From contig CBDCVR010000014.1 in the NCBI GenBank assembly GCA_965223155.1, forward strand, positions 576,001 through 640,000: a DNA stretch of 64,000 nt. The letters run 5' to 3'. Both the position numbers and the translations under genes were made by a program. The notes below the pieces were generated by a model that saw nothing but the letters and a program-made list of their open reading frames with translations, had not been told where the DNA came from and ran no database searches. The stretch comes from Candidatus Multivoradales bacterium (GTDB lineage Bacteria; Acidobacteriota; Thermoanaerobaculia; Multivoradales; JAHEKO01). The first letter of the stretch is position 1; each line of letters opens with the position of its first letter. This document shows positions 1 through 64,000 of this stretch, one piece after another.

Positions 1-1876
<1,876 letters not shown>

Positions 1877-1880
<4 letters not shown>

Positions 1881-2293
1881 TCTCGAATCTCCAGACCGCC
1901 CAGGATCTTCTCGCGTTCGGCCTTGGTCGGCATCGAGCCCAGCGCCTCGGGCGGGACACGGTCCCAGACGGCCTCTTCGAAAAACCGCTCGAGGGCCTCT
2001 CGCCGAGCCGTCCGCGATTGCGGGACGGGCGCCTCCCCGAGAACCGAAGCAGTGGAGTGCCCAACTCGGTACTCGACGCCGTCCTCGGAGATCTCCCCGT
2101 CCGGATCGGCCGAATCGTTCGGCCTGCTTGACGCCGGGCCCGTTCCCCGCCGCGGCAACCCCGGGCGTTCGAGTGGCCCGAGGCGGGCGACCTCCCGGCC
2201 GTGCCGGGTCAAGACGACCCAGCCGCCGCGCTCGGCCAGACGAACGCATTCCGCGAAACGAGCCTTGGCCCGTGCAATCGAAAGTCGCTTCAC
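1877..2293 (-). CDS. Type II antitoxin with a Phd/YefM N-terminal domain and a VapB-like C-terminus; probable GTG start at 2293 (ORF track gives 2302)
   Basis: KRLSIARAKARFAECVRLAERGGWVVLTRHGREVARLGP fits the Phd/YefM fold; C-terminal FFEEAVWDRVPPEALGSMPTKAEREKILG; lies directly upstream of vapC. Confidence 0.88.
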
Positions 2294-2300
2294 GGCACCC

Positions 2301-2329
2301 ATTGTGACCTATCTGGTCAGAAGGGTCAA
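2301..2329 (-). promoter_or_regulatory. Sigma70-type promoter of the toxin-antitoxin operon (TTGACC-17 bp-CACAAT) with operator TGACC-N5-GGTCA (2305-2319) in the spacer
   Basis: Minus strand reads TTGACC CTTCTGACCAGATAGGT CACAAT GGGTGCC GTG. A perfect 5-5-5 inverted repeat lies within the spacer. Confidence 0.75.
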
Positions 2330-2393
2330 AATCGACCCGCGCCGCACCCGCCGCCGAAGTCCCTGCTCGGCCGGGCCGCGCTACACTGAGGCC

Positions 2394-2738
2394 ATCCGGA
2401 TCTCGGACGTCGTGGAGGACATCGGCTACAGCCAGCGGCACGTCCGCAACCTCTTCCGACGCTGGGTGGGGCTCTCGCCCAAGGAGTTCGGGAGCCTGCG
2501 GCGGTTTCAACAAGTTCTGGCGACACTTGCCCGCGAGACCGCGCAGGACGACCCTACGGCCGCTCTCGAACTTCGCGGAGAGCGCCTGAGCGAGCCGAAC
2601 TGGGCCGAGGTTGCCGCCGATCACGGCTACTACGACCAGTCTCACCTGATCCACGACTTTCGGCGCTACGCCGGCATGACGCCCGGCACCTACGCCGAAT
2701 CGTTCCGCGGTCTCGAGAACTATCTGCCCCTGGACTGA
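2394..2738 (+). CDS. AraC-family helix-turn-helix domain only (no sensor domain); start uncertain (in-frame ATC at 2394 or GTG at 2304); may be truncated
   Basis: IRISDVVEDIGYSQRHVRNLFRRWVGLSPKEFGSLRRFQ...WAEVAADHGYYDQSHLIHDFRRYAGMTPGTY is a typical AraC double HTH. The upstream part of ORF 1698..2738 is antisense to the toxin-antitoxin genes. Confidence 0.75.
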   Translation: MRISDVVEDIGYSQRHVRNLFRRWVGLSPKEFGSLRRFQQVLATLARETAQDDPTAALELRGERLSEPNWAEVAADHGYYDQSHLIHDFRRYAGMTPGTYAESFRGLENYLPLD

Positions 2739-2845
2739 GTTCCGTTTTTTCCAAGACGGACGGGTCTGCGACCTTCTAGGCTGCCGCCCGAACCCTGGGC
2801 GGCCAGGCATGCCGGGCCGCTCAACGAAAAGGATCGGAGGCCTTC

Positions 2846-3253
2846 ATGAACATGGATCTCTTCAACATCTGGGCGGTTCTTGCGGCCGCGGTCGTCAACT
2901 TCGTCATCGGCGGCCTGTGGTACTCGCCGGGACTCTTCGGCAAGGTATGGATGCAAGCCAACGGCTTCTCGGAAGACGACCTCAAGAAAGGGTCGCCAGC
3001 GCTCATCTTCGGCGTGTCGTTTCTCTTCTGCCTCGTCATGGCCGCCAACCTCGGGGTCTTCCTGGCCGATGAGAGCACGACGATGGCTTTCGGCGTCTTC
3101 GCCGGCGTCGCCGCCGGGCTGGGGTGGGCAGCGATGGGGGTGGGGGTGGTGGCGCTCTTCGAACGCCGACCCTGGCGTTACCTGCTGGTCAACGGCGGCT
3201 ACCTGACCGTGGCCTTCGCCGCCATGGGCGCTATCCTCGGCGCTTGGAGGTAG
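2846..3253 (+). CDS. DUF1761-family small membrane protein
   Basis: NIWAVLAAAVVNFVIGGLWYSPGLFGKVW...LFERRPWRYLLVNGGY; about four TM helices; GGAGG ribosome-binding site. Confidence 0.85.
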   Translation: MNMDLFNIWAVLAAAVVNFVIGGLWYSPGLFGKVWMQANGFSEDDLKKGSPALIFGVSFLFCLVMAANLGVFLADESTTMAFGVFAGVAAGLGWAAMGVGVVALFERRPWRYLLVNGGYLTVAFAAMGAILGAWR

Positions 3254-3256
3254 GCC

Positions 3257-4279
3257 ATGACGGTAGATCCAAGACTCTGGGCGTCTCTGGTTGTGACCTT
3301 GGCCGCCGGATTCTGCGTCGGCGGCTGCCAGCCGGAACCCCAACGAGCAGGAACGAGGGCGGCGCCCGACAGCTCCCGGGGGGAACCCATGGCGCCGGCC
3401 GCCCGTCCGCAGTTACTCGTCGCCTACAACCTGCTTCACGACGCCGAGGCGGACGACTACGAGGTCTTCGTGATGGAGTTGGACGGTTCCGGCCAGCGCA
3501 ACGTATCGAATGACCCCGGAGTCGACTGGGTCTACTCGGCATGGCGCGACCGGCTCTTGATGGTCACGGACCGCGAGCGAGAGCGACGCAAGTTTGGCCT
3601 CTACCAGCTTCGACTAGACGGTACAAATCCCTCCGCCGTGACCGAGTTCGAAGTTCGGGACTCCTGGGTGGGGGTGGGCTCGGACGGCGAGCTCGTAGTC
3701 GCCTCGGACAAGGACGGAACACCGGACCTCTATCTCATCGACCTTGAGGGAACGCAGATCCGGAGACTCACCGACGACCCCGAGTACGACAACGACCCGG
3801 CCCTTTCTCCCGATGGCGGCCAGGTCGTCTGGCGATCGAGGCGGAGCGGTCTCGACGAGCTGTGGGTGATGGATCTGGCCTCGGGCGTGAGGCGTCAACT
3901 AACCCACTACCCCGATGACGATCCCGCACGCGAGGAATACGGCTACCATGCGGGCCCGCCCCGCTGGGAGGCAAGCCGCAACCTCATCACGTTCTCCTCG
4001 AAACGGGAGGGGTGCCACTCCCTCTACTCGATCCGTCCCGACGGCAGCGGCCTCGAGCGACTGACGGGCGAGCACGACCAGATCTACCACTCGTGGTCGC
4101 CCGACGGCCGGTACCTGGCCTTCGACGGCACCGATGGCGAAGGCAACTACGACATCTATCTGCGGGACATGGAGACGGGCACGACCACGCGTCTGACCGA
4201 CTCACCCAAGATGGAACAGGGACCGGTCTTCGTTCTGCGGCCGGGCGCGCCTGCGGCGATCGGTACAAGCCACCGCTAG
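3257..4279 (+). CDS. TolB-like beta-propeller (PD40 repeats), probable lipoprotein
   Basis: Signal peptide with Cys; repeats DPALSPDGGQVVW and HSWSPDGRYLAF; RRLT/RQLT motifs; GGAGG ribosome-binding site. Confidence 0.85.
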   Translation: MTVDPRLWASLVVTLAAGFCVGGCQPEPQRAGTRAAPDSSRGEPMAPAARPQLLVAYNLLHDAEADDYEVFVMELDGSGQRNVSNDPGVDWVYSAWRDRLLMVTDRERERRKFGLYQLRLDGTNPSAVTEFEVRDSWVGVGSDGELVVASDKDGTPDLYLIDLEGTQIRRLTDDPEYDNDPALSPDGGQVVWRSRRSGLDELWVMDLASGVRRQLTHYPDDDPAREEYGYHAGPPRWEASRNLITFSSKREGCHSLYSIRPDGSGLERLTGEHDQIYHSWSPDGRYLAFDGTDGEGNYDIYLRDMETGTTTRLTDSPKMEQGPVFVLRPGAPAAIGTSHR

Positions 4280-4403
4280 ACCTTCGAGGGAACCCATTGC
4301 CCTTTCACGAACCGGCGGGTTCGCGCCGACCACCAAAAGGCGCCATCCCAGTCCGAACTCGAGCGGTGACGGATTCGGGCGCTCGACACCCCCAAGCCGA
4401 ACA

Positions 4404-6176
4404 CTACTCCTCCACGTTCCTGGCTTGCTCGACCAGGAGTTCAAAGAAGGGATCGTCAAGCCGTTCGGCCGGCAAGTCGATCGCGTTCTGGATGGCCAGC
4501 GCCTCGGCGAGATCCCAAGGCGCGTCCCGCGCCCAGACCGCGACGTCCGTCGATTGGTCCGGCGTCAGCTTGCGATGATGTGTCCGGAAAGCGGCAGGGG
4601 GCGCGTTCAAGAACTCGCCCAAAGCGCGGTGGTACGCATGTCGCGATTCACCGTCGGGCTCCCGTTCGTACAGGACATAGTCGACCGTCATGAGATGGGA
4701 CAGCCGAAGGTGCGGCGCGAGTAAGGACTGCTTGAGCCAGCGCAGGCCGGCGACGTCCGCACCGGCAACTCGATCCCGAGGCAGAGTGGAGACGAGCAGG
4801 ACGGCCGCCTGTTCCATGTCGCGACGCTCCCGATCCTCCTGGATCAGCCGGAGCGCGAATTCGAAGTTCCGTATCCGGGCCTGCGCTTTGGCACCCGGCT
4901 CTCCCCTCCCTACGGCGGGTCCCAAGCCCAGGGCGCGAAATATCCGGTGCGGCCGTTCGGAGCTGGCACGGTAGACCAACAGGAACGTCTCATCGACACC
5001 TGCCTCGGCACCCCATGTGACGTAGGCGTAGTTGAAGCCACCGATGGCGAGACAGCCGACCGTCCCCCACGCGGCCAGCCGCCGGCTCGACAGGCGGCGG
5101 ATCGACAGGGAAATCAAAAGCGCGAGCGCCGCCAAGATCATCGCACCTCGCGCCCAAGCTAGGGTTACCTGGAACGAGAGAACGGCAAACCCAATCAGGA
5201 CGAAGGCGGACAGAAAGACCGGCAGGAGGCTCCGCGAGACCAGGCCGCGCAGGATCGACCAGCCGGCTACGACAGTCATCGGCAGGGAGAGGGTGACGGG
5301 CAAGCTCAGCCAGTACCAAAGAGCCGGCGGTAGGTTCCGATGCCCGAGGGTCACCCGCGGGCGTCCGAGCACCGAAACGAACTCTGCGCTTCCGAGCCAG
5401 TTGCCGAAGTCGAGTACGGCAGATCCCGGTCCCAGATACCACCATAAGACCGGAAACGCGCAGACCAAAGTCGCCGGGCCAAGGCCCCAGGCGGTCAGAG
5501 GCGTCCACCATCGGAACGATTTCTGAGGCTTGGAGCTCGGGCCTTTACTCTGGCCGTTGCGGGCTAGAGCGACGACCACGGGCGCCGCGAGTGTCGGGAG
5601 TCCGAAGACGAAGAGATACGAGGGATGGAGCAAGACTCCGACCGCGTGCGTCGCCACCAGAAACCAGCCTGAGCGGCCCGAGGGTCGGGAAACGAAGCAA
5701 ACGAGCGCCAGTACACCCAGCGCGCTCCAGCAGAACGCTCCGTAGTAGGGACTGTAGGCGCGGGAGAGATGAACCGCGGGCGGAAAGGTCGAAACCAGAG
5801 CGGCAGCGAGCAGCCCGACGCCATGGCCGCCGAATCGCCTGCCGGCAGCATGGATCCCGACAAGGAGAAGGGCCAGGAACGGCAAGTTGACGTAGCGCGC
5901 CGTGGAGTCAGCCTGCTTCCCCATCCAGAGGAAAGGAAGCGTCAGCAATTGGTAGGTGGGAGGCCTGCCGCTCAGGCTGAGTTGCTCAAGCGAGGGGTTC
6001 CCGGCCCGAAGATGCTCGTCGAAGACGACGAGCTCGCTCAAGTAGGCGCGGCTGTTCGGAGCCCGAACGACGTGCTCGGAGGTCTTCACCCACCAGATAT
6101 TGACGAGTGCCTGGCCGACGAAAAGGCCGCAGAGCAACAAAGCTGCGGTGCGGCCGTTCATCGGTTCTTTCCCCAT
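4404..6176 (-). CDS. Polytopic GT-C-fold glycosyltransferase (ArnT/PMT_2-like); start at 6176 or 6161
   Basis: Multiple TM helices; RPPTYQLLTLPF and ARYVNLPF...AGRRFGGHGVGLLAAALVSTFP are typical of PMT_2/GT83-like proteins. Confidence 0.7.
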   Translation of the reverse strand: MGKEPMNGRTAALLLCGLFVGQALVNIWWVKTSEHVVRAPNSRAYLSELVVFDEHLRAGNPSLEQLSLSGRPPTYQLLTLPFLWMGKQADSTARYVNLPFLALLLVGIHAAGRRFGGHGVGLLAAALVSTFPPAVHLSRAYSPYYGAFCWSALGVLALVCFVSRPSGRSGWFLVATHAVGVLLHPSYLFVFGLPTLAAPVVVALARNGQSKGPSSKPQKSFRWWTPLTAWGLGPATLVCAFPVLWWYLGPGSAVLDFGNWLGSAEFVSVLGRPRVTLGHRNLPPALWYWLSLPVTLSLPMTVVAGWSILRGLVSRSLLPVFLSAFVLIGFAVLSFQVTLAWARGAMILAALALLISLSIRRLSSRRLAAWGTVGCLAIGGFNYAYVTWGAEAGVDETFLLVYRASSERPHRIFRALGLGPAVGRGEPGAKAQARIRNFEFALRLIQEDRERRDMEQAAVLLVSTLPRDRVAGADVAGLRWLKQSLLAPHLRLSHLMTVDYVLYEREPDGESRHAYHRALGEFLNAPPAAFRTHHRKLTPDQSTDVAVWARDAPWDLAEALAIQNAIDLPAERLDDPFFELLVEQARNVEE

Positions 6177-6179
6177 CGA

Positions 6180-6191
6180 GATGCTAGCATC
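6180..6191. promoter_or_regulatory. Perfect palindrome GATGCTAGCATC, giving a TAGCAT -10 box on both strands between divergent genes
   Basis: Seen directly in the 31-bp gap between the divergent starts at 6176 and 6208. Confidence 0.5.
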
Positions 6192-6207
6192 CGCGCTTCG
6201 AATCGAG

Positions 6208-7539
6208 ATGTCCAACGCAAGGCGAAGACGGCTCCGTACCTCGGGTGTCGCAGTCGGCGGCGCCGTCATCGCGCTGGCGGTTGGGTTCCTGCTGCAACAG
6301 ATGGCAACGGAGCCTCCGGAGGCCGATCCGGAAGCAGAATTGCGCCGGCTCAGAAGCCTGCCCTACGCCTCCGTCACCACGGCTTCGTCGGAGGCCGAGG
6401 GAGTCGTCATCCATCAAACCGGACGTGCTCAGCCCGGCCTCAACCTCTACTCGTCCCGGGTCGCCAACGAAGTCGTCCTCGAGACCCTGGAAGGACAGGT
6501 GGTGAAGCGATGGTCTTTCCCCGACGACGCCAGGAGGCAGCCCGCGGAGACGAACCAACGAGGACAGGACAAGGGCGTGGTCGTCACGGCCGCGCTCCTG
6601 GCCGACGGCACCCTGGTTGCCGTTCGCCGGCTGACCGACCTGACGAAGTTCGACGCCGACGGCGGAGTGCTCTGGCGGCGAGACCTGCCAGTGCATCACG
6701 AACTCGTAGATCTCGGCGACGGAACGCTGCTGACCTGGTCACGGAGAGTCGTGCCGTATCGGTCGATCGAGGTTATCGACCAGCCTCTGCTGCGGCTTCG
6801 CGCTTCGGATGGAACCGTGCTCGAGCAGTGGAATCCGAGCGACCATCTCGCCGAGCTCCGCAATCTCGTTGGGTCTCACTGGACGTTCGATGCGGCGCTC
6901 GACCGCCTAAACCAAGCGGGTGAACCAGCGGAGAACGAGCGGCGCCGCGGCGCGATCCGGATCAAGAACGACTCTCCGGTAGACCTCTTCCACGCCAATA
7001 CGATCTCGATCTTGCCCAAGAACACGCGCGAAGCCCGAGATCGCCGTTTCGCGGCCGGGGGCCTCCTTCTCTGCTTCCGCAACCTAGATCTACTGGTCAT
7101 CTTGGACTGGGCCACCAAAGAGCTCATCTGGCATTGGGGGCCGGGAGTTCTTTCGCGGCCGCACCATCCCACCTTCCTGGCCAACGGCAACGTCCTGGTC
7201 TTCGACAACGGTGTGGCTAGTAGACGGAGCCGGGTCCTCGAGGTCGACCCGGTCTCGGGTCGAATCCTATGGAGCTACGAAGGTGAATCCTCGGAGCGGC
7301 TTTTCTCGCGGACTATGGGCTGCGCCCAGCGACTTGCCAATGGCAACACCTTGATCTGTGAGTCGAATCGGGGCCGCGTGATCGAGGTCACCCCCGCGGG
7401 TGAGGTCGTCTGGGAGTGGCTGGGCCCGATCGTGTCCTCAGCCCAGGCGCGGAAAGTGCAGAAACAGCTCCGTGACCCCCCCTATCGCGAGATGATCTAT
7501 CGAATGGATCGGCTGCCGGTTTCCGTCGCCGACGGCTGA
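6208..7539 (+). CDS. Arylsulfotransferase (ASST)-family beta-propeller with an N-terminal membrane anchor
   Basis: Motifs VHHEL, DLFHANTISILP, SRPHHPTFLANGNVLVFDNG and GCAQRLANGNTLICES. Start re-called at ATG 6208 (MSNARRRR followed by a TM helix). Confidence 0.85.
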   Translation: MSNARRRRLRTSGVAVGGAVIALAVGFLLQQMATEPPEADPEAELRRLRSLPYASVTTASSEAEGVVIHQTGRAQPGLNLYSSRVANEVVLETLEGQVVKRWSFPDDARRQPAETNQRGQDKGVVVTAALLADGTLVAVRRLTDLTKFDADGGVLWRRDLPVHHELVDLGDGTLLTWSRRVVPYRSIEVIDQPLLRLRASDGTVLEQWNPSDHLAELRNLVGSHWTFDAALDRLNQAGEPAENERRRGAIRIKNDSPVDLFHANTISILPKNTREARDRRFAAGGLLLCFRNLDLLVILDWATKELIWHWGPGVLSRPHHPTFLANGNVLVFDNGVASRRSRVLEVDPVSGRILWSYEGESSERLFSRTMGCAQRLANGNTLICESNRGRVIEVTPAGEVVWEWLGPIVSSAQARKVQKQLRDPPYREMIYRMDRLPVSVADG

Positions 7540-7722
7540 CTCTCTTGAGCGAACGCTGTCCGGCAAGCCAGATCGTCTCACTTGCGTTTGTAGAAAAAGG
7601 CCGCCATCGGCTGAATGGGCAGGGCACGCGGCCCAATCCGCCACAGGCCTGCCGGACGTCGGGCGCGCGCCGAGGAGGTCGGCTACGAGCCGCAACGGCT
7701 TCAGGTACTTGCAACGATCAGG

Positions 7723-8760
7723 CTAGACCTTCGCCGGAACCTTCTCCCAGTCGGACCGGGGCGCGTCCGTGGCGATCGCCAGGCCGCCCTCGGCGCCGAC
7801 GAAGACCGGATCCTCGACCCGGCGCACGGTGCCGCCGCCGTACTCGTCCAGGGTGAGCTCCAACGCCTCGGCCAGGCCGCGGATAAGGGCCGAGCCGCCC
7901 GACAGGATGACGTGGTTTCTCACCTCGGCCTGGTACTCGGGCTCGACCCGCGCCAGAAGCTCGAGCATGGTCTCGGTGATCGGAGGCAGCAGGCTCTCGC
8001 AAGCGGTCCGCATCTCGGTCGTGATGTCCACCTCGGTGGGCTTGCCGTTGAGCGGGACCGTGACCTTGACCGGCTTCTTGGGCTCACCTACGAAGCTGTA
8101 TTTTTCTTTCCACTCGCGCACCATGTGCTCGGAGAACGCCACCTGTGGGTGGGCGGCCGCAACCAGCTTTTCGAGCTGCTCGTCTACCGAGTCGCCCGCC
8201 TGCATCAGGGTGCGCTGATCTTCCTCGGTCGGGAACCGACCCTTCATTACGCAGAAATCTGTGGTGCCGGCGCCGACGTCGATGATAAGCGCGTGCAGGA
8301 GGGCATCGAGACCGTAGGCGACCGCGAACGGCTCGGAGACGATCATCAGCGAATCGACCAGGCCGGCCAAGACGTTGCGTAGCTGCTGCTTGTTGACCCG
8401 CATCGCCTCGGCCGGTACCCCGACCACGGCTCGGACCCCTTCGGGGTTCTTGATGCCCGCGCGCTTCAGAAGGTGGCCGATGATCTCGCGCACCGCGCGC
8501 AGGTCCTTGTCCGAGCCTTCCTTGATGAGGCCGCGCTCGAGGGGACGGTGGAGGTCAAGCATGACGCGGTTCTTGATCGCGTCTTCGCCGATCAGGATCT
8601 TCTTTTTCAAGACCTTGGTGGCGACCATGTCGGCCGGCCAGCCGACGAAGCTATCGACCACGTACTTCTGGTCATCGGACGTGGCGATCGAGCTCCGGGA
8701 CGTTCCGAGGTCGATCCCGACGTAGGTGACGCCACCGGCGCCGGCTTCTTTTGCACACAT
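7723..8760 (-). CDS. mamK: MamK-family actin-like ATPase, 345 aa
   Basis: Actin motifs VGIDLGTSRS, IIDVGAGTTD and ILSGGSALIRGL. MamK-specific stretches recalled from Magnetospirillum MamK are also present: VVGVPAEA, IVSEPFAVAYGLD, P.EEDQ.TL..AG..VDE.L, KE.YSFVG, ACESLLP.I.E, EPEYQA.V and DP.F.G..G. The symbol denotes family membership only. Confidence 0.9.
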   Translation of the reverse strand: MCAKEAGAGGVTYVGIDLGTSRSSIATSDDQKYVVDSFVGWPADMVATKVLKKKILIGEDAIKNRVMLDLHRPLERGLIKEGSDKDLRAVREIIGHLLKRAGIKNPEGVRAVVGVPAEAMRVNKQQLRNVLAGLVDSLMIVSEPFAVAYGLDALLHALIIDVGAGTTDFCVMKGRFPTEEDQRTLMQAGDSVDEQLEKLVAAAHPQVAFSEHMVREWKEKYSFVGEPKKPVKVTVPLNGKPTEVDITTEMRTACESLLPPITETMLELLARVEPEYQAEVRNHVILSGGSALIRGLAEALELTLDEYGGGTVRRVEDPVFVGAEGGLAIATDAPRSDWEKVPAKV

Positions 8761-8775
8761 GGTTGAGTTCCCCTC

Positions 8776-9834
8776 TTACGCGCTCTCGTTGAGTTGGCGA
8801 GCGTAGCTCGAAATGCCCCGGAATAGGGCCTCAGCAATGTACTGCCGATACCCCGGGGTCATCAAGAGTCTGGCTTCGTTGGCATTGGAAAGGCAAGAGA
8901 CTTCGGCGAGGATCGCCGGCATCTCGGTTCCGGTCAGGACAATGAAGGGCGCCTTCTTGACGCCCCGATTCTGCAACCCGGGATTGACCCGGCGTAGCGA
9001 ATTGTAGAGCGCCCGCTGCACCGAGCGGGCAAGCTGACGCGACTCGTCGTTGCGAACCCCGGCATAGACCTGATCCAGGACCCGGCGATAGTCGGCCATC
9101 GAATAGCCGGCGTCCTGGTTCTCGGCGGCCGCCAGCTCGGTCAAGTACGGATCTTCGGTGGGTCCGAGGTAGTAGGTCTCGATGCCCCGCACCTCGCGCG
9201 CTTCGATGTAGTTGAGATGGATCGAGACAAAGAGATCGCCTTCGGTCTCGTTGGCGTACCGGGCGCGGTCTTCGAGGGGCACGAACACATCCCGCTTGCG
9301 AGTCATCGCCACTTCGAAGGACGAGTCCTCGAGCAAGACTGTCAGTCGCTTGGCGATGTCGAGTGCCAGGGTCTTTTCGGCCAGCCCATTGGGACCCTGG
9401 GTGCCGGGGTTCTTGCCGCCGTGGCCTGGATCCAGAACGATTCGCCGCACGCCCAGCGGAAAGACGGCGCGGTCGAGAGCGGCGGGCGTCGCCAGCGGCG
9501 CCTCGGCCGAGCCCGTGCCGGACTCGGGTCCACGCGGCGCCGGCAGGTCCTGCTCAAAGCCGGCAAGGCCACTGGTGAGCTGGACATCGGCGGCTACCCG
9601 CTCGGCGATCTCGGTCGAGCGCAGATCGATCCAACGGTCGGCGACCTCCGAGCCCAGGTAGGACGCGCCGAAGAGCGCCACCGGCAGGGTCAGGAAAAAG
9701 ACGATGCGGGCGAACGTCTGGGCACGCTTGGTCTTGGTCGGCCGGCGAAACCGGTAGCGGCCGGTCATGACGTCCCGGTTCTCCTGCACGGCCTCCCGAA
9801 TCAGGCGGCGCTTCAGTTGGGCCATCTCACTCAT
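8776..9834 (-). CDS. N-acetylmuramoyl-L-alanine amidase (Amidase_3) with a basic cytoplasmic N-terminus and a single TM anchor
   Basis: Zinc/catalytic motifs IVLDPGHGG, EKTLAL, DLFVSIHLN and AILAEVS; TM helix FARIVFFLTLPVALFGASYLG; 15 bp upstream of mamK, with GAGGGG as ribosome-binding site in the gap. Confidence 0.93.
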   Translation of the reverse strand: MSEMAQLKRRLIREAVQENRDVMTGRYRFRRPTKTKRAQTFARIVFFLTLPVALFGASYLGSEVADRWIDLRSTEIAERVAADVQLTSGLAGFEQDLPAPRGPESGTGSAEAPLATPAALDRAVFPLGVRRIVLDPGHGGKNPGTQGPNGLAEKTLALDIAKRLTVLLEDSSFEVAMTRKRDVFVPLEDRARYANETEGDLFVSIHLNYIEAREVRGIETYYLGPTEDPYLTELAAAENQDAGYSMADYRRVLDQVYAGVRNDESRQLARSVQRALYNSLRRVNPGLQNRGVKKAPFIVLTGTEMPAILAEVSCLSNANEARLLMTPGYRQYIAEALFRGISSYARQLNESA

Positions 9835-10023
9835 GACGCACGGCTTGACTCTACGCGAGGACGATCTTGTACCCAGTGAAGCGTTGCACTTCCAGCCGCA
9901 ACGCGGGGCACCGCGCCCACGGCTCTGAAGATGGTATTACAAGACGTCGATACGTTGGTGGCGAGGCCGCGCAACCGGTGGGACCAAGGCGATCCGCGGC
10001 CTCGGGATCCGGATCTGCGGCCC

Positions 10024-10066
10024 GGCCAGGATCCGGCCGGGATCCAGCCAAGATCCAGTAGGATCG
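10024..10066. repeat. Degenerate 11-bp direct repeats with a GATC core (GGCCAGGATCC, GGCCGGGATCC, AGCCAAGATCC, AGTAGGATC)
   Basis: Read directly from the intergenic region between the amidase-mamK operon and the M24 peptidase. Confidence 0.7.
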
Positions 10067-10091
10067 GCCGGCACGACCGAAGGAGGACTCG

Positions 10092-11282
10092 ATGCTTGCC
10101 GAGCGCGTAGCCGACATCCAGAACGCCCTGGCCGAGATGGAAGCCGACGGGTGGCTTTTTGCCTGTTTTCAGAACAACGATCCGATCTCGCTCGAGCTTC
10201 TGGGCCTGGGCGGCGACCATCTCGTCAGCCGCCGGTGCTACTACCTGATCCCGGCCCAGGGCGAGCCGCGCCGGCTGGTGCACAAGCTGGAACCGGCCCA
10301 GCTGGACCACTTGCCGGGCAGCAAGAGCTCGTATCTATCCTGGCGCGAACACCGCGCCGAGTTCGAAAAGCTCCTTGCCGGCATGAAGAAGATCGCCGCC
10401 CAGTACTCGTCTGACAACGCACTGCCTACGATCTCGCGCCTGGATGCGGGCACGGCCGAGCTCATCCGCTCGTTGGGTATCCAAATCGAGTCGGCGGCCG
10501 AGCTGGCGCAGCGCTTCGCCGCGGTCTGGTCCGAAGAACAGCTCAACGGGCACCGCAGAGCCTGCACCCATCTCCACGAGATCGTCAAACTCGCCTTCGC
10601 CGAGGTGGCCCAGGTGCTCAAGGCCGGAGCCGAGGCGGACGAATACACCATCCAGAAGTTCATCCTGAACCAGATGGATCAGCGCGGCCTGTGGACCGAC
10701 TCACCACCGATCGTGGGCCGCAACGAGCACGCGGCGGATCCCCACTACCAGCCGACCGCCGAGGTGACGTCGCCGATTCGCAAGGGCGACTTCCTGCTGA
10801 TCGACCTCTGGGCCAAGGAGAAGGCCGCGGCCGATTCCATCTACGGCGACATCACCTGGTGCGGTGTCTGTGACGTCGCCCCCACCGACAAGCAGGTGGA
10901 GCTCTTCTCCACCGTGGTCCAAGCTCGCGACGCGGCCTGGGAGCTCATCTCGAGCCGGTACCCGGACAAGTCGGTGCGCGGGTTCGAGGTCGATGACGCT
11001 TGCCGCGAAGTGATCGAGGCCGCCGGCTACGGCGAGTTTTTCATCCACCGAACCGGACACTCGATCGGCACCCAGACCCACGGCCAGGGCGCCAACATGG
11101 ACAACCTCGAAACCCACGATACGCGCCGGCTGGAGCCGATGACGGGCTTTTCCATCGAGCCGGGGATTTACCTCGAAGGCGACTTCGGCGTGCGCACCGA
11201 GATCAACGTGGCTCTACCTCCCGACGCCGCCGAGATCACCGGCGGCGACCGGCAGATGGAGCTCCTCCGGCTCTTGGCCTAG
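10092..11282 (+). CDS. M24-family Xaa-Pro aminopeptidase
   Basis: Metal-ligand motifs LLIDLWAK, YGDITW, HRTGHSIG, FSIEPGIY and GVRTE; GGAGG ribosome-binding site. Confidence 0.92.
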   Translation: MLAERVADIQNALAEMEADGWLFACFQNNDPISLELLGLGGDHLVSRRCYYLIPAQGEPRRLVHKLEPAQLDHLPGSKSSYLSWREHRAEFEKLLAGMKKIAAQYSSDNALPTISRLDAGTAELIRSLGIQIESAAELAQRFAAVWSEEQLNGHRRACTHLHEIVKLAFAEVAQVLKAGAEADEYTIQKFILNQMDQRGLWTDSPPIVGRNEHAADPHYQPTAEVTSPIRKGDFLLIDLWAKEKAAADSIYGDITWCGVCDVAPTDKQVELFSTVVQARDAAWELISSRYPDKSVRGFEVDDACREVIEAAGYGEFFIHRTGHSIGTQTHGQGANMDNLETHDTRRLEPMTGFSIEPGIYLEGDFGVRTEINVALPPDAAEITGGDRQMELLRLLA

Positions 11283-11400
11283 CCTGTTTCGCCGCCCCTT
11301 CCTGCGAGGCCACCCTCTCGCGACGAAGGGCCGTGAGACGAGCCGGCTAGTCGGATCCAGGAACCGGAAACCCGCCGCGACGCAGCAATGGAGGCTGAGC

Positions 11401-12339
11401 ATGGGCCGGAACCGGACAGGCGGCGCGGACGTTTCGAGTGAGTCGACACCGGACGGGCCACCGCGCGGGCTCGGTCCGCGGGGCAAGCCCGAGCGGCTCC
11501 TCGAAGCGCACCCGACCGATCCGGCCTGGCGCGCCGACGCCCTGGCCGGCAGCCGTCACAGCCGCTTAGCGGACGAGGTTCGCCCGCCGCTCGCGGACTC
11601 CGATCCGGTCCGCGCCCAGCAGCTCTGCGCTCGGATCACCCGCGAGGTGCTGCGGGATTTCGCCCCCGGCCTCGTCTTCCTTCGCGGGGCTGACCGGAAC
11701 CGAGTACAGGCTCTCACCGCCTTCGCTCGAACCCTTTTCGATTTCGCCCGGCAGCGGGGACTCGAAGGAGACCGTCTGGCGCTTCTCAACAATTGGGAGT
11801 TCCAGACCGAAGAGGCTCTCTCGCCAGGCCGCGGGACCCACCCGCCGAGCCAGCCGGTCTTCGTCGCGATGGCCTCGGCCGGGGCCGTCCGCCCCTGGCC
11901 GCGGACGGCTCTGGACCGCCTATTTGACCTGGCACGGAGCGAGGCCGTGGGGCGCCCCGTTCCGCCTCGGGAGCTGGCCACGACACTCCTCGCCTGCCTA
12001 TGGCACCCGGAAGCGGAGGTCGATCCGGCATCGAGGGACCTCCTCGAGGCAGCGCTCACCGAGCGGCCGGGCGCGGGGCGCGGGCGGCCGTCCCAAGAAG
12101 GCGGCGACCCGTCTCCCTCGGGCGAGCGTCCGCCACGTGGACCGAACCGGGCCTGGCGCCGTGCGGGCGCCTACGCCGAGGGCGTCCTGCGGTATCGGCG
12201 GCTTCGGAGCGGGACGGCTCGAAGCCGGCTGGATTCGGATCCGGAGGGAGCCGGGGCCGCGAGGCCAAGCCACGAGGGGGAGCCGATCGGTCTCGGGACG
12301 CGGCTCCGTCTACTCGTCGCCGCCCGCCTCGGCCGGTGA
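11401..12339 (+). CDS. Degenerate squalene/phytoene synthase-like (HpnC-like) protein; start uncertain
   Basis: ALTAFARTLFDFA...GDRLALLNNWE...QPVFVAMA resembles the N-terminal half of SQS_PSY. The Asp-rich motifs are missing and the C-terminal half is low complexity. Confidence 0.5.
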   Translation: MGRNRTGGADVSSESTPDGPPRGLGPRGKPERLLEAHPTDPAWRADALAGSRHSRLADEVRPPLADSDPVRAQQLCARITREVLRDFAPGLVFLRGADRNRVQALTAFARTLFDFARQRGLEGDRLALLNNWEFQTEEALSPGRGTHPPSQPVFVAMASAGAVRPWPRTALDRLFDLARSEAVGRPVPPRELATTLLACLWHPEAEVDPASRDLLEAALTERPGAGRGRPSQEGGDPSPSGERPPRGPNRAWRRAGAYAEGVLRYRRLRSGTARSRLDSDPEGAGAARPSHEGEPIGLGTRLRLLVAARLGR

Positions 12340-13062
12340 CGGCCGCTCGGCGGAGGCCGGATCGCCCTGCGAGTCGGGAGCCCGATCGGGCGCGGGCGCG
12401 TCGAGCGGCTCGACCAGGATCTTGGCTGCGGCCCGCATCCCCAAGTTGACACGCCCGCCGGAAGCGGAGTCCACCACCATCGAGTCCGCCACCTCGGTCA
12501 CCGAGGCGATCCGGATCGTGGTTCCGATCTTCACCCCCTCGCGCTCGAGCGTCTGGAGAAATTCGGGGCTCTGGTCCAGAACCCGGGCCACGGCCACGGC
12601 GCGGCCCTGGCGGAACCGGGTCAGCGGCAGGTAGTCGAGCACCGGCACGTCGCCGCCGGCCGTGGGGATCGGATCGCCGTGGGGATCGGCTTCGGGCCGT
12701 CCCAGCATCTCGTCCATGCGCTCGACAAGGCTGTCCGAGATCGCGTGCTCCAGGCGCTCGGCCTCGCCGTGGACCTCGCTCCAGTCCATGCCCATGACCT
12801 CGACCAGGAAGAGCTCGATCAGGCGGTGGCGGCGCAGGACGTGAAGCGCCAGTTGGCGGCCTGAATCGGTCAGGCGGACACCGCTATAGGGCTCGTAGTC
12901 GACGAGACCGCTGCCCGCCAGGGTCTTGACCATGGTGGTCACGGTCCCCGGCGTCAGCTCCAGCGCGCCGGCGATGACTCCCATGCCCACCCGCTTCCCG
13001 GGCGCTCGCTGCTCTTCGAGCAGGATCTGCTTCAGGTAGTCCTCGACGGTGCTGGTTGCCAT
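12310..13062 (-). CDS. mntR: DtxR/MntR-family metal-dependent repressor with a C-terminal FeoA/SH3-like domain
   Basis: TVEDYLKQI, LRRHRLIELFL, EVHGEAERLEHAIS, DPHGDPIP. Confidence 0.92.
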   Translation of the reverse strand: MATSTVEDYLKQILLEEQRAPGKRVGMGVIAGALELTPGTVTTMVKTLAGSGLVDYEPYSGVRLTDSGRQLALHVLRRHRLIELFLVEVMGMDWSEVHGEAERLEHAISDSLVERMDEMLGRPEADPHGDPIPTAGGDVPVLDYLPLTRFRQGRAVAVARVLDQSPEFLQTLEREGVKIGTTIRIASVTEVADSMVVDSASGGRVNLGMRAAAKILVEPLDAPAPDRAPDSQGDPASAERPSPAEAGGDE

Positions 13063-13083
13063 TGAATCGGAGGGATCGGGAGC

Positions 13084-13995
13084 TCAGGGGCAGTCCAGCG
13101 GCCGCGCCTCGACGAAGCCCTTGGGCTCGAGTTGCAGTGTTTGGTGATCGATGCCGAAGCGGGAGCGGAGCATCGTGCTCGCCTCCTCCAACACTTCGCC
13201 GTGTGGCTTGCCTTCGACGACCACGTGAGCCGAAAGCGATTCGACGCCACTGGTGATCGTCCAAACGTGAAGATCGTGGACGCCGCGGACGCCCACGAGA
13301 TCCAGCAAGGCGCGACGGACCTCATCGACGTCGATGTGAGGAGGCGCGCCTTCCATCAAGACCCTGACAGCCTCGGTCACGAGATGCCAGGAAGAATAGA
13401 CCACCAGGGCGGCGATGAGAAACGATGCGACGGGATCGGCCCAGGTCCACCCAAGGGTCCAGATGAGCGCGCCCGCAAGCAACGCCTGGACGCTGCCGAG
13501 GGTGTCCATCGCGACGTGCAGCCAGGCGCCGCGAAGATTGAGATTCGCGTCCTTGCCACGGCGCAAGATCGCCAGGCTCGCGAGGTTGATGGCGAGGCCG
13601 CCGGCTGCGATGGCCATCATCGGGCCGCTCGCGACTTCAGCCGGCTGACGCAGCCGTTCGAAGCCCTCGAGCACGATGAAGGCGGAGATGGCCAGGAGCG
13701 CGGCACCGTTGACCAGAGCGGCCAGAATCTCGGTGCGGTGGTAGCCAAAAGTGCGTCTGGCGTCGGCCGGACGCCGGGCGATACGGAGGGCGAAGAAGCT
13801 GAGCAGTAGCGCCGCGACGTCCGAGAGCATGTGGCTGGCATCGGCCAGAAGTGCCAGCGAGTTGGTCCAGAGACCGCCCACGAACTCGGCGACCATGTAG
13901 ATCGCCGCCAGGGCCGCCGCCCAGCCCAGCCGGTGGCCGTGGGCATGCGCCGAGCCGGCCGGCGCCTCGGGCCCGTGGTGGTGCGCGTGGGCCAT
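13084..13995 (-). CDS. czcD: Cation diffusion facilitator, CzcD/ZitB (Zn/Co/Cd) type
   Basis: His-rich N-terminus; SLALLADASHMLSD, TFGYHRTEILAA, NLRGAWLHVAMD, VHDLHVWTI. Confidence 0.93.
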   Translation of the reverse strand: MAHAHHHGPEAPAGSAHAHGHRLGWAAALAAIYMVAEFVGGLWTNSLALLADASHMLSDVAALLLSFFALRIARRPADARRTFGYHRTEILAALVNGAALLAISAFIVLEGFERLRQPAEVASGPMMAIAAGGLAINLASLAILRRGKDANLNLRGAWLHVAMDTLGSVQALLAGALIWTLGWTWADPVASFLIAALVVYSSWHLVTEAVRVLMEGAPPHIDVDEVRRALLDLVGVRGVHDLHVWTITSGVESLSAHVVVEGKPHGEVLEEASTMLRSRFGIDHQTLQLEPKGFVEARPLDCP

Positions 13996-14066
13996 GACCG
14001 ATCTAGTCTACCGGCAGGCGGCGCCGGTGAACTCCGCGGAGCGCCGCAACGTAGTACATTTTTCGA

Positions 14067-15374
14067 GTGCTGTCGTTTGCCACATTGTTTCTGGGATTGA
14101 CTCTCGGCACCCATGCGGTCGAGGTGGTCGCGCCTCCGGGGGTGGCGTCGATCGAGCTCCGCGTGGACGGCCGCCTGTGCGCTCGCCTGGAAAGGGAACC
14201 CTGGCGGGGGAACTGCGACTTCGGCGACGAGCTCTTGCCGCGCGAGCTTACCGCCACCGCCTTCGACGGCGACGGAGGCGAGCTCGCAGTCGGGAGGCAG
14301 TGGATCAACACGCCGCGGCAGCCGGCCGAGGTCTCGGCGGTGCTCGAAGCTGAGCCCGGAACGCCCCTTCGCCGCGTTGCCCGGCTGCGCTGGGAGTCGC
14401 TCGCCGGTTCGACGCCCCCGGCGGTCCGTGCCTGGCTCGACGGCGTCGAGCTGAAGGTCGAGAATCCCGCGGAGATCCAGCTACCCGAAGTCGATCCGGA
14501 GCGACTCCATCTGTTCCGTGCCGAGCTCGAGTTTCCGGGCAACGTCGTCTCCTCGGTCGAGGTACCGTGGGGCGGCAGCTTCTCGGACCAGACCGACAGC
14601 AAGCTAACCGCGATCGTGGTCCAAGCCCGCCTTGGACGGCTCAAGCCGGAAGCGCTGGCCGGACGGCTCTTGAGCGACAGGCGGCCGCTCGAAGTGGTCG
14701 CGATCGAGAAGGCGCCGGCCGAGATCGTAATCGTGCGGGACCGGTCGGCCGATACGGCGTTCGCCCAGATGGATCTCGAGCGCGCGATCTCGGCCAGTCC
14801 AATGGGCATCGCGGGCGCGCGTTCGCAAAGCGGCAGGCTCCTGGCCGCGCGCGACCAAGATTGGCGTCTCCAGTTCTTCTGGCCCGTTGCCGTCCGGCGT
14901 GCCGGCAAGTCGGGCCCCTTCGATCTCTTCCGGCACTCGCCAGCATTTCACCCGACCGATGGCACCGTGTTCGACTTCCTGACCCGGGTCGAGTTTCCGC
15001 GCGACTTGGAGGGCCCCCAACGGCTGACCGACGCACTCGCCGTTGCCGGGGTCTCGGTCGCGTCGCTCAAGAGCAGACGCGCGGCCGTGCTGCTGGTCGG
15101 CCCGAACCCCACCGACAGTGGAGATTTCCCACCCCGGCTTGCCCGCCGGTATCTCGAGTCGATCCAGGTGCCGATGGTGGTCTGGGCCACCCGGCGTACC
15201 GCCGGTGAAGCCTGGGGTAAGGCCCGCAGGCTCCGTTCCCGTCGCGACGTGGAGCTGGCCTGGCTCGATCTCCTGGAGTCGTTGGAGCGCCAACGCATCG
15301 TCTGGGTGCGGGGAGCCCATCTGCCACAACAGATCGAGCTCATGCCGACCCGAGGCGTCGAGCTGGTGCGATGA
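14067..15374 (+). CDS. Secreted protein with an Ig-like (Big) N-terminal domain and a degenerate VWA-like C-terminus
   Basis: The N-terminal VASIELRVDGR...EPWRGNCDFG...RELTATAFDGDGGELA resembles the Ig domain of 58115..59335; the C-terminal QRLTDALAVAG...RRAAVLLVG is VWA-like. Confidence 0.7.
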   Translation: MLSFATLFLGLTLGTHAVEVVAPPGVASIELRVDGRLCARLEREPWRGNCDFGDELLPRELTATAFDGDGGELAVGRQWINTPRQPAEVSAVLEAEPGTPLRRVARLRWESLAGSTPPAVRAWLDGVELKVENPAEIQLPEVDPERLHLFRAELEFPGNVVSSVEVPWGGSFSDQTDSKLTAIVVQARLGRLKPEALAGRLLSDRRPLEVVAIEKAPAEIVIVRDRSADTAFAQMDLERAISASPMGIAGARSQSGRLLAARDQDWRLQFFWPVAVRRAGKSGPFDLFRHSPAFHPTDGTVFDFLTRVEFPRDLEGPQRLTDALAVAGVSVASLKSRRAAVLLVGPNPTDSGDFPPRLARRYLESIQVPMVVWATRRTAGEAWGKARRLRSRRDVELAWLDLLESLERQRIVWVRGAHLPQQIELMPTRGVELVR

Positions 15375-16825
15375 GCCTGCTTCGAGGGAACCGGGACCAG
15401 GAGACTGGCCCGATCAAGCTCGACCGGCGGCGGCACGCCAAGCCCGAGCACAGCCGGCGAACCGCAAGGCTCCGCCCGAGCACCTGGTCGGTGACGGGGT
15501 CCGCGCTGGCACCGGCTCTTGCCGTCCTGCTGCTAAGCGCCTTTCCGCCTCAGGCTCCTGCCGTCCAGGAGGATCCGGCTGCTGGCGAGTCCTCCACCGA
15601 AGGCGCTCCGCCGCCTCCGGAGGCCGCCGAGCCCCGGCTCCTGGGAAAGCCCTCGGCCCTCGAGCCGCCGCAGGCGACCCGCTCGACGGTCCCGGTGGAC
15701 CGTGGCACCAGGCTACTCGAGCGGCCTGACCGGGGAGCGCCCATTCTGGTCACGGTCCGCGCGCCCACCGAACTCGAGATCCTGGACCGAAACGACGGCT
15801 GGATTCAGGTGCGATACGAGGCCTGGAGGGGCTGGTTTCGGCCGGAAGAGAGCGGCCCGAGCCTGCTCGACCACCAGGGCTGGCAGGTCGAGCTCACCAC
15901 CGACGGCGATCTGCGCTTCACCAGCGCTCCCGTAACGACGCGCAACCTGACCGAGGAACGGCTGGCTCGAATCACGCCGTTTCTGCGCGACGGAGGCCGC
16001 ACCCTGAACTTTGGTCCGTACCGGTTGCTCACTGACGTCACCGACGCGGACCTGCTCGACGGCTTGCGCTCGGTCGCCGAGCAGCTCGCGCACGCCTACC
16101 AGAGCCGCTACGGCCTTGCGCTGGCCGAGTCGCCTCCCGAATCCATCGTCCTCTTCGCCGGAGAGGAAGCGTACAGAAGATACGCAACCGAGGTCCCCGA
16201 GCTCGCGGGGCTGTCGAGCCTGGGCCATCAGAGCCATGGACTGGCCGTGACCTTCGCCGGTCAGCGCTCGTCAGAGCGCATCCGGCGCATCCTGGTCCAC
16301 GAGCTCACCCACCTGGTCAACCGGCGAGCGCTGCCCTTGGTCGTGCCCAGTTGGATCGAGGAGGGCCTGGCCGAGGATCTAGCCTTCAGCCGCGTCGACG
16401 GTCAGGGCCGGCTGGTGCCCCGCTCGCTGAGTGGCACGACCGTACGCTCGGAGGGGAAGTTGACCATCACCGGCGGCTTTGCCTCGCTTGCCTCTCTGCT
16501 GCGTCTGGTCCGGTCTCCGTCGTGGCCGGCGCCCACAACCCTGGTCGAAACCGGTTGGGAGGACTTTGTACGGCCCGAGCTACGGCCCGCCTACTACACG
16601 CAGGCGGCGTTCTTCGTCCGGTTTCTTCTGGATGGTGCTGGCGGCCGGTACCGCGACGGCTTTCACGACTACCTCCAGGCTCTCGCCCGCGGCGAGGGCG
16701 GAGCCGGAGGCGAGCTCTGGCCGCGACTCGCCGACGAGCCCGAGCGCGTCGAGGACGGCTATGAGGTCTGGCTCCACCAGCAGGCGGACGCCTTCGGCAT
16801 CGTCGTCACCCAGCCGGCTCGCTGA
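15371..16825 (+). CDS. SH3b-like domain plus gluzincin (HExxH...E) metallopeptidase-like protein (DUF1570/MA-type)
   Basis: LEILDRNDGWIQVRYEAWRGW (SH3b); LVHELTHLVN...PSWIEEGLAE; YYTQA; ATGA overlap with the upstream gene. Confidence 0.78.
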   Translation: MSLLRGNRDQETGPIKLDRRRHAKPEHSRRTARLRPSTWSVTGSALAPALAVLLLSAFPPQAPAVQEDPAAGESSTEGAPPPPEAAEPRLLGKPSALEPPQATRSTVPVDRGTRLLERPDRGAPILVTVRAPTELEILDRNDGWIQVRYEAWRGWFRPEESGPSLLDHQGWQVELTTDGDLRFTSAPVTTRNLTEERLARITPFLRDGGRTLNFGPYRLLTDVTDADLLDGLRSVAEQLAHAYQSRYGLALAESPPESIVLFAGEEAYRRYATEVPELAGLSSLGHQSHGLAVTFAGQRSSERIRRILVHELTHLVNRRALPLVVPSWIEEGLAEDLAFSRVDGQGRLVPRSLSGTTVRSEGKLTITGGFASLASLLRLVRSPSWPAPTTLVETGWEDFVRPELRPAYYTQAAFFVRFLLDGAGGRYRDGFHDYLQALARGEGGAGGELWPRLADEPERVEDGYEVWLHQQADAFGIVVTQPAR

Positions 16826-16829
16826 GCCT

Positions 16830-16861
16830 CATTCCATCCGACGGATTAACCGGATGGAATG
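16830..16861. terminator. 11-bp perfect hairpin CATTCCATCCG-N10-CGGATGGAATG between convergent genes
   Basis: Inverted repeat seen directly. There is no clear U-tract, so the terminator function is inferred. Confidence 0.55.
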
Positions 16862-16895
16862 AAACGCAATCAGCGGCTGGGCGCCGCGGCCTCGC

Positions 16896-17459
16896 CTACC
16901 AGGTCAGTATGACGCCGATGGCGCCGGAGACACCGGTCAGATCCACAGGAATATCGACGAAGCCGAAGTCGTCCCCTTCGACCTTCGCCTCGACCGAGCG
17001 CAGCATGACCTCGGCATAGAACCCCCAGAGCGAGCTCATCGCCGCCTCGAGACCGGCAACCGCGTAGATGCCGAACTCCTCGTCCATCTCCACCTGACCG
17101 GCAGCCGGAAAGGCACCGCCATCGTAGTCAGCGTTCAGGAAGTAGTAGCTACCCCCGCCGCCGACGAAGGGCTCGACCTTGCCGCCGAGAGGAAAGGAGT
17201 AGGCAAAGCCCATATCGAGCGGAAAGGCCTCGATCCGAAACAGGGCTCCGCTTCCGATTCGGGTGAGCCCGTCGTATCCGGAGGCTCTGATCTCGAAATC
17301 GACGCGCTCACCGGCGTCGAACTCCAGCTTGATGCCGAAGCCCTGATCGTCGTCCGCCTCGTCGGTGTCCCACATCGAAATATTGGCGCCGAGGCCACTC
17401 GCAAACGACGGGGCGGCCAGGACCAGGGCGAGACTGAGAGCCAACGCAACTTTCTTCAT
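16896..17459 (-). CDS. Small outer-membrane beta-barrel protein (OmpW/OMP_b-brl-like)
   Basis: Start MKKVALAL with a signal peptide and GGAGGA ribosome-binding site; PFVGGGGSYY; alternating beta strands; C-terminal W. Confidence 0.85.
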   Translation of the reverse strand: MKKVALALSLALVLAAPSFASGLGANISMWDTDEADDDQGFGIKLEFDAGERVDFEIRASGYDGLTRIGSGALFRIEAFPLDMGFAYSFPLGGKVEPFVGGGGSYYFLNADYDGGAFPAAGQVEMDEEFGIYAVAGLEAAMSSLWGFYAEVMLRSVEAKVEGDDFGFVDIPVDLTGVSGAIGVILTW

Positions 17460-17598
17460 GTATTCCTCCGTTCGGCGGCAACCGGGTATTGCTGCAACGT
17501 TGCCTAAGTACCCTCTATTAAAACAACTTTTCAGCAAAGACAAAAGGGGAGCCTAGGGAGTTCGTCACACCCGCGGGCAACGGCGAAGACGATTCGGG

Positions 17599-18453
17599 TC
17601 AGGACAAGAACGGACGGAGCTCCGGAAACTTCCGCGCCAGCGCCTCGAGCGTGGGCTCGCCGCGCCGTTGCAGGCGGCGTACCTCCTTGAGCAGCGCCTT
17701 GGGCGCCCTGGCGGCGCCGCGCCGGGCAAGGATCGCCTCGGCCGCGCGGAAAAACCGGCTCTCCGCCTCCAGCGGAGCGCGCCAATCGGCCCATTCAGAC
17801 GAGCTCGCCGCGGTGGCCGGCCCATAGTAGATCTTGCGCAGCTCGGGCAGCGACAGCACGTCGTGCCGGTGGCAGACCGCCAGCGCCACCACGTGGGTCG
17901 CGAGGCTCAACGCGCGCGAATCGACCGCGGCAAAGCCACCCCGCTCGAGCAGCACCCGGCTAGCGACCGACTGGGTCAGGAGATCGGTCAGCAACAGACT
18001 GCCCGCCTCCTCCAGGGTTCCGTGCAATGGAAAGCCGTCCAGACGCGGCAGGGCCTGTCCGATGACGCCTCGCCACATGCTCACGGTTCGGTCGTCGCCG
18101 AAACCCGCCAAGGCGATCTCCCCGGTGGCCAGCTTGGCGGGCAGGCCGTAGGGCACCGCCAGGTCCAGGGAGGCCCAGTCCGTGCGCGACAGCAGGACGG
18201 CGTTGAGCGCCACTGGCTCGCCGCTCCAGCGCGCGAAGTCCTCGGCCAGCACAGCGAGACGAGCCTGGACGTGGGAAGCGCGGTCGAGCGCGCCGGGCGA
18301 ATACCGCACCAGGGCCCGCATGTCTCCGACGTCGAGAAGAAACGGCAGCACGGAGGGAGGACGGTCCTGGGCGGAGGCACTGCCTGCCCCGAAATCAGAG
18401 GCGAGAGCGACGATCAGGACGACAGCGAACGCTGGGGCTGTACGGCGTGACAT
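17599..18453 (-). CDS. Hypothetical secreted protein
   Basis: Signal-peptide-like N-terminus; coding-like composition; TAGACT -10 box 6 nt upstream of the ATG. Confidence 0.7.
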   Translation of the reverse strand: MSRRTAPAFAVVLIVALASDFGAGSASAQDRPPSVLPFLLDVGDMRALVRYSPGALDRASHVQARLAVLAEDFARWSGEPVALNAVLLSRTDWASLDLAVPYGLPAKLATGEIALAGFGDDRTVSMWRGVIGQALPRLDGFPLHGTLEEAGSLLLTDLLTQSVASRVLLERGGFAAVDSRALSLATHVVALAVCHRHDVLSLPELRKIYYGPATAASSSEWADWRAPLEAESRFFRAAEAILARRGAARAPKALLKEVRRLQRRGEPTLEALARKFPELRPFLS

Positions 18454-18619
18454 GTTCGCAGTCTAGCTCGATCCTTCGGTTGAGAGTCGCTACGCGGCCC
18501 CAGCCGCCACAGCTCGTCTTCCCAACCCGAGGACGAGCCGTCGGCGGGACCCGGCGCCCCACCGCGCCGCCCCGAGCGATCCGCGTCGACCGGCGGAGCG
18601 CTTGCTAGGATCCCGCTCG

Positions 18620-19663
18620 ATGCGAGGCTTCCGGATCCAGCAGCACGGCGGCCCCGAGGTGCTCGAGTGGACCGAGCTGCCCACGCCCGAGCCGGGCCCG
18701 TGCGAGGTCCGGGTAGCGATCCGAGCGTGCGCCCTCAACCGGCTGGATCTCTGGGTGCGCAACGGCGTCGAGGGGTACTCGTTCCCGCTACCGCTTATCC
18801 CGGGCTCGGAGGTCGCCGGCACGGTCGACGCCCTGGGACCCGGAGTCGAGGGCCTGGAGGTCGGCGAGGCCACGCTGGTCGCGCCCGGGGTGTCCTGCGG
18901 TCGCTGCGACCGCTGCGTCGCCGGACAGGACCACCTGTGTCCGGACTACGGCATTCTGGGCGAGCACCGCGACGGCGGCTACGCCGAGCTAGTGGTGGTA
19001 CCCGCCCGCAACATCTTGCCCCTCCCCTTCGATCCCGCTGAGCCGGACGCCTTCGTACGGGCCGCGGCCCTGCCGCTGGTCTTCCTGACCGCCTGGCACA
19101 TGCTGGTCGAGCGGGCGCGGCTCGAGCCGCTGGAAGACGTGCTGATTCATGCGGCCGGCTCGGGAGTTTCGAGCGCCGGCATCCAGATCTCCCGCCTCTT
19201 GGGAGCCCGGCACATCATCGTGACGGCTTCGACGGAAGACAAGCTGGATCGCGCGCTCGAGCTCGGCGCCACCCACGCCCTGGACTACACCGCCGTCGAC
19301 TTCGCCCGCGAGACGCGCAAGATTACCGGCGGCAAGGGCGTCGAGGTGGTCTTCGACCACGTCGGCGGTGAGGTCTTCGAGCAGAGCTTCCGAGCGCTGG
19401 CCTGGTCGGGCCGGGTGGTTCTTTGTGGCGCGACCGCCGGGCATGGGGCCAAGATCAATCTGCGCGCGGTCTTCTTCAAGAGTCTCTCGATCCTGGGCTC
19501 GACCATGGGCGGCCAGGCGGAGCTGAGGAGGCTCCTGCGGCACGTCCGGGCCGGCGACCTGGTCCCGGTCGTCGATCGGACTCTTCCCCTCGCCGAAGCT
19601 CCAGCGGCACAGACGCTGCTCGAACGGCGCGAGCAATTCGGCAAGATCGTCCTGACGGTGTGA
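18620..19663 (+). CDS. Zinc-binding medium-chain dehydrogenase/quinone oxidoreductase
   Basis: ALNRLDLW, IPGSEVAG, structural-zinc motif CGRCDRCVAGQDHLC, VLIHAAGSGVS, QFGKIVL. Start re-called at ATG 18620. Confidence 0.92.
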   Translation: MRGFRIQQHGGPEVLEWTELPTPEPGPCEVRVAIRACALNRLDLWVRNGVEGYSFPLPLIPGSEVAGTVDALGPGVEGLEVGEATLVAPGVSCGRCDRCVAGQDHLCPDYGILGEHRDGGYAELVVVPARNILPLPFDPAEPDAFVRAAALPLVFLTAWHMLVERARLEPLEDVLIHAAGSGVSSAGIQISRLLGARHIIVTASTEDKLDRALELGATHALDYTAVDFARETRKITGGKGVEVVFDHVGGEVFEQSFRALAWSGRVVLCGATAGHGAKINLRAVFFKSLSILGSTMGGQAELRRLLRHVRAGDLVPVVDRTLPLAEAPAAQTLLERREQFGKIVLTV

Positions 19664-22600
19664 AGCGAGCCGGGCGCGCCACGGCGCTGTTTTTCCCCGC
19701 CGTCCTGCTCTCCGGCGGCGCCGCTCTGGTTTATGAGGTCGTCTGGAGCCGGCAGCTCTCGGTTTTTCTGGGCATCACCCTCCACGCCCACGCCATCGTG
19801 CTCGCCGCCTTCATGGCCGGCTTGGCGCTGGGCAGCCGCTCCCTGGGAGCCCTCTGCGATCGCACCGAGCCGGAAGAGCGAGCCTCCTACCGATTGTTCG
19901 CCTCCATCGAGGGCGGGATCGCCGTCTACGGACTGGCTAGCGCCCTCGTCTTCCCCAAGCTGAGCGAGCTCTACGCCGGGCTAGCAGGAGCCGTTGGACC
20001 GGCGGGCACGATCGGCCACGGCACGCGGTTTCTGGTGGCGATCGTTGCCCTCGGGATCCCGACCTTCCTCATGGGCGGTACCCTGCCGGTGCTGGTGCGG
20101 GCGCGCCTGCTCCTATCGGCCAAGCCGGCCAAGTCGGCCAGATCGGCCAGATCGGCCAGATCGGCCAAGTCGGTCCGCTCGGACGATGGCCTGAAGCCAG
20201 AGGCCGACCCGGCCGAGACCGGCACGAACGCCGTGGCTTCGATCTACGCGGTCAACACCCTGGGCGCCGCCGGTGGGGCTCTTGCCGCCGGCTTTCTGCT
20301 CCTGCCCAAGCTGGGAACCACAGGGAGCCTGCTGGTGGCCGCGGCGGCCAACGGAGCCGTCGCCCTCTGGGCCTGGACACGGAGCCTGGCCGAAGCGAGC
20401 ACGGTGGCCAAGACCACGGCCGTACCCGGGGCAGCCAAGACGACTCACTCACCCGAATCGGTCCGGGCCGACGTCGGCCCGGCCGCTGGCGCCCAACGTC
20501 TCCTCGTGGCGCTTGCGGTTTTCGGCGGCAGCGCCCTCGCCCTGCAACTGGCCTGGACGCAGGCCCTGACCCACCTCGTCGGCGCCAGCGCCTACGCCAT
20601 GAGCCTGGTGCTCGCCACCTACCTGGCCGGTCTGGGCTTGGGCAGCTCGGGCGCCGGCCTGGTCGCAAGACTGTCCGGCCGCGCCGGCGGCTCGAAGGCG
20701 ATTCGCATTCAAACCTGGGCCGCTCTCCTTGCCGCCGCCGCGGCCTCGGCCGCCACCCTGGCGAGCCTTGCCGTCTTCGAGCGTTTGCCGGCGTTTCTGG
20801 TGCGCTCGTTTCGAGCCAATCCCGACTTCGAGCTCGTGCCGATCCTGACCGCCGGGCTGGGCGCGGCCGCGGCCATGCTGGCGCTACCGACCTTGCTCTT
20901 CGGCGCGCTGACGCCGCTCCTCCTCGAGCTCTACCGAAAACGGCAGACGGCCGGGGCTCTCGTCCGGCGGCCCGGCACCCGACCGATGACACAGCTCGTC
21001 GCCGAGCCGATCGTCCAACCGATCGGAGTCGCGCTCGCCGCCAACGCCGCGGGTACCACCCTGGGCGCCCTACTTGGCGGCTTCTGGCTGCTTCCGACCT
21101 TCGGGCTACAACGTACGATTCTGATCGGAGCCGCCGGCTTGGCGGTTTGTGCATGGCTCGTGGTCTCGAGCACGCAACCGTCGCAGCGCCGATCGCTGGC
21201 CCTGGCTGCGGTCCTGGTCGGCGGTTGGGCGATCGCGGCCTGGGCCCTTCCCGCCTGGAGCCCGGCCGTGGCGACCAGTGGTCCGTTCCTGAACGCCACC
21301 CGGTTGCTGGACGGACTGCCCGAAGACGGAACCGAGTCCGGGGCCGCCGCGCGCGCCGGCTTCAATCGCTGGCTCGACGAGCGCAGCTCGGTCGTCTTCT
21401 ACCGCGAAGGGGCCATCGGCTCGGTGGCGGTGCGAGACGTCGGCGAGGAACGCCTGCTGGTCATCAACGGCAAGACCGACGGTTCCCGGCTGGGGGACCG
21501 GCGTACCCAGCTAGCTCTCGGCCATCTGGCCGCCTTGCTAAGTCCCGACCCGGAGTCGGTGCTGCTGGTCGGGCTTGGCACAGGCATGACCGCGGCCGCC
21601 GTCGCCGCCCATGGCCGGGTCGCGCGCCTGGACGTGGTCGAGATCTCGCCCGAGGTCGTCGAAGCGTCCCGCTATTTCGGAGCCGAAAACCGCGGGATCC
21701 TGCTGGACGGCCGCCTCCGCCTCCACGCCGCCGACGCCAGAAACTACCTCCTGACCAGCGATCGGCGCTGGGACGTCATCATCTCCGAGCCCTCGAATCC
21801 CTGGATCACCGGCGTTGCCAACCTGTTCACCCGCGAGTACTTCGAACTGGCCGCCTCCCGGCTGGCGCCGGATGGACTGATGGCGCAGTGGATCCAAGGC
21901 TACGGCATGGCCCGCAGGGATCTACGAAGCCTCCTCGCGACCTTCGCCTCAGTCTTCGACGAGGTCACGGTCTGGTGCCCCCAGCCGGGCGACCTCGTGG
22001 TCATCGGCAGCAGCACTCCCCGGATGCTGGATCTGGAGCGTCTCGAGAAGGCCGCGATCACGCCGGCCGGCGTGCAGGATTTTCACGCCGGTTCCTGGGA
22101 TGGGCCCGACGCGCTCTTGCGGACATTTCTCCTACCGTCCGCCGACGCCCGGGAGTTCGCCAACGGCGCGCCGATCAACTCCGACGCACGGCCCCTGATC
22201 GAGTTCGGCGCGCCCCGAAATCTCTACCGGGAAACCACCATCCCCAACCTCAACGACCTTCTGGCCCAGAGTTCGGCCGAGGAAGTCCCGGTCCCGATCG
22301 CCCCAACGGACGCGTTTGGACTCGAAAGCTCGGAGGTGCCTCTCGAGGCTCGCATTCACGTGCGCTGGCGCGCGCTGGCGGTCGCCAATCCGACACCCCT
22401 ACCCTACTTCGGAGTCAGTCTGCGGCGGGTAGTCCGAGCCGGAACCGGCGAGGGGGCTCAGGAGATCGACGTCCGGACCGGCGACCCGGAGCACGTTGCC
22501 TCCCGCCTCGACACACTCTTGGGAAGCGCTATCGCCACCCTTCGTCCCGACCGGCTTGCGAGCGGCGAGGAGGCCACCACCGCCCTCGACGCTGGGGGCA

Positions 22601-22746
22601 CCGTCCTGGGCACCGCCTGGGCCTGCGCGCCGGCAAGCACCGAGCGGACACGGCACACCTACGCGGCCCTCGGGAGCGACGCCGCGGCCCTCGCGCTCCG
22701 GTCGCTGCGCTGCAGCCCCGCGCCCAGCCCTCGGTTCGGATCCTAG
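19660..22746 (+). CDS. Fused MFS-like membrane domain / spermidine synthase-like SAM-dependent transferase (~1028 aa)
   Basis: SGGAALVYEVVW, PTFLMGGTLP, YAVNTLGAAGG, INGKTDGS, VLLVGLGTGMT, DVIISEPSNPW, NLFTREYF. The GTG start overlaps the upstream TGA. Confidence 0.9.
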   Translation: MKRAGRATALFFPAVLLSGGAALVYEVVWSRQLSVFLGITLHAHAIVLAAFMAGLALGSRSLGALCDRTEPEERASYRLFASIEGGIAVYGLASALVFPKLSELYAGLAGAVGPAGTIGHGTRFLVAIVALGIPTFLMGGTLPVLVRARLLLSAKPAKSARSARSARSAKSVRSDDGLKPEADPAETGTNAVASIYAVNTLGAAGGALAAGFLLLPKLGTTGSLLVAAAANGAVALWAWTRSLAEASTVAKTTAVPGAAKTTHSPESVRADVGPAAGAQRLLVALAVFGGSALALQLAWTQALTHLVGASAYAMSLVLATYLAGLGLGSSGAGLVARLSGRAGGSKAIRIQTWAALLAAAAASAATLASLAVFERLPAFLVRSFRANPDFELVPILTAGLGAAAAMLALPTLLFGALTPLLLELYRKRQTAGALVRRPGTRPMTQLVAEPIVQPIGVALAANAAGTTLGALLGGFWLLPTFGLQRTILIGAAGLAVCAWLVVSSTQPSQRRSLALAAVLVGGWAIAAWALPAWSPAVATSGPFLNATRLLDGLPEDGTESGAAARAGFNRWLDERSSVVFYREGAIGSVAVRDVGEERLLVINGKTDGSRLGDRRTQLALGHLAALLSPDPESVLLVGLGTGMTAAAVAAHGRVARLDVVEISPEVVEASRYFGAENRGILLDGRLRLHAADARNYLLTSDRRWDVIISEPSNPWITGVANLFTREYFELAASRLAPDGLMAQWIQGYGMARRDLRSLLATFASVFDEVTVWCPQPGDLVVIGSSTPRMLDLERLEKAAITPAGVQDFHAGSWDGPDALLRTFLLPSADAREFANGAPINSDARPLIEFGAPRNLYRETTIPNLNDLLAQSSAEEVPVPIAPTDAFGLESSEVPLEARIHVRWRALAVANPTPLPYFGVSLRRVVRAGTGEGAQEIDVRTGDPEHVASRLDTLLGSAIATLRPDRLASGEEATTALDAGGTVLGTAWACAPASTERTRHTYAALGSDAAALALRSLRCSPAPSPRFGS
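20116..20169. repeat. 9-bp tandem repeat x6 (TCGGCCAGA/TCGGCCAAG), encoding SAK-PAK-SAR-SAR-SAR-SAK
   Basis: Read directly; in frame, in a loop between TM helices. Confidence 0.9.
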
Positions 22747-24074
22747 TCGCGGCGGGCTTCCAGGATCTTGAGAAAGGACCGGCTCTTGAGCTCCTGAATC
22801 GACAGTCCGCTGCTCTCGGCGGCGGTCTCGGGCGATACGGCGCCGCAGTTGAGCGCCCGCAGAAAGTAGTTGAGCAGGCCCTGGCCGGTGGCGGCGTCGT
22901 CGAAGACATCGCCCACGAGGGTCGCTTGGGCGGCCTGATCCACGAAATTCCGCAAACGGGTCCCGGCGGCTTCGAGGCCCTCCAAGAAGAAAGCGTAGAC
23001 CGCGGCGTATCGGGTGACGAGCTGCGCCGGATGGAGGTCCCAGCCCTGGTAGTAGCCGTGCTCGAGCGAGTGCCGCACATGTTGGTAGTGGAGCCGCCAG
23101 GCCGAGCGCACCGCATCCCGGTTCTCGGCTTCCTTGCCTGCCGTCAGAATCCCTCCCTCGCGCGCCCGGTGCGGCTCGACCGGCAGCACGTTGGTGGCGC
23201 CATCCGAGATCCAGATCCCGGTTCCGGCAAGCGCCACCTGCTGCACGTGCCGGGCGAAATCGCAGGCCGGGTGGGTCATGTGCTGGTACGCGGCAGTGAT
23301 CTGGACCGACGCGGTGTAGTCGTAGGTACCGAAGTGAGCGGCGACGCAGCGCCCGGCGGCGGCCTCGACCAGCGTCGAGATCGCCACCCGGCCGTCCGCC
23401 GCGAAGATGGACTGCGGTGTCTCGACCATGAGCTCGAGAACCAGGGAGCCTTCGGCCAAACCGGTCTCCTGCTCCAGCCGGGCCAGCGCCTCGACCAGGA
23501 CCTCGACCTGCGCCGGATGGGTGACCTTGGGCAAGGTCACGACAAAGTTCTCGGGCAGAGCGCCGTTGCCGGCCTCCACGGCCGCGCGCACGAACAGCTC
23601 GAGCGTCTTCAGGCTCCGCCGCTTCAGATCCTCGGTCAGCGGCTTGAGCCGAATCCCCAGAAACGGCGGCGCAGTTCCTTCCCGGCTTCCGGCCGCCGCC
23701 TCGGCCGCCGTACGCTCGGCGTCGGCGTCTTCTTCGTCGTCCGGCCGGTTGCCGTATCCATCCTCGAAATCGATTCGGAAGTCCTCGACCGGCTCGCGCT
23801 CGAGCTTGTCCAGAATCCGGGCGAAAACAGTCTCGAAAACCTCCGGGGCGCCGTCCCACTCCACCGCCGCGGCCAGCTCCTCCGCCGAGCCGGCATGACG
23901 GTCGAGCGCCGACCGCGCTAGCTGTCCCAGCCGCGCAGCCGTGCCGCGCTTGAAGATCTGGGCGCCGCCGTAGACCGTGTGCACCGGCTGGCGGCGATCG
24001 GCCTCCCCCGGATAGCGTTCCGCGACCGAGGCGTTGGCGCGGGCCAACCGCTCCAGAAGGTCATCGTATTCCAT
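22743..24074 (-). CDS. HpcH/HpaI aldolase/citrate-lyase-like protein (DUF6986 type)
   Basis: RQPVHTVYGGA, EDFRIDFEDGYG, VVTLPKV, ELMVETPQ, HFGTYDYTA, SDGATNVLP, GWDLHPAQL. Confidence 0.85.
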   Translation of the reverse strand: MEYDDLLERLARANASVAERYPGEADRRQPVHTVYGGAQIFKRGTAARLGQLARSALDRHAGSAEELAAAVEWDGAPEVFETVFARILDKLEREPVEDFRIDFEDGYGNRPDDEEDADAERTAAEAAAGSREGTAPPFLGIRLKPLTEDLKRRSLKTLELFVRAAVEAGNGALPENFVVTLPKVTHPAQVEVLVEALARLEQETGLAEGSLVLELMVETPQSIFAADGRVAISTLVEAAAGRCVAAHFGTYDYTASVQITAAYQHMTHPACDFARHVQQVALAGTGIWISDGATNVLPVEPHRAREGGILTAGKEAENRDAVRSAWRLHYQHVRHSLEHGYYQGWDLHPAQLVTRYAAVYAFFLEGLEAAGTRLRNFVDQAAQATLVGDVFDDAATGQGLLNYFLRALNCGAVSPETAAESSGLSIQELKSRSFLKILEARRD

Positions 24075-24280
24075 GCGCCAATAGTGGCACTTCGCGGACG
24101 TTTCTGCATCTGTTCGTGGCTCCTGGCCGGCGTACTTTCACATTGCGGCAGCCACTGAGAGCGGCCTTGGAATCGAAGCTGGAATCCAATCCCTGCGGCT
24201 CGCCGGACACCCTTCGCTACGGCTCGACGGCGCCCTTCACGACTTCCTCGAAGGCGGCCCCGCCAAGGTAGACTACGCTG

Positions 24281-25072
24281 ATGACCGAGCCGAGCCTGGA
24301 GGGACGCGTCGCCCTGGTGACCGGTGCGAGCTCCGGGCTTGGGCTCGCGGCCGCGCGGGCCCTGGCCGAGCGCGGCGCGAAAGTAGCGATCTCGAGCCGC
24401 GGCGGGGACAAGCTCGAAGGCGCCGAGCGGGCTCTGACAGACGTCGCCGCCGAGGCGATCGCTCTTCCAGCCGACGTCCGCGAAGCCGAGGAGCTGGAGG
24501 AGCTCGTTTCGAAGACCGAGGAAGTCTTGGGACCGGTCGACATCCTGGTACCAAACGGTGGTGGTCCTCGCGTGAAGCCGGCCGCCGAGCTCGACGATAC
24601 GGACTGGCACGACGCCTTCCCGCTGGTCTTTCTTTTCATCCCGCGTTTGTGCCGGCTGGTTTTACCCGGAATGCAGCGGCGCGGCTGGGGGCGGATCGTG
24701 GCGATCAACTCGGTCTCGGCCAAGCAGCCGATTCCGGAACTCGCTCTGTCCAACACCTTCCGGCCGGCTGTCCTCGGCTACTTGAAGACCCTGGCGCTCG
24801 AGGTCGTCCAAGACGGCGTTACGGTGAACGCCGTTCTGCCCGGCTACACCCGAACCGAACGGCAAGTCGAGATCGCAGAAGGCGTCGCGGAGCAGCGCGG
24901 CGTGGAGGTCGAGGAGGTGCTGGCCGAGCGTAGCGCCGAGTTCCCCATGGGCCGCATGGCCGAGCCCGAGGAGGTCGGCAAGGTAATCGGCTTCTTGTGC
25001 AGCCCGGCGGCCTCGTACATCACCGGACAGGCCGTGAGCGTCGACGGCGGCTACGTCAAGGGCCTGCTCTAG
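24281..25072 (+). CDS. Short-chain dehydrogenase/reductase
   Basis: [45 protein letters not shown]. Confidence 0.93.
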
Positions 25073-25073
25073 G

Positions 25074-26534
25074 ATGACCGACGTCCCCTGGTGGGGCCAG
25101 AGCTGGAACGACGCGCCCCCAGAAGCGCTCAAGCTGAGCGTCGTCGTTCCGGTCTACAACGAACGCTACCTGGCCGGCGCGCTCCTCAATCGCCTCTTCG
25201 ATATCGAGCTGGAAGGAGTCTCGGAGCTCGAGGTTCTGGTGGTAGACGACGGCTCGACCGACGGCACTCGGGAGATCCTGGCCCGAATAGACCGCGAACG
25301 GCCACGGATGCGGCTCTTCCTCCAGGAGCAGAACCAGGGCAAGGGGGCCGCCATCCGAAGAGGCATCGCCGAAGCCACCGGCGATCTGATCGTGATTCAG
25401 GACGCCGATCTGGAGTACGACCCGCGCGACCTGGCAAGACTCGTTCGGCCGTTCCTGGAGTCAGGAGCTGACGTCGTCTACGGCTCGCGCTTCTTGGCCG
25501 GCGGCTCCCGCCGGGTTCTGTATTTCAAGCACGAGCTCGGCAACCGGCTCATCACCTTCTTGAGCAACTGGTTCACCGACCTCAACCTGACCGATGTCGA
25601 AACCTGTTACAAGATGTTCCGCTCCCGGCTGCTGCAATCGTTGCCGTTGCGGTCCAACGACTTCGCCATCGAGATCGAGCTCACCGCCAAGGCGGCGAAA
25701 CGAGGCTGGTCCATCTACGAAGTGCCCATCAGCTACCACGGCCGCACCTATGAGGAAGGCAAGAAGATCGGCCTGCGCGACGCATTCGCCGCTCTGTGGG
25801 CGATTCTCAAGTTCTGGCTCGTGGACGATCTCTACAAGGACGACGCCTGGGGCGGAACCATCCTCCACAACCTGGAGAGAGCGCATCGCTTCAACAGTTG
25901 GATGGCCGCCGCCATCACGCCCTGGGTCGGGAGCCGCGTGCTCGAGATCGGCGCCGGCATCGGCAACATCACTCGCCGGCTGATCCCGCGCGATCACTAC
26001 GTGGCAAGCGACCTCAACGAGAACTACCTGCACTTCCTGAGCAACTATTCGGGCGGCAAGCCCTATCTCGAAGTTGCCCGGGTGGACCTAGACAACGCGA
26101 CCGATTTCGCCTCGCTTCAAGGCACGGTCGACACCGTCGTCTGCCTGAATGTGCTCGAGCACGTGGCCGATCCGCTGGCCTCGCTCCGGAACATGCACTC
26201 GGCTCTTGCTCCGGGCGGCCGCTTGGTGCTCTACGTGCCCCAGGGCCAGTGGCTCTACTCGAGCCTCGACGAAGCCCTCGAGCATCGCTGCCGCTACGAC
26301 CAGGACATGCTGCGGCGGGAGTTCGAGGCCACCGGTTTCGAAGTCGAAGAGCTCCGATCCTTCAACAAGGCCGGCGTGCCCGGCTGGTTCTGGAACGGCA
26401 AGATCCGGCGCAGCCGCGATTTCGGCCGGCTTCAGCTCAAGATCTTCGACGCCATGGTTCCCCTGCTCCGCAGGGTCGACCGATTCTTCCCCTGGTCCGG
26501 CCTGGGGCTGATCGCGGTCGGCCGCAAGATCTAG
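25074..26534 (+). CDS. GT2 (DPM1-like) glycosyltransferase fused to a class I SAM-dependent methyltransferase
   Basis: [34 protein letters not shown]; C-terminal VLEIGAGIG and CLNVLEHV. Confidence 0.92.
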
Positions 26535-26590
26535 CGGCCGAAGCTCGGCTGATTCTTGTCGCTGGCCTTCGATGCGAGGGCCGGCTTCTC

Positions 26591-27061
26591 CTACCAGGAG
26601 CGCCAATCGTCGCCGGCGAGGCCTTCTTCGGCGGGTGCGACGGCCGGAGGTTCCGAGTCGGGCTTCGACGGCTTCTCGCTCTTCGGCGGCCGCGTCCGCT
26701 TCGCGGGCCGAGCATTCTTGCCACTCGATGGACTCTCGACCGGGCTCCGTCGTTGGGCAGCCGCCCGCGCCCGCCGTCGTGCCTTGGGCGCTCCGAGAGC
26801 CTCCAAGAGACGCAACGGGTTCTCGAGAGCCGGGGGCTGGAGTTCGTAGTAGCGCTCGCGGCCTTTCTGAGTCTCCGCCAGCAGACCGCACTCGCGCAAC
26901 ACCCGCAGGTGCTTCGAAACCGCCGGCCGCGAGATGCCGGGAAACCGGGCCGCGATCATTCGCACCGGCAGCGGCCCTTCGGTCAGAAGCGTCAGGATCT
27001 CGCGCCGGGTCGGATCCGCCAGTCCGCGAAACGGATCGGAGCGATCGGCTCTGGGTGGCAT
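26591..27061 (-). CDS. ArsR/SmtB-family regulator with a low-complexity C-terminal tail
   Basis: FRGLADPTRREILTLL, ISRPAVSKHLRVLRECGLL, GRERYYEL. Confidence 0.9.
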   Translation of the reverse strand: MPPRADRSDPFRGLADPTRREILTLLTEGPLPVRMIAARFPGISRPAVSKHLRVLRECGLLAETQKGRERYYELQPPALENPLRLLEALGAPKARRRARAAAQRRSPVESPSSGKNARPAKRTRPPKSEKPSKPDSEPPAVAPAEEGLAGDDWRSW

Positions 27062-27067
27062 GGGGTG

Positions 27068-27102
27068 ATTCTAGAAAACTATCGGGTAACTTTCCAGTTA
27101 CC
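27068..27102 (-). promoter_or_regulatory. ArsR promoter (-10 TAGAAT, 6 nt before the ATG) and 7-4-7 operator GGTAACT-TTCC-AGTTACC (27085-27102)
   Basis: Perfect inverted repeat in an AT-richer patch, placed over the expected -35/spacer region. Confidence 0.7.
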
Positions 27103-27180
27103 TAACTTGGGACTTCAATCTCGGGCCGTTCTCGAAGAGCTTCAGTCGCACGCGTGGCTGGCAACCGGGCCTGCCCGCTG

Positions 27181-27245
27181 ACTGGGTGCCACTCGGTGCC
27201 GCTCGGTGCCAGGCTCGCAGCCGACTCAGAGCAGGCTCGCAGCCG
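27181..27245. repeat. Intergenic repeats: (RCTSGGTGCC)x3, then CAGGCTCGCAGCCG x2
   Basis: Read directly from the sequence. Confidence 0.7.
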
Positions 27246-27359
27246 GGCCTCTCGATGGCACTTCGCTCACGGCCCTGCCGCTCTCGACGCCCACCTCGGT
27301 TCGCCGGATGACCCGACGACAGCCTCGCGCCTCGGATACGATCTTGTCGGAGGATCTTC

Positions 27360-28082
27360 ATGAGCCAAGACGACAAGCCTGAGATCTATTTTCGCCAACT
27401 CCTGGCCGGCCGCCAGGTCGCCCGCGACAGTCTCGCGGCGCATCAGATGGCGAATTTCATGTACGTGATTGGAGACCCCGTCACGCGTGAAGCGATGATC
27501 GTGGATCCGGCCTGGGACGTCGCCGGACTGGCCGAGACTGCCCGTGCCGACGGGTACACGCTGACCGGCGCCCTCGTCACCCACTACCATCCAGACCACG
27601 TCGGCGGCGATCTCTGGGGGCTCTCGGTCGATGGCCTGGCGACGCTCATGACCGAGCAACCGGTACCGGTGTACGTCAACAAGAACGAAGGTGACGGCCT
27701 CAAGGTCGTGACCGGCCTGGCGGAATCAGATCTCCGGAGAGTCGATAGCGACGAGGTCGTGACCATCGGCGAGATCCCGGTCCGGTGCCTCCATACGCCG
27801 GGACACACGCCGGGCAGCCAGTGCTTCCTGATCGGTGACCGGCTGGTGGCCGGCGACACGCTCTTCGTCCAGGCTTGCGGCCGGGTCGACTTGCCTGGCG
27901 GCGACCCGGATGCCATGTACCACAGCCTGACTCAGAAGCTGGCCAAGCTGCCGCCCCAGACGGTCCTTTACCCCGGGCACAACTACGGCCCAGCCGAAAC
28001 GTCAACCATCGGCGCCGAGCTCGAACAGAACACCTATCTCCGCATCCGCGGCCTCGAAGACTGGCGACGCCTCATGAGCTAG
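27360..28082 (+). CDS. MBL-fold metallo-hydrolase (glyoxalase II-like)
   Basis: THYHPDHVGG, HTPGHTPGS, GDTLF, YPGHNYG. Confidence 0.92.
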   Translation: MSQDDKPEIYFRQLLAGRQVARDSLAAHQMANFMYVIGDPVTREAMIVDPAWDVAGLAETARADGYTLTGALVTHYHPDHVGGDLWGLSVDGLATLMTEQPVPVYVNKNEGDGLKVVTGLAESDLRRVDSDEVVTIGEIPVRCLHTPGHTPGSQCFLIGDRLVAGDTLFVQACGRVDLPGGDPDAMYHSLTQKLAKLPPQTVLYPGHNYGPAETSTIGAELEQNTYLRIRGLEDWRRLMS

Positions 28083-28131
28083 GTGAGCTGACGCGGCGCC
28101 GGACGGGCTGGAGGACCGAGGGGCCGCCGCC

Positions 28132-28902
28132 TCAGAACCGCAGGTGCTTGACGGTCAGGCCCTCGTCGATGAGCTGCTTGAGCGAGTCAATGCCGATCTC
28201 GAGGTGGCGGCCCACGAACACCTCGGTTACGCGGCGGTCGCTGGCTTCGGTCTTGACCCCCTCGGGGACCATGGGCTGGTCGGAGACCAGGAGCAGCGCT
28301 CCGGCCGGAATCTTGTTGGCGAAAGCCACGGAAAAGACGGTCGCGGTCTCCATGTCGATGGCCATGGCCCGAATGCGCCGCAGGTACTTCTTGAAATCGA
28401 CGTCGTGCTCCCAGACTCGGCGATTCGTCGAGTAGACCGTGCCGGTCCAGTAGTCGAAATCGGCATCCCGAATGGTCGTTGAGATGGCCTTCTGGAGAGC
28501 GAAGGCCGGGAGAGCCGGCACTTCCTCCGGGAAGTAATCGTTGGAGGTACCCTCGCCCCGGATCGCGGCGATCGGCAGGATGAGATCGCCGAGCTGATTC
28601 TTCTTCTTGAGCCCGCCGCACTTGCCCAGGAACAGGCACGCCTTGGGCCGCACCGCGCTCAGAAGATCCAGCACCGTCGCCGCGTTGGCGCTGCCCATGC
28701 CGAAGTTGACGATGGAGATGCCGTCGGCGGTCGCATTGGGCATCGGTCGATCTCGGCCCTCGACCGGCACGCCGTAGCGCTTGGCAAAGCGTTCCACGTA
28801 GTCGGTGAAATTGGTCAGAAGAACGTAGGCGCCAAAATCCTCCAACGCCACCCCTGTGTAGCGCGGCAGCCAGTTCTTGACGATGGCGTCCTTCTTGTCC
28901 AC
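28132..28902 (-). CDS. amn: AMP nucleosidase, short (PNP/UDP-family) form; GTG start at 28902
   Basis: KNWLPRYTG, YVLLTNF, NFGMGSANAAT, FLGKCGG, AAIRGEGTSNDY, TNRRVWE, AIDMETAT, LLLVSDQP. Confidence 0.9.
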   Translation of the reverse strand: MDKKDAIVKNWLPRYTGVALEDFGAYVLLTNFTDYVERFAKRYGVPVEGRDRPMPNATADGISIVNFGMGSANAATVLDLLSAVRPKACLFLGKCGGLKKKNQLGDLILPIAAIRGEGTSNDYFPEEVPALPAFALQKAISTTIRDADFDYWTGTVYSTNRRVWEHDVDFKKYLRRIRAMAIDMETATVFSVAFANKIPAGALLLVSDQPMVPEGVKTEASDRRVTEVFVGRHLEIGIDSLKQLIDEGLTVKHLRF

Positions 28903-28931
28903 GAGCGGATTCAGCCTACCAGAAACGAATT

Positions 28932-28962
28932 GAAACACTCGTTTGATTTAAACGTACGTTCC
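28932..28962. promoter_or_regulatory. Tandem PsrA-type operators GAAAC-ACTC-GTTTG and TAAAC-GTAC-GTTCC
   Basis: Match the (C/G)AAAC-N2-4-GTTT(G/C) PsrA box; lie upstream of a PsrA-like TetR gene; TAGGAT -10 box at 28966-28971. Confidence 0.7.
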
Positions 28963-28980
28963 ATCTAGGATCAAGCCACG

Positions 28981-29676
28981 ATGACACCCGAGGCCCAGAC
29001 GTCCCCAAACACCCAGCTCGAGCCGACCTCCTCGGAGGCGGACACCAAGACCAGTCTGCTCGACGCCGCAGAGAAGCTCTTCGCCGCCTTAGGGGTCGAG
29101 CGGGCCTCGCTTCGAGCGATCACGCAAGAGGCCGGCGCCAACCTCGCGGCCGTGCACTATCACTTTGGCTCCAAGGAAGGGCTTGTGCGCGAAGTCTTTG
29201 CCCGCCGGCTGGCGCCTCTCAACCGTGACCGGCTCGAGATGTTGGACGAGGTCGAGCGCCGCTACCCGGTCACACCGCCGCTGCGCGAGGTCCTGACCGC
29301 CTTTCTGGAACCGGCGCTGCGCATGATCCAGCGCGAGCGCGGCGGCCATGAGTTCGCCCGCTTTGTCTGCCGTACGTTTTCCGAAGCGGACGACGCCAAT
29401 CGGACGCTCGTCCTGGAACAGTTTCGCGAGGTCGCCGCGCGCTTTCACAAGGCCCTCGGGGCGGCACTGCCCGAGCTGCCCGCCGCCGACCTCTTCTGGC
29501 GCTTCCACTTCATGGTCGGCTCGATGGTCCACACCGCCGGCTTGGGCTATCTGGTCCATCACACGTCGGACGGCTTGTGCGATCCCATGGACGTTGACGG
29601 CGCGGTTCAGCGCCTGACCGACTTCCTGGAAGGCGGTTTTTCGAGCCCGTCCTCGGTTCCCGGAGAGCCCCAATGA
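28981..29676 (+). CDS. TetR-family regulator, PsrA-like
   Basis: LLDAAEKLFA...SLRAITQEAGANLAAVHYHFGSKEGL; C-terminal FWRFHFMVG. Confidence 0.92.
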   Translation: MTPEAQTSPNTQLEPTSSEADTKTSLLDAAEKLFAALGVERASLRAITQEAGANLAAVHYHFGSKEGLVREVFARRLAPLNRDRLEMLDEVERRYPVTPPLREVLTAFLEPALRMIQRERGGHEFARFVCRTFSEADDANRTLVLEQFREVAARFHKALGAALPELPAADLFWRFHFMVGSMVHTAGLGYLVHHTSDGLCDPMDVDGAVQRLTDFLEGGFSSPSSVPGEPQ

Positions 29677-31259
29677 CGGACCACCATGCCCGAGTCCTGC
29701 GAGGGCCCTCCTTCCTGGGAACGGCGCTCGGCGTCCTCCTCGCGGCCGCCGCCCTTACCGGCTGTGTTGCCGCCGCCGGCCCAGCAATCGAGACCTCGGT
29801 CGAGATCCCGGAGAGCTGGCCGCACCAGGCCGGCACGCCAGAAACCACCGAAACCGCCGAACCCATGGCCGCGACGGCGGACGATCCCTCCGGAAGCCCT
29901 GCACCCGAAATCCGCTCTTGGTGGTCGCGCTTCGAGGACGAATCCCTGGATCAAGTGATCCGGGGCACGCTCCACGCGAACCGCGACCTCGACGCCGCAG
30001 TCGCCCGGCTCGATGCCTCGCTCGCCCAGGCCCGTATGGCGGGCGCCGACTTGAAGCCTCAGATCGGTGCTTCGCTCGATGGCGCCCGGCGCCGACAGAA
30101 CTTCATCGGCTTGCCGATCCCGGGCGCCGAAGACTCGGTGCTGACCAACACTTCCACCACCCTTGCAGCGTCCCTCAACCTGACCTGGGAGGCCGACCTT
30201 TGGGGCCGGCTCGGAAGCCGCAAGAAGGCCGCGATCGAGCGCGCCCAGGCCGCAGCCGACGACCTCGAAGCCCTCGAGCTGTCGCTTTCGGGGCAGGCCG
30301 CCAAGGCCTGGTTCGGCGCTGTCGAAGCCGCTTGGCAGCGCGACCTCGCCGTCACCACGCTCGACAACCGGGAGCGGGTTCGGACGCGCATCGAGAATCG
30401 GTATCAGGCTGGTCTCAAGCCCGCGCTGGAGCTGCGATTGGCCCTGGCCGACGAAGCCGCGGCTGCCGCCGCGGTCGCAGGCCGCGAACGCGGGCTCGAG
30501 CTCGCCACCCGGCGCCTGGCGATCCTCTCCGGCCGGGCGCCCGAAGTGCTGGCCGTCCTGGAGGATCTCGACCGAGATAACGCGGCGCTGCCCGCGCCGC
30601 CACCGCCCCCCCTACCCGAGCTGCCGGCGGCGGTCTTGGCAGCGCGGCCGGATCTCGCGGCCTCCGAGCGGCGCCTGACGGCGTCCGGTCTCGATGTCAC
30701 GGAGGCGCGGGCGGCGCTCTACCCCCAGATCCGGCTGACCGCTTCGGCGGGCCGCACCAGCACCGAACTCAAGGATCTGCTGGACAGCGACTTTTCGGTC
30801 TGGAGCCTGGCGGCGGGGCTGTTGCAGCCCGTGGTTCAAGGCGGCCGCCTGCGGGCCAATGTCGATCGAGCCCGGGCACTTCAGCGCCAGGCGCTGGCCG
30901 AGCACGAGGGCCTGGTGCTGCGGGCATTGAGCGAGATTCAGGGCGAGTTGAGCGCCGGACTCCTGTTGGCCGCCCAACACGAAGCCGTCTCCCGGTCGGT
31001 AGCCGCGGCCGAAGCCGCCCGCGAGCTAGCCGAGGACCGCTACTTCTCGGGCCTTGCCGCCTACCTGACGGTCCTGGACTCCCAACGAAGCGCCACCGCG
31101 GCCGCCAGCGAGCTCCTGGCGACCGAGCGGCGCCTCCTCGAGCAACGCGTCGACCTCTATCTGGCTCTCGGCGGCAGCGCCTACCGGCCACGACCGGAAC
31201 CGGTCCAGAGCGTTCGTCTCCCGGCCGGCGTCGCCCGCCCCATCGGAGTGTTCCAATGA
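29673..31259 (+). CDS. Efflux outer-membrane factor lipoprotein (OprM/NodT family)
   Basis: Lipobox LTGC; WWSRFEDESL, WEADLWGRL, RPDLAASERRL, LYLALGG. Confidence 0.92.
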   Translation: MTDHHARVLRGPSFLGTALGVLLAAAALTGCVAAAGPAIETSVEIPESWPHQAGTPETTETAEPMAATADDPSGSPAPEIRSWWSRFEDESLDQVIRGTLHANRDLDAAVARLDASLAQARMAGADLKPQIGASLDGARRRQNFIGLPIPGAEDSVLTNTSTTLAASLNLTWEADLWGRLGSRKKAAIERAQAAADDLEALELSLSGQAAKAWFGAVEAAWQRDLAVTTLDNRERVRTRIENRYQAGLKPALELRLALADEAAAAAAVAGRERGLELATRRLAILSGRAPEVLAVLEDLDRDNAALPAPPPPPLPELPAAVLAARPDLAASERRLTASGLDVTEARAALYPQIRLTASAGRTSTELKDLLDSDFSVWSLAAGLLQPVVQGGRLRANVDRARALQRQALAEHEGLVLRALSEIQGELSAGLLLAAQHEAVSRSVAAAEAARELAEDRYFSGLAAYLTVLDSQRSATAAASELLATERRLLEQRVDLYLALGGSAYRPRPEPVQSVRLPAGVARPIGVFQ

Positions 31260-32449
31260 CGAAGAAGCTGAAGATTCTGGCACCCGTTCTCGCTCTCGCC
31301 GGCGGGCTGCTGCTGGCGGCCCTCATCGTGCGGGCCAAACCGCCGGTCGAGCGCGTGGCGGCCGAGGTCGCGGCGCCGCTGGTGCGGGTCGTGAGCGTCG
31401 AGAGCGTAGACCTGCCGCTGGCGGTTACCGCTCAGGGCACCGTGGCTCCGGCCACCCGGACCGTGCTGGCCGCCCAGGTACCGGCCCGGGTGACGTGGGT
31501 CTCACCGCGCCTCGCCGAGGGCAGCTTCTTTCGCCGCGGCGAGCACCTGATGCGCTTGGATTCCGCCGATTTCGAGCTGGCCGTGACCCAGGCCGAAGCG
31601 CGCCTGGCGCGAGCGCAGCTCGGACTCGACCGTGAAGAGGCCGAGTCCCGCATGGCCCGCGAGGAGTGGACCGAGCTGGGTCGGGGCGAGCCCGACGCCC
31701 TAGTCTTGCGGGCCCCCCAACTGGCCGAGGCGCAAGCCGAGATCAAAGCCGCGCAGGCGGCCCTCGATCAAGCCCGGCTACAGCTCGCGCGGACAACCGC
31801 CCGGGCTCCCTTTGCCGGCCGCGTGGAACGCAAGCTGGCCGACGTCGGCCAATACGTCGCCCCCGGAACTCCGCTGGCCGAGGTCTTTGGCACGGACCGG
31901 GCCGAAATCGAGCTCAAGGTCTCCCAGGCGGACCTGCGCTTCCTGGACGTGCCGATCGGCAAGCCCGACGAGGACCAGGCAATCCCGGCGCTCTTGACCG
32001 CCGATCTCGCCGGCGCAAGCCATGCCTGGCCGGGACGGGTCGTCCGCACCGGCAGCCGCATCGATCCGGCGACCCGAATGCTGACCCTGATCGCGGTCGT
32101 GGACGACCCGTATGGCCTACGCTCGGATGACATCGAACCCCTGCCCATGGGCCTCTTCGTCGATGCCGAGATCGAGGGTCGCGTCGCTCGAAGCGTGATC
32201 GTGCTGCCGCGCTCGGCCCTTCGCGCGGGAGATCGCGTCCTGGTCGTGGACGGCGACAGCCGCCTGCGCTTCCGGGACGTCGAAGTTCTGCGTCTCGACG
32301 CCGATCAGGCCGTCGTCTCCTCCGGATTGAGCGACGGCGAAGAGGTCTGCGTTTCCCCGCTGACTGCGGCGGTGGACGGCATGCTGGTACGGGCACGGTC
32401 CGAATCCACGCCCCCGGCCGCGCCCGCGATCGCCGAGGACTTGTCGTGA
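31256..32449 (+). CDS. RND efflux periplasmic adaptor (MFP)
   Basis: N-terminal TM; QGTVAP, RTTARAPFAGRV, DVGQYV, IDPATRM, LPRSALR. Confidence 0.93.
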   Translation: MTKKLKILAPVLALAGGLLLAALIVRAKPPVERVAAEVAAPLVRVVSVESVDLPLAVTAQGTVAPATRTVLAAQVPARVTWVSPRLAEGSFFRRGEHLMRLDSADFELAVTQAEARLARAQLGLDREEAESRMAREEWTELGRGEPDALVLRAPQLAEAQAEIKAAQAALDQARLQLARTTARAPFAGRVERKLADVGQYVAPGTPLAEVFGTDRAEIELKVSQADLRFLDVPIGKPDEDQAIPALLTADLAGASHAWPGRVVRTGSRIDPATRMLTLIAVVDDPYGLRSDDIEPLPMGLFVDAEIEGRVARSVIVLPRSALRAGDRVLVVDGDSRLRFRDVEVLRLDADQAVVSSGLSDGEEVCVSPLTAAVDGMLVRARSESTPPAAPAIAEDLS

Positions 32450-35400
32450 ACGGCGCCATTCGCTGGTTCGCCAAGAACGGCGTCGCCGCCAACCTGCTGA
32501 TGGTGTTCATCATCGCCACCGGCCTCTTGACGATCCCGCGCATCAGGCAGGAGGTCTTTCCCGAGTTCTCCATCGACATGATTCAGATCGCCGTGCCGTA
32601 TCCGGGAGCCGCGCCTGAGGAGGTGGAAGAGGGGGTGGTGGTGCGCGTCGAGGAGGCGATTCAGGATCTCGAGGGCGTCGATACGCTGCGCTCGACCTCG
32701 GCCGAGAACATGGGCGTGGTGCTGGTCGAGGCGCTCGACGGCGCCGACCTGGAGCGGCTCCTGAACGACGTCAAGTCCCGCGTTGACGCCATCGACACGT
32801 TTCCGCTGGAGGCTGAAGAGCCGGTCGTCGAGGAGATCATCCGCCGCACCCAAGTCATCGAGGTGGCGATCTCCGGCCCCGCCGATGAGCGCACCCTGAA
32901 AGCCCTCGGCGAGCGCGTCCGGGACGACCTTTCGAACGTGCCCGAGATCACCCAGGTGGAGCTCGTGGCCGCGCGCCCCTACGAGATTGCGGTCGAGGTC
33001 TCCGAGACCGACCTGCGCCGCTACGGACTTACCTTTGACGAGGTCGCGGCCGCGGTCCGGCGATTCTCCATTGACCTGCCCGGTGGCAGGATCCGGAGCA
33101 GCGACGGTGAAATCCTGCTGCGCACCGAAGGTCAGGCCTACGTCGGACGAGAGTTCGAGGCGCTGACCCTGCGCACGCTGGAGGACGGCACGCAGCTTCG
33201 CCTGGGCCAGATCGCCAACGTCGTCGACGGCTTCGCCGACGCCGACAAGTGGGCCCGATTCAACGGTCAGCCGGCGGTTCTCGTCCAGGTCTTCCGGGTC
33301 GGCGACCAGAGCGCGCTCAGCGTCGCCAACGCGGTCAAGAGCTACATCCAGGACAAGCAGCCGCAGATGCCCGCGGGCATTCGCCTGGAAGCCTGGAAGG
33401 ACGACACCGTGATCCTGCGCAGCCGGCTCGATCTTCTCAAGCGCAACGGCCTGGCCGGCTTCGCCCTGGTGCTCCTGGTCCTGGCCCTGTTCCTGAAGCT
33501 CCGGCTGTCGGGCTGGGTCGCCTTAGGCATTCCGATTTCGTTTCTGGGCGCCGTCATTCTGATGCCCACGACCGACGTCAGCGTCAACTTGATCTCACTG
33601 TTTGCTTTCATCGTGGTACTGGGCATCGTCGTTGACGACGCCATCATCGTCGGCGAGAACATCTACACTGAGTTCGAGTCCGGCAAGGTCGAGCTCGAGG
33701 CCGCGGTCGAGGGGGCGACGAGCGTCGCCAAGCCCGTGGTCTTCGCCGTCCTCACCAGCATCGCGGCCTTCGCTCCGCTGCTCTTGGTGACTGGACCGTT
33801 CGGCAAGATCATGCGCGTCATCCCGATCATCGTGATCTCGACCTTGCTGTTCTCGCTGATCGAGTCTCTTCTGATTCTGCCCCACCATCTGTCTCATCTC
33901 CGTCCCGCGAAATCCGAGGCCAGGGGCTTCTGGAGCCGGCTTCAGGAGCGCTTGGCTAAAGGGCTTCAGTTCCTGATCGAGCGCAGCTACCGGCCGACCC
34001 TGCGCTGGGCCTTGCGCTGGCGGTACCTGACCGTGGCCCTGGGACTCGCCGGCCTGATGCTCACCTTCGCGGTCATCCGGGGCGGCTGGGTCAAGTTCAA
34101 CTTCTTGCCCAACGTCGAGGCCGACAACGCGGTCGCGATGTTGACCATGCCGCAGGGCACGCCGGCCGAAGTGACCGCTCTCGCGGTCGAGCGCATCGAG
34201 ACCGCCGCTCTGGAGCTGGCGGCCGAGCTCGACCAGGGCGAGGGCAGCGCCATCCGCCACGTCTTGACCTCGGTCGGCGATCAGCCCTTCCGCACCTTGC
34301 AGTCGCGCGGCGTCGCCGGCGACAGCGGCAGCTTCGACGCCCCGCACCTGGGCGAGGTCACGCTCGAGCTGATGCCGGCCGAGACGCGCTCAATCACCTC
34401 GCCCGAGATCGCCGACCGCTGGCGGCAGAAGGTGGGTGAGATCCCTGACGCGGTCGAGCTCATCTATAGCTCGTCGCTATTTACCGCCGGCGAGGCGGTC
34501 AATGTGGAGCTCTTCGGCCCAAGGCTGGACGAGCTCGCCCAGGTGGCCGAGAAACTCAAGACGGAGCTGCGCGCCTATCCCGGCACCCGCGACATCGCCG
34601 ATTCGTTCCGGGCCGGCAAACGCGAGATCGAGCTCGAGCTCACCGCCGAGGGAGCGCTGGCCGGCCTGACCCAGGCGGACCTCGCGCGCCAGGTGCGTCA
34701 GGCCTTCTTCGGTGAGGAAGCGCAGCGAATCCAACGCGGTCGCGATGACGTCAAGGTCATGGTCCGGTTCCCGGCCGCAAACCGCCGCTCGCTCGCCGAC
34801 CTCGAGACTATGCGCATCCGGACTCCGACCGGCGGCGCCGTGCCGCTGTCCACCGCAGCCGAGATCCAGCTCAGCAGGGGTCCTGCCTCGATCCAGCGCA
34901 CCAACCGCAACCGGGTTCTGAACGTCACGGCCGACGTCGACGCGAACGTCGCCAACGCCACCGAGATCGTCAACGACCTGGCAACATCCGTCCTGCCTTC
35001 CATCCTGGCCGATCACCCGGACGTTCGCTTCTCTTTCGAGGGAGAGCAGGAGGAACAACGCAGCGTGCTCTCGGAGCTGGGCCGCGGCTTTACTCTGGCG
35101 CTACTGGTGATCTACGGGCTGCTGGCCATTCCGTTCCGCTCGTATCTCCAGCCCCTGATCGTCATGAGCGCGATCCCCTTCGGCCTCATCGGCGCGGTCT
35201 TCGGCCACGTGGTGATGGGCCTCGATCTCGCGATCCTGTCGATGTTCGGCATCGTCGCCCTGACCGGCGTCGTGGTCAACGACAGCCTGGTCTTGGTGGC
35301 CTTCATCAACCGGGCGACCCGCCAGGGCGAGACCATTCGGCAAGCGATTCAATCCGCCGGAGTGGCGCGCTTTCGACCGATCCTCTTGACCTCGCTGACC

Positions 35401-35619
35401 ACGTTCGCAGGACTCACACCGCTACTTCTCGAACGCAGCGTCCAGGCCCAGTTCCTGGTGCCGATGGCGGTCTCGTTGGCCTTCGGCGTCCTCTTTGCTA
35501 CATTCATCTCGCTTCTCTTGGTCCCGGCTCTCTACGCGATCGTGGAGGACGTCAAAGACGCGGTAGGCCGCTGGCTCGCCGCCGTCCGCGGCTCCCAGGT
35601 CGAGGAGGCTTCGACCTAA
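32446..35619 (+). CDS. RND efflux permease (AcrB/AcrD/AcrF family)
   Basis: 1057 aa; LGIVVDDAIIVGEN, GVVVNDSLVLV, RFRPILLTSLTT. Confidence 0.96.
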   Translation: MNGAIRWFAKNGVAANLLMVFIIATGLLTIPRIRQEVFPEFSIDMIQIAVPYPGAAPEEVEEGVVVRVEEAIQDLEGVDTLRSTSAENMGVVLVEALDGADLERLLNDVKSRVDAIDTFPLEAEEPVVEEIIRRTQVIEVAISGPADERTLKALGERVRDDLSNVPEITQVELVAARPYEIAVEVSETDLRRYGLTFDEVAAAVRRFSIDLPGGRIRSSDGEILLRTEGQAYVGREFEALTLRTLEDGTQLRLGQIANVVDGFADADKWARFNGQPAVLVQVFRVGDQSALSVANAVKSYIQDKQPQMPAGIRLEAWKDDTVILRSRLDLLKRNGLAGFALVLLVLALFLKLRLSGWVALGIPISFLGAVILMPTTDVSVNLISLFAFIVVLGIVVDDAIIVGENIYTEFESGKVELEAAVEGATSVAKPVVFAVLTSIAAFAPLLLVTGPFGKIMRVIPIIVISTLLFSLIESLLILPHHLSHLRPAKSEARGFWSRLQERLAKGLQFLIERSYRPTLRWALRWRYLTVALGLAGLMLTFAVIRGGWVKFNFLPNVEADNAVAMLTMPQGTPAEVTALAVERIETAALELAAELDQGEGSAIRHVLTSVGDQPFRTLQSRGVAGDSGSFDAPHLGEVTLELMPAETRSITSPEIADRWRQKVGEIPDAVELIYSSSLFTAGEAVNVELFGPRLDELAQVAEKLKTELRAYPGTRDIADSFRAGKREIELELTAEGALAGLTQADLARQVRQAFFGEEAQRIQRGRDDVKVMVRFPAANRRSLADLETMRIRTPTGGAVPLSTAAEIQLSRGPASIQRTNRNRVLNVTADVDANVANATEIVNDLATSVLPSILADHPDVRFSFEGEQEEQRSVLSELGRGFTLALLVIYGLLAIPFRSYLQPLIVMSAIPFGLIGAVFGHVVMGLDLAILSMFGIVALTGVVVNDSLVLVAFINRATRQGETIRQAIQSAGVARFRPILLTSLTTFAGLTPLLLERSVQAQFLVPMAVSLAFGVLFATFISLLLVPALYAIVEDVKDAVGRWLAAVRGSQVEEAST

Positions 35620-35634
35620 CCGGAGCCAGCGCAC

Positions 35635-37050
35635 ATGACGCCGCACGGCAGACGAGCGACCGACGCCCTGCTCGCCGTTGACGGCGTGCTCGAAACCTAC
35701 CTGCAGAACACCGAGCTGGGTGGCCGGCGCATGGCCAACCTAGCCGCCACCATTGCCATCGAGAACTCGGGCGCCGCCGAGGGCTCGTTGCTCCTGGACC
35801 AGGGGCAGGGCCTGGAGGCGGTCTTCGCCATCCGCGAGGATCTGTCGCCGGCCACTGGCGGCGGCGGGCCGGATGCCAACACTCTGAACCGGCTGCTCGA
35901 GACCGCGGAGCCGGTGGCCGACGGCGACAGCCTGGCCGTTCCGATCCTGGTCGAACGGACCGTCCGCGGGGTCTTGTACCTAAAAAGCTTTCGCTCGCCA
36001 CCAGGCAAGCTAGCGCGCAACCTCGCGAACCGAGCGGTGGGACGGATCGCCACGCTCTTGCAAAACGCCGAGCTGGTCGAAGCTCTGGACCGCAGCCAGG
36101 CGGACCTGGAAGTCCTGGCCCGCCTCACCGAGACGCTGTCCTCCGGTCGCTTGACCGCGCCGCAACTGGATGTGGCGGTGGGCGACCTGGCGCGATCCAC
36201 CGGAGACAGCTCGGCGGCGATCGTCCTCTTCGGCCCGGACGGAAGCCTGGAATCGAGTCATCTCGCGGGGGTGCGCGACGAAACCCTCGCGCGGCAGCTT
36301 GCCGAGGCCGACTCCGGCACGATCGATAGCCTCCGGCGGGCACTGCCGGAGCCGGCCCTCGTCTCGGTCCTCCAGTCCGAGGAGAAGGCCGCAACCCAGC
36401 CCACGCCGGCAGGCTTGGTCTGCGCGTTTCGCGCGAGCCCGGCCTACCGGCCGGCCGAGTCGTCATTTTTCCAGGCCTTCACCCATCTTCTCAGCGGCAC
36501 GCTGGCTCGGCACCGGTACTTCCGCCAAGCGGCGCGCGACGCGCTGACCGGCACTGGATCCAGGATGGCGCTCCAGCTTCAGCTCGCCGACGCCGAAGAC
36601 CGGAGCCGGACCACGGAACTCCCGTACTCCCTCCTCCTGGTGGACGTCGATCATTTCAAGACGGTCAACGACACCCTCGGTCATCTGGTCGGTGACCGGG
36701 TGCTTCGAACGGTCGCGAAGACCCTGCGCGGGCGGCTGCGGGCACTCGACACCATCGCTCGCTATGGCGGCGACGAGTTCGTCATCCTGCTGCCCGACAC
36801 TCCGCTCGAGGCTGCCGCCGAGCTCGCCAACGAGCTCACCCGGCTGGTCCGGGACCTGCCGATCGCGGTGCTTCCGGAGGGCATCTCGCTCTCCATCGGA
36901 GTCGCCGACTCGGCCGGTGTTCGAGACACCGAGGAGCTGATGCGCCGGGCCGACTCGGCCCTCTACCGGGCCAAGGCCGAGGGACGCAACCGAGCGACTG
37001 CCTACGACCCCGAGATGGATACCGGCTCCGACCCGGAAGGGCCGGGCTAG
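35635..37050 (+). CDS. GAF-like plus GGDEF diguanylate cyclase
   Basis: [24 protein letters not shown]-site [25 protein letters not shown]. Confidence 0.9.
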
Positions 37051-37061
37051 AATCGCTTTCG

Positions 37062-37856
37062 ATGCGGCAGTACCTCGAGCTTCTGGACAGGGCGCTCACA
37101 GAGGGCGTCGAGCGGCCCGACCGCACCGGTACCGGCACCCTGGCCGTTTTCGGCCACCAGATGCGCTTCGATCTCGCCGACGGCTTTCCGGCACTGACGA
37201 CCAAGAAGCTCCATCTGCGCTCGATTCTCCACGAGCTCCTGTGGTTCCTGGCTGGCGATACCAACGTCAAGTACCTGAACGACAATGGCGTCCGCATCTG
37301 GAACGAGTGGGCGGACGACAACGGAGAGCTGGGGCCGATCTACGGCGCGCAGTGGCGCTCCTGGCGCACCGCCCAGGGCGGATCGATCGACCAGATCGAG
37401 CATCTCGTCACCGCGCTTCGTGAGGATCCGTACTCCCGGCGCCATATCGTCAGCGCTTGGAACGTCGGCGAGCTCGAGCGCATGGCCTTGCCACCCTGCC
37501 ACACCATATTCCAGTTCTTCGTCGCCGGCGGCCGGCTCTCGTGCCAGCTCTACCAGCGCAGCGGCGATGTCTTTCTGGGGGTACCGTTCAACATCGCCTC
37601 CTATGCGCTGCTCACCATGATGCTGGCCCAGGTCGTCGACCTCGAGCCCGGCGACTTCGTTCTGACGCTGGGGGACGCCCACCTCTACGCCAATCACCTG
37701 GACCAGGCCCGCACCCAACTCGAGCGCACGCCGCGCGCTCTTCCCAAGATGTGGATCAACCCCAACGTGGGGTCGATCTTTGCCTTCGGCCCAGACGACT
37801 TCGAACTCGTGGACTACGATCCGCATCCCCACATCAAAGCGCCGATCGCGGTGTGA
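37062..37856 (+). CDS. thyA: Thymidylate synthase
   Basis: [45 protein letters not shown]. Confidence 0.99.
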
Positions 37857-37869
37857 GGCGAGCCCATCG

Positions 37870-38394
37870 ATGAAGGTTTCGATCCTCGTCGCCATGGCCG
37901 CCAACGGCGTCATCGGACAGGACAACGGCCTGCCCTGGAAACTCTCGGCCGACCTCAAGCGCTTCAAGGCCCGCACTCTGGGTCATCACCTCCTCATGGG
38001 CCGCAAGACGTACGAGTCGATCGGACATCCCCTGCCGGGGCGCACGACGATGGTCTTGAGCCGGGGAGCCCCCTCGCTACCCGAAGGAGTCGAGCTCGCA
38101 TCCAGTCTCGAAGAGGCGCTCGAGACCGCCCGAAGTCGGGGCGAGACCGAGGCCTTCGTGGCCGGCGGCGCCGAGGTCTACCGCGGCGCCCTCGGGCTCG
38201 CCGACTGTCTCTACCTGACCCGGCTGGAGAATCCGTTCGAGGGCGACACCCGCTTCCCGCCCTGGTCGCCCGAGGACTGGCGCCTGACCGCGGTCGAGAC
38301 CTGCCCCAACCGCCCGGGCGAGCCCGAGGCGGTCTTCGAAACCTGGCTCCGCCGCTCCTCGAACGAGGCGAACCCAGGCGGCTCCGGCCGGTAG
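37870..38394 (+). CDS. folA: Dihydrofolate reductase
   Basis: VAMAANGVIG...LPWKLSADLKRFK, MGRKTYESIG, LPGR, VAGGAEVY, EGDTRFP. Start re-called at ATG 37870. Confidence 0.96.
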   Translation: MKVSILVAMAANGVIGQDNGLPWKLSADLKRFKARTLGHHLLMGRKTYESIGHPLPGRTTMVLSRGAPSLPEGVELASSLEEALETARSRGETEAFVAGGAEVYRGALGLADCLYLTRLENPFEGDTRFPPWSPEDWRLTAVETCPNRPGEPEAVFETWLRRSSNEANPGGSGR

Positions 38395-38401
38395 CGGGCT
38401 C

Positions 38402-39586
38402 TCAGAAAGCGCGCCCGAGCGCGAAGTGAACGGCCAGGTCCGGGCCGTTCTCGAAGTGCACGAAGTTCTCGGTGACCGCGGCCGAGACCTCGTAGGACGA
38501 GCCCACCAGCAGGTGGAAGCCAACGCTCAGCTGGAAGGCAAGCTCCTCCAAGTCGTCGATCTCGGAGCTTCGGAAGGGCGTCTCGAACAGAATGCCCTGG
38601 ATGACCCAGGTTGCCTGGGTCCCGATGCGACGCTCGTGGCCCGCATAGATCGCCGGCAGCACCTCGGAGCCCACGCCCAGAAGCCGTGAGGCCGACGCGC
38701 GGCGCAGATGGCCGCCCAGAAAGTTGCAGGAGCGTTGGCGGCAGCCCAACCACATCGCCTGGAACGCACCCTCGGCCGATCCGGTGGCGGCCAGGGTGTC
38801 GTCTCCGGCAAGCGGAATCTTGACCGACGCCTCGGCGATCAGCCTCCCGCCACCCCCGAGCTCGTAGCCCTTGCGCACGGCGAGCTCCGGATCCACCAGT
38901 CCGAACGAGGACCGGGTGGCAGGAAACAGCACCGAGCCGCCGCGCTCGAGAAAGGCCAGCGTCTCACCGCGCCGGACTCCCAAACGACCGTCCTGATCCG
39001 CCCCGACCACGCGGTGAAAGGCCTCGAGGAAGCGATCCATCACACCGCCGTTGATCTCGAGCGCCGACACCGTCAGCTCGAGCTCGTAGCCGCGGCGCAA
39101 TCCGCGCCGCAACCGCAACTCGGTGCGCAGAGTCTCCCCATCGAACAGGAAGAGCGGATCCATGACCCCCATCTTGCGTTGGGCTTCGGCGGCCTCGGCG
39201 AAGACCGCCGGCAGCACCGGCAGCCGCGCATCGCGCATCTCGAGAGCCTGCTGCACCGAGCGCGAGCGAGCGAAGGTATTGCCCATCGAGGCCGACAACC
39301 CAAAATGCCAGCGCCCTTCCTCCAGGACGCCGCCGGGCAGAGGCCGCACCGGCTGCAGGCCGGCGGTCGGTAGGAACTGGTCCGCGAACCGGAGCGGCCC
39401 GGAAAAGCGAGAGGCGTCCTCGCTCCCGACCGGGGCCGGCCCGTCGGCACGCTCGTCGGCCGACTTCTGGCTGAGCTCGCGCGAGACCTCGGCCAGGACC
39501 GGAGCGGCCAGGGCCAGCGCCCATGCGGCCGCCAGCAGCGCGGGAAGCCGCCGGCCGGGCGGCCGAGCTGTGTCGCGACTCTTCAC
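38402..39586 (-). CDS. DUF3187-like outer-membrane beta-barrel protein
   Basis: Signal peptide; FDGETLR, GGVMDRFLEAFH, TENFVHFENGPD; C-terminal F. Confidence 0.7.
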   Translation of the reverse strand: MKSRDTARPPGRRLPALLAAAWALALAAPVLAEVSRELSQKSADERADGPAPVGSEDASRFSGPLRFADQFLPTAGLQPVRPLPGGVLEEGRWHFGLSASMGNTFARSRSVQQALEMRDARLPVLPAVFAEAAEAQRKMGVMDPLFLFDGETLRTELRLRRGLRRGYELELTVSALEINGGVMDRFLEAFHRVVGADQDGRLGVRRGETLAFLERGGSVLFPATRSSFGLVDPELAVRKGYELGGGGRLIAEASVKIPLAGDDTLAATGSAEGAFQAMWLGCRQRSCNFLGGHLRRASASRLLGVGSEVLPAIYAGHERRIGTQATWVIQGILFETPFRSSEIDDLEELAFQLSVGFHLLVGSSYEVSAAVTENFVHFENGPDLAVHFALGRAF

Positions 39587-39590
39587 GAGC

Positions 39591-40079
39591 TCAGGCGCTC
39601 AAATGCTCGAGCACCGCGGCGGCGCTCGACACGCCCACGTCGCGACCCGCTTCGACTCCCAGATACTCGACCACGCCGTCCCGGCTCACCAGGGCGAAGC
39701 GCCGCAGCCGGCGGCCCATGCCGGCGATCTCGAGATCCAGCTCGAGACCGGCGGCCCGCGCCAGCTCGCCGTTGCCGTCGGCCCAGAAGAGCACGTGGCC
39801 AGCGGCACCGGTCTGCCGCCCCCAAGCGGCCATGACGTCGGCGTCGTTCACCGAGACACAGGCGATCTCGTCGGCGCCCGCAGCCCTGAGCGCGTCTGCC
39901 TGAGCCAGGAAGCCCGGCAGGTGCACGTCCGAGCAGGTCGAGGTGAAGGCTCCCGGGACACCGAACAGGGCCAACGTCTTGCCGGCCCCGAGCTCGGCCA
40001 ACGAGGCCTTCCGGACACCTTCTTCCGTTCTCCACCGAACGTCGACATCCGGCAGACGATCCCCTACAGCAATGCTCAT
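39591..40079 (-). CDS. Peroxiredoxin, Prx5/redoxin type
   Basis: GVPGAFTSTCSDVHLPGF, CVSVNDADVM, ADGNGE. Start re-called at ATG 40079. Confidence 0.93.
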   Translation of the reverse strand: MSIAVGDRLPDVDVRWRTEEGVRKASLAELGAGKTLALFGVPGAFTSTCSDVHLPGFLAQADALRAAGADEIACVSVNDADVMAAWGRQTGAAGHVLFWADGNGELARAAGLELDLEIAGMGRRLRRFALVSRDGVVEYLGVEAGRDVGVSSAAAVLEHLSA

Positions 40080-40168
40080 CAGCGACCTCCAGATTCCGCA
40101 CCGAACAGCGCGCAAACCTATCAAATCGAGTTTGCGTACCGGCACCGCTCAGCCGATAGAATCCGCCG

Positions 40169-41251
40169 GTGCGGGAACTCACCGAACTGATCGAGGCCTG
40201 GGACGGTCTCGCCGTCCTGGCCAGGCACGACCGGCCCAGCGGCGCGTGGATGTTCATCTGCATTCACGACAACACGCTCGGCCCATCCACCGGCGGCACT
40301 CGCATGGCCGAATACGCCTCGCCCGCCGACGGCCTGCGGGACGCCATGCGCCTGTCCGAGGGCATGACCCACAAGTGGGCGGCCGTGGATCTCGGCTTCG
40401 GCGGCGCCAAGGCCGTGATCGCCGTTCCCGGACCGATGGAGGGCCGCGAGCGCCGGGAGCTGCTCGAGCGCTACGCCCGCCTGCTCGAGCTCCTGGGCGG
40501 CTCCTTTCACACCGGTGAAGATTTGGGAACGACCTCGGAGGACATGGCCTTTCTGGCCCGCCACACCCGACACATTCACGGCGTTGACCGGGACGGACGC
40601 AAGATCGACCCCAGTCCCTATACAGCCCACGGCGTTCTGACCGGCATCCAAACCTCCCTCGAGCGAGTCTTCGGGAATCCCTCGCCGTCGGGCCGTTTGG
40701 TCCTGATCCAGGGCGTCGGCAACGTCGGCGGGCATCTCGCCCGCATGCTGACCGCCCGGGGTGCCCTGGTGTCGGTCTTCGACGTTGACCGCGAGCGGGC
40801 GCGCACCGCGGCCAGCGAGATCGGGGTCACGGCCTTCAACGACGAAGACGTCTACTCCGCGACCTGCGACGTCTTCGCCCCGTGCGCGATCGGCGGCATC
40901 CTGGATGAGTCCACGATTGCCCGGCTCGGATGCCGGATCATCGCCGGTTCCGCCAACAACCAGCTAGCAACTCCGGCGGACGCCGCCCGCCTGCACGACC
41001 GCGGCATCCTCTACGCTCCCGACTTCATCATCAACGCCGGCGGCGCCATCTCGTTTGCTCACATCACGCGCGGCCTCTCCGACCACGACGGCTTGCTGGA
41101 CAAGGTCGCAGGCATCGGCGCCACACTCGCCGAGGTCTACCGGGACGCCGAGCAAGTTGGCGGCACCACTCTGGAAGCCGCCTCCCGAATGGTGGAGCGC
41201 AATCTAGCGCGCGGGCGCCGGCACGAAGCGGCCTCTGGCCAAGCGGACTAG
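40169..41251 (+). CDS. Leu/Phe/Val (ELFV-family) amino acid dehydrogenase
   Basis: LGPSTGGTRM, GMTHK, GGAKAVI, TGEDLGT, QGVGNVG, PCAIGG, GSANNQL, PDFIINAGG. Confidence 0.93.
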   Translation: MRELTELIEAWDGLAVLARHDRPSGAWMFICIHDNTLGPSTGGTRMAEYASPADGLRDAMRLSEGMTHKWAAVDLGFGGAKAVIAVPGPMEGRERRELLERYARLLELLGGSFHTGEDLGTTSEDMAFLARHTRHIHGVDRDGRKIDPSPYTAHGVLTGIQTSLERVFGNPSPSGRLVLIQGVGNVGGHLARMLTARGALVSVFDVDRERARTAASEIGVTAFNDEDVYSATCDVFAPCAIGGILDESTIARLGCRIIAGSANNQLATPADAARLHDRGILYAPDFIINAGGAISFAHITRGLSDHDGLLDKVAGIGATLAEVYRDAEQVGGTTLEAASRMVERNLARGRRHEAASGQAD

Positions 41252-41254
41252 CCC

Positions 41255-42892
41255 CTAGAGCCTGCGGGCGGTATTGATGACGTTGACGCCCGCGAAGCGG
41301 GTCGTCGGGCAGCCGTGGGACACGGCGCTGACCTGGGGAGGCTGGCCCTTGCCATCGAAGAAGGTCCCGCCCAAGCGGTAGTCCTCCGGGCCGCAGAGCT
41401 GGACGCACGAGTTCCAGAACTCCTGGGTGTTGGACTGGTAGGCGACGTCGCGCAGCATCCCCGTAATCCGGCCGTTCTGGATCTCGTAGAAGACCTGCCC
41501 GCCGAACTGGAAGTTGTACCGCTGCTGGTCGATCGAGTAGGAACCGCGTCCGCAGATGTAGATGCCCTTCTCCACGTCCTGGATCATCGCGTCCACGCCC
41601 AGGGGCTCGACGCCAGCCGCCAGCGACACGTTGGGCATGCGCTGGAACTGGACCGAATCCCAGCTATCGGCGTAGCAGCAGCCGTGAGACTCCTCTTCGT
41701 CCAGAACGTGCATCTGGTCCCGGATCGCCTGGTACCCCACCAGGGTCCCGTCCTTGACCAGGTCCCAACGCTTGGTGCGAACGCCCTCGTCATCCCAGCC
41801 CACGGCGCCGAGTGAGCCCGGCTGGGTTTTGTCGGCGAAGAAGTTGACGATGTCGCTGCCGTACCGAAATGACTTCGAGCGCCACTTGTCGAGGGTGGCG
41901 AAGCTGGTACCGGCGAAGTTGGCCTCGTACCCCAGCACGCGGTCCAGCTCTAGCGGATGGCCCACAGATTCATGGATGGTCAGGAACAGGTGGGTCGGAT
42001 CCAGCACCAGGTCGTACTTGCCCGCGGTCACGGACTTGGCCGTCAGCTTCTCGCGAGCTTGGGTCGCCGCCGCGCGGGCGTCCGCCACCATGTCGTAGCT
42101 CTTGCCATAACGCACCACCGGAACGCCCGGACTCGCGATGGTCTCCCCCGCCGCAGGGGTCATGTACTCCCAACCCAGGCCGATCGGCGTCGAGAGCGCG
42201 TTGCGGCTCTCGAACTTGCCGCTCTCCGCGTCAACGGCGGTCACGGTGAAGGTCGGCCAGATGCGGTGGATGTCCTGATCCGCGTAGGTGCCCTCGGTCG
42301 AAGCAAAGTACTTCTGTTCGTTGACCATGAAGAGATTGGAGTTGACGAAGCTGGCGCCGGCCTCGAGCGCCGCGGCGTTGACACCCAGGAGCAGCTCGAC
42401 CTTCTCGCCGATCGGAACGTCGAAGCAGCTCGTCTGGATGGGAGTCGCCCACGAAACCTCGCCGTAGCCCGGAACGGGCGCCAGCCGTACCGGCTCCCGC
42501 TGAAGCCCGGCGTTGGCCTTGGCGATCGCCACCGCCCGGCGGGCGGCCCCAGCGAGGCCGTCGCGGCTGACGTCCCGAGTCGCGGCGAATCCCCAGGTGC
42601 CGGCCGCCAGAACGCGTACCCCGGCGCCAAACGATTCGGTATCGACCACGTTCTGGACCTTGTCCTCGCGGGTGAAGACGAATTGGTTGAGGTAGCGGCC
42701 GATGCGGACGTCGACGTACGAAGCGCCAGCTCCCCGGCCCGCCTCCAGGGCGACATCGGCCAGCACCTTGCGGTCGGCGCCGGAAACGGTACGAGCTGCG
42801 GCGGCAGCCGGACTCGGCGAGGTCAAGACGCCGGGCAGGGCCAGCGCACCCAGGCCGACGCCGCTGTGCTGGAGGAATTGCCGTCGATTCAT
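41255..42892 (-). CDS. tldD: TldD-family metalloprotease with a Tat signal peptide
   Basis: MNRRQFL Tat motif; HESVGHPLELD, DDEG, QRMPNVSL, SIDQQRYNFQF, DGKGQP. Start re-called at 42892. Confidence 0.9.
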   Translation of the reverse strand: MNRRQFLQHSGVGLGALALPGVLTSPSPAAAAARTVSGADRKVLADVALEAGRGAGASYVDVRIGRYLNQFVFTREDKVQNVVDTESFGAGVRVLAAGTWGFAATRDVSRDGLAGAARRAVAIAKANAGLQREPVRLAPVPGYGEVSWATPIQTSCFDVPIGEKVELLLGVNAAALEAGASFVNSNLFMVNEQKYFASTEGTYADQDIHRIWPTFTVTAVDAESGKFESRNALSTPIGLGWEYMTPAAGETIASPGVPVVRYGKSYDMVADARAAATQAREKLTAKSVTAGKYDLVLDPTHLFLTIHESVGHPLELDRVLGYEANFAGTSFATLDKWRSKSFRYGSDIVNFFADKTQPGSLGAVGWDDEGVRTKRWDLVKDGTLVGYQAIRDQMHVLDEEESHGCCYADSWDSVQFQRMPNVSLAAGVEPLGVDAMIQDVEKGIYICGRGSYSIDQQRYNFQFGGQVFYEIQNGRITGMLRDVAYQSNTQEFWNSCVQLCGPEDYRLGGTFFDGKGQPPQVSAVSHGCPTTRFAGVNVINTARRL

Positions 42893-43062
42893 GGTGAGAT
42901 CCTCTCCGGACGGACCGGAGCGAGCGTCCAAGGAAGGCCGGAGAGCCATCACCGCGGCCGGTTTCGTCCTCGAGCCGCGACGCTACCAGACCGCGACCGA
43001 GGGTCCCGCGGACGGGCCATCAAGCCTGCAACGGGCCGCCACCGTATAGTGTCGGGAGCCGC

Positions 43063-44190
43063 ATGACGCCCCGTCCGGCACAGGCCTTACCCGGCACGAT
43101 CCTCCTCGGCTGCCTGGGCGCCGTCCTGACCTCCGGCGGCTGCCTGCCCAAGACCGTGCAGCCGTTCGACCCCGGCGCCACCGGCCGGATCGCCCGATCG
43201 GCTGACTCGCGCGCGCTCTTCCGACCGGCGCAGCGTCTCCTGTCGGCGCCCGCCATCGAGGTCCGAACCCTGCGCACCCTCGACGGCTACGAGATCACCG
43301 ACTTCGACTTTCCCTCCGTGGGCGAAAACCGCCAACCCGAGAATCGGGTAGCGGCCAGCTACTATCGGGCTGAGTCGCCGGGCAAGCGCGGCCTGGTGCT
43401 GATCCTGCCGATTTGGGGGAGCGCCACCTTTCCTTCGAACGCCCTGCGGCGCGAGCTCCAAGCGCGCGCCCTCGACCCTGGGGTCGATGTCTTGATGGTG
43501 CACGGCAAGCACTATCTCTTCGACTGGGACGGAATCGCCCTAGCCTCGTCGCCGGCGATCCTGGAGCGGCGCATCGGCCGCTCGGTCCAGGCCGTCCAGA
43601 ACACGGTTCAGGACCTGCGCCGGCTGGTGACGTGGGCACTCGACCAGAACGACGTGGATCCCGGCCGGCTGGCCATCGTCGGCTTCAGCTTCAGCGCTCT
43701 CGCCGGCGCCATGACCGTGGGACTCGACGACCGGTTGGAGACCGGAGTCTTCATCATGGGCGGTGGCGATCTTCACGAGATCTTCGCCTCCTGCTCCAGC
43801 TTCGCCGGCAAGACCCGGCGCGCGGTCCAGCGCACGCTGGGCTGGAGCGCCGACGAACTGGCGCGCCGAACGCGGGACGTGCTCGCTCCGATCAACCCCA
43901 ACCACTACGTTCGCGAGGTCGATCCGGCCGGCATCCTCCTGGTCAACGCCTCCCGCGACTTCTGCATCCCGGAGCCCGCCCGCGACGGCTTCTGGCACGC
44001 CCTCGGCCGGCCGGAGCGTATCCTGATCCAGGCCGGACACCGGCACGCGTTTTTCACCATGACGCCGCTCGGCAGGCATTGGACGACCCGCCGCGTCGCC
44101 GACTTCCTGACCGCCCGGCTGGCCGGTCCGGGATCCGGCCAGGAGCCCGATCGGCCCGGCGACGTGGTGCGGGTAGGCGGGCCCGGCTGA
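43063..44190 (+). CDS. Alpha/beta-hydrolase-fold lipoprotein
   Basis: Lipobox SGGC; nucleophile elbow VGFSFSA; acid in RDFCIP; His in AGHRH. Confidence 0.75.
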   Translation: MTPRPAQALPGTILLGCLGAVLTSGGCLPKTVQPFDPGATGRIARSADSRALFRPAQRLLSAPAIEVRTLRTLDGYEITDFDFPSVGENRQPENRVAASYYRAESPGKRGLVLILPIWGSATFPSNALRRELQARALDPGVDVLMVHGKHYLFDWDGIALASSPAILERRIGRSVQAVQNTVQDLRRLVTWALDQNDVDPGRLAIVGFSFSALAGAMTVGLDDRLETGVFIMGGGDLHEIFASCSSFAGKTRRAVQRTLGWSADELARRTRDVLAPINPNHYVREVDPAGILLVNASRDFCIPEPARDGFWHALGRPERILIQAGHRHAFFTMTPLGRHWTTRRVADFLTARLAGPGSGQEPDRPGDVVRVGGPG

Positions 44191-44267
44191 CTCGGGTCAC
44201 CCCCCCAGACGGACGACGAGATCGAGTCCCGAGGCGCCGGCGCCGAGACCTCTTGCGCGGCAGGCTG

Positions 44268-45914
44268 CTAGTGCTGCAGCTCGTCCTGGGAGACACTCCC
44301 GTCCGGCGCTCCCTGGGCCCCGGGACTCAGCAGATCGACACCGCGCGCCGACGCCGGAGGCTCGAGGCCCAGCCACGCGGCCAGGGTGGTGGCGACGTCC
44401 ACTGTCTCGACGGGCCGGTTCGACACGCCCGGCTCGAGGCCGGGCCGCCAGAAAATCAGTGGCACGTGGGTATCGTGCCGATACGGCGACCCATGGGAGC
44501 TCGGTACCCCCCGGTTCCGGAGCACGTCCTCGCGCCACTGCACCAGGAAGTCCGGACTCCTGTCCGGGTGGAAGCTCCGAGCGAAGCGGCGCTTCATGGC
44601 GGTGCCTTCGACGCCGTCGGTCAGCTCGTCCGCCGGCCAGACCCGCTCGATCGCGGCGCAGCCCTCGAGGTAGCGGCGGACGGCGGCCGACACAGCGGCT
44701 CGATCGACCGCCGGAAACTCACGCTCGTCCAAGTCGAAGAACGGCCCCGGAAGCAGCCAGTCCCGGTTGCCCAACTCCTGGCGCAGCGCGCGGTCCAGCC
44801 CCTGGACGCAGGCGATGTCTTGGGCGCTCGCCCGCCGGCCGGGAAGCCCCCGGGCCTCTTGGAGCTCCGGTACCGGCACGGCACCGTGGTCGCTGGTGAG
44901 CGCCACCCCGACCGTGTCGAGCCCAATCGTCCGGTCGAGCTCGGCGAAGAGCTCGGCCAGGAGATGGTCCAGTGCCAGCAAGACGTCCAACATTTCGCGG
45001 CTGTCCTGGCCGTATTCGTGCCCGACGTAGTCGGTGGTCGACACGGCAAGTGCAAGCAGATCGGGCGCGGCGTCCCGGCCGAGCTCTTCGGCCGCGAGTG
45101 CCGAGCGGACCAGCTCGAAGAGCTTCTCGTCCAGCCATGGCGTGTAGCGGAGATCCGAATAGACGGATTCGTCGGGAGAAAAGGTCACTCCACCCGGAGC
45201 GTGCGGAAAATCCTCCTCGAGGGGGCCCAGGTCGAAGTCGAAGACCGCTGGCGGCTCGACCGCCGCCGCGCGTTGCGATGGTCGCCACAAGCGGCCCAGA
45301 TACTCGTCAAAGGGCGCCAGGGCGTTCCAGCCTTCCAGCCAGTCCGGCCGGTCCTCACGGTAGTACGCCGACGAGACGAACGCACCCACTTCATAATCGA
45401 ACCAGTAGGCGCCGTCCGCCTTCTTGCCGCCCAAGAGGACCGCCGCGCGGTCTTTTGTCGAGAAGGCGAATACCCGGCTTCCCGAGTACCGGCGTTTCAT
45501 CCAGTCCCCGAGCGCGGTGCATTCGAGCCGGCGTGGAGAGACCTCGTACCGATCGTCACCCACCGAGTACTGAAGATCGTCATCGCCTCGACGGTAGAAA
45601 TAGTTCGCCACGACCCCGTGCTCGGCTGGATCGCACGAGCTCGCGATGGTGGCATGGCCCGGGGCCGTGGTGGTGAGCGCGTGCCCGTGATGGGCCTCGC
45701 GAAACACCCGACCTTCGTCCAGCAGCCGGCGTAGCCCGCCGTCGAAGAGCGGCGCGTGGCGGTCGAGGAGATCGGCCCCGAGCTGATCCACAACCACCAG
45801 CAGCACCAAACGAGGCGCGCCGGCAGGGGGTGCCACCGGGGGCGTACAGCTCACGAGCACAGCGGCCGCGAGCGCAGCGAGCGAGGGTCCGGTCAAACGG
45901 AGTACGGATTGCAA
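44268..45914 (-). CDS. Alkaline phosphatase superfamily protein (PafA/PhoK type), probable lipoprotein; start uncertain (TTG at 45914)
   Basis: VVVDQL, TTTAPGHATI (Thr nucleophile), STKDRAAVL, TDYVGHEYG, TSDHG, SHGSPYRHDTHVPL. Confidence 0.9.
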   Translation of the reverse strand: MQSVLRLTGPSLAALAAAVLVSCTPPVAPPAGAPRLVLLVVVDQLGADLLDRHAPLFDGGLRRLLDEGRVFREAHHGHALTTTAPGHATIASSCDPAEHGVVANYFYRRGDDDLQYSVGDDRYEVSPRRLECTALGDWMKRRYSGSRVFAFSTKDRAAVLLGGKKADGAYWFDYEVGAFVSSAYYREDRPDWLEGWNALAPFDEYLGRLWRPSQRAAAVEPPAVFDFDLGPLEEDFPHAPGGVTFSPDESVYSDLRYTPWLDEKLFELVRSALAAEELGRDAAPDLLALAVSTTDYVGHEYGQDSREMLDVLLALDHLLAELFAELDRTIGLDTVGVALTSDHGAVPVPELQEARGLPGRRASAQDIACVQGLDRALRQELGNRDWLLPGPFFDLDEREFPAVDRAAVSAAVRRYLEGCAAIERVWPADELTDGVEGTAMKRRFARSFHPDRSPDFLVQWREDVLRNRGVPSSHGSPYRHDTHVPLIFWRPGLEPGVSNRPVETVDVATTLAAWLGLEPPASARGVDLLSPGAQGAPDGSVSQDELQH

Positions 45915-45938
45915 GGGCCGCCGAGTATACCGTCGGTC

Positions 45939-45996
45939 CGGGCGCCGGCCGGGGCGCCGGCCGGGGCGCCGGCCCGGCAGCGGCCCGGCAGCGGGC
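45939..45996. repeat. Intergenic GC-rich tandem repeats: (GGGGCGCCGGCC)x3, then (CGGCAGCGGSC)x2
   Basis: Read directly from the sequence. Confidence 0.8.
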
Positions 45997-46030
45997 GGGT
46001 CGGGCAGAAGCCCGAGACGGGCCCGCCCGC

Positions 46031-47098
46031 TCACTCGACGCACTCCGACCAGTCCCGGTCCGCAAAGAGGCGGCCGCGGCGGTTGGCGTCGAGCGCCGCC
46101 AGACAGCGCACCGCGGCATAGAACCCGTCGAGTTCGCCGCCCATGGACCGGTAGACGCTCGCGAAGTCCTCGACCCGGTCCTCATAAGTCCCGAGCGCGA
46201 CCAGATCGGCGTTGTTGAGGGTCCGTCCGGACCAGGCGAGCGCCAGGGGCGAAGCGGTCTGACGGCCCAGATCCGCGAGCTCATCGCGTAGAGCCTCGAA
46301 AAGCTCGGCCTTCTGGGCGAGCTTGATCTGGTCCGAGTCAGCGGAGCCGTAGACCTCGGTCAGCGCGGCCCGAGTCGTGGCGATGGCGGCGAGCGCCGCG
46401 CGGTCCGAGCTCCAGGCCGCCTCCAGACGGCGCTGCTCCGAAACGCTGCCTCGAACCTCGAGCCAGCGCCGGACCCCTTCCCGCTCGACGAAGGTGGCAA
46501 GGGACTCGTTGAACGAGCTGTCGTCCCGGACGTAGGCCACGCCGTGGGCAAGCTCGTGGACCAGGAGCCCGGCCAGCTCGACCTCACCCAATGCCAGAAA
46601 CGTGCTGAGCAGCGGGTCTCGAAGCCAGCCCAGGGTCGAATAGGCGCGTACGCCGTCCACCGAGACGTCGAAGCCCCGGGCCTCGAGCCGGGCCGCGAAC
46701 CGACGCGCTCGCTCCTCATCAAAGAAACCCCGGTAGGAGACGCAACCCGCGATGGGAAAGCACCAGAGGCGCGGATCTAGTGACAGCTCAGGGGCCGCTA
46801 CGACGGTCCACACCACGTAGGGCCGATCCAGGGCCACGTACTTGCGGTACTTGCCGTCCACTGGCAGCGACAACTCGCCGCCGGCGAATGTCAGGATGTC
46901 CCGCGCCAGCTCCAGATGCTCGCGCAATTGCGGCGAGGTCTCGGAGTCGCCCAACAGCTTCTCGACGGTCTCGCCTCCCACCGCCAGGCGAGCGCCGCCC
47001 CAGGTGACGTGGGCGTAGTAGCCCAGGCTCGAGCAGGCACCGGTGCCCAACCAAAGCGCCAGGACGAGCGGAAGCCGAATGGCGAAGGACCCTCGCAT
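46031..47098 (-). CDS. Putative zinc aminopeptidase lipoprotein (DUF2265 type)
   Basis: Lipobox TGAC; WCFPIAGCVSYRGFF, AYSTLGW, HELAH, FNESLA. Confidence 0.9.
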   Translation of the reverse strand: MRGSFAIRLPLVLALWLGTGACSSLGYYAHVTWGGARLAVGGETVEKLLGDSETSPQLREHLELARDILTFAGGELSLPVDGKYRKYVALDRPYVVWTVVAAPELSLDPRLWCFPIAGCVSYRGFFDEERARRFAARLEARGFDVSVDGVRAYSTLGWLRDPLLSTFLALGEVELAGLLVHELAHGVAYVRDDSSFNESLATFVEREGVRRWLEVRGSVSEQRRLEAAWSSDRAALAAIATTRAALTEVYGSADSDQIKLAQKAELFEALRDELADLGRQTASPLALAWSGRTLNNADLVALGTYEDRVEDFASVYRSMGGELDGFYAAVRCLAALDANRRGRLFADRDWSECVE

Positions 47099-47242
47099 AA
47101 GCTACGGACGATTATCCTCGAAGCGGCCGCCACGAGTTCCAACGAACTCAGCCGAGTCCCACCGGATCATCCGGCCGAGGTCGATTCGGATGGGATCGCC
47201 TGGAGGACGATCGTTTCGGAGCCGAACGCGCCACGCCGAACC

Positions 47243-48343
47243 ATGCCTTCCAACCAAGCACCCAGCTCGAGCCCTCTCCCGGACGCCGCGACGATCCTGG
47301 AGCGGAATCCGAGGACCTTTGAGGCCAAGGCGATCGAGCTCGGAAGGTCCCGCGAGGGCCGTCCGGTCCTGGGGCGTGTGCTGGGACGCGGTCCGATCCA
47401 GGTGAGCTTGATCGGTGGCTGCCACGCCGACGAGCCGGTGGGGCCGGCTCTGCTCCGGCGGTTGGCGGTGGCGCTGGATCGCCTGCCCGCGGGGCACCCG
47501 ACCCTCGAGCGCTTTTCCTGGTGGATCGCTCCGCACGTCAACCCGGACGGGGAGGCCCGCAACCGCGCCTGGTGGCGGGGGGCGGCACCCGGCCCTAAAG
47601 CCCCGTACGAGCTCGATGAGTACCTGAGACTGGCGGTCCGGGAGCGGCCCGGCGACGATCTGGAATTCGGCTTTCCGGAGCCGGCCGGTGACGACTCGCG
47701 GCCGCTCCCGCCGCGGCCCGAAGCCCAAGCCATCGCCGACTTCCTCCGTCCGGGGGCGCCCTTCGCCGTCCACGGATCGTTCCACGGCATGAGCTTCGCC
47801 ACCGGCCCCTGGTTTCTGCTCGAGCCCTCCTGGAGTGAGCGGATGGCGGACTCGAGGACACGCTTGGCAAGCAGCGTCGAAGCGCTCGGCTATCGCCTCT
47901 ACGACGTGGATCGCAAGGGCGAGAAGGGCTTTCATCGCATCGCTCCGGGATTCTCGACCCGGCCCGATTCGGGCGCCATGGGCCGCTACTTCCTGGAGGC
48001 TGGGGATCCGGACGAGGCGGCCAAGTTCCGGCCCAGCTCGATGGAGTTCGTGTGCGGTCTGGGCGGCGATCCGCTCACCTTCGTCACCGAGATGCCCCTC
48101 TTCCTCTGGTCGCCCGACCGGCCGGGCCGCCGACCGGGTCCGATAGAGCCGTCCGAGGCCGCCGCCGTCCGCTCCCGGTTGGCACTGGCGGCGCGGGCCG
48201 GCCGCCAAGGGCTTGCCGCCGTCGCTCGGGACCTCGCCATCCGGCCCATGCCCGTCCACGACCAGATGACCCTCCAGCTGGCCCTTCTGGAGGAGGCTGT
48301 GGCGTTGGCGGCCCGGATCGAAACCGGCTCCAGAACAGGTTGA
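47243..48343 (+). CDS. M14 zinc carboxypeptidase-like protein; start probably ATG 47243
   Basis: LGRSREGRP, GGCHADEPVG, HVNPDGEARN, SFHGM. Confidence 0.82.
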   Translation: MPSNQAPSSSPLPDAATILERNPRTFEAKAIELGRSREGRPVLGRVLGRGPIQVSLIGGCHADEPVGPALLRRLAVALDRLPAGHPTLERFSWWIAPHVNPDGEARNRAWWRGAAPGPKAPYELDEYLRLAVRERPGDDLEFGFPEPAGDDSRPLPPRPEAQAIADFLRPGAPFAVHGSFHGMSFATGPWFLLEPSWSERMADSRTRLASSVEALGYRLYDVDRKGEKGFHRIAPGFSTRPDSGAMGRYFLEAGDPDEAAKFRPSSMEFVCGLGGDPLTFVTEMPLFLWSPDRPGRRPGPIEPSEAAAVRSRLALAARAGRQGLAAVARDLAIRPMPVHDQMTLQLALLEEAVALAARIETGSRTG

Positions 48344-48387
48344 CAACCCCTGAGTCTCTATATATCCTTTCATCCGGATGAACGGAT
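48340..48387 (+). promoter_or_regulatory. sahR-ahcY promoter (TTGACA-17 bp-TATCCT) with a 24-bp palindromic operator ATCCTTTCATCCGGATGAACGGAT (48364-48387)
   Basis: Consensus -35 box with correct spacing. The near-perfect palindrome covers the -10 box, the expected start site and the ATG. Confidence 0.8.
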
Positions 48388-49373
48388 TAAACTCTTCCGA
48401 GCTCTCCGACGCAGGCATTTTGAGCCGCATGAACGTTCTGGGCGACCCGGTTCGCTGCCGGCTGCTCTTGCTGTGCGAGAGCCAGCCGCTCCGCGTCTCG
48501 GAGCTCTGCGACGTCGTCCAGCTTCCCCAGTCGACCGTCAGCCGGCACTTGAAGACGCTGTCCGAGGACGGCTGGCTGGAGTCGACGAAGGACGGCACCA
48601 GCCGGCGCTACTCGGCCCGCGATCTCAGCCCGGGGCCGGCACTCGAACTCTGGCATATCGTCCGCTCCGAGCTTGCCGACAGCGCCCGCGCCCGCGAGGA
48701 CTTGCGCCGGCTGGGAGGGGTCCTGGCTCGCCGCAAGAGCCGTTCGCAGCAGTTCTTCTCGTCCTCGGCCGGCCGCTGGACCGAGCTTCGCAAGGAGCTC
48801 TTCGGCCAGCGTTTCGACCTCGAGGCGGCTCTGGCCTTCTTGGACGAGAGCTGGGCGGTCGGCGACTTCGGCTGCGGCACCGGCAATCTGGCCGCGGCCC
48901 TCGCGCCGCACGTCCGCCGGGTCGTGGCGGTCGATGAGTCGCCCGAGATGCTGGCCGCCGCCGGCGAGCGCCTGGCGAGCTTCGCCAACGTCGAGGTGCT
49001 GGAAGGCACGCTCGAGAAGCTGCCCGTCGTCGACGGAGCGCTCGACGCCGCCGCCATTGTCCTGGTGTTGCACCACCTGGAAGACCCGGCCGCGGCTCTA
49101 TCCGGAGCCGTGCGCACGCTACGAGCCGGCGGCCACCTGCTCGTGGTGGACATGCTGCCGCACGAGCGCGCCGAGTTCCGGATCGAGATGGGCCACGTCT
49201 GGATGGGCTTCGGCGAGGAGCAGATTCGGGAGTGGCTGGACGAAGCCGGGCTCGAACGAGTCCGCATCCGGACGCTCACCGGACGGCCGGAGGCCAACGG
49301 CCCTTCCCTCTTCGTGGCCCGCGGCACGAAGACCACGAAACCCGACACTTCCGAGAATCGATCGAATCAATAG
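48378..49373 (+). CDS. sahR: ArsR HTH plus SAM-methyltransferase-fold regulator (SahR-like)
   Basis: LGDPVRCRLL...QSTVSRHLKTL; DFGCGTG, LVLHHLEDP, GHVWMGF; directly upstream of ahcY. Confidence 0.88.
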   Translation: MNGLNSSELSDAGILSRMNVLGDPVRCRLLLLCESQPLRVSELCDVVQLPQSTVSRHLKTLSEDGWLESTKDGTSRRYSARDLSPGPALELWHIVRSELADSARAREDLRRLGGVLARRKSRSQQFFSSSAGRWTELRKELFGQRFDLEAALAFLDESWAVGDFGCGTGNLAAALAPHVRRVVAVDESPEMLAAAGERLASFANVEVLEGTLEKLPVVDGALDAAAIVLVLHHLEDPAAALSGAVRTLRAGGHLLVVDMLPHERAEFRIEMGHVWMGFGEEQIREWLDEAGLERVRIRTLTGRPEANGPSLFVARGTKTTKPDTSENRSNQ

Positions 49374-49406
49374 ACCGGAGATACCGATCCCGAAAAGGAG
49401 ACTTCG

Positions 49407-50903
49407 ATGACTCTGATGACCGAAACCGAACCGAAAGCCCGAGCCGAAGAATCGGCTCGCCCCCTCTACAAGGTCGCCGACCTCAACCTGGCCGAGGCCG
49501 GCCGCAAGGAGATTCGCCTGGCCGAGCACGAAATGCCCGGACTCATGGCGCTGCGCGCGAAGTACGCCGAGACCAAGCCGCTGGCCGGCGCCAAGATCAT
49601 GGGCTCGCTCCACATGACCGTCCAGACCGCGGTCCTGATCGAGACCCTGACCGACCTGGGCGCCGACGTGCGTTGGGTGTCTTGCAACATCTTCTCGACC
49701 CAGGATCCGGCGGCCGCCGCGGTCGTGGTCGGCCGGCCCGAGACCGGCGGCACCGTCGAGAGCCCGGCCGGCACGCCGGTCTTCGCCTGGAAGGGCGAGA
49801 CCCTCGAAGAGTACTGGTGGTGCACCAAGGAGGCTCTGGCTTGGCCGGACGGCAGCGGCCCGGACCTCATCGTGGACGACGGCGGCGACGCCACGCTTCT
49901 GGTGCACAAGGCCCGCGAGTTCGAGCAGGCCGGTGCCGTGCCCGCGTTCGACGCCGACAACGAACCGGAGGAGTGGGGCATCATTCTGGACACCATCCGT
50001 GGCGAGTTGGCTGAGAACCCCGGCCGCTGGACCGCCATCGCCGACGGCATCCAGGGCGTCTCCGAGGAGACCACGACCGGCGTCCACCGGCTCTACCAGA
50101 TGGCCACCGAGGGCTCGCTGCTCTTCCCGGCGATCAACGTCAACGACTCCGTGACCAAGTCCAAGTTCGACAACGTCTACGGCTGCCGCCATTCGGTGGT
50201 GGATGGCCTCAACCGGGCCACGGACGTCATGATCGGCGGCAAGGTCGCCGTGGTCTGCGGCTACGGCGAGGTCGGCAAGGGCTGCGCCCAGGCCCTTCGC
50301 GGCCAGGGCGCGCGCGTGGTGGTGACCGAGATCGATCCCATCTGCGCTCTGCAGGCCGCGATGGAAGGCTACGAGGTCACCACCCTCGAGGACGTCCTCG
50401 AGGAAGGCGACATCTTCGTCACCACAACCGGCAACTTCGACATCATCACCGCCGAGCACATGGCGCGCATGAAGGACAAGGCCATCGTCTCCAACATCGG
50501 CCACTTCGACAACGAGATCGACATCGCCGGGCTCAAGAAGATGGACGGCGTCAGCGCCGAGAGCATCAAGCCGCAGTACGACGAGTGGAACTTCCCGGAC
50601 GGGCACTCGGTCCTCATTCTGGCCGAGGGTCGGCTGATGAACCTGGGCTGCGCCACCGGCCATCCCTCGTTCGTCATGTCGGCGTCGTTCACCAATCAGG
50701 TGCTGGCCCAGATCGATCTCTGGGCCAATCGCGGCGCCTACGAGAACCAGGTCATGATGCTCCCCAAGAAGCTGGACGAAGAGGTCGCCCGCCTGCACCT
50801 CGACCAGCTCGGCGTCCGGCTCACCCGCCTGACGAAGGAGCAGGCCGACTACATCGGCGTCGACGTGGACGGCCCGTACAAGCCCGACCACTACCGCTAC
50901 TAG
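49407..50903 (+). CDS. ahcY: Adenosylhomocysteinase
   Basis: [65 protein letters not shown]. Confidence 0.99.
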
Positions 50904-50992
50904 GCCGATCGTCGTCACAAGAGATCTGGTGCCAAGGTTCGGCCAGCCGTATGGTCCGGCGAGCCGCGCGGATCGGCTTCCCGACATCCACG

Positions 50993-51026
50993 AGGGCGCG
51001 GGGCCAAAGCCCCGCGCCCTTTCTTC
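50993..51026 (+). terminator. Rho-independent terminator after ahcY
   Basis: AGGGCGCGGGGC-CAAA-GCCCCGCGCCCT (12-bp stem) followed by TTCTTC. Confidence 0.85.
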
Positions 51027-51060
51027 TGTGCCCCGTCCGCGCGGCCCGCGACGCCTGGCC

Positions 51061-51543
51061 TCAGTCGAGCTCGCGCAATTCCAGGCGGCGGATCCGCCAC
51101 TCCCCCGCCTCACGCACCATCCGCGCCTCGACCGGGTAGAGCTCGGTTCCCGCCAGGTCTCCGAGGTCGTTGACGAAGGTCACGGTCGCAAAGACCCGGG
51201 CGTGCTCCTTGCCCTCCAGCAACACCTCCATCGGCCCCAGTGACACCACCAGGCTCCGCGAGCGCGAGCGGTAGGCCAGGATGGCGCGGATGAGATCCTG
51301 GCGGTTCGAAGTGGCGTAGCCCTCGGGCTCGGCTTCGAGTAGGAATTCGCCGGCAAAGAGATCCGCGATCTTGCGCGCCCGACCTGCCCCCTCGAGCTCG
51401 CTCTCGAACGGCGACTTGGTGCCGAGCTCGGCCAGCTCCTCGAGCTGCCGCGCGATCGCTCGCTCAGGACTCGACCACGCGCCCCAGGCCAGCCACAGAC
51501 CCACCGCCACCGAGACCACGACCAAGAGCGTGCGCGGGGTCAT
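51061..51543 (-). CDS. Membrane-anchored NTF2/SnoaL-like protein
   Basis: C-terminal part of ORF 51061..52032 from MTPRTLL; one TM; ends ARMVREAGEWRIRRLEL; ATGA overlap with the upstream gene. Confidence 0.75.
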   Translation of the reverse strand: MTPRTLLVVVSVAVGLWLAWGAWSSPERAIARQLEELAELGTKSPFESELEGAGRARKIADLFAGEFLLEAEPEGYATSNRQDLIRAILAYRSRSRSLVVSLGPMEVLLEGKEHARVFATVTFVNDLGDLAGTELYPVEARMVREAGEWRIRRLELRELD

Positions 51544-52778
51544 CGCTGCCTCGAGCTCTGAGCCGCTTGGGATGCTGGAGCTGGCTGAGATGGCTGAGAT
51601 GGCCGAGACGACCGAACGGGCCGGTCCGGGCCGGCGCGCCAGCCAAGTAGGCGCAGGTAGCTGCCGGGACGCGACACCAGGGAGCGCACCGAGCGGGTGC
51701 CGGCGAAGACATCGGCCATGACCTCGCACAGCTCGTCGCGAAAGCGGCCCAAGGCCCGACGGCGCAGGCGGGGGTGGCGGTAGAGCGCTTGCGCCAGCCA
51801 GCGCGCCGAGCGCAGCTCGGGCAGCAGGTGCCGTTCCAGGCTTCGCTCGTAGGTTCGCTCGACCCCTCCGGGTCCCGGCCGGGCCACCGCCTCGGCCGCC
51901 AGCCGTCCGGACAGGACGGCGTTGCTGATCCCCTCGCAGGCGATCGGATCGGCCAGGCCGGCGGCATCGCCCGTCAAGAGGACGCCGTCGCGAGCGAGGC
52001 TCCGCGCCCGGGGCCGTACCGGGATCACCCAACCGCGATCGGCGCGCTCCGCGATCGGTTCCAGAGCCAGGAACTCCAGGTACCGGTCGAGCGAGCTCCT
52101 GAGCGGCGGATTCGGACGGCGGTCGGTTGACATGCAGCCGACCGAAAGATGCCCGGCCTTGGGAAAGACCCAGGCGTAGCCGGCCGGCACCGGGCCGAAG
52201 TCGAAGCGCGCGGTGCCCGCGAAGCGCGCGTGGACCGCGGGCGGAACCCGGATCTCGCTCTCGATGGCGGGCACCAGGTGGCGATGACGAGGCCAGCCCG
52301 CGGCTCGGGCCACCGGGCTCGAGGCTCCGTCGGCGGCGATCAGCCAGCGAGCGCGGCGCTCCTCCCTGTCGGTGCGCACGATCCAGCCACCGCCGGTCCG
52401 GCGCGACAGTCCCTCGACAGTCGTCGGCGCATCGAGCTCAGCTCCCGCAGCCACCGCGGCCTCGACCAGATATCGATCGAAGTCCGCCCGCATCATCATC
52501 CCGACCCGGGCGTCGTCGCGCTCGACCGTTGCCGGCCGGTCCGAGTCCGCCAGATGGAGCTCGAGCCGCTTGCAGCTCGTCTCGAGCGCGGGCGACACGT
52601 CCAAGTCCAGATGGCGCAACGCCCGGCCCACCAGGCCGCCGCCGCAGGTCTTGTACCGGGGCGGCCTGGCCCGGTCGATCAGGGTCACTTCCCTGCCGCC
52701 TTCCGCCAGCACCCGCGCGCAGGTGGCGCCGGCGGGGCCGGCTCCGACCACGATCACGCTCCCGATCGAGGCGTTCAT
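51540..52778 (-). CDS. Geranylgeranyl reductase-family FAD oxidoreductase
   Basis: VIVVGAGPAG, PRYKTCGGGL, RADFD, AADGASS, GYAWVFPK, LTGDAAGLADPIACEGI. Start re-called at ATG 52778. Confidence 0.92.
   Translation of the reverse strand: MNASIGSVIVVGAGPAGATCARVLAEGGREVTLIDRARPPRYKTCGGGLVGRALRHLDLDVSPALETSCKRLELHLADSDRPATVERDDARVGMMMRADFDRYLVEAAVAAGAELDAPTTVEGLSRRTGGGWIVRTDREERRARWLIAADGASSPVARAAGWPRHRHLVPAIESEIRVPPAVHARFAGTARFDFGPVPAGYAWVFPKAGHLSVGCMSTDRRPNPPLRSSLDRYLEFLALEPIAERADRGWVIPVRPRARSLARDGVLLTGDAAGLADPIACEGISNAVLSGRLAAEAVARPGPGGVERTYERSLERHLLPELRSARWLAQALYRHPRLRRRALGRFRDELCEVMADVFAGTRSVRSLVSRPGSYLRLLGWRAGPDRPVRSSRPSQPSQPAPASQAAQSSRQR
51582..51608. repeat. 9-bp tandem repeat (TGGCYGAGA)x3 in the C-terminal tail of the reductase
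   Basis: Read directly from the sequence. Confidence 0.8.
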
Positions 52779-52833
52779 CGCAATGCCGCTTGCCAGGCGG
52801 TCTCGGACCGAGGCGCCGGAACTCCGAGGCTCG

Positions 52834-53688
52834 TCAGGTTCCGACCCCCAGCTCTTCGACCCGAAACTCGTAGCGGGCCCCGCAGAACGAACACGTGGTC
52901 TCGATCTCGGTCCCGTCCTCGACCAGGTGGTCGCGATCTTCCTGGGGAAGCAGCGCGAGCGCATCCAGGAAGCGCTCGCGGCGGCACCGGCAACGGTACT
53001 CCAGCTCCTGGCGCTCCAGCAGCTCGACATCGAAGTCTCGAAATACGGAAGCCACCAGACCCGAGACGCCCTTCGCCTCCAGGATCCGGCTGACGCCTTC
53101 GAGCGCCGCCAGATTCGCCTCCAGCCCGGAAACGTCTTCGTCCGGCGTCCCGGGTAACGCTTCGACGACCAGACCGCCGGCCGCCCCGATACCCAGCGGC
53201 TTGGGCAAGACGCCCAGTAGCACCGCCGAGCGGATCTGCCGGCTCTGTTCCAGATAGTGCGCCAGATCGTCACCGATCTCGCTGGTGGTCAGGGCCACTC
53301 GGCTGGTGTACCGCTTGCCCTCCCTCTCGCGCGTCACGTGCAGGAAGCCCTTGCCGATCGCGTCCGCGATCCGGATCTTGTCCGCCTCCGGAGTTTCCAG
53401 CAACGGGTTGCCGATCGTCCCGCGCAGAGCGCCGCCGCCCTCGACCTCGGCCCGGACCGTACCCGCGGGCCCGTCACCCCGTGCCTCGAGAATAAGCCGC
53501 GCGGGCACCTTGAAGGAGAGACGGGACAAGAGCACCGCGCCGGTCAAGAGGCGGCCCAAGGCCACCGCCGCCACCGGCGAAAGATCCAGACGCCGGCGGG
53601 CTTCTTCGAGAACGAAGGCACTGTCCACGGCCACCCAGCGAAAGGCGCCCCGGGCTCCGAGCCCCGTCTGCAAGAAGGACCGTTCCAC
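52834..53688 (-). CDS. hslO: Hsp33 redox-regulated chaperone
   Basis: ALGRLLTGA, GDGPAG, EIGDDLAHYLEQS.QI.S, AAGGL..EALP; zinc switch CRC...CSFC. Confidence 0.95.
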   Translation of the reverse strand: MERSFLQTGLGARGAFRWVAVDSAFVLEEARRRLDLSPVAAVALGRLLTGAVLLSRLSFKVPARLILEARGDGPAGTVRAEVEGGGALRGTIGNPLLETPEADKIRIADAIGKGFLHVTREREGKRYTSRVALTTSEIGDDLAHYLEQSRQIRSAVLLGVLPKPLGIGAAGGLVVEALPGTPDEDVSGLEANLAALEGVSRILEAKGVSGLVASVFRDFDVELLERQELEYRCRCRRERFLDALALLPQEDRDHLVEDGTEIETTCSFCGARYEFRVEELGVGT

Positions 53689-53732
53689 GGCGCAAGCTTA
53701 CTCGGTGGCACGGTACAGTGCCGCTCAGGTCG

Positions 53733-54425
53733 ATGCGCTTCGAAACCCGGGTCAAACAGGCGATCTACGAGTACCTCGCGCGCGAGGCGCGGGCGCCCGA
53801 GCTGGCCGAGGTCGCCAGGCTCCTGGACACCGATCACGCCTCGGTCCGGGCCGCCTACGCCGAGCTCGCGGCCCAGCGCCTGCTGGTTCTCGAAGAGGAC
53901 GGCGTCTCGATTCGAATGGCGCCTCCCTTTTCGGGAGTCCCTACGCAGCACGTGGCCCACGTCGGTGGCCGCAGCTACTTCGCCAACTGCGCTTGGGACG
54001 TCTTCGGAATCGTCGCCGCCTTGGGCTCGGACGGACGGGTAGGGTCGCGCTGCGAGCAGTCGGGCGAGCCCCTGGAGCTCAATCTCACCGCCGCCGGCCC
54101 GGACGACCGCTTCGCCGACGGCTCGTGGCGCTTCCACTGCGCGCTCCCGGCCCGCCACTGGTGGGACGACATCGTCTACACGTGAAGCACCATGCTGTTC
54201 TTCCGGTCGGAAGACGACGTCGCAACCTGGTGCCGAGCGGCGGGAATCCCGGTGGGACCTACCACCAACCTGGCACAGCTCTGGGGACTTGCGCATGCCT
54301 GGTATGCGAACCGCCTGGAACCCGAGGCCGTCCGTCCAAGCGCCGAAGAGATCCCCGGGATCTTTCGGAATCTGGGCCTCACCGAAGACTTCTGGAACCC
54401 CCTGGCAAACAACCCGGTCCTCTGA
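53733..54425 (+). CDS. merB: MerB-like organomercurial (alkylmercury) lyase; probable selenoprotein with UGA at 54183-54185 (residue 151 of 230)
   Basis: ORFs 53718..54185 and 54192..54425 share a frame and are joined by TGA AGC ACC. N-terminal winged helix, MAPPFS, FANCAWD (Cys/Asp), SRC, then WWDDIVYT-U-STMLFFRSE, then LAHAWYANRL. The symbol denotes family only. Confidence 0.85.
54197..54215 (+). promoter_or_regulatory. Bacterial SECIS element GTTCTTCCGGTCGGAAGAC
   Basis: The hairpin begins 11 nt after the UGA, has a bulged U at +17 and an apical GGUC. This is the geometry of the E. coli fdhF SECIS with one extra base pair. Confidence 0.8.
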
Positions 54426-54486
54426 GCCGTAGGAACCGTATCCCGAGTATCGACGGTCCGACCGATCCCCCACCGAGAACCCAACG

Positions 54487-55256
54487 ATGAAACCACCCGA
54501 CAGAGCCATCCGACAGAACCATCGGATCGAACGGAGCACACCCCGAGAGCGCACCGGTCCGACGTCCAGCGCCTCGTCTCCGAGACGCCGATCCGGGGTT
54601 CCGGCCGTGGTCCTGGTCTTGCTGGCCAGCGCCCTGTCCACGGCGGCCGCCCAGGAGGCTCCGGACGGCTCGAACGGAGAGACTCCGCCGCCGGTCCTGG
54701 CCTCCTTCGAGCTCGCCGCCGGCAGCTCGGCTCCGCGTCCCGGTCAGGTCGTCGGCCACCGCGGCGGCGCCGTTTCCCTCCGGACCTCCGATGCCGACGG
54801 CGTGTTCGTGGCGGCCGAGGCGGCGGACACGGCCGAGACCCCCGCGCCGATCGGGTCACGCCGGGTTCCCGTGCTCCTGCTCGGCCGCACCGCGGTCCGT
54901 GTCTCAGGGCCGGTCGCGGCCGGGGACTTCCTGGTCCCGAGCGGTCGGGATGACGGCCTGGCCAGGGCCGTGGCTCCGGGCCAGATGCGCGCCGAAGACG
55001 CCGGGCGGATCCTGGGCAGGGCGCTTGCCGCCTCGCAAGGCCGGAACCGGGTCCAGGCTCTCGTCGGCTTCCCGCCCTGGGTCTTTGGGCCGAGCTCCTC
55101 AGGGCTCGCGATGCCGAGATCGCCGACCTCAAGACCCTGGTGACCGACCATGCCCGGCAGACGGTCGACTTCGCCGCCCGCCTGGCGATTCTGGAGGCCT
55201 GGCGCGATACCGTCGAGGGCCGCGATCTGGCTCCCGTCCCGCCGGAAGAGGACTGA
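54487..55256 (+). pseudogene. Secreted Peptidase_G2/intramolecular-chaperone-like domain plus coiled coil, interrupted by a -1 frameshift near 55068
   Basis: VPVLLLGRTAVRVSGPVAAGDFLVPSGRDDGLARAV...GRILGRAL. The -1 frame continues LPALGLWAELLRARDAEIADLKTLVTDHARQTVDFAARLAILEAW...EED* to 55256. Confidence 0.6.
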
Positions 55257-55291
55257 CCCCGCAACTAGAAACCGAAGCCCAAGGAGTCGAA

Positions 55292-55765
55292 ATGCTGCAC
55301 CCCATTCGAAAGTTCGTCCCCAGGTCCCTTGGTCGGGCCCTCGGTACCGCCGTCGCGCTCGCCCTCGTGCTGGGGACTCTGCCCGTCGCGGCGCTCGAGG
55401 ACGAGACCGCGCCCAGCCAAACGGCGCCCAGCCAGACGGTACCCAGCCAGACCCTGAGCGGCACCTACATGTCCCAGTTCCAGGACGCGCCCGAGCACCT
55501 GCGAGCCGTCTTTACCGAAACCGAGGAAACCGGCGAGTGGACCGTGGTCTTCTATTTCAAGTTCAACGGCAAGAACCACGAATATGCCGGCACCGCGAGC
55601 GGCAGCCTGAGCGAAGGCCCGCTCCAAGGCACCGTCCACAACGAATCCGGCCGCCGCTCGTTCACGTTCGACGGCGATGTGGCCGAAGGCACGTTCCGAG
55701 GCGAGACCGCCGAGACCACCCGCGGCCGTCGCCGGGACACCGGCACCTTGATCCTCGGCAGCTAG
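55292..55765 (+). CDS. Small secreted beta-strand-rich hypothetical protein
   Basis: AAGGAG ribosome-binding site, ATG 55292, signal peptide ending VAA, beta-rich mature domain. Confidence 0.8.
   Translation: MLHPIRKFVPRSLGRALGTAVALALVLGTLPVAALEDETAPSQTAPSQTVPSQTLSGTYMSQFQDAPEHLRAVFTETEETGEWTVVFYFKFNGKNHEYAGTASGSLSEGPLQGTVHNESGRRSFTFDGDVAEGTFRGETAETTRGRRRDTGTLILGS
55406..55450. repeat. 15-bp tandem repeat x3, encoding TAPSQ-TAPSQ-TVPSQ
   Basis: Read directly from the sequence. Confidence 0.85.
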
Positions 55766-55860
55766 CCTCTAGCTCTCGCCGAGGTTCGGCCCTTGGTCGG
55801 AAACGACAACCAAGAGTCACGAATCAGCGCTGCCAGCCTCGGAACCGCCCGGGCACCGGC

Positions 55861-56826
55861 CTAGCCACTGGCACCCGCTGACGGCAGTGGGAAGATCCGC
55901 TCCGTCCACTCTTCGATCGCCAACCGCGTCTCATCCGGCGCCTCGGTCAAGGGCCAATGGTTGGCGCCAAGAGTGACCACCTCGGCCGCGGCAAACCGCC
56001 TGATCTCCTCTCGGGTCACGGCGGCATCGGCCATGGTGCTCGACCCCGACAGCAGCACCAGCACGGGACAGCGAATCGTTTCGAGCGGCGGCGGCTCCGA
56101 GACCACGGCCAGCACCTGGCGCAAGTAATTCGCCACCGGCGTGTGTCGCAGGATCGGCCCGAGGGCGCCGTAGCGTTTCGCGATCCCCGCGACCGTCTCG
56201 CCGCCGGCGAGATCGGCACGAGTGGCTTCGTCCAGGGCTCGAATGTCCCGGTTGGGAATCGTCCGCCGGTAGAGGCCCAGGTGATTGAGCCCGGCAATGG
56301 TGGCAGCGGCGATCCCCACCAGCCAGCGCAGCCGGCGCAACCGGCGGTACTTGCCCCGCAGCGCGCGCCGGAAGACCGGGTCGAGCAGTACCAGCCCGGC
56401 AACCCGCATGGGCGCCTCGTGCGCAATCCTCATCGCAATCTGAGCTCCCAGGCTATGCCCCACGACCGGCACCCGGTCCAACCCCTCCCGGTCCAGAACG
56501 GCGAGCTGGTCCCGGCTCCAGGCCGCCAGGGTCTGGCCGGAACGGGTCATCGACTCGCCGTTGCCCCGAAGATCCGGAGCGATCAGGGTCCGGTCCCGTC
56601 GAAGCCGGGTCCGTTCCGCGAATTCGGACCAGCGCGTGTGATTGCTGGCCGCGCCGTGCAGCAGCAACACCGCCGGCCTGGCAACTACAGGCTTGGCGAC
56701 CTCGGGCCCGCCATCCCCGGCAGGCTGGCCTGGCTCAGATCGGTCGGCTGGCTCGGCAAGCCAGTAGCGAAGCTCGACGCCGTCGGCCCTCGTGAGCGAG
56801 ACGACTCGGTTCCATTCGCGAGACAT
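55861..56826 (-). CDS. Alpha/beta hydrolase
   Basis: LLLHGAAS, APDLRGNG, VGHSLGA, catalytic His in ANHWP; GGAGG ribosome-binding site. Confidence 0.9.
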   Translation of the reverse strand: MSREWNRVVSLTRADGVELRYWLAEPADRSEPGQPAGDGGPEVAKPVVARPAVLLLHGAASNHTRWSEFAERTRLRRDRTLIAPDLRGNGESMTRSGQTLAAWSRDQLAVLDREGLDRVPVVGHSLGAQIAMRIAHEAPMRVAGLVLLDPVFRRALRGKYRRLRRLRWLVGIAAATIAGLNHLGLYRRTIPNRDIRALDEATRADLAGGETVAGIAKRYGALGPILRHTPVANYLRQVLAVVSEPPPLETIRCPVLVLLSGSSTMADAAVTREEIRRFAAAEVVTLGANHWPLTEAPDETRLAIEEWTERIFPLPSAGASG

Positions 56827-56975
56827 CGCCTCCTAGGATAGAGGGCCTCGCCGGGTACCGCCAAAGTCCGAGCCGGCCGCCGAGTAGCCCGACCTGTCGT
56901 CCGCTCTCTCGCCTAGCCGAGAAACCGTCGGCCGGGCGTGCCGGAGCCGGCACCCGCGTCTGATAGATTTTCGCT

Positions 56976-58043
56976 ATGCAGCCGAGCCGAACGACGATGC
57001 ACCTGGCACTTGCCGGAATGATTCTCCTCGCCACGGGGGCCGCGACAGCGGCGGGCCTCGACTACACGAAGATCGTCGAGAACTCCGAGGGAGTCTCGTC
57101 CTTCACGGACGGAACCTTGCCGCTCGAGGCGCGCCCGGATCTGGCCCAGGTGTTCGCGGGCGGCGCGGGCGCGGTCGAGGGACTCCGCTTTCTCCAAGTC
57201 GGGGCCGGCGTGGAGCTCGACTTCCACGCCTCGCCGCGCCGGCAATGGGTGTTGATTCTCTCCGGCACCGTGGTCATCGGCACCGGAGACGGGGACTCGA
57301 GGACCCTGGGGGCCGGGAGCATTCTCTGGCTCGAGGACGTCGAGGGGCGGGGCCACAGCGCCCGTTTTGCGGAGAACACGTTGATGGCGTTGGTGCCGGC
57401 GAGCACCTCGGCCGGACACCCCATAGTGGCCGCCGAGACCGAACCGCCGGCCGCCCGGGACCACGCGCCGGTCGAGGACGCCGGCGCGGACCCGGCACCG
57501 AGTGCCGCCGCAACCGCGCCGATAGCCCCAACCCCTGATTCCCAGCCGCCTGCCCGAGTCGTGGAGGGAGAGCCTGCCGAGGCCGGCGAGCGAGCAGTAC
57601 CAGCAGAGCCGGCGGAAGAGGCGGAGCCGGCCCGGACGCTCTCCGGCTTGGTGCTGGTGGGCAGTTTCGGCACGCCGTTCTCGGCCGCCGAGGAGACCGG
57701 GATCAAGGTCCAGGACGCGCTCGCCGAGGCCGGCGTCGAAACCCGTTTCTTCACCAGCGCCGCCGAAGCCCTACGGGGTGACGACGCGGTACTTGCCCTG
57801 CTGATCAAAGAGGCTCGGGAAGCGGGCGCGGACTCGGTTCTCTGGGTGCGAAGCCGTTGGGGGTTTCGCGAGTTCGTCCAGATCTCGGCCTTCCGGGTCG
57901 CGGACGGATCGCTCCTCTGGAAAGAAAAGGTCACCGGCGGGCTGGCGCACCGGTCCGAGGAGATCACGCCGGTGATCCTGGACAAGGCCCTGGCCAAGCT
58001 GGCGCCTCGCATCGGCGGTCCCGGCCTGCCGGTCAGCCAATAG
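56976..58043 (+). CDS. Secreted cupin-domain protein fused by a Pro/Ala/Glu linker to a C-terminal alpha/beta domain
   Basis: Signal peptide; DFHASPRRQWVLILSG...LEDVEGRGHSA (cupin); low-complexity linker; C-terminal AREAGADSVL...GSLLWK. Confidence 0.72.
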   Translation: MQPSRTTMHLALAGMILLATGAATAAGLDYTKIVENSEGVSSFTDGTLPLEARPDLAQVFAGGAGAVEGLRFLQVGAGVELDFHASPRRQWVLILSGTVVIGTGDGDSRTLGAGSILWLEDVEGRGHSARFAENTLMALVPASTSAGHPIVAAETEPPAARDHAPVEDAGADPAPSAAATAPIAPTPDSQPPARVVEGEPAEAGERAVPAEPAEEAEPARTLSGLVLVGSFGTPFSAAEETGIKVQDALAEAGVETRFFTSAAEALRGDDAVLALLIKEAREAGADSVLWVRSRWGFREFVQISAFRVADGSLLWKEKVTGGLAHRSEEITPVILDKALAKLAPRIGGPGLPVSQ

Positions 58044-58114
58044 AGTCCGCGCGGACCACGGCTCCTGTCCCGGCGCAAACGGGCTTCGCTGCCCACACCG
58101 GCCGCCGCGCGCGA

Positions 58115-59335
58115 TCAATAATCGACGTAGCCGCCACGCGTCCGGATCTTGAGGCCCGGGCGCCGGACCCGCACCCGTACCTCGTGCCAGCGGCCGTCGT
58201 TCGCGTCCACCGTCGGGTAGTAGCCCAGGACGTACTGCTCCCGAAGCTCGGCCAGGATGTCGGCGAAAGCGCCGGCCGCCTCGCCGGCCCCGGCGATGCG
58301 AACGACCCGTCCGCCGGTCTCCCGGACAAGCTGGCGAAGACCCTCGAGCTCGACCAAGTGCGCCTCCCGGTTGCGCCAGGCCGAGGTCACCTGCTCGGAG
58401 TCCCCGGCATCGCGCAACTCGATCCAGTACACGATCGAGCGGGAACGTCGGGCCACCCAGAGAACGTCTGAGATTTCCAGGGCGCTGTGGATATCGACGC
58501 CGTCGGAGAGCAGCACGACGACTCGCCGCCCCTGCCGGTCCTCCAGCTCGCGCAAAGCCCGGTAGAGCGCGTCGTTGATCGCCGTGCCACCGCCCGCGCG
58601 TGCCGAGGAGAGCTCGCCCACCAGCTCGGCGGGGCTCTGGGAGAACAGCGAGCGCGAGCGCACGCCGTCGGCGAAGAGAACGACCGACGCCTCGTCCAGG
58701 TCCTGCATCCCGTTCAGAAAGGCTCCGGCGCCGCCGAGGGCCGCCGCCAGCCGGCCTCCCGCCATGCTGCTGCTGGCGTCAATCAAGACCGCCACGGTGA
58801 GAGCGGCATCGCCGCCTTCGAACGTCACGATGGTCTCGTCCACCCCCTGGTCCCGGATCTCGAAGTCCGCCACCGTAAGCTCCGCCGCCGGCACCTCGGA
58901 CTCGATCGAGACGTAGAGCTGCTGGAGCGCCAAGTCGATCGACTCATCGACGGCGATCGCGGGCGTCACTCGGAGCGCCCGCCCCAGCTCGCCGCCGGGT
59001 CCGAAGGCGATGGCCTCGATCTCGTGGGACCCGTAGTCGCCTCCAAGGGAAACCTGCCCCCGAAATGGCACCCGATCCAGGACCAGAGCCTCGCGGCCAT
59101 CGATCCACACCACCACCCGCTCGACCTCGGGATAGAACGCCTCGACCTCGACGGTGATCTCACCGAACGCGGGCTTGCCGTGCTCGGGCGAGACGATGAA
59201 GACCATCGAGTCAGTGGACGCGGCCTCCTCGGCACCGGCTGCCTTGCTAGCCGTCTGGCCAAACGCCGGCACTGCGAAGGCCAGAAGGCAGGCGAGCAGG
59301 AAGGGCTTCGGATGCCGCAAGATCCCCCACCTCAT
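58115..59335 (-). CDS. Secreted Ig-like plus VWA-domain protein (VWFA-related Acidobacterial type)
   Basis: Intact MIDAS IDASSSM, GGTAINDAL, VVLLSDGVD, ETGG, LREQYVLGYYP...DGRWHEVRVRV...RTRGGY. Confidence 0.9.
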   Translation of the reverse strand: MRWGILRHPKPFLLACLLAFAVPAFGQTASKAAGAEEAASTDSMVFIVSPEHGKPAFGEITVEVEAFYPEVERVVVWIDGREALVLDRVPFRGQVSLGGDYGSHEIEAIAFGPGGELGRALRVTPAIAVDESIDLALQQLYVSIESEVPAAELTVADFEIRDQGVDETIVTFEGGDAALTVAVLIDASSSMAGGRLAAALGGAGAFLNGMQDLDEASVVLFADGVRSRSLFSQSPAELVGELSSARAGGGTAINDALYRALRELEDRQGRRVVVLLSDGVDIHSALEISDVLWVARRSRSIVYWIELRDAGDSEQVTSAWRNREAHLVELEGLRQLVRETGGRVVRIAGAGEAAGAFADILAELREQYVLGYYPTVDANDGRWHEVRVRVRRPGLKIRTRGGYVDY

Positions 59336-61497
59336 CGGCGCCCTCCTTTGCGCTCTTGGCGCTTGCTCCGTTTCGCCCTGTCGCTTCGCTTCTTGCGTTT
59401 GCCTCGCTTGGCTCCGCCCGCCTCGAGCTCCGCAAGGGCCGCGCCCAGTCGAGCCGTGCGCACCCGGGCGGCCCGATCCAAACGTCGGTCCACTCTCGCG
59501 GCCAGAGCGCTCGCCGACTCCGTGTACAGATACCGTGGAGAGTGAACTTCCGAACGACTTGCATCGGCCGAGCGGGCCAAGAGCCGCGAGGCCTCCCGGG
59601 TCCGGCCCAACCGGTCCAGGCCATAAGCCAGAGCGAGCTCGAGCGTCGGCTCTTCGGGAAGCAGCCAGCGTCCCTCCTGCAGCAAACGCACACCCTCGCC
59701 GTGGCGCGCCCTCGCGAACGAATGCATCGCCAGCGCTTCGAAAGCCACCGCGTGCGGCCAGGCCACGGGCCTGAGATCCAGGACCCGTCGCAGCGCGCGC
59801 CGGCCGGCGGCCGCCTCGCCCAGGCGGAGGCGCGCGAGACCGAGCCGCAGCCAGCCTTCGGGCAGGGCCGGCGAAGACTGGACCAGGGCCGCCAGATGGT
59901 CGCGCGCGCTCTCGTACTCGCCCAGCTTCTCGTAGAGCATCGAGGCCAGCAGGCGTCCGGAGCGGGTTTCCGGATCGACCTCGACGGCGCGTTCCAGGAG
60001 CGCGCCCGCGGCAGCGAACATCCGGTGCCGGTCGGCAACCGCGGCCAGGCCGGCCATGCCGGCGGCGAGCAGCCGGCGGCCCTCGTCACGGGTCTCGTGC
60101 TCGATCCAGGCGTCGAACATCGCGGTCGCCGCCCGCCGCGAATGTCCCGCCAGCGCGTACTGGCCTCGACGATAGTGTTCCTCATAGGCCAGGGTGTGGA
60201 AGCGGACCAGAGGCAGAGCGGTCTCGACGTCGGCTGCGATGAGCTCGCGCGCCACCGCCAGCTCGGAATCGAACAAGCTCTGAACGCGGCTCGGGTCTTC
60301 GGCCACCGAGCTCTCCTCGAGCTCGAGCAAGGCGGCAAGAGCGTCACGCTCCGCCCGGCCCAGACCGGCCAGCACCGTCCGGTACCCAGAGCGAATCGCC
60401 TCGGTGCCCCCACTCCGCACCGGGCCCGCCGGTGGAGTGCCTCCCACCGGCCCGGCAGCCACCGCAGTCAGGGCGTTCAAGACTTGGGGCCAGCCGCAAG
60501 CTCGTTCCGGCCCAGCGGCGCGCACCCGTTCGGGCAGCTCACCGGCGGCCGCCAGGACCCAGACCTCGAGCGGCGGAGACTCGACGCCCTCCCGCCGGCT
60601 TGCGATCGAGAGGCGGTAGGCGCCCGACGGCAGCTCGGGAACGACGAAGGCGCCGGTCCAGGACCCGCCGTCGCTCGTCCTGGCGACGTCGCCGAGCTCC
60701 GCGGTCGAAACGATGTCTTCCAGGGTCGCGAAGCGGACTTCGAAACCGGCCGCCTCCGGCGCCCAGGGCGCACCCGGTGGAACCGGCCACGCGATCGAGG
60801 TCCGCTCGCCCGAGATCCAGAGTGGACGCCCGGCGCGGTTGCCGGTTTCCGACTCGGGCTCAGCCACCAGCTCGAGCCAGGCCGGGCAGTGCGCCACCGG
60901 CGCCGGCCGGCCCAAACCGGCGGCTCCAGCCGCCGAAATCTCGACCGGCGTCACCACCAGCCCAAAGCGGTCGCTGCCGCGAACGGTGGCCAGAACCCGG
61001 ATCGAGATCGTTCCAGGCGGCACGCGAATCTCCGGCGCCCAGCGCAAACCGGTCTCGGTCAGCACTTCGCCCCAGCGATCGAGGGCGACGGCAACCGCGT
61101 GTGCCCGGTGCGCCGCTACCGCGCCAGTCTCGGTGAGCGCGTAGAGATAGAGCTCGACCGTCAGCCGATTCTCTCCGGTGGCGGTCACCGCCTCGGCCAG
61201 CCGGCTACCCGGAATCTCGACCACGACCTCGAGATTGGCGTCACCGGCCCCGCCGGACCCGGCTCGCACGATTTGGGGAACCACGGCCAGAGGAAGATCG
61301 CCGCCAGCGGCGCCTTGCACGATCAGGGTTGCCACGTTGGCGCGCAGGCCCGGAAGCTCGACCAGCCGCACCCGTCCTCCGGCCTGAGCCTCGAGTCCGG
61401 AGGGGGTGAGGCCGGCGAGTACAGTGAGCGCGACGAGCGCTCGCTGGACTGCCGCCCCAAGCCGGAACCCGGCGGCAAGGCAGCGGCGGCAGCTCAT
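59332..61497 (-). CDS. Secreted protein with beta-sandwich N-terminal domains and C-terminal TPR repeats
   Basis: Start re-called at ATG 61497; TPR-like helices (LLERAVEVDP, EGWLRLGLARLRLG); translationally coupled between two VWA genes. Confidence 0.72.
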   Translation of the reverse strand: MSCRRCLAAGFRLGAAVQRALVALTVLAGLTPSGLEAQAGGRVRLVELPGLRANVATLIVQGAAGGDLPLAVVPQIVRAGSGGAGDANLEVVVEIPGSRLAEAVTATGENRLTVELYLYALTETGAVAAHRAHAVAVALDRWGEVLTETGLRWAPEIRVPPGTISIRVLATVRGSDRFGLVVTPVEISAAGAAGLGRPAPVAHCPAWLELVAEPESETGNRAGRPLWISGERTSIAWPVPPGAPWAPEAAGFEVRFATLEDIVSTAELGDVARTSDGGSWTGAFVVPELPSGAYRLSIASRREGVESPPLEVWVLAAAGELPERVRAAGPERACGWPQVLNALTAVAAGPVGGTPPAGPVRSGGTEAIRSGYRTVLAGLGRAERDALAALLELEESSVAEDPSRVQSLFDSELAVARELIAADVETALPLVRFHTLAYEEHYRRGQYALAGHSRRAATAMFDAWIEHETRDEGRRLLAAGMAGLAAVADRHRMFAAAGALLERAVEVDPETRSGRLLASMLYEKLGEYESARDHLAALVQSSPALPEGWLRLGLARLRLGEAAAGRRALRRVLDLRPVAWPHAVAFEALAMHSFARARHGEGVRLLQEGRWLLPEEPTLELALAYGLDRLGRTREASRLLARSADASRSEVHSPRYLYTESASALAARVDRRLDRAARVRTARLGAALAELEAGGAKRGKRKKRSDRAKRSKRQERKGGRR

Positions 61498-61498
61498 G

Positions 61499-63223
61499 TC
61501 AGGGCCGGCCGCTGGGATCGACGGAAAGCCGCAGCGCCGAATCCCGCTGCGCCACTTCGTCCCGGACCCCAATGGCGATGATCTGCTCGCCGGATGCGAT
61601 GCGGAGCTCCAGACGGTAGCCGGCGAGGCCGCCCAGGGCGGTCAGAAGCTCCTCGTTCTGGATCTCGATCGGCACCACTCCCTGAGCGGGCGGCGACAGC
61701 TCGCCGGTCGCGCTCTGCGCCTGCACCGCCACCGAGAGACGGCCGACGTGGGCGGTTTCCTGCGGCAGCAGCATGAGCGAGGCGATCGGCACCTTGACCA
61801 GCAGTGGAACGACGAAGGTGTCGTCCTTCTGACGGCGCGCCGGGTCGAGCTGGATCTCCACCCCAAGCGGATTCTCGGCGGTCTCGGTCAGCAGAGCTCC
61901 CAGGGTAAGCGCTTCCAGCCCGCGGCTGCCTTGTCGAGCGACCACCCGATCGAAGTGGCGCACCTCCAGCCCGTCGGTCGCCACGGCGACCTCCAGCCGG
62001 CCGGCCTCGGGCCGGTCGTCCGCCGGCGTATAACCCAGCGAGTAGTAGTAGCGGAACCCGTCGGTCATGCGCCGCAAGAGTGGCGACAGCTCGGTCGAAT
62101 GAACCTGGCCGATGCCGCCGGTGCCACGGGCAAGCGCCAACACCCACTGCTGCTGGTTGTAGGCATCCTGGGCGCTGAAGGTGGACGCCGCCACTCCGGA
62201 AAATTCGGCATCGGAGCCGCGAGTGCGCGAGCCACCGGGATCGTGGCCGTAGAACGACACCTGCCGTTCCTTGGCATCCTCCAGCAACCGGGTCAATTGG
62301 GGCAGCGCCTGATCCAACCCCATCTCGGCCTCCGGCGACGTTACGTTGAGCTGGCGCGCCACCGATCCGTACTTGCTCCACCAGGTACGAAACAGGGCCT
62401 CGCCGGGCATTGGCTCGAAACCGGGACCGATGTAAAGCACCGCCTTGCGGCCGGGAAGTGCGGCCACGGACCCCACCAGGGAGCGAAGCTGCTGCACCGC
62501 CCGCAGGGTCGCCAAGCGCTCGGTCTGGGCCTGGATCCGCACCTCGGCGAGAAGCTGGACGGCCTCTTCCAAGACCCCCTCATCGTCCTCGGAGAGGAGG
62601 GCCAGAACCGGATCGACGGCATTCTCGAGGCGGCTCATGAGCAGCCTCCGATCGGCCGCGAGCGCCGACGGACGCTTCAGCCCGGCCCAGCGCTCCACCA
62701 CCCCCATCAACCGCTCGCTATCGCGGGTGAAGCCTTGATCCACGGACAGGTTCCGCTCCTGGCGGACCATCATGACGCCCCGGGTGGAAGCCAGCAGATC
62801 GCCCATCGACACCCGCAGCGCCTCGAGTGAAGTCTGGAGCCGGCGGGGTCGGGTCTCGCGCGCGTCGAGGTACACCACCAGCATCGGCAGCTGGGACGAG
62901 ATCGTCCGGTCCTCCCGCGCCGCGTCGGCAAGTTCGGATGCGCCGCCTGAGCCCCCGGCCGCCACTCGCACCTCCGAGAAGTACTCGATCGGTACCTCGC
63001 GGCCATCCACGCGCAGGCTGAAGTCCCCTCGGGACAGCCCCATGACCGGAACGCCCTGTCCATCCTGCACCACCACGTCCACGTTGACGACCCGAACGTC
63101 GAGTTCCTCCAGGATCGGCAGCGGCGCCCGGCCGGCGCCGCCTGCTTCCTGGGCTGGCAGCGGCAACGCGGCCAGACCGGCGCCCAGCAACCAGGAGGCC
63201 ACGCGCCGGAAGCGGTGGGTCAT
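61499..63223 (-). CDS. Secreted VWA-domain protein (VWFA-related Acidobacterial type) with a degenerate MIDAS
   Basis: VRVVNVDVVVQD..G.PV.GL...DF, LPGRKAVLYI, ARGTGG, YYSLGYTP, IAIGVRDE. The MIDAS position reads YLDARET. Confidence 0.88.
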   Translation of the reverse strand: MTHRFRRVASWLLGAGLAALPLPAQEAGGAGRAPLPILEELDVRVVNVDVVVQDGQGVPVMGLSRGDFSLRVDGREVPIEYFSEVRVAAGGSGGASELADAAREDRTISSQLPMLVVYLDARETRPRRLQTSLEALRVSMGDLLASTRGVMMVRQERNLSVDQGFTRDSERLMGVVERWAGLKRPSALAADRRLLMSRLENAVDPVLALLSEDDEGVLEEAVQLLAEVRIQAQTERLATLRAVQQLRSLVGSVAALPGRKAVLYIGPGFEPMPGEALFRTWWSKYGSVARQLNVTSPEAEMGLDQALPQLTRLLEDAKERQVSFYGHDPGGSRTRGSDAEFSGVAASTFSAQDAYNQQQWVLALARGTGGIGQVHSTELSPLLRRMTDGFRYYYSLGYTPADDRPEAGRLEVAVATDGLEVRHFDRVVARQGSRGLEALTLGALLTETAENPLGVEIQLDPARRQKDDTFVVPLLVKVPIASLMLLPQETAHVGRLSVAVQAQSATGELSPPAQGVVPIEIQNEELLTALGGLAGYRLELRIASGEQIIAIGVRDEVAQRDSALRLSVDPSGRP

Positions 63224-64000
63224 CCCGTCGCTCCCGGAGCCCTGTCGCCCAGGTCCGCAACCCAGCCGGCCCCGGGCCGGTCATCCGGCCCCATCGCCGC
63301 CAACCGCTCGGCGAGACTCCGGATATCCTGAGCCAGGGGCGCCTCGAGACGAACCGGCCCGCGGTAGTGCGAACATGCAAACTCCAGGCGCCAGGCGTGG
63401 AGAGCGTGCCGGCTCAGCACCAGCTCGGCCCGATCGGCCGGCGTCAGCCCACCCTCGAGCGATCTCAAGAACGCGCCGCCGTCGCCCGCATAGATCTTGT
63501 CCCCGACGATGGGGTGGCCGGCCGCGGCCAGGTGGGCACGGATCTGATGCTGGCGGCCGGTACGCGGCGTCACCTCCAACAGGCTGAAGGCTCCCAGCCG
63601 ACGTTGCAGACGCCAGGCCGTCAGCGCCGCGGCGCCGTCCGAGCGGGGCGCCTGGCGAATGGCAACCGCGGACTCTTCGTCCGCTCCCAGCGGCAGGTCG
63701 ATCCGCCCCGCCAACTTGGCCGGCACACCGGCGACGAGAGCCAGGTAGGTCTTGGCGACCGAGCGCTCCTCGAACCGGGCGCCCAGCTCCGCCCGCACGG
63801 CCCGATGCTTGGCAAAGAGCACCAGCCCGCTGGTCTCGCGGTCGAGCCGGTGACACGGCGTCGGGAAGTAGCCGCCCGGACCCTGACGCCGGCGGTGACG
63901 CGAGTGAACCCATTCGATAAGCGAGCCAGCCTTGTGCCGCCGGCTGGGATAGACGGTAGACCCAGGCGGCTTGTTCACCGCCAGCAAGTGCTCGTCCTCG
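63220..64000 (-). CDS. RluA-family pseudouridine synthase (N-terminus beyond the window)
   Basis: AVNKPPG, HRLDRETSG, KTYLALV, TGRQHQIRAHL, PIVGDKIY, HALHA. Confidence 0.95.
   Translation of the reverse strand, partial: EDEHLLAVNKPPGSTVYPSRRHKAGSLIEWVHSRHRRRQGPGGYFPTPCHRLDRETSGLVLFAKHRAVRAELGARFEERSVAKTYLALVAGVPAKLAGRIDLPLGADEESAVAIRQAPRSDGAAALTAWRLQRRLGAFSLLEVTPRTGRQHQIRAHLAAAGHPIVGDKIYAGDGGAFLRSLEGGLTPADRAELVLSRHALHAWRLEFACSHYRGPVRLEAPLAQDIRSLAERLAAMGPDDRPGAGWVADLGDRAPGATG

What the first reader, a model, noticed from the sequence alone, without database searches (positions are those of the whole stretch)
7723..9834. Orphan MamK-type actin co-transcribed with a membrane-anchored peptidoglycan amidase: candidate new cytoskeletal cell-wall module
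Seen: a 345-aa actin-fold protein with intact phosphate-1, phosphate-2 and adenosine motifs. It carries signatures I recognise from magnetosome MamK rather than MreB (SEPFAVAYGLD, PTEEDQRTL, KEKYSFVG, EPEYQA). It lies 15 bp downstream of an Amidase_3 gene on the same strand and has its own ribosome-binding site. No mamA/B/E/I/J/M/O/P/Q, mreC/D or parR is recognisable in the 64 kb. Established: MamK forms dynamic filaments that position magnetosomes and is normally encoded in the mamAB cluster, whereas MreB is normally linked to mreCD. Inference: in a probably non-magnetotactic acidobacterium, a MamK-like filament may position a cell-wall hydrolase for division, shape or appendage/organelle placement. 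That would be a non-magnetosome and possibly ancestral role for the family.
Basis: partly seen in the sequence, partly recalled or inferred. Interest (0 to 1): 0.88.

Follow-up and report, generated by a model that had tools for sequence, protein, structure and literature searches.

The report
MamK-like actin paired with wall amidase
A bacterial actin related to the magnetosome protein MamK is almost always encoded directly behind a membrane-anchored cell-wall amidase whose short cytoplasmic tail is predicted to dock onto it, which points to an undescribed filament-guided wall-remodelling unit in non-magnetic bacteria.

Summary
A 352-aa Amidase_3 gene (8776-9834, minus) sits 15 bp upstream of a 345-aa actin-fold gene (7723-8760, minus). 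The actin is MamK-like, not MreB: NCBIfam MamK 385 bits (cutoff 400) against MreB 68, and the best solved structures are MamK at 267 bits. It belongs to its own clade, separate from bona fide MamK. The genome has a separate mreBCD operon and no Mam family over cutoff. The amidase is directly upstream of the actin in 123 of 127 testable loci across two sister clades, and no third gene is conserved. In 81 genomes of the class, all 47 actin-positive genomes have the orthologous amidase adjacent and none of the 34 actin-negative genomes has it. [quoted passage not shown] Its cytoplasmic N-terminal helix carries a conserved motif (N19 invariant in 72 of 72), while its TM helix and linker vary. Co-folding that tail with the actin scored 0.85 against 0.00 for the best control. 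Best reading: a two-gene module in which the filament binds and positions a periplasmic amidase, analogous to bactofilin-LmdC. No wet-lab or RNA evidence exists. I rate it a new variant of a known kind, interest about 0.7.

The parts
8776..9834 (-). Gene for a 352-aa bitopic N-acetylmuramoyl-L-alanine amidase (Amidase_3), first gene of the pair
   Evidence: ORF. Pfam Amidase_3 165.6 bits. AF2 model mean pLDDT 88.1. Best structural matches are E. coli AmiA 8c2o (TMt 0.84, 32% id), AmiC 4bin and AmiB 3ne8.
9715..9834 (-). Amidase residues 1-40: predicted cytoplasmic tail, with helix 2-23 followed by a basic stretch
   Evidence: AF2 helix 2-23 with pLDDT about 88-92. R/K-rich stretch at residues 26-37, read from the sequence. 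This was the partner chain in the co-fold, score 0.85 against best control 0.00.
9769..9816 (-). Conserved tail motif, residues 7-22 (LKRRLIREAVQENRDV); candidate actin-docking peptide
   Evidence: Most conserved block outside the catalytic domain. N19 invariant in 72 of 72. A homologous motif ILRGVYEENL is present in the sister clade. Predicted contact residues are 4, 7-8, 10-16, 18-20, 22-23, 25, 27.
9655..9714 (-). Amidase residues 41-60: hydrophobic transmembrane segment (signal anchor)
   Evidence: Hydrophobic run FARIVFFLTLPVALFGASYL read from the sequence. It lies within the AF2 long helix 34-87. Equivalent hydrophobic 19-mers were found in 41 of 41 sister-clade amidases examined.
9445..9654 (-). 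Amidase residues 61-130: variable periplasmic stalk and linker
   Evidence: Low conservation and many gaps. pLDDT below 50 at residues 90-96.
8782..9444 (-). Amidase residues 131-351: catalytic Amidase_3 domain of the longer AmiA/B/C type
   Evidence: H138, E153, H206 and E311 invariant in 72 of 72. Foldseek covers 226-228-residue AmiA chains.
8761..8775 (-). 15-bp intergenic spacer with a GAGGGG ribosome-binding-like site (8770-8775)
   Evidence: Read directly. In 39 of 45 orthologous pairs with both ORFs complete, the spacing between the amidase stop and the first possible actin start is -4 to +9 bp.
7723..8760 (-). Gene for a 345-aa MamK-like actin-fold ATPase, second gene of the pair
   Evidence: Member of a 40-row amidase-linked clade with SH-aLRT 98. 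Predicted tail-binding surface is residues 124-125, 128, 138-141, 145, 149, 152, 154-155, 174-176, 329, 332-334, 337, 340-341.
9835..10091 (.). Divergent intergenic region between the amidase and an M24 peptidase gene (10092-11282, plus strand); presumed promoter region of the pair
   Evidence: Gene layout. The sigma-70 scan found no consensus promoter here, so this assignment is inference only.

Best explanation
This is a conserved two-gene module. The first gene encodes a bitopic inner-membrane amidase. It has an N-terminal cytoplasmic helix of about 23 residues, a basic stretch, one transmembrane helix, a variable periplasmic stalk, and an AmiA/B/C-type Amidase_3 domain with all metal-binding and catalytic residues intact. 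The second gene encodes a MamK-like actin that presumably polymerises with ATP in the cytoplasm. The amidase's cytoplasmic helix (motif h-K/R-x-x-L-L-R-x-A/V-V/Y-x-E-N-h) docks into a groove on the actin formed by the SEPFAVAYG segment (residues 138-155) and the C-terminal helix (329-341). By analogy with actin and ParM, this groove is the cleft between subdomains IA and IIA. The filament thereby dictates where along the membrane the amidase acts on peptidoglycan, or whether it acts at all. The module is accessory. The same genome has mreBCD, ftsA and two other long Amidase_3 proteins, and relatives lose both genes together. Shown by computation: gene order, co-occurrence, conservation of the tail, and the controlled co-fold. 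Inferred: polymerisation, membrane topology, amidase activity, the binding cleft, and the cellular role (local wall remodelling for shape, separation or envelope maintenance).
For: Adjacency: the amidase is directly upstream on the same strand in 48 of 50 genome loci (the other 2 begin at the actin), in 6 of 6 further Acidobacteriota genomes including two with actins only 46-49% identical, and in 69 of 80 metagenome loci (7 of the 11 misses have under 250 bp upstream). That makes 123 of 127 testable. No third gene is conserved; the commonest neighbour cluster is in 17 of 136 loci. Co-occurrence in 81 genomes of the class: 47 have the actin. Of these, 46 have an amidase hit at E <= 2.1e-61 next to it, and the 47th (G431) has it split over contig ends beside the actin. 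The 34 actin-negative genomes reach only 3.6e-42 to 2.8e-30, on a paralogue in longer frames. Tail: residues 11-20 are the best conserved stretch outside the catalytic domain, whereas the TM helix and linker vary. N19 is invariant in 72 of 72, and the motif persists in the sister clade. Co-fold of the actin with tail residues 1-40: ipSAE 0.85, 0.86 and 0.85; best of 3 controls 0.00; runs agree in at least 89% of contacts; partner pLDDT at least 67. In the tool's calibration this mark was reached by 58 of 80 solved complexes and 2 of 110 mismatched pairs. Contacting positions change together between the clades: tail 16 is V (38 of 43) versus Y (16 of 22), actin 333 is A (45 of 45) versus M (22 of 22), and actin 337 is D (42 of 45) versus Y (20 of 22). 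Enzyme: H138, E153, H206 and E311 are invariant and the fold is closest to AmiA/AmiC/AmiB. Actin: D17, E143 and D161 are invariant. All amidase-linked actins form one clade with SH-aLRT 98. [quoted passage not shown]
Against: There is no experimental or expression evidence; no RNA run holds the locus. The co-fold is the model's own confidence. Helical peptides in the equivalent cleft of eukaryotic actin and ParM are common in solved structures (recalled), so the pose could be learnt. My own unpaired alignments were used, so the calibration holds only roughly. The clade-specific paired changes reflect a single split, so they are one event and not statistics. If the cleft is the one used for subunit-subunit contacts along the filament (recalled for actin, ParM and MamK), the tail could bind only monomers or filament ends. 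That would change the mechanism from lateral tethering to end-capping or regulation of assembly. I could not run a signal-peptide predictor, so cleavage after the hydrophobic segment, which would free the enzyme from the tail, is not excluded. Four loci have the actin without an amidase (L120, L131, L134, L137). Two relatives carry an in-frame TGA in the actin (G119, G433). Polymerisation has not been tested for this clade.
Confidence: 0.6

Rival explanations
1. The polarity is reversed. The amidase serves mainly as the membrane and cell-wall anchor for a filament whose real job is something else, such as positioning another cargo or acting as a structural scaffold. Wall hydrolysis is secondary or vestigial.
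For: The same adjacency, co-occurrence and co-fold evidence fits. The actin has no evident membrane-binding segment of its own, as read from its N-terminus. In L137 a non-amidase ORF directly upstream of a related actin ends in a similar motif (KIILDEVFENNIRL), which hints that the peptide is a portable adaptor.
Against: The catalytic and metal-binding residues of the amidase are invariant in 72 of 72, which argues that enzyme activity is selected for. No other conserved gene that could encode a cargo lies nearby. The L137 motif is a single case, and the loose pattern is expected by chance roughly 0.1 times in the region scanned (background 0.088 per 1000 aa).
Confidence: 0.15
2. The two genes are merely co-regulated neighbours with no physical contact. 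The N-terminal region is an unusually long export signal or plain membrane anchor, and the actin acts independently.
For: E. coli AmiA and AmiC are exported with N-terminal twin-arginine signals (recalled). The window protein has RR at residues 30-31 ahead of the hydrophobic segment. I ran no signal-peptide predictor.
Against: The twin arginine is not conserved; several orthologues in the alignment have no RR before the hydrophobic segment. The conserved block lies 20-30 residues before the hydrophobic segment, forms a confident helix and contains an invariant Asn, none of which is typical of signal-peptide n-regions. Strict joint presence and absence in 81 genomes and the co-fold at 0.85 against 0.00 are hard to explain by co-regulation alone.
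Confidence: 0.12
3. It is a genuine MamK of a cryptic or silent magnetosome system.
For: MamK is the best family and structure match. Silent magnetosome clusters in non-magnetotactic bacteria have been reported (PMC9938234, seen in a search listing only).
Against: The score is below the MamK cutoff (385 against 400). The protein lies in a clade separate from the bona fide MamK representatives. No MamI, MamP, MamQ, MamB, MamU or MamW scores over cutoff in a 98.66%-complete genome. The nearby CDF is ZitB-like. No mam-like neighbours are conserved in 136 loci.
Confidence: 0.01
4. It is an MreB paralogue working in the ordinary elongasome, as public annotations ('rod shape-determining protein MreB') imply.
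For: Pfam MreB_Mbl is its best Pfam hit at 79 bits, and sources name its relatives MreB.
Against: The MreB NCBIfam models score 50-68 bits against cutoffs of 293-515. A canonical mreB-mreC-mreD operon exists elsewhere in the genome (MreB 492 bits). The tree puts this genome's MreB far outside.
Confidence: 0.03
5. It is a ParM/Alp-type DNA-segregation actin of a mobile element.
For: The predicted docking of a short helix in the cleft resembles ParR on ParM (recalled).
Against: The context is chromosomal and conserved across a bacterial class. No ParR-like gene and no iteron or centromere-like repeats lie next to it. No ParM structure appears among the PDB hits at E <= 0.001.
Confidence: 0.02

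Closest known systems
MamK (magnetosome actin, Magnetospirillum; PDB 5JYG, 5LJV, 5LJW)
   Same: Closest characterised family. 267 bits with a single alignment stretch 7-340 to 7-340. Same length and same nucleotide-binding residues. NCBIfam MamK is the top model.
   Different: Below the family cutoff (385 against 400). Separate clade from bona fide MamK representatives. No magnetosome genes in the genome. The partner gene is an amidase rather than mamJ or other mam genes.
BeeR (Verrucomicrobiota three-stranded tubular actin; PDB 8R2N; PMC11929497, whole text read)
   Same: Also a MamK-related actin in non-magnetotactic bacteria; its function is stated in the paper to be unknown.
   Different: The window protein scores only 218 bits against a cutoff of 530 and 145 bits to 8R2N. 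It lacks the 30-50-residue disordered N-terminal extension described as the BeeR hallmark. The paper reports no partner gene for BeeR.
Bactofilin BacA with the M23 peptidase LmdC (Hyphomonas neptunium, Rhodospirillum rubrum; PMC10945521, passages read)
   Same: Same logic and architecture. Adjacent genes, widely co-conserved. [quoted passage not shown]
   Different: The polymer is an actin-fold ATPase rather than a nucleotide-independent bactofilin. The hydrolase is an Amidase_3 rather than an M23 endopeptidase. The tail element is a predicted helix, where LmdC has a beta-hairpin. Nothing has been tested experimentally here.
MreB-RodZ and FtsA-FtsN (actin-fold proteins that bind cytoplasmic parts of bitopic wall-synthesis regulators; recalled, with FtsA-FtsN seen in the search listing)
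   Same: A cytoplasmic actin-like polymer is coupled through a bitopic protein to periplasmic peptidoglycan enzymes.
   Different: Those adaptors are not enzymes themselves, and they couple to synthases. Here the bitopic partner is itself the hydrolase, and the actin belongs to a different family.
ParM-ParR (plasmid R1; recalled)
   Same: A short helical peptide of the partner is placed in the groove formed by the conserved hinge segment and the C-terminal helix of the actin fold, as the co-fold predicts here.
   Different: No DNA-binding adaptor and no centromere repeats. Chromosomal and vertically conserved. The cargo is a membrane enzyme.
AmiA/AmiB/AmiC with EnvC/NlpD; LytH-ActH; CwlD-GerS (regulated Amidase_3 enzymes)
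   Same: The catalytic domain is closest to AmiA 8c2o, AmiC 4bin and AmiB 3ne8, and is of the long form. LytH-ActH 7tj4 and CwlD-GerS 7rag are also matched. The predicted membrane anchoring resembles LytH (recalled).
   Different: No equivalog cutoff is met: CwlD 115/221.55, AmiC 112/700, AmiA 112/400, AmiB 87/532. There is no AMIN, LysM or SH3 targeting domain. Instead there is a conserved cytoplasmic tail and an actin partner. Whether a LytM-type activator is needed was not tested.

Membership tests
MamK family (NCBIfam NF040964) | Whole-protein score at or above the curated cutoff of 400 bits | tested here: not met
   385.0 bits and 384.8 bits in the genome search. The sister-clade representative P0123 scores 425 and a bona fide type (P0143) scores 508.
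MamK family | Encoded with magnetosome genes (mamI, mamB/M, mamP, mamQ and others) in a magnetotactic organism | tested here: not met
   No Mam family over cutoff in the genome. MamI and MamW had no positive control. No mam-like Pfam domains in the 64-kb window. The CDF at 13084-13995 is ZitB-like.
MamK family | Branches within the clade of MamK from magnetotactic bacteria | tested here: not met
   The window clade (SH-aLRT 99-100) is separate from the clade holding P0143 and the named MamK P0184 (96-98). These are quick trees with an unresolved backbone.
MamK family | Actin-fold ATPase with intact nucleotide-binding and catalytic residues, collinear with MamK | tested here: met
   Single alignment stretch 7-340 to 7-340 with 5JYG. 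D17, E143, D161, G163, G165, T166 and D168 invariant in 67 of 67. The roles of E143 and D161 in MamK ATPase activity are recalled.
MamK family | ATP-dependent polymerisation into filaments | not testable with these tools
   Needs purified protein (pelleting assay, EM).
MreB (NCBIfam PRK13927, TIGR00904; Pfam PF06723) | Score over the NCBIfam MreB cutoffs and linkage to mreC and mreD | tested here: not met
   67.8 bits against 293 and 51 against 365.75. Only the broad Pfam model is passed (79 against 27). The real mreB-mreC-mreD operon is on another contig.
BeeR (NCBIfam NF053558) | Score at or above 530 bits and a 30-50-residue disordered N-terminal extension | tested here: not met
   218.3 bits. 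The fold starts at about residue 12. The hallmark is taken from PMC11929497.
Amidase_3 (Pfam PF01520), N-acetylmuramoyl-L-alanine amidase | Domain score over the gathering threshold, with conserved zinc ligands and catalytic glutamate | tested here: met
   165.6 bits against 27. H138, E153, H206 and E311 invariant in 72 of 72. Fold matches AmiA, AmiC and AmiB. The assignment of these four residues as ligands and catalyst is recalled from the family, not computed.
AmiA / AmiB / AmiC / CwlD equivalogs (NCBIfam) | Score over the equivalog cutoff | tested here: not met
   CwlD 115.4/221.55, AmiC 112.5/700, AmiA 111.6/400, AmiB 86.6/532.
Cytoskeleton-hydrolase morphogenetic module (bactofilin-LmdC type) | Polymer gene and bitopic peptidoglycan-hydrolase gene adjacent and co-conserved | tested here: met
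   123 of 127 testable loci. Adjacent in 47 of 47 actin-positive genomes and absent from 34 of 34 actin-negative genomes of the class.
Cytoskeleton-hydrolase morphogenetic module (bactofilin-LmdC type) | The N-terminal cytoplasmic tail of the hydrolase binds the polymer directly | tested here: inconclusive
   The co-fold supports binding (0.85 against best control 0.00) and the tail motif is conserved. No binding measurement exists.
Cytoskeleton-hydrolase morphogenetic module (bactofilin-LmdC type) | The polymer is a bactofilin and the hydrolase an M23 peptidase | tested here: not met
   The polymer is an actin fold and the hydrolase is an Amidase_3. It therefore works like that module but is not a member of it.
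ParMRC-type segregation locus | Adjacent DNA-binding adaptor gene and centromere-like repeats | tested here: not met
   No conserved third gene. Only scattered short chance repeats in 7300-10300.

The most novel reading that the evidence does not exclude
The amidase-linked proteins are a distinct, previously unnamed subfamily of bacterial actins. Their filaments use a ParR-like end- or cleft-binding peptide on a transmembrane enzyme to move or pattern peptidoglycan cleavage from inside the cell. This would be polymerisation-driven positioning of a periplasmic hydrolase. Because this clade and other non-magnetotactic MamK-like clades surround the magnetosome MamK clade in the tree, MamK's magnetosome-positioning role would then be a later recruitment of an actin that first organised envelope proteins through short cytoplasmic tails.
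Probability: 0.2. Interest if true: 0.85.

Novelty: new variant of a known kind. Interest (0 to 1): 0.72.

Why it matters
Bacterial actins outside MreB, FtsA, ParM and MamK mostly lack known functions. The one characterised non-magnetotactic MamK relative, BeeR, has a structure but no known role. This finding gives a whole clade of MamK-like actins a concrete, testable partner and interface: a defined peptide of about 16 residues with an invariant asparagine, and a defined groove on the actin. The clade is present in 47 of 81 sampled genomes of one acidobacterial class, and a sister clade is common in metagenomes. If confirmed, it would be the first actin-family counterpart of the bactofilin-LmdC principle, in which a cytoplasmic polymer directly holds a peptidoglycan hydrolase through its tail. 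It would show that this design evolved at least twice, with unrelated polymers and unrelated hydrolases. It would also bear on where magnetosome MamK came from. On the practical side, public annotations that call these proteins 'rod shape-determining protein MreB' are misleading.

Tried and rejected
Expression and co-transcription: the look-up of sequencing runs listed no RNA holder. The four holders are DNA-type runs of one study.

Promoters and terminators: the sigma-70 and terminator scan found nothing convincing for the pair. This is no evidence either way for Acidobacteriota.

Magnetosome families: I did not know the NCBIfam accessions, so I probed numbers next to the MamK model. NF040962, NF040967 and NF040968 turned out to be unrelated families (near_HgcAB, cytc_ExtN, FeS_ExtO) and count for nothing. 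MamE, MamO, MamA, MamL and MamJ were not tested. The MamI and MamW searches rang in no control genome, so those blanks are weak.

Strict tail-motif pattern: it matched only 61 of 123 amidase frames because it was built from the window's own clade. I replaced it with alignment-based counts.

Exceptions: L120 has an M48/TPR-type gene upstream and no motif. L131 and L134 have about 480-500 bp upstream with no amidase hit and no motif.

Literature: searches for MamK + amidase + peptidoglycan + actin (2 papers, both irrelevant), actin-like + amidase + Acidobacteri (1 general review), MamK-like + non-magnetotactic (2, not relevant) and MamK + Thermoanaerobaculia (0) found no description of this pair. 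The library lacks most subscription journals, and supplements are closed. The gene-cluster list in the supplement of PMC10945521 could not be checked for actin-amidase pairs.


Full report
WHAT IS THERE. On the minus strand of the window, a 352-aa ORF (8776-9834) is followed after 15 bp by a 345-aa ORF (7723-8760). Reading the sequence directly, the first ORF ends with TAA at 8778-8776. A GAGGGG ribosome-binding-like hexamer occupies 8775-8770, and the second ORF starts with ATG at 8760-8758. The next gene downstream (6100-7539, plus strand, arylsulfotransferase-like) is convergent. The next gene upstream (10092-11282, plus strand, M24 peptidase) is divergent. The unit is therefore exactly these two genes.

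THE ACTIN. Pfam sees only the broad MreB_Mbl (79 bits) and Actin (50 bits) models. NCBIfam separates the families: MamK 385 bits (cutoff 400), BeeR 218 (cutoff 530), MreB 68 (cutoff 293). Against solved structures, the three best hits are the MamK entries 5JYG, 5LJV and 5LJW at 264-267 bits, aligned 7-340 to 7-340 in one stretch. By my hand count of the printed identity line, 127 of 334 positions are identical. Next come 8R2N, the BeeR structure (145 bits), and MreB (about 50 bits). In an alignment of 67 relatives, D17, E143, D161, G163, G165, T166 and D168 are invariant. These are the phosphate-binding and catalytic positions of the actin fold; the roles of E143 and D161 in MamK are recalled, not computed.

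NOT A MAGNETOSOME GENE, NOT MreB. The genome (4.0 Mb, 15 contigs, 98.66% complete) holds one MamK-like gene, this one. It also holds a canonical MreB (492 bits to PF06723) on another contig, followed there by MreC (124 bits) and MreD (28 bits), and an FtsA elsewhere. Whole-genome searches with magnetosome families gave nothing over cutoff: MamI no hit, MamP 35/300, MamQ 96/250, MamB 70/350, MamU 83/400, MamW no hit. For MamI and MamW no control genome rang either, so those two blanks are weak. The single MamB hit is a CDF transporter inside the window (13084-13995). It is ZitB-like (250 bits) and lies next to an MntR/DtxR-type regulator (12310-13062), which is ordinary metal homeostasis. A Pfam scan of my 51 rough ORF calls across the 64 kb showed nothing mam-, mreC/D- or parR-like, though roughly a third of the ORFs had no Pfam hit.

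PHYLOGENY. A search of 1.84 billion cluster representatives found 1149 relatives at E <= 0.001 and 184 at E <= 1e-30. In a quick maximum-likelihood tree of 85 rows, the window protein sits in a clade with its Thermoanaerobaculia orthologues (SH-aLRT 99). A Nitrospira-labelled MAG protein that NCBI names 'MamK family actin-like protein' is its neighbour (87). The bona fide MamK representatives form a different clade (96): P0143, at 508 bits to the MamK model, and P0184, named MamK in its source record. This genome's own MreB is on a long branch outside everything. A second tree of 61 rows included the loci described below. It placed every amidase-linked actin in one clade (SH-aLRT 98), made of the window's clade (17 rows, 100), a sister clade (22 rows, 98) and one basal sequence. 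The deep backbone is unresolved in both trees, so nothing can be said about which function is ancestral.

THE PAIRING IS CONSERVED. A scan of one genome per species returned 50 loci, all from Acidobacteriota or Thermoanaerobaculia-type MAGs, with actins 61-82% identical. The amidase lies directly upstream on the same strand in 48 of them. The other two contigs begin at the actin gene. Where both ORFs are complete, the spacing between the amidase stop and the first possible actin start is -4 to +9 bp in 39 of 45 pairs. In 401 sampled genomes of the phylum, 30 have the actin at E <= 1e-60. Six of these were fetched, including two from other classes with only 46% and 49% identity, and all six have the amidase directly upstream. 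A metagenome scan seeded with more distant MamK-like proteins gave 80 loci. Of these, 69 have the amidase upstream, 7 of the 11 without have under 250 bp of upstream sequence, and 4 are real exceptions (L120, L131, L134, L137). Overall that is 123 of 127 testable loci. Clustering all neighbouring ORFs within 4 kb in 136 loci found no third conserved gene; the commonest cluster is in 17 loci.

THEY COME AND GO TOGETHER. In 81 genomes of the class, 47 have the actin. Of these, 46 have an amidase hit at E <= 2.1e-61 at adjacent coordinates. The 47th (G431, 590 contigs) has the amidase split over two contig ends, one of them directly before the actin. The 34 actin-negative genomes have as their best amidase hit only 3.6e-42 to 2.8e-30, in frames of about 460-930 aa. 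This is the paralogue that every genome has. One of the 34, G024, is flagged unpublished; without it the count is 33. By family the pair is patchy: for example 15 of 18, 5 of 6, 4 of 9, 2 of 9, 0 of 11 and 0 of 4. It has therefore been lost, or possibly gained, repeatedly as a unit. In the window's genome there are two other Amidase_3 proteins, each about 630 aa with the domain at the C-terminus. The actin-linked enzyme is thus an accessory paralogue.

THE AMIDASE. An AlphaFold2 model (mean pLDDT 88) shows helix 2-23, a loop, a long helix 34-87 that contains the hydrophobic run 41-60, a disordered linker (lowest confidence at 90-96) and a compact domain 131-351. The stretch 26-37 is rich in Arg and Lys, which by the positive-inside rule puts the N-terminus in the cytoplasm. 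This topology is inferred. The catalytic domain matches E. coli AmiA (8c2o, TM-score 0.84 on the target, 32% identity), AmiC and AmiB, and covers their full 226-228 residues. It is therefore of the long form, which in those enzymes carries a regulatory helix (the regulatory role is recalled). H138, E153, H206 and E311 are invariant in 72 of 72 sequences.

THE TAIL. Across orthologues the TM helix and linker vary freely. Residues 7-22 (LKRRLIREAVQENRDV) are the best-conserved block outside the catalytic domain. In the sister clade, where the amidases are only 28-38% identical overall, the same position carries ILRGVYEENL followed by a basic stretch and a hydrophobic helix. N19 is invariant in 72 of 72. 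Position 12 is Leu in 36 of 43 of the window's clade and 21 of 22 of the sister clade. Position 8 is Lys or Arg in 43 of 43 and 20 of 22. A short cytoplasmic peptide conserved this deeply on a periplasmic enzyme calls for a cytoplasmic partner.

CO-FOLD. Folding the actin (67-row alignment) with amidase residues 1-40 (72-row alignment) gave ipSAE 0.85, 0.86 and 0.85. The three controls each scored 0.00: the partner replaced twice by unrelated proteins, and the actin replaced once. The runs share at least 89% of contacts, and the partner's pLDDT is at least 67. In the tool's calibration this mark was reached by 58 of 80 solved complexes and 2 of 110 mismatched pairs, and those counts hold only roughly because my own alignments were used. 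The tail residues in contact (4, 7-8, 10-16, 18-20, 22-23, 25, 27) coincide with the conserved motif. The invariant N19 touches actin 138-141 and 340-341. The actin surface comprises 124-128, 138-155 (the SEPFAVAYG segment), 174-176 and the C-terminal helix 329-341. By homology with actin and ParM this is the groove between subdomains IA and IIA. That assignment is my inference, since I had no coordinates.

Contacting positions differ between the two clades in step. Tail 16 is V (38 of 43) versus Y (16 of 22). Actin 333 is A (45 of 45) versus M (22 of 22). Actin 337 is D (42 of 45) versus Y (20 of 22). This is one evolutionary split, so it is consistent with a co-evolving interface but is not a statistical test.

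HOW IT MOST LIKELY WORKS. The actin polymerises in the cytoplasm. The amidase, anchored by one TM helix, hooks onto it through its N-terminal helix. The periplasmic amidase domain, on a flexible stalk, is thereby confined to the places the filament occupies or reaches, or is switched on and off by it. The closest documented parallel is bactofilin-LmdC. In that system an M23 peptidase with the same bitopic layout binds the polymer through residues 1-38 of its cytoplasmic tail, and the genes are neighbours in many phyla (PMC10945521, passages read). If the groove is the one buried in filament contacts, binding would be limited to ends or monomers, as for ParR on ParM (recalled). The module would then behave more like a polymerisation-driven carrier or an assembly regulator. 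I cannot decide between these with the tools available. The cellular purpose (shape, daughter-cell separation, envelope maintenance) is unknown. The module is dispensable for many relatives.

EXCEPTIONS AND A HINT. L120 has no amidase but nests inside the sister clade next to an amidase-linked sequence, which suggests a secondary loss. L137 and L134 fall outside the amidase-linked clade. In L137 the ORF directly upstream of the actin (224 aa, no amidase) ends with KIILDEVFENNIRL, which resembles the tail motif. The loose pattern occurs 0.088 times per 1000 aa in all frames of the metagenome loci, so about 0.1 chance hits are expected in the region scanned. This is a single case and only a lead. 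It suggests the docking peptide may be portable between partner proteins.

NOVELTY. MamK-related actins in non-magnetotactic bacteria are known. BeeR is one (PMC11929497, whole text read), and NCBI already names some relatives 'MamK family'. Cytoskeleton-hydrolase modules are also known. What I could not find in print is this pairing or this clade (searches; the library lacks most subscription journals, and supplements were closed). I therefore rate it a new variant of a known kind. All evidence here is computational.

Noticed in passing
Proteins P0133-P0161 (not in the window): A well-supported clade (SH-aLRT 99) of MamK-like domains, about 40% identical to the window actin, sits at the C-terminus of long proteins of 523-1232 aa. 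Their N-terminal extensions are K/E/S-rich, have no Pfam domain and no hydrophobic segment, and begin with a conserved coiled-coil-like stretch. Function unknown.
   Followed up: partly
Protein P0184 (CAX83788.1, named MamK by its source): A 768-aa protein with an N-terminal FtsZ (Tubulin plus FtsZ_C domains) fused to a C-terminal MamK-like actin domain. It is a tubulin-actin fusion from a magnetotactic source.
   Followed up: no
L137:4119-4793 (+), directly upstream of the actin at 4871-5965: A 224-aa non-amidase ORF ends with KIILDEVFENNIRL, resembling the amidase tail motif. This is a possible alternative partner carrying the same docking peptide. It is a single case with a modest chance expectation.
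   Followed up: partly
window 12310-13995 (-): An MntR/DtxR-type metal-dependent repressor with a FeoA domain lies next to a ZitB-like CDF transporter. This is a metal-homeostasis pair 2.5-4 kb from the amidase, and it is conserved near the pair only in the closer relatives.
   Followed up: yes
G119:C213:61134-62159 and G433:C8:969316-970323: The actin orthologue carries one in-frame TGA in each of two relatives. This could be a sequencing error, a pseudogene or recoding; it was not examined.
   Followed up: no
window 4404-6269 (-) and 6100-7539 (+): A 621-aa multi-hydrophobic-segment protein with no Pfam or NCBIfam hit. Its longest ORF overlaps by about 170 bp the start of the convergently placed arylsulfotransferase-like/BamB-like gene, so the true start of one of them is probably further in.
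   Followed up: no
window 19423-22746 (+) and 22743-24074 (-): A 1107-aa protein whose only Pfam hit is a spermine/spermidine-synthase domain at residues 698-848, next to a DUF6986 protein with a very strong match of 606 bits.
   Followed up: no
window 28981-35619 (+): A TetR regulator followed by an outer-membrane factor, a membrane-fusion protein and an AcrB-type RND pump (556 bits), then a GGDEF protein. This is an ordinary efflux operon.
   Followed up: no
window 11401-12339 (+), 14067-16825 (+), 17599-18873 (-): Several ORFs of 127-484 aa with high third-position GC but no Pfam or NCBIfam match. The 312-aa one at 11401-12339 is conserved next to the pair in 15 of the 50 related genome loci.
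   Followed up: no

Follow-up and report, generated by a model that had tools for sequence, protein, structure and literature searches.

The closest described system is SaoL, a published MerB-like selenoprotein with a C-U motif whose selenocysteine (Sec) is aligned to Cys159 of MerB (Haft & Gwadz, bioRxiv 10.1101/2022.07.06.499078). The accessible text of that preprint places SaoL in a nine-gene SAO locus, with about 45 such loci in spirochetes, deltaproteobacteria and Gram-positive anaerobes, and also reports that MerB variants bind copper and other metals. In the accessible portions of two reviews (PMC9312934 and PMC13188914), SaoL alone appears as the entry for a MerB-like selenoprotein. 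Full-text literature searching on MerB-like or organomercurial lyase selenoproteins returned SaoL as the sole report; supplementary selenoproteome tables might list the family described here. A preliminary description of the present locus had named SaoL as a precedent for a Sec-containing MerB-like protein. As far as the published account of SaoL extends, that precedent is a valid one, and the gene described here is distinct from SaoL.

The window analysed is a stretch of 64 000 nucleotides from the genome of a Candidatus Multivoradales bacterium of the Acidobacteriota (contig CBDCVR010000014.1, positions 576 001–640 000), and all positions below refer to it. The gene lies on the forward strand at 53733–54425, as do all of its features given below, and runs from an ATG at 53733 through 230 codons, with the Sec codon at 151, to a terminal TGA stop; its homologues share the start Met. 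In the table 11 ORF listing the locus is split into a 155-aa ORF, whose stop is the internal TGA, and a same-frame 77-aa ORF. The preliminary description had joined these two ORFs in one frame through the TGA to give a 230-aa read-through product, and this was confirmed by translating 53733–54425 with TGA as U. The translation gave 230 residues including WWDDIVYT-U-STMLFFRSED, ended by a second TGA (54423–54425) with no hairpin after it, and the DNA that had been quoted for the junction was found at 54168–54215. From comparative sequence evidence it is very probable that 53733–54425 encodes one 230-residue selenoprotein of the MerB superfamily, with UGA recoding directed by a hairpin.

On profile evidence the predicted gene product is a member of the MerB superfamily (alkylmercury lyase, PF03243). 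Its Pfam domain occupies residues 66–191 (53928–54305), scored 86.7 bits against a cut-off of 27 (E 1.6e-24), covered profile positions 1–125 of 126 and ran across the TGA. The same domain was recovered with '1 TGA' inside it by a whole-genome profile search, in which it was the single PF03243 gene of the window's genome. The preliminary description had placed the UGA at the position of MerB Cys159, and had equated an NCAWD motif with Cys96 and Asp99. HMMER alignment to PDB sequences agreed, setting U151 (the in-frame TGA, 54183–54185) on C159, and, in the alignment to 3f2g, Cys86 (53988–53990) on C96 and Asp89 (53997–53999) on D99; the last two residues bound the stretch 53988–53999 of the N-C-A-W-D motif, and an FF is shared after the TGA column. 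C86, W88 and D89 were invariant in 140 of 140 Sec-form rows, a set that includes the window and leaves out one locus (L070). Residue 150 in the same rows was Thr in 138 and Asn in 2.

Conservation continues past the TGA, where W166, W184, W190, Y191, G215, L216, F220 and W221 were conserved or nearly invariant in the 110-row alignment and the 140 Sec-form rows. The near-invariant columns G215, L216, F220 and W221 lie in a C-terminal extension past the Pfam domain (residues 192–230, 54306–54422), and the conservation of this extension indicates that the frame after the TGA is translated.

The 110-row alignment, in which the window's protein is joined by 75 read-through homologues and 34 representatives of Cys forms, was used for an AF2 model with a pLDDT of 95.4 and a pTM of 0.92. 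When this predicted structure was searched with Foldseek, all 11 PDB matches with E ≤ 0.001 were MerB or MerB2, the best being 5c17 (E 3.5e-11, TM 0.65/0.71) over about 196 aligned columns with the N-terminus included. The N-terminal subdomain (residues ~1–60, 53733–53912) is predicted to be helical and winged-helix-like, with helices at residues 3–18, 24–31 and 35–47. Foldseek matched it weakly to DtxR-type wHTH domains (E ~0.1), and its matches to GntR and IclR HTH domains were below threshold.

A protein database search found 1804 relatives. It had been expected in the preliminary description that standard annotation would mis-split the gene, and this is the case: 115 of the 120 best database proteins stop at query residue 148–150, most often at ...DDIVFT, and the database entry for the window's own gene (P0002) is 150 aa long. 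The few full-length entries have W, G or R at the TGA column, as alternative-code gene calls would give. For the 150 cluster representatives listed (50% identity), the protein stops at residue 150 in 75. The column is occupied by Cys in 39 and by some other residue in 8, W in two of these, and is not covered in 28.

At the nucleotide level, 280 stretches of species-representative genomes encode a relative, and the best 80 of the 280 were kept. TGA was found at the aligned column in all 80 of these best loci, and the tblastn matches continue through it and cover residues ~1–227. In a 201-genome sample of the window's own phylum, matches were found in 20 genomes, with 18 matched places containing '1 TGA' at identities down to 35%. 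After two unpublished genomes and two fragments had been set aside, 16 of the phylum-sample places were compared, and the codon was TGA in 15 and TGC in one. Relatives of P0122, the closest Cys-form representative, were found at 47 loci; of these, 46 cover the column, 45 with TGA and one with TGC. The locus rows are not all distinct, since L101 is the same place as L043. The two TGC loci are L115 and L117. The alternation of Cys and UGA that had been proposed as a check was observed, with conserved sequence on either side of the column, and the refuting case named there, a TGA unique to this assembly, is contradicted by its presence in 80/80, 15/16 and 45/46 loci.

An unrooted FastTree of 176 rows requires at least 6–8 changes between Sec and non-Sec states, three of which are forced by well-supported branches, and the window falls in a well-supported set of 84 rows that are all Sec. 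By their record titles, carriers belong to the Acidobacteriota, Verrucomicrobiota, Gemmatimonadota, Chloroflexota and others. The family is large and spreads over many phyla, its members coming mostly from soil-type MAGs; Sec is its commonest state, and Cys forms recur.

These counts bear on two conventional explanations of the TGA. One is that the locus is a pseudogene or contains a sequencing or assembly error, so that the TGA is a nonsense mutation of a former Cys codon; gene callers do end at the TGA, and the 150-aa entry for the window's gene is what such a lesion would leave. This is very improbable given a same-column TGA in 140 of 142 loci from many phyla, a conserved downstream frame and the RNA-level selection on the hairpin described below. 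Assembled contigs from two sequencing runs (X1 and X3) also cover the TGA with 0 differing letters, although both derive from one shared sample that is possibly the assembly's own source; the X2 and X4 contigs do not cover the site.

The other is that an alternative code assigns the TGA to Trp or Gly, or that the TGA separates two genes, one of 150 aa and one corresponding to the 77-aa ORF from the ATG at 54192. Four database entries (P0003, P0004, P0145 and P0148) do have W or G at the column, as code-4 or code-25 calls would give, and Met154 is usable as a start codon. Against an alternative code, the terminal stops of the 80 homologous genes were TGA in 31, TAG in 29 and TAA in 19, with one gene cut at a contig end, so that TGA is an ordinary stop in the carrier organisms and ends the window's own gene; the carrier phyla moreover use the standard code and have tRNA-Sec and selA. 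Against two genes, the proposed start is not conserved, with Ile or Val replacing Met154 in 19 of 140 rows, and the Pfam domain and predicted fold are continuous over the TGA. Of all the explanations weighed here, a reassigned codon or a pair of genes is the most improbable, and recoding of the UGA as Sec is strongly preferred to both of these conventional explanations.

A bSECIS-like hairpin was identified by comparison at 54197–54215, with a 5' arm at 54197–54204, a GGUC loop at 54205–54208 and a 3' arm at 54209–54215. Numbering the U of UGA as +1, the pairs are G15-C33, U16-A32, C18-G31, U19-A30, U20-A29, C21-G28 and C22-G27, with the GGUC loop at +23 to +26. The pairs and the GGUC apex listed in the preliminary description are therefore present in the sequence, and RNAfold drew an equivalent 6-bp apical stem. 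The 71-nt region had no excess stability over shuffled sequences (z = −0.33, with 70 of 200 shuffles folding equally well), which makes the evidence for the hairpin comparative and not thermodynamic. An Rfam scan of 54100–54330 matched none of the SECIS families; a ZMP-ZTP match in the same region (17.7 bits against 39) was below threshold and was taken as chance.

The coding nucleotides for F-F-R-S-E after the TGA are near-invariant across phyla, third positions included. Phe156 was encoded by TTC in 79 of 79 cases and Phe157 by TTC in 80 of 80, while TTC makes up 77% elsewhere in the same 80 genes. Larger departures were found at the next three codons: CGG for Arg158 in 79/80 (33% elsewhere in those genes), TCG for Ser159 in 79/79 (36%) and GAA for Glu160 in 76/80 (28%). 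In a 95-row alignment with 93 distinct rows, 98.0% of the 651 cells of the 7-bp stem with its 4-nt loop were paired. Double-sided changes were found in four of the seven stem pairs, in 12 cells (U-A to C-G; U-A to G-C or C-G; C-G to G-C; C-G to A-U), and a fifth pair, C21-G28, is replaced by U-A in two loci (L119 and L121). None of 500 shuffles reached any of five pairing measures, and slid controls paired at 44–70%. The covariation analysis proposed in the preliminary description was thus borne out by compensatory changes in 4/7 pairs, by the 0/500 shuffles and by frozen synonymous sites.

The GGUC loop was found in 80/81, 14/15 and 45/45 TGA loci across the three sets, and the two exceptions retain GG and have the closing C-G replaced by A-U. 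The hairpin is missing in both TGC loci, one of which (L117) resembles a decayed copy with four of the seven pairs and an AGAC loop. The R-S-E tripeptide is variable among Cys forms, so its invariance in Sec forms is attributed to an RNA constraint. By these comparative data the hairpin is under RNA-level selection.

The hairpin had been called fdhF-like in the preliminary description, and this holds in part. In E. coli fdhF, as in the window's gene, a hairpin within the coding sequence just past the UGA presents an apical GGUC loop. The bulged U is not conserved in the family: it can be drawn only in the window's gene, where codon 161 is GAC and not GAA, and in the few homologues that also have GAC at this codon, whereas in the consensus of the family the 7-bp stem is uninterrupted. 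In E. coli K-12 fdhF the GGUC stands at +22 to +25 and U17 is unpaired between G16-C30 and U18-A29, so that the loop of the window's gene is one base further from the UGA. The stem sequences of fdhF and of the family are unrelated.

The presence of selA, selB, selC and selD had been proposed as a further check, and selA, selB, selD and tRNA-Sec are all present in the window's genome, which is 98.7% complete. All four scored above curated cut-offs (selA 455, selB 325, selD 253 and tRNA-Sec 73 bits), and ARAGORN called a tRNA-SeC with anticodon TCA. An FdhA-like gene in the same genome also has an in-frame TGA, in the context CAAT-U-HAPTV, with GGUC at +22 to +25. Among the 49 carrier genomes reached through 50 loci, selA was above the cut-off in 44 and gave any match in 46; it was not found above the cut-off in five, which are MAGs of unstated completeness. 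In the phylum sample, none of the 20 genomes that match the gene lacks selA, but 163 of the 201 genomes overall also have it, which makes the 20/20 weak evidence by itself. These counts include unpublished genomes (G049, which is the same as G201, and G073 and G098), and the pattern is unchanged when they are left out. A crude genome-wide scan for an in-frame TGA followed by a GGT-loop hairpin gave 63 candidates; of eight run against Pfam, seven were without a family and the eighth had domains downstream of the TGA only. We regard the scan candidates as chance products of the long random frames that GC-rich DNA contains.

The results obtained here comprise the recoding signals, the family membership, the modelled fold and the invariance of the Cys/Asp/Sec triad across aligned sequences, and from these we infer that Sec is actually inserted. 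In the proposed mechanism, UGA codon 151 would be decoded as Sec by SelB and tRNA-Sec, under the direction of the intragenic hairpin that starts 11–12 nt past the UGA with its 7-bp stem and GGUC loop at +23 to +26. Sec151 would replace the second catalytic cysteine of MerB (Cys159), with Cys86 and Asp89 in the places of Cys96 and Asp99. By analogy with MerB, the metal of an organometal compound would be coordinated by Cys86 and Sec151, and the leaving carbon would be protonated by Asp89. This would release a hydrocarbon and leave the metal ion bound to S, Se and carboxylate. A selenolate in this position may allow tighter and faster capture and better catalysis at trace substrate levels.

The genomic context was then compared with that of mercury resistance genes. 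The neighbours in the window are Hsp33 (52834–53688, reverse strand) and an alpha/beta hydrolase. When the 2256 ORFs of 81 loci were clustered, no conserved partner emerged: what the loci share is the gene plus shadow frames of it. Among true neighbours the largest cluster, of generic hydrolases, occurred at 10 of the 81 loci; a methyltransferase cluster considered as a partner was present at seven loci with no fixed position. No mer gene was a conserved neighbour in the 81 loci. In the window's genome the best MerA match scored 384.8 bits against a cut-off of 454, and HgcA was not found by profile search. MerA was above its cut-off in one of the 49 carrier genomes and in none of the other 48, with at most 26 candidates scored per genome. 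This pattern, read with the active-site alignment, suggests that the family has kept the MerB catalytic apparatus, including the proton-donor Asp, but operates outside the mer resistance pathway.

The main rival to a lyase is a non-catalytic metal-binding role. The protein would then be a genuine selenoprotein that binds, traffics or senses metals or metalloids, with Cys86 and Sec151 as paired ligands that hold, for instance, Hg(II), Cu or Se species with high affinity, and with the winged-helix-like domain perhaps binding DNA. The absent mer operon and near-absent MerA would fit such a role, as would the scores under curated MerB cut-offs, the weak wHTH similarities, an extra C-terminal LuxR-type segment in two representatives (P0199 and P0254) and the metal binding that Haft & Gwadz report for MerB variants. 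However, Asp89, which corresponds to the proton donor in MerB catalysis, never varies in the 140 Sec-form rows, nor do C86 and W88, and it would be unneeded for a mere ligand site, and canonical MerB, which is an enzyme, has the same N-terminal subdomain within the ~196 aligned columns. The ligand-site role is accordingly judged rather unlikely, though it deserves to be taken seriously.

A lyase that carries out organometal protonolysis is, by analogy with MerB, somewhat better than an even proposition. Among the candidate substrates, organomercurials such as methylmercury come first, but by the same analogy the odds of this assignment are a little short of even. Three observations count against the organomercurial reading, namely that mer neighbours are not conserved, that MerA accompanies the gene in one of 49 carriers and that scores are far below curated MerB models. 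The Hg-Se bond is very stable and could hinder product release, which also counts against an organomercurial substrate. The broadest reading, that the family is a selenium-dependent, mer-operon-independent demethylase of methylmercury or other organometals in soil and sediment bacteria (such as Acidobacteriota, Verrucomicrobiota, Gemmatimonadota and Chloroflexota), is speculative and unlikely.

In hundreds of species-level genomes the gene is annotated as a stub of 146–150 aa, named 'organomercurial lyase' or 'hypothetical protein'. Gene callers cut it before the third catalytic residue, and surveys that require Cys159 therefore cannot count the stubs. In the accessible text of a large mer-gene survey, Table 1 lists no MerB for Acidobacteria. 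Soil methylmercury degraders and their pathways are said to 'remain elusive' in the available part of PMC12130583, which also reports 13C-labelled degrader MAGs, Gemmatimonadota among them, without merA and merB. As a phylum, the Gemmatimonadota are among the carriers found here. If the demethylase reading were true, the family could explain part of the demethylation attributed to 'merB-lacking' organisms, it would tie mercury cycling to selenium supply directly through an enzyme, and surveys would have missed it through the gene-caller cut at the UGA. The natural Cys/Asp/Sec triad beside Cys/Asp/Cys sister forms offers a ready system for the role of selenium in metal–carbon cleavage. The F-F-R-S-E peptide, constant across phyla, encodes the hairpin and is a clear case in which an RNA signal constrains protein sequence.

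A further explanation weighed was that the gene is a SaoL, the MerB-like selenoprotein known from the SAO system in anaerobes. SaoL and the window's family share PF03243, Sec at the Cys159 column, Cys and Asp at the Cys96 and Asp99 columns and database entries cut at the UGA, and the SaoL model NF040728 is the best NCBIfam match to the window's protein. The match is nevertheless limited to residues 6–118 and scored 36.7 bits against a cut-off of 140, and the active-site dipeptide C-U of SaoL differs from the T-U-S/A of the window's family. SaoL belongs to a nine-gene locus of strict anaerobes, whereas the window's family is stand-alone and found in other phyla than those given in the accessible text on SaoL; no SAO neighbourhood is present at the locus, which adjoins Hsp33 and hydrolases, neither of them conserved in 81 loci. 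The families also differ in size, with 280 relatives in the species genomes searched here against about 45 SaoL loci in the preprint, as far as its text is accessible. It is hard to credit, on this evidence, that the gene is a SaoL.

The predicted protein resembles canonical MerB and MerB2 (PDB 3f0p, 3f2g and 5c17) in its fold, with Foldseek E values from 3.5e-11 to 1e-6, and has their Pfam domain and active-site positions. Identity to canonical MerB is about 20%, with Sec, a chemical analogue though not the residue that defines MerB, in place of Cys159, and the protein scored below both curated MerB models (NF033555, 34.7 bits against 200; NF009710, 35.2 bits against 193). Unlike MerB, the window's family continues for about 40 further conserved residues at the C-terminus and has no mer operon. 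Also close are Cys-containing paralogues and orthologues of the same clade, annotated 'alkylmercury lyase family' or 'hypothetical protein', which align from end to end, C-terminal extension and all, at 30–39% identity and have T-C-S at the Sec column. They have TGC or TGT instead of TGA and are without the hairpin, as at L115 and L117. Cys forms in cultured bacteria are annotated as hypothetical, for example on Ralstonia megaplasmids (30% identity, T-C-S). A MerB-like selenoprotein as such was already known in SaoL, and what is new here is the widespread MerB-like Sec family. By these comparisons the family is neither SaoL nor canonical MerB, but a second family of MerB-like selenoproteins, stand-alone and much more widespread than SaoL.

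Among the homologues with Cys at the alignment position of MerB Cys159 and Sec151 (the column), a TGC form of the MerB-like family was found in a Chloroflexia MAG (locus L117, positions 601-1272), with 78% identity to P0122, the closest Cys-form representative. A hairpin remnant persists in this locus in decayed form, with 4 of 7 pairs left and the loop AGAC, and all of its relatives (45/45) carry TGA and an intact hairpin. Together, these features suggest a recent replacement of Sec by Cys in L117.

A full-length Cys form from the same clade as the MerB-like gene, annotated as a hypothetical protein, was located on the Ralstonia solanacearum megaplasmid CP022482.1 (L175:2911-3588), with T-C-S at the Sec151 column and an identity of 30%. 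The Cys form was present in 97 further Ralstonia records, and other matches came from 23 Bacillus and 4 Streptomyces plasmid records. The Cys-form representatives P0199 and P0254, from the alignment of 50%-identity cluster representatives, have an additional C-terminal segment, ~90 residues long and resembling a LuxR-type HTH; these proteins would be MerB-like modules fused to a DNA-binding domain.

In the window, an Hsp33 redox-regulated chaperone gene (52834-53688, minus strand; Pfam E 8.9e-71) lies upstream of the MerB-like gene in divergent orientation at a distance of 45 bp, a pairing not conserved in the other loci. Numerous long ORFs overlap on both strands of the GC-rich DNA at 51540-53273 (minus strand and overlapping frames), one frame containing a GxGxxG motif for FAD binding that is characteristic of geranylgeranyl-reductase-like flavoproteins. 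At 54223-54311 (plus strand), within the coding region, the ZMP/ZTP riboswitch model scores 17.7 bits (E 0.64), below its gathering score of 39, a match that is probably due to chance.

The same genome also encodes an FdhA/FdhF-like molybdopterin oxidoreductase (locus L173; G000:C13:453800-455821, minus strand) with an in-frame TGA in the context CAAT-U-HAPTV, followed by a hairpin placing GGUC at +22..25. This organism therefore probably has a second selenoprotein in the product of this gene.
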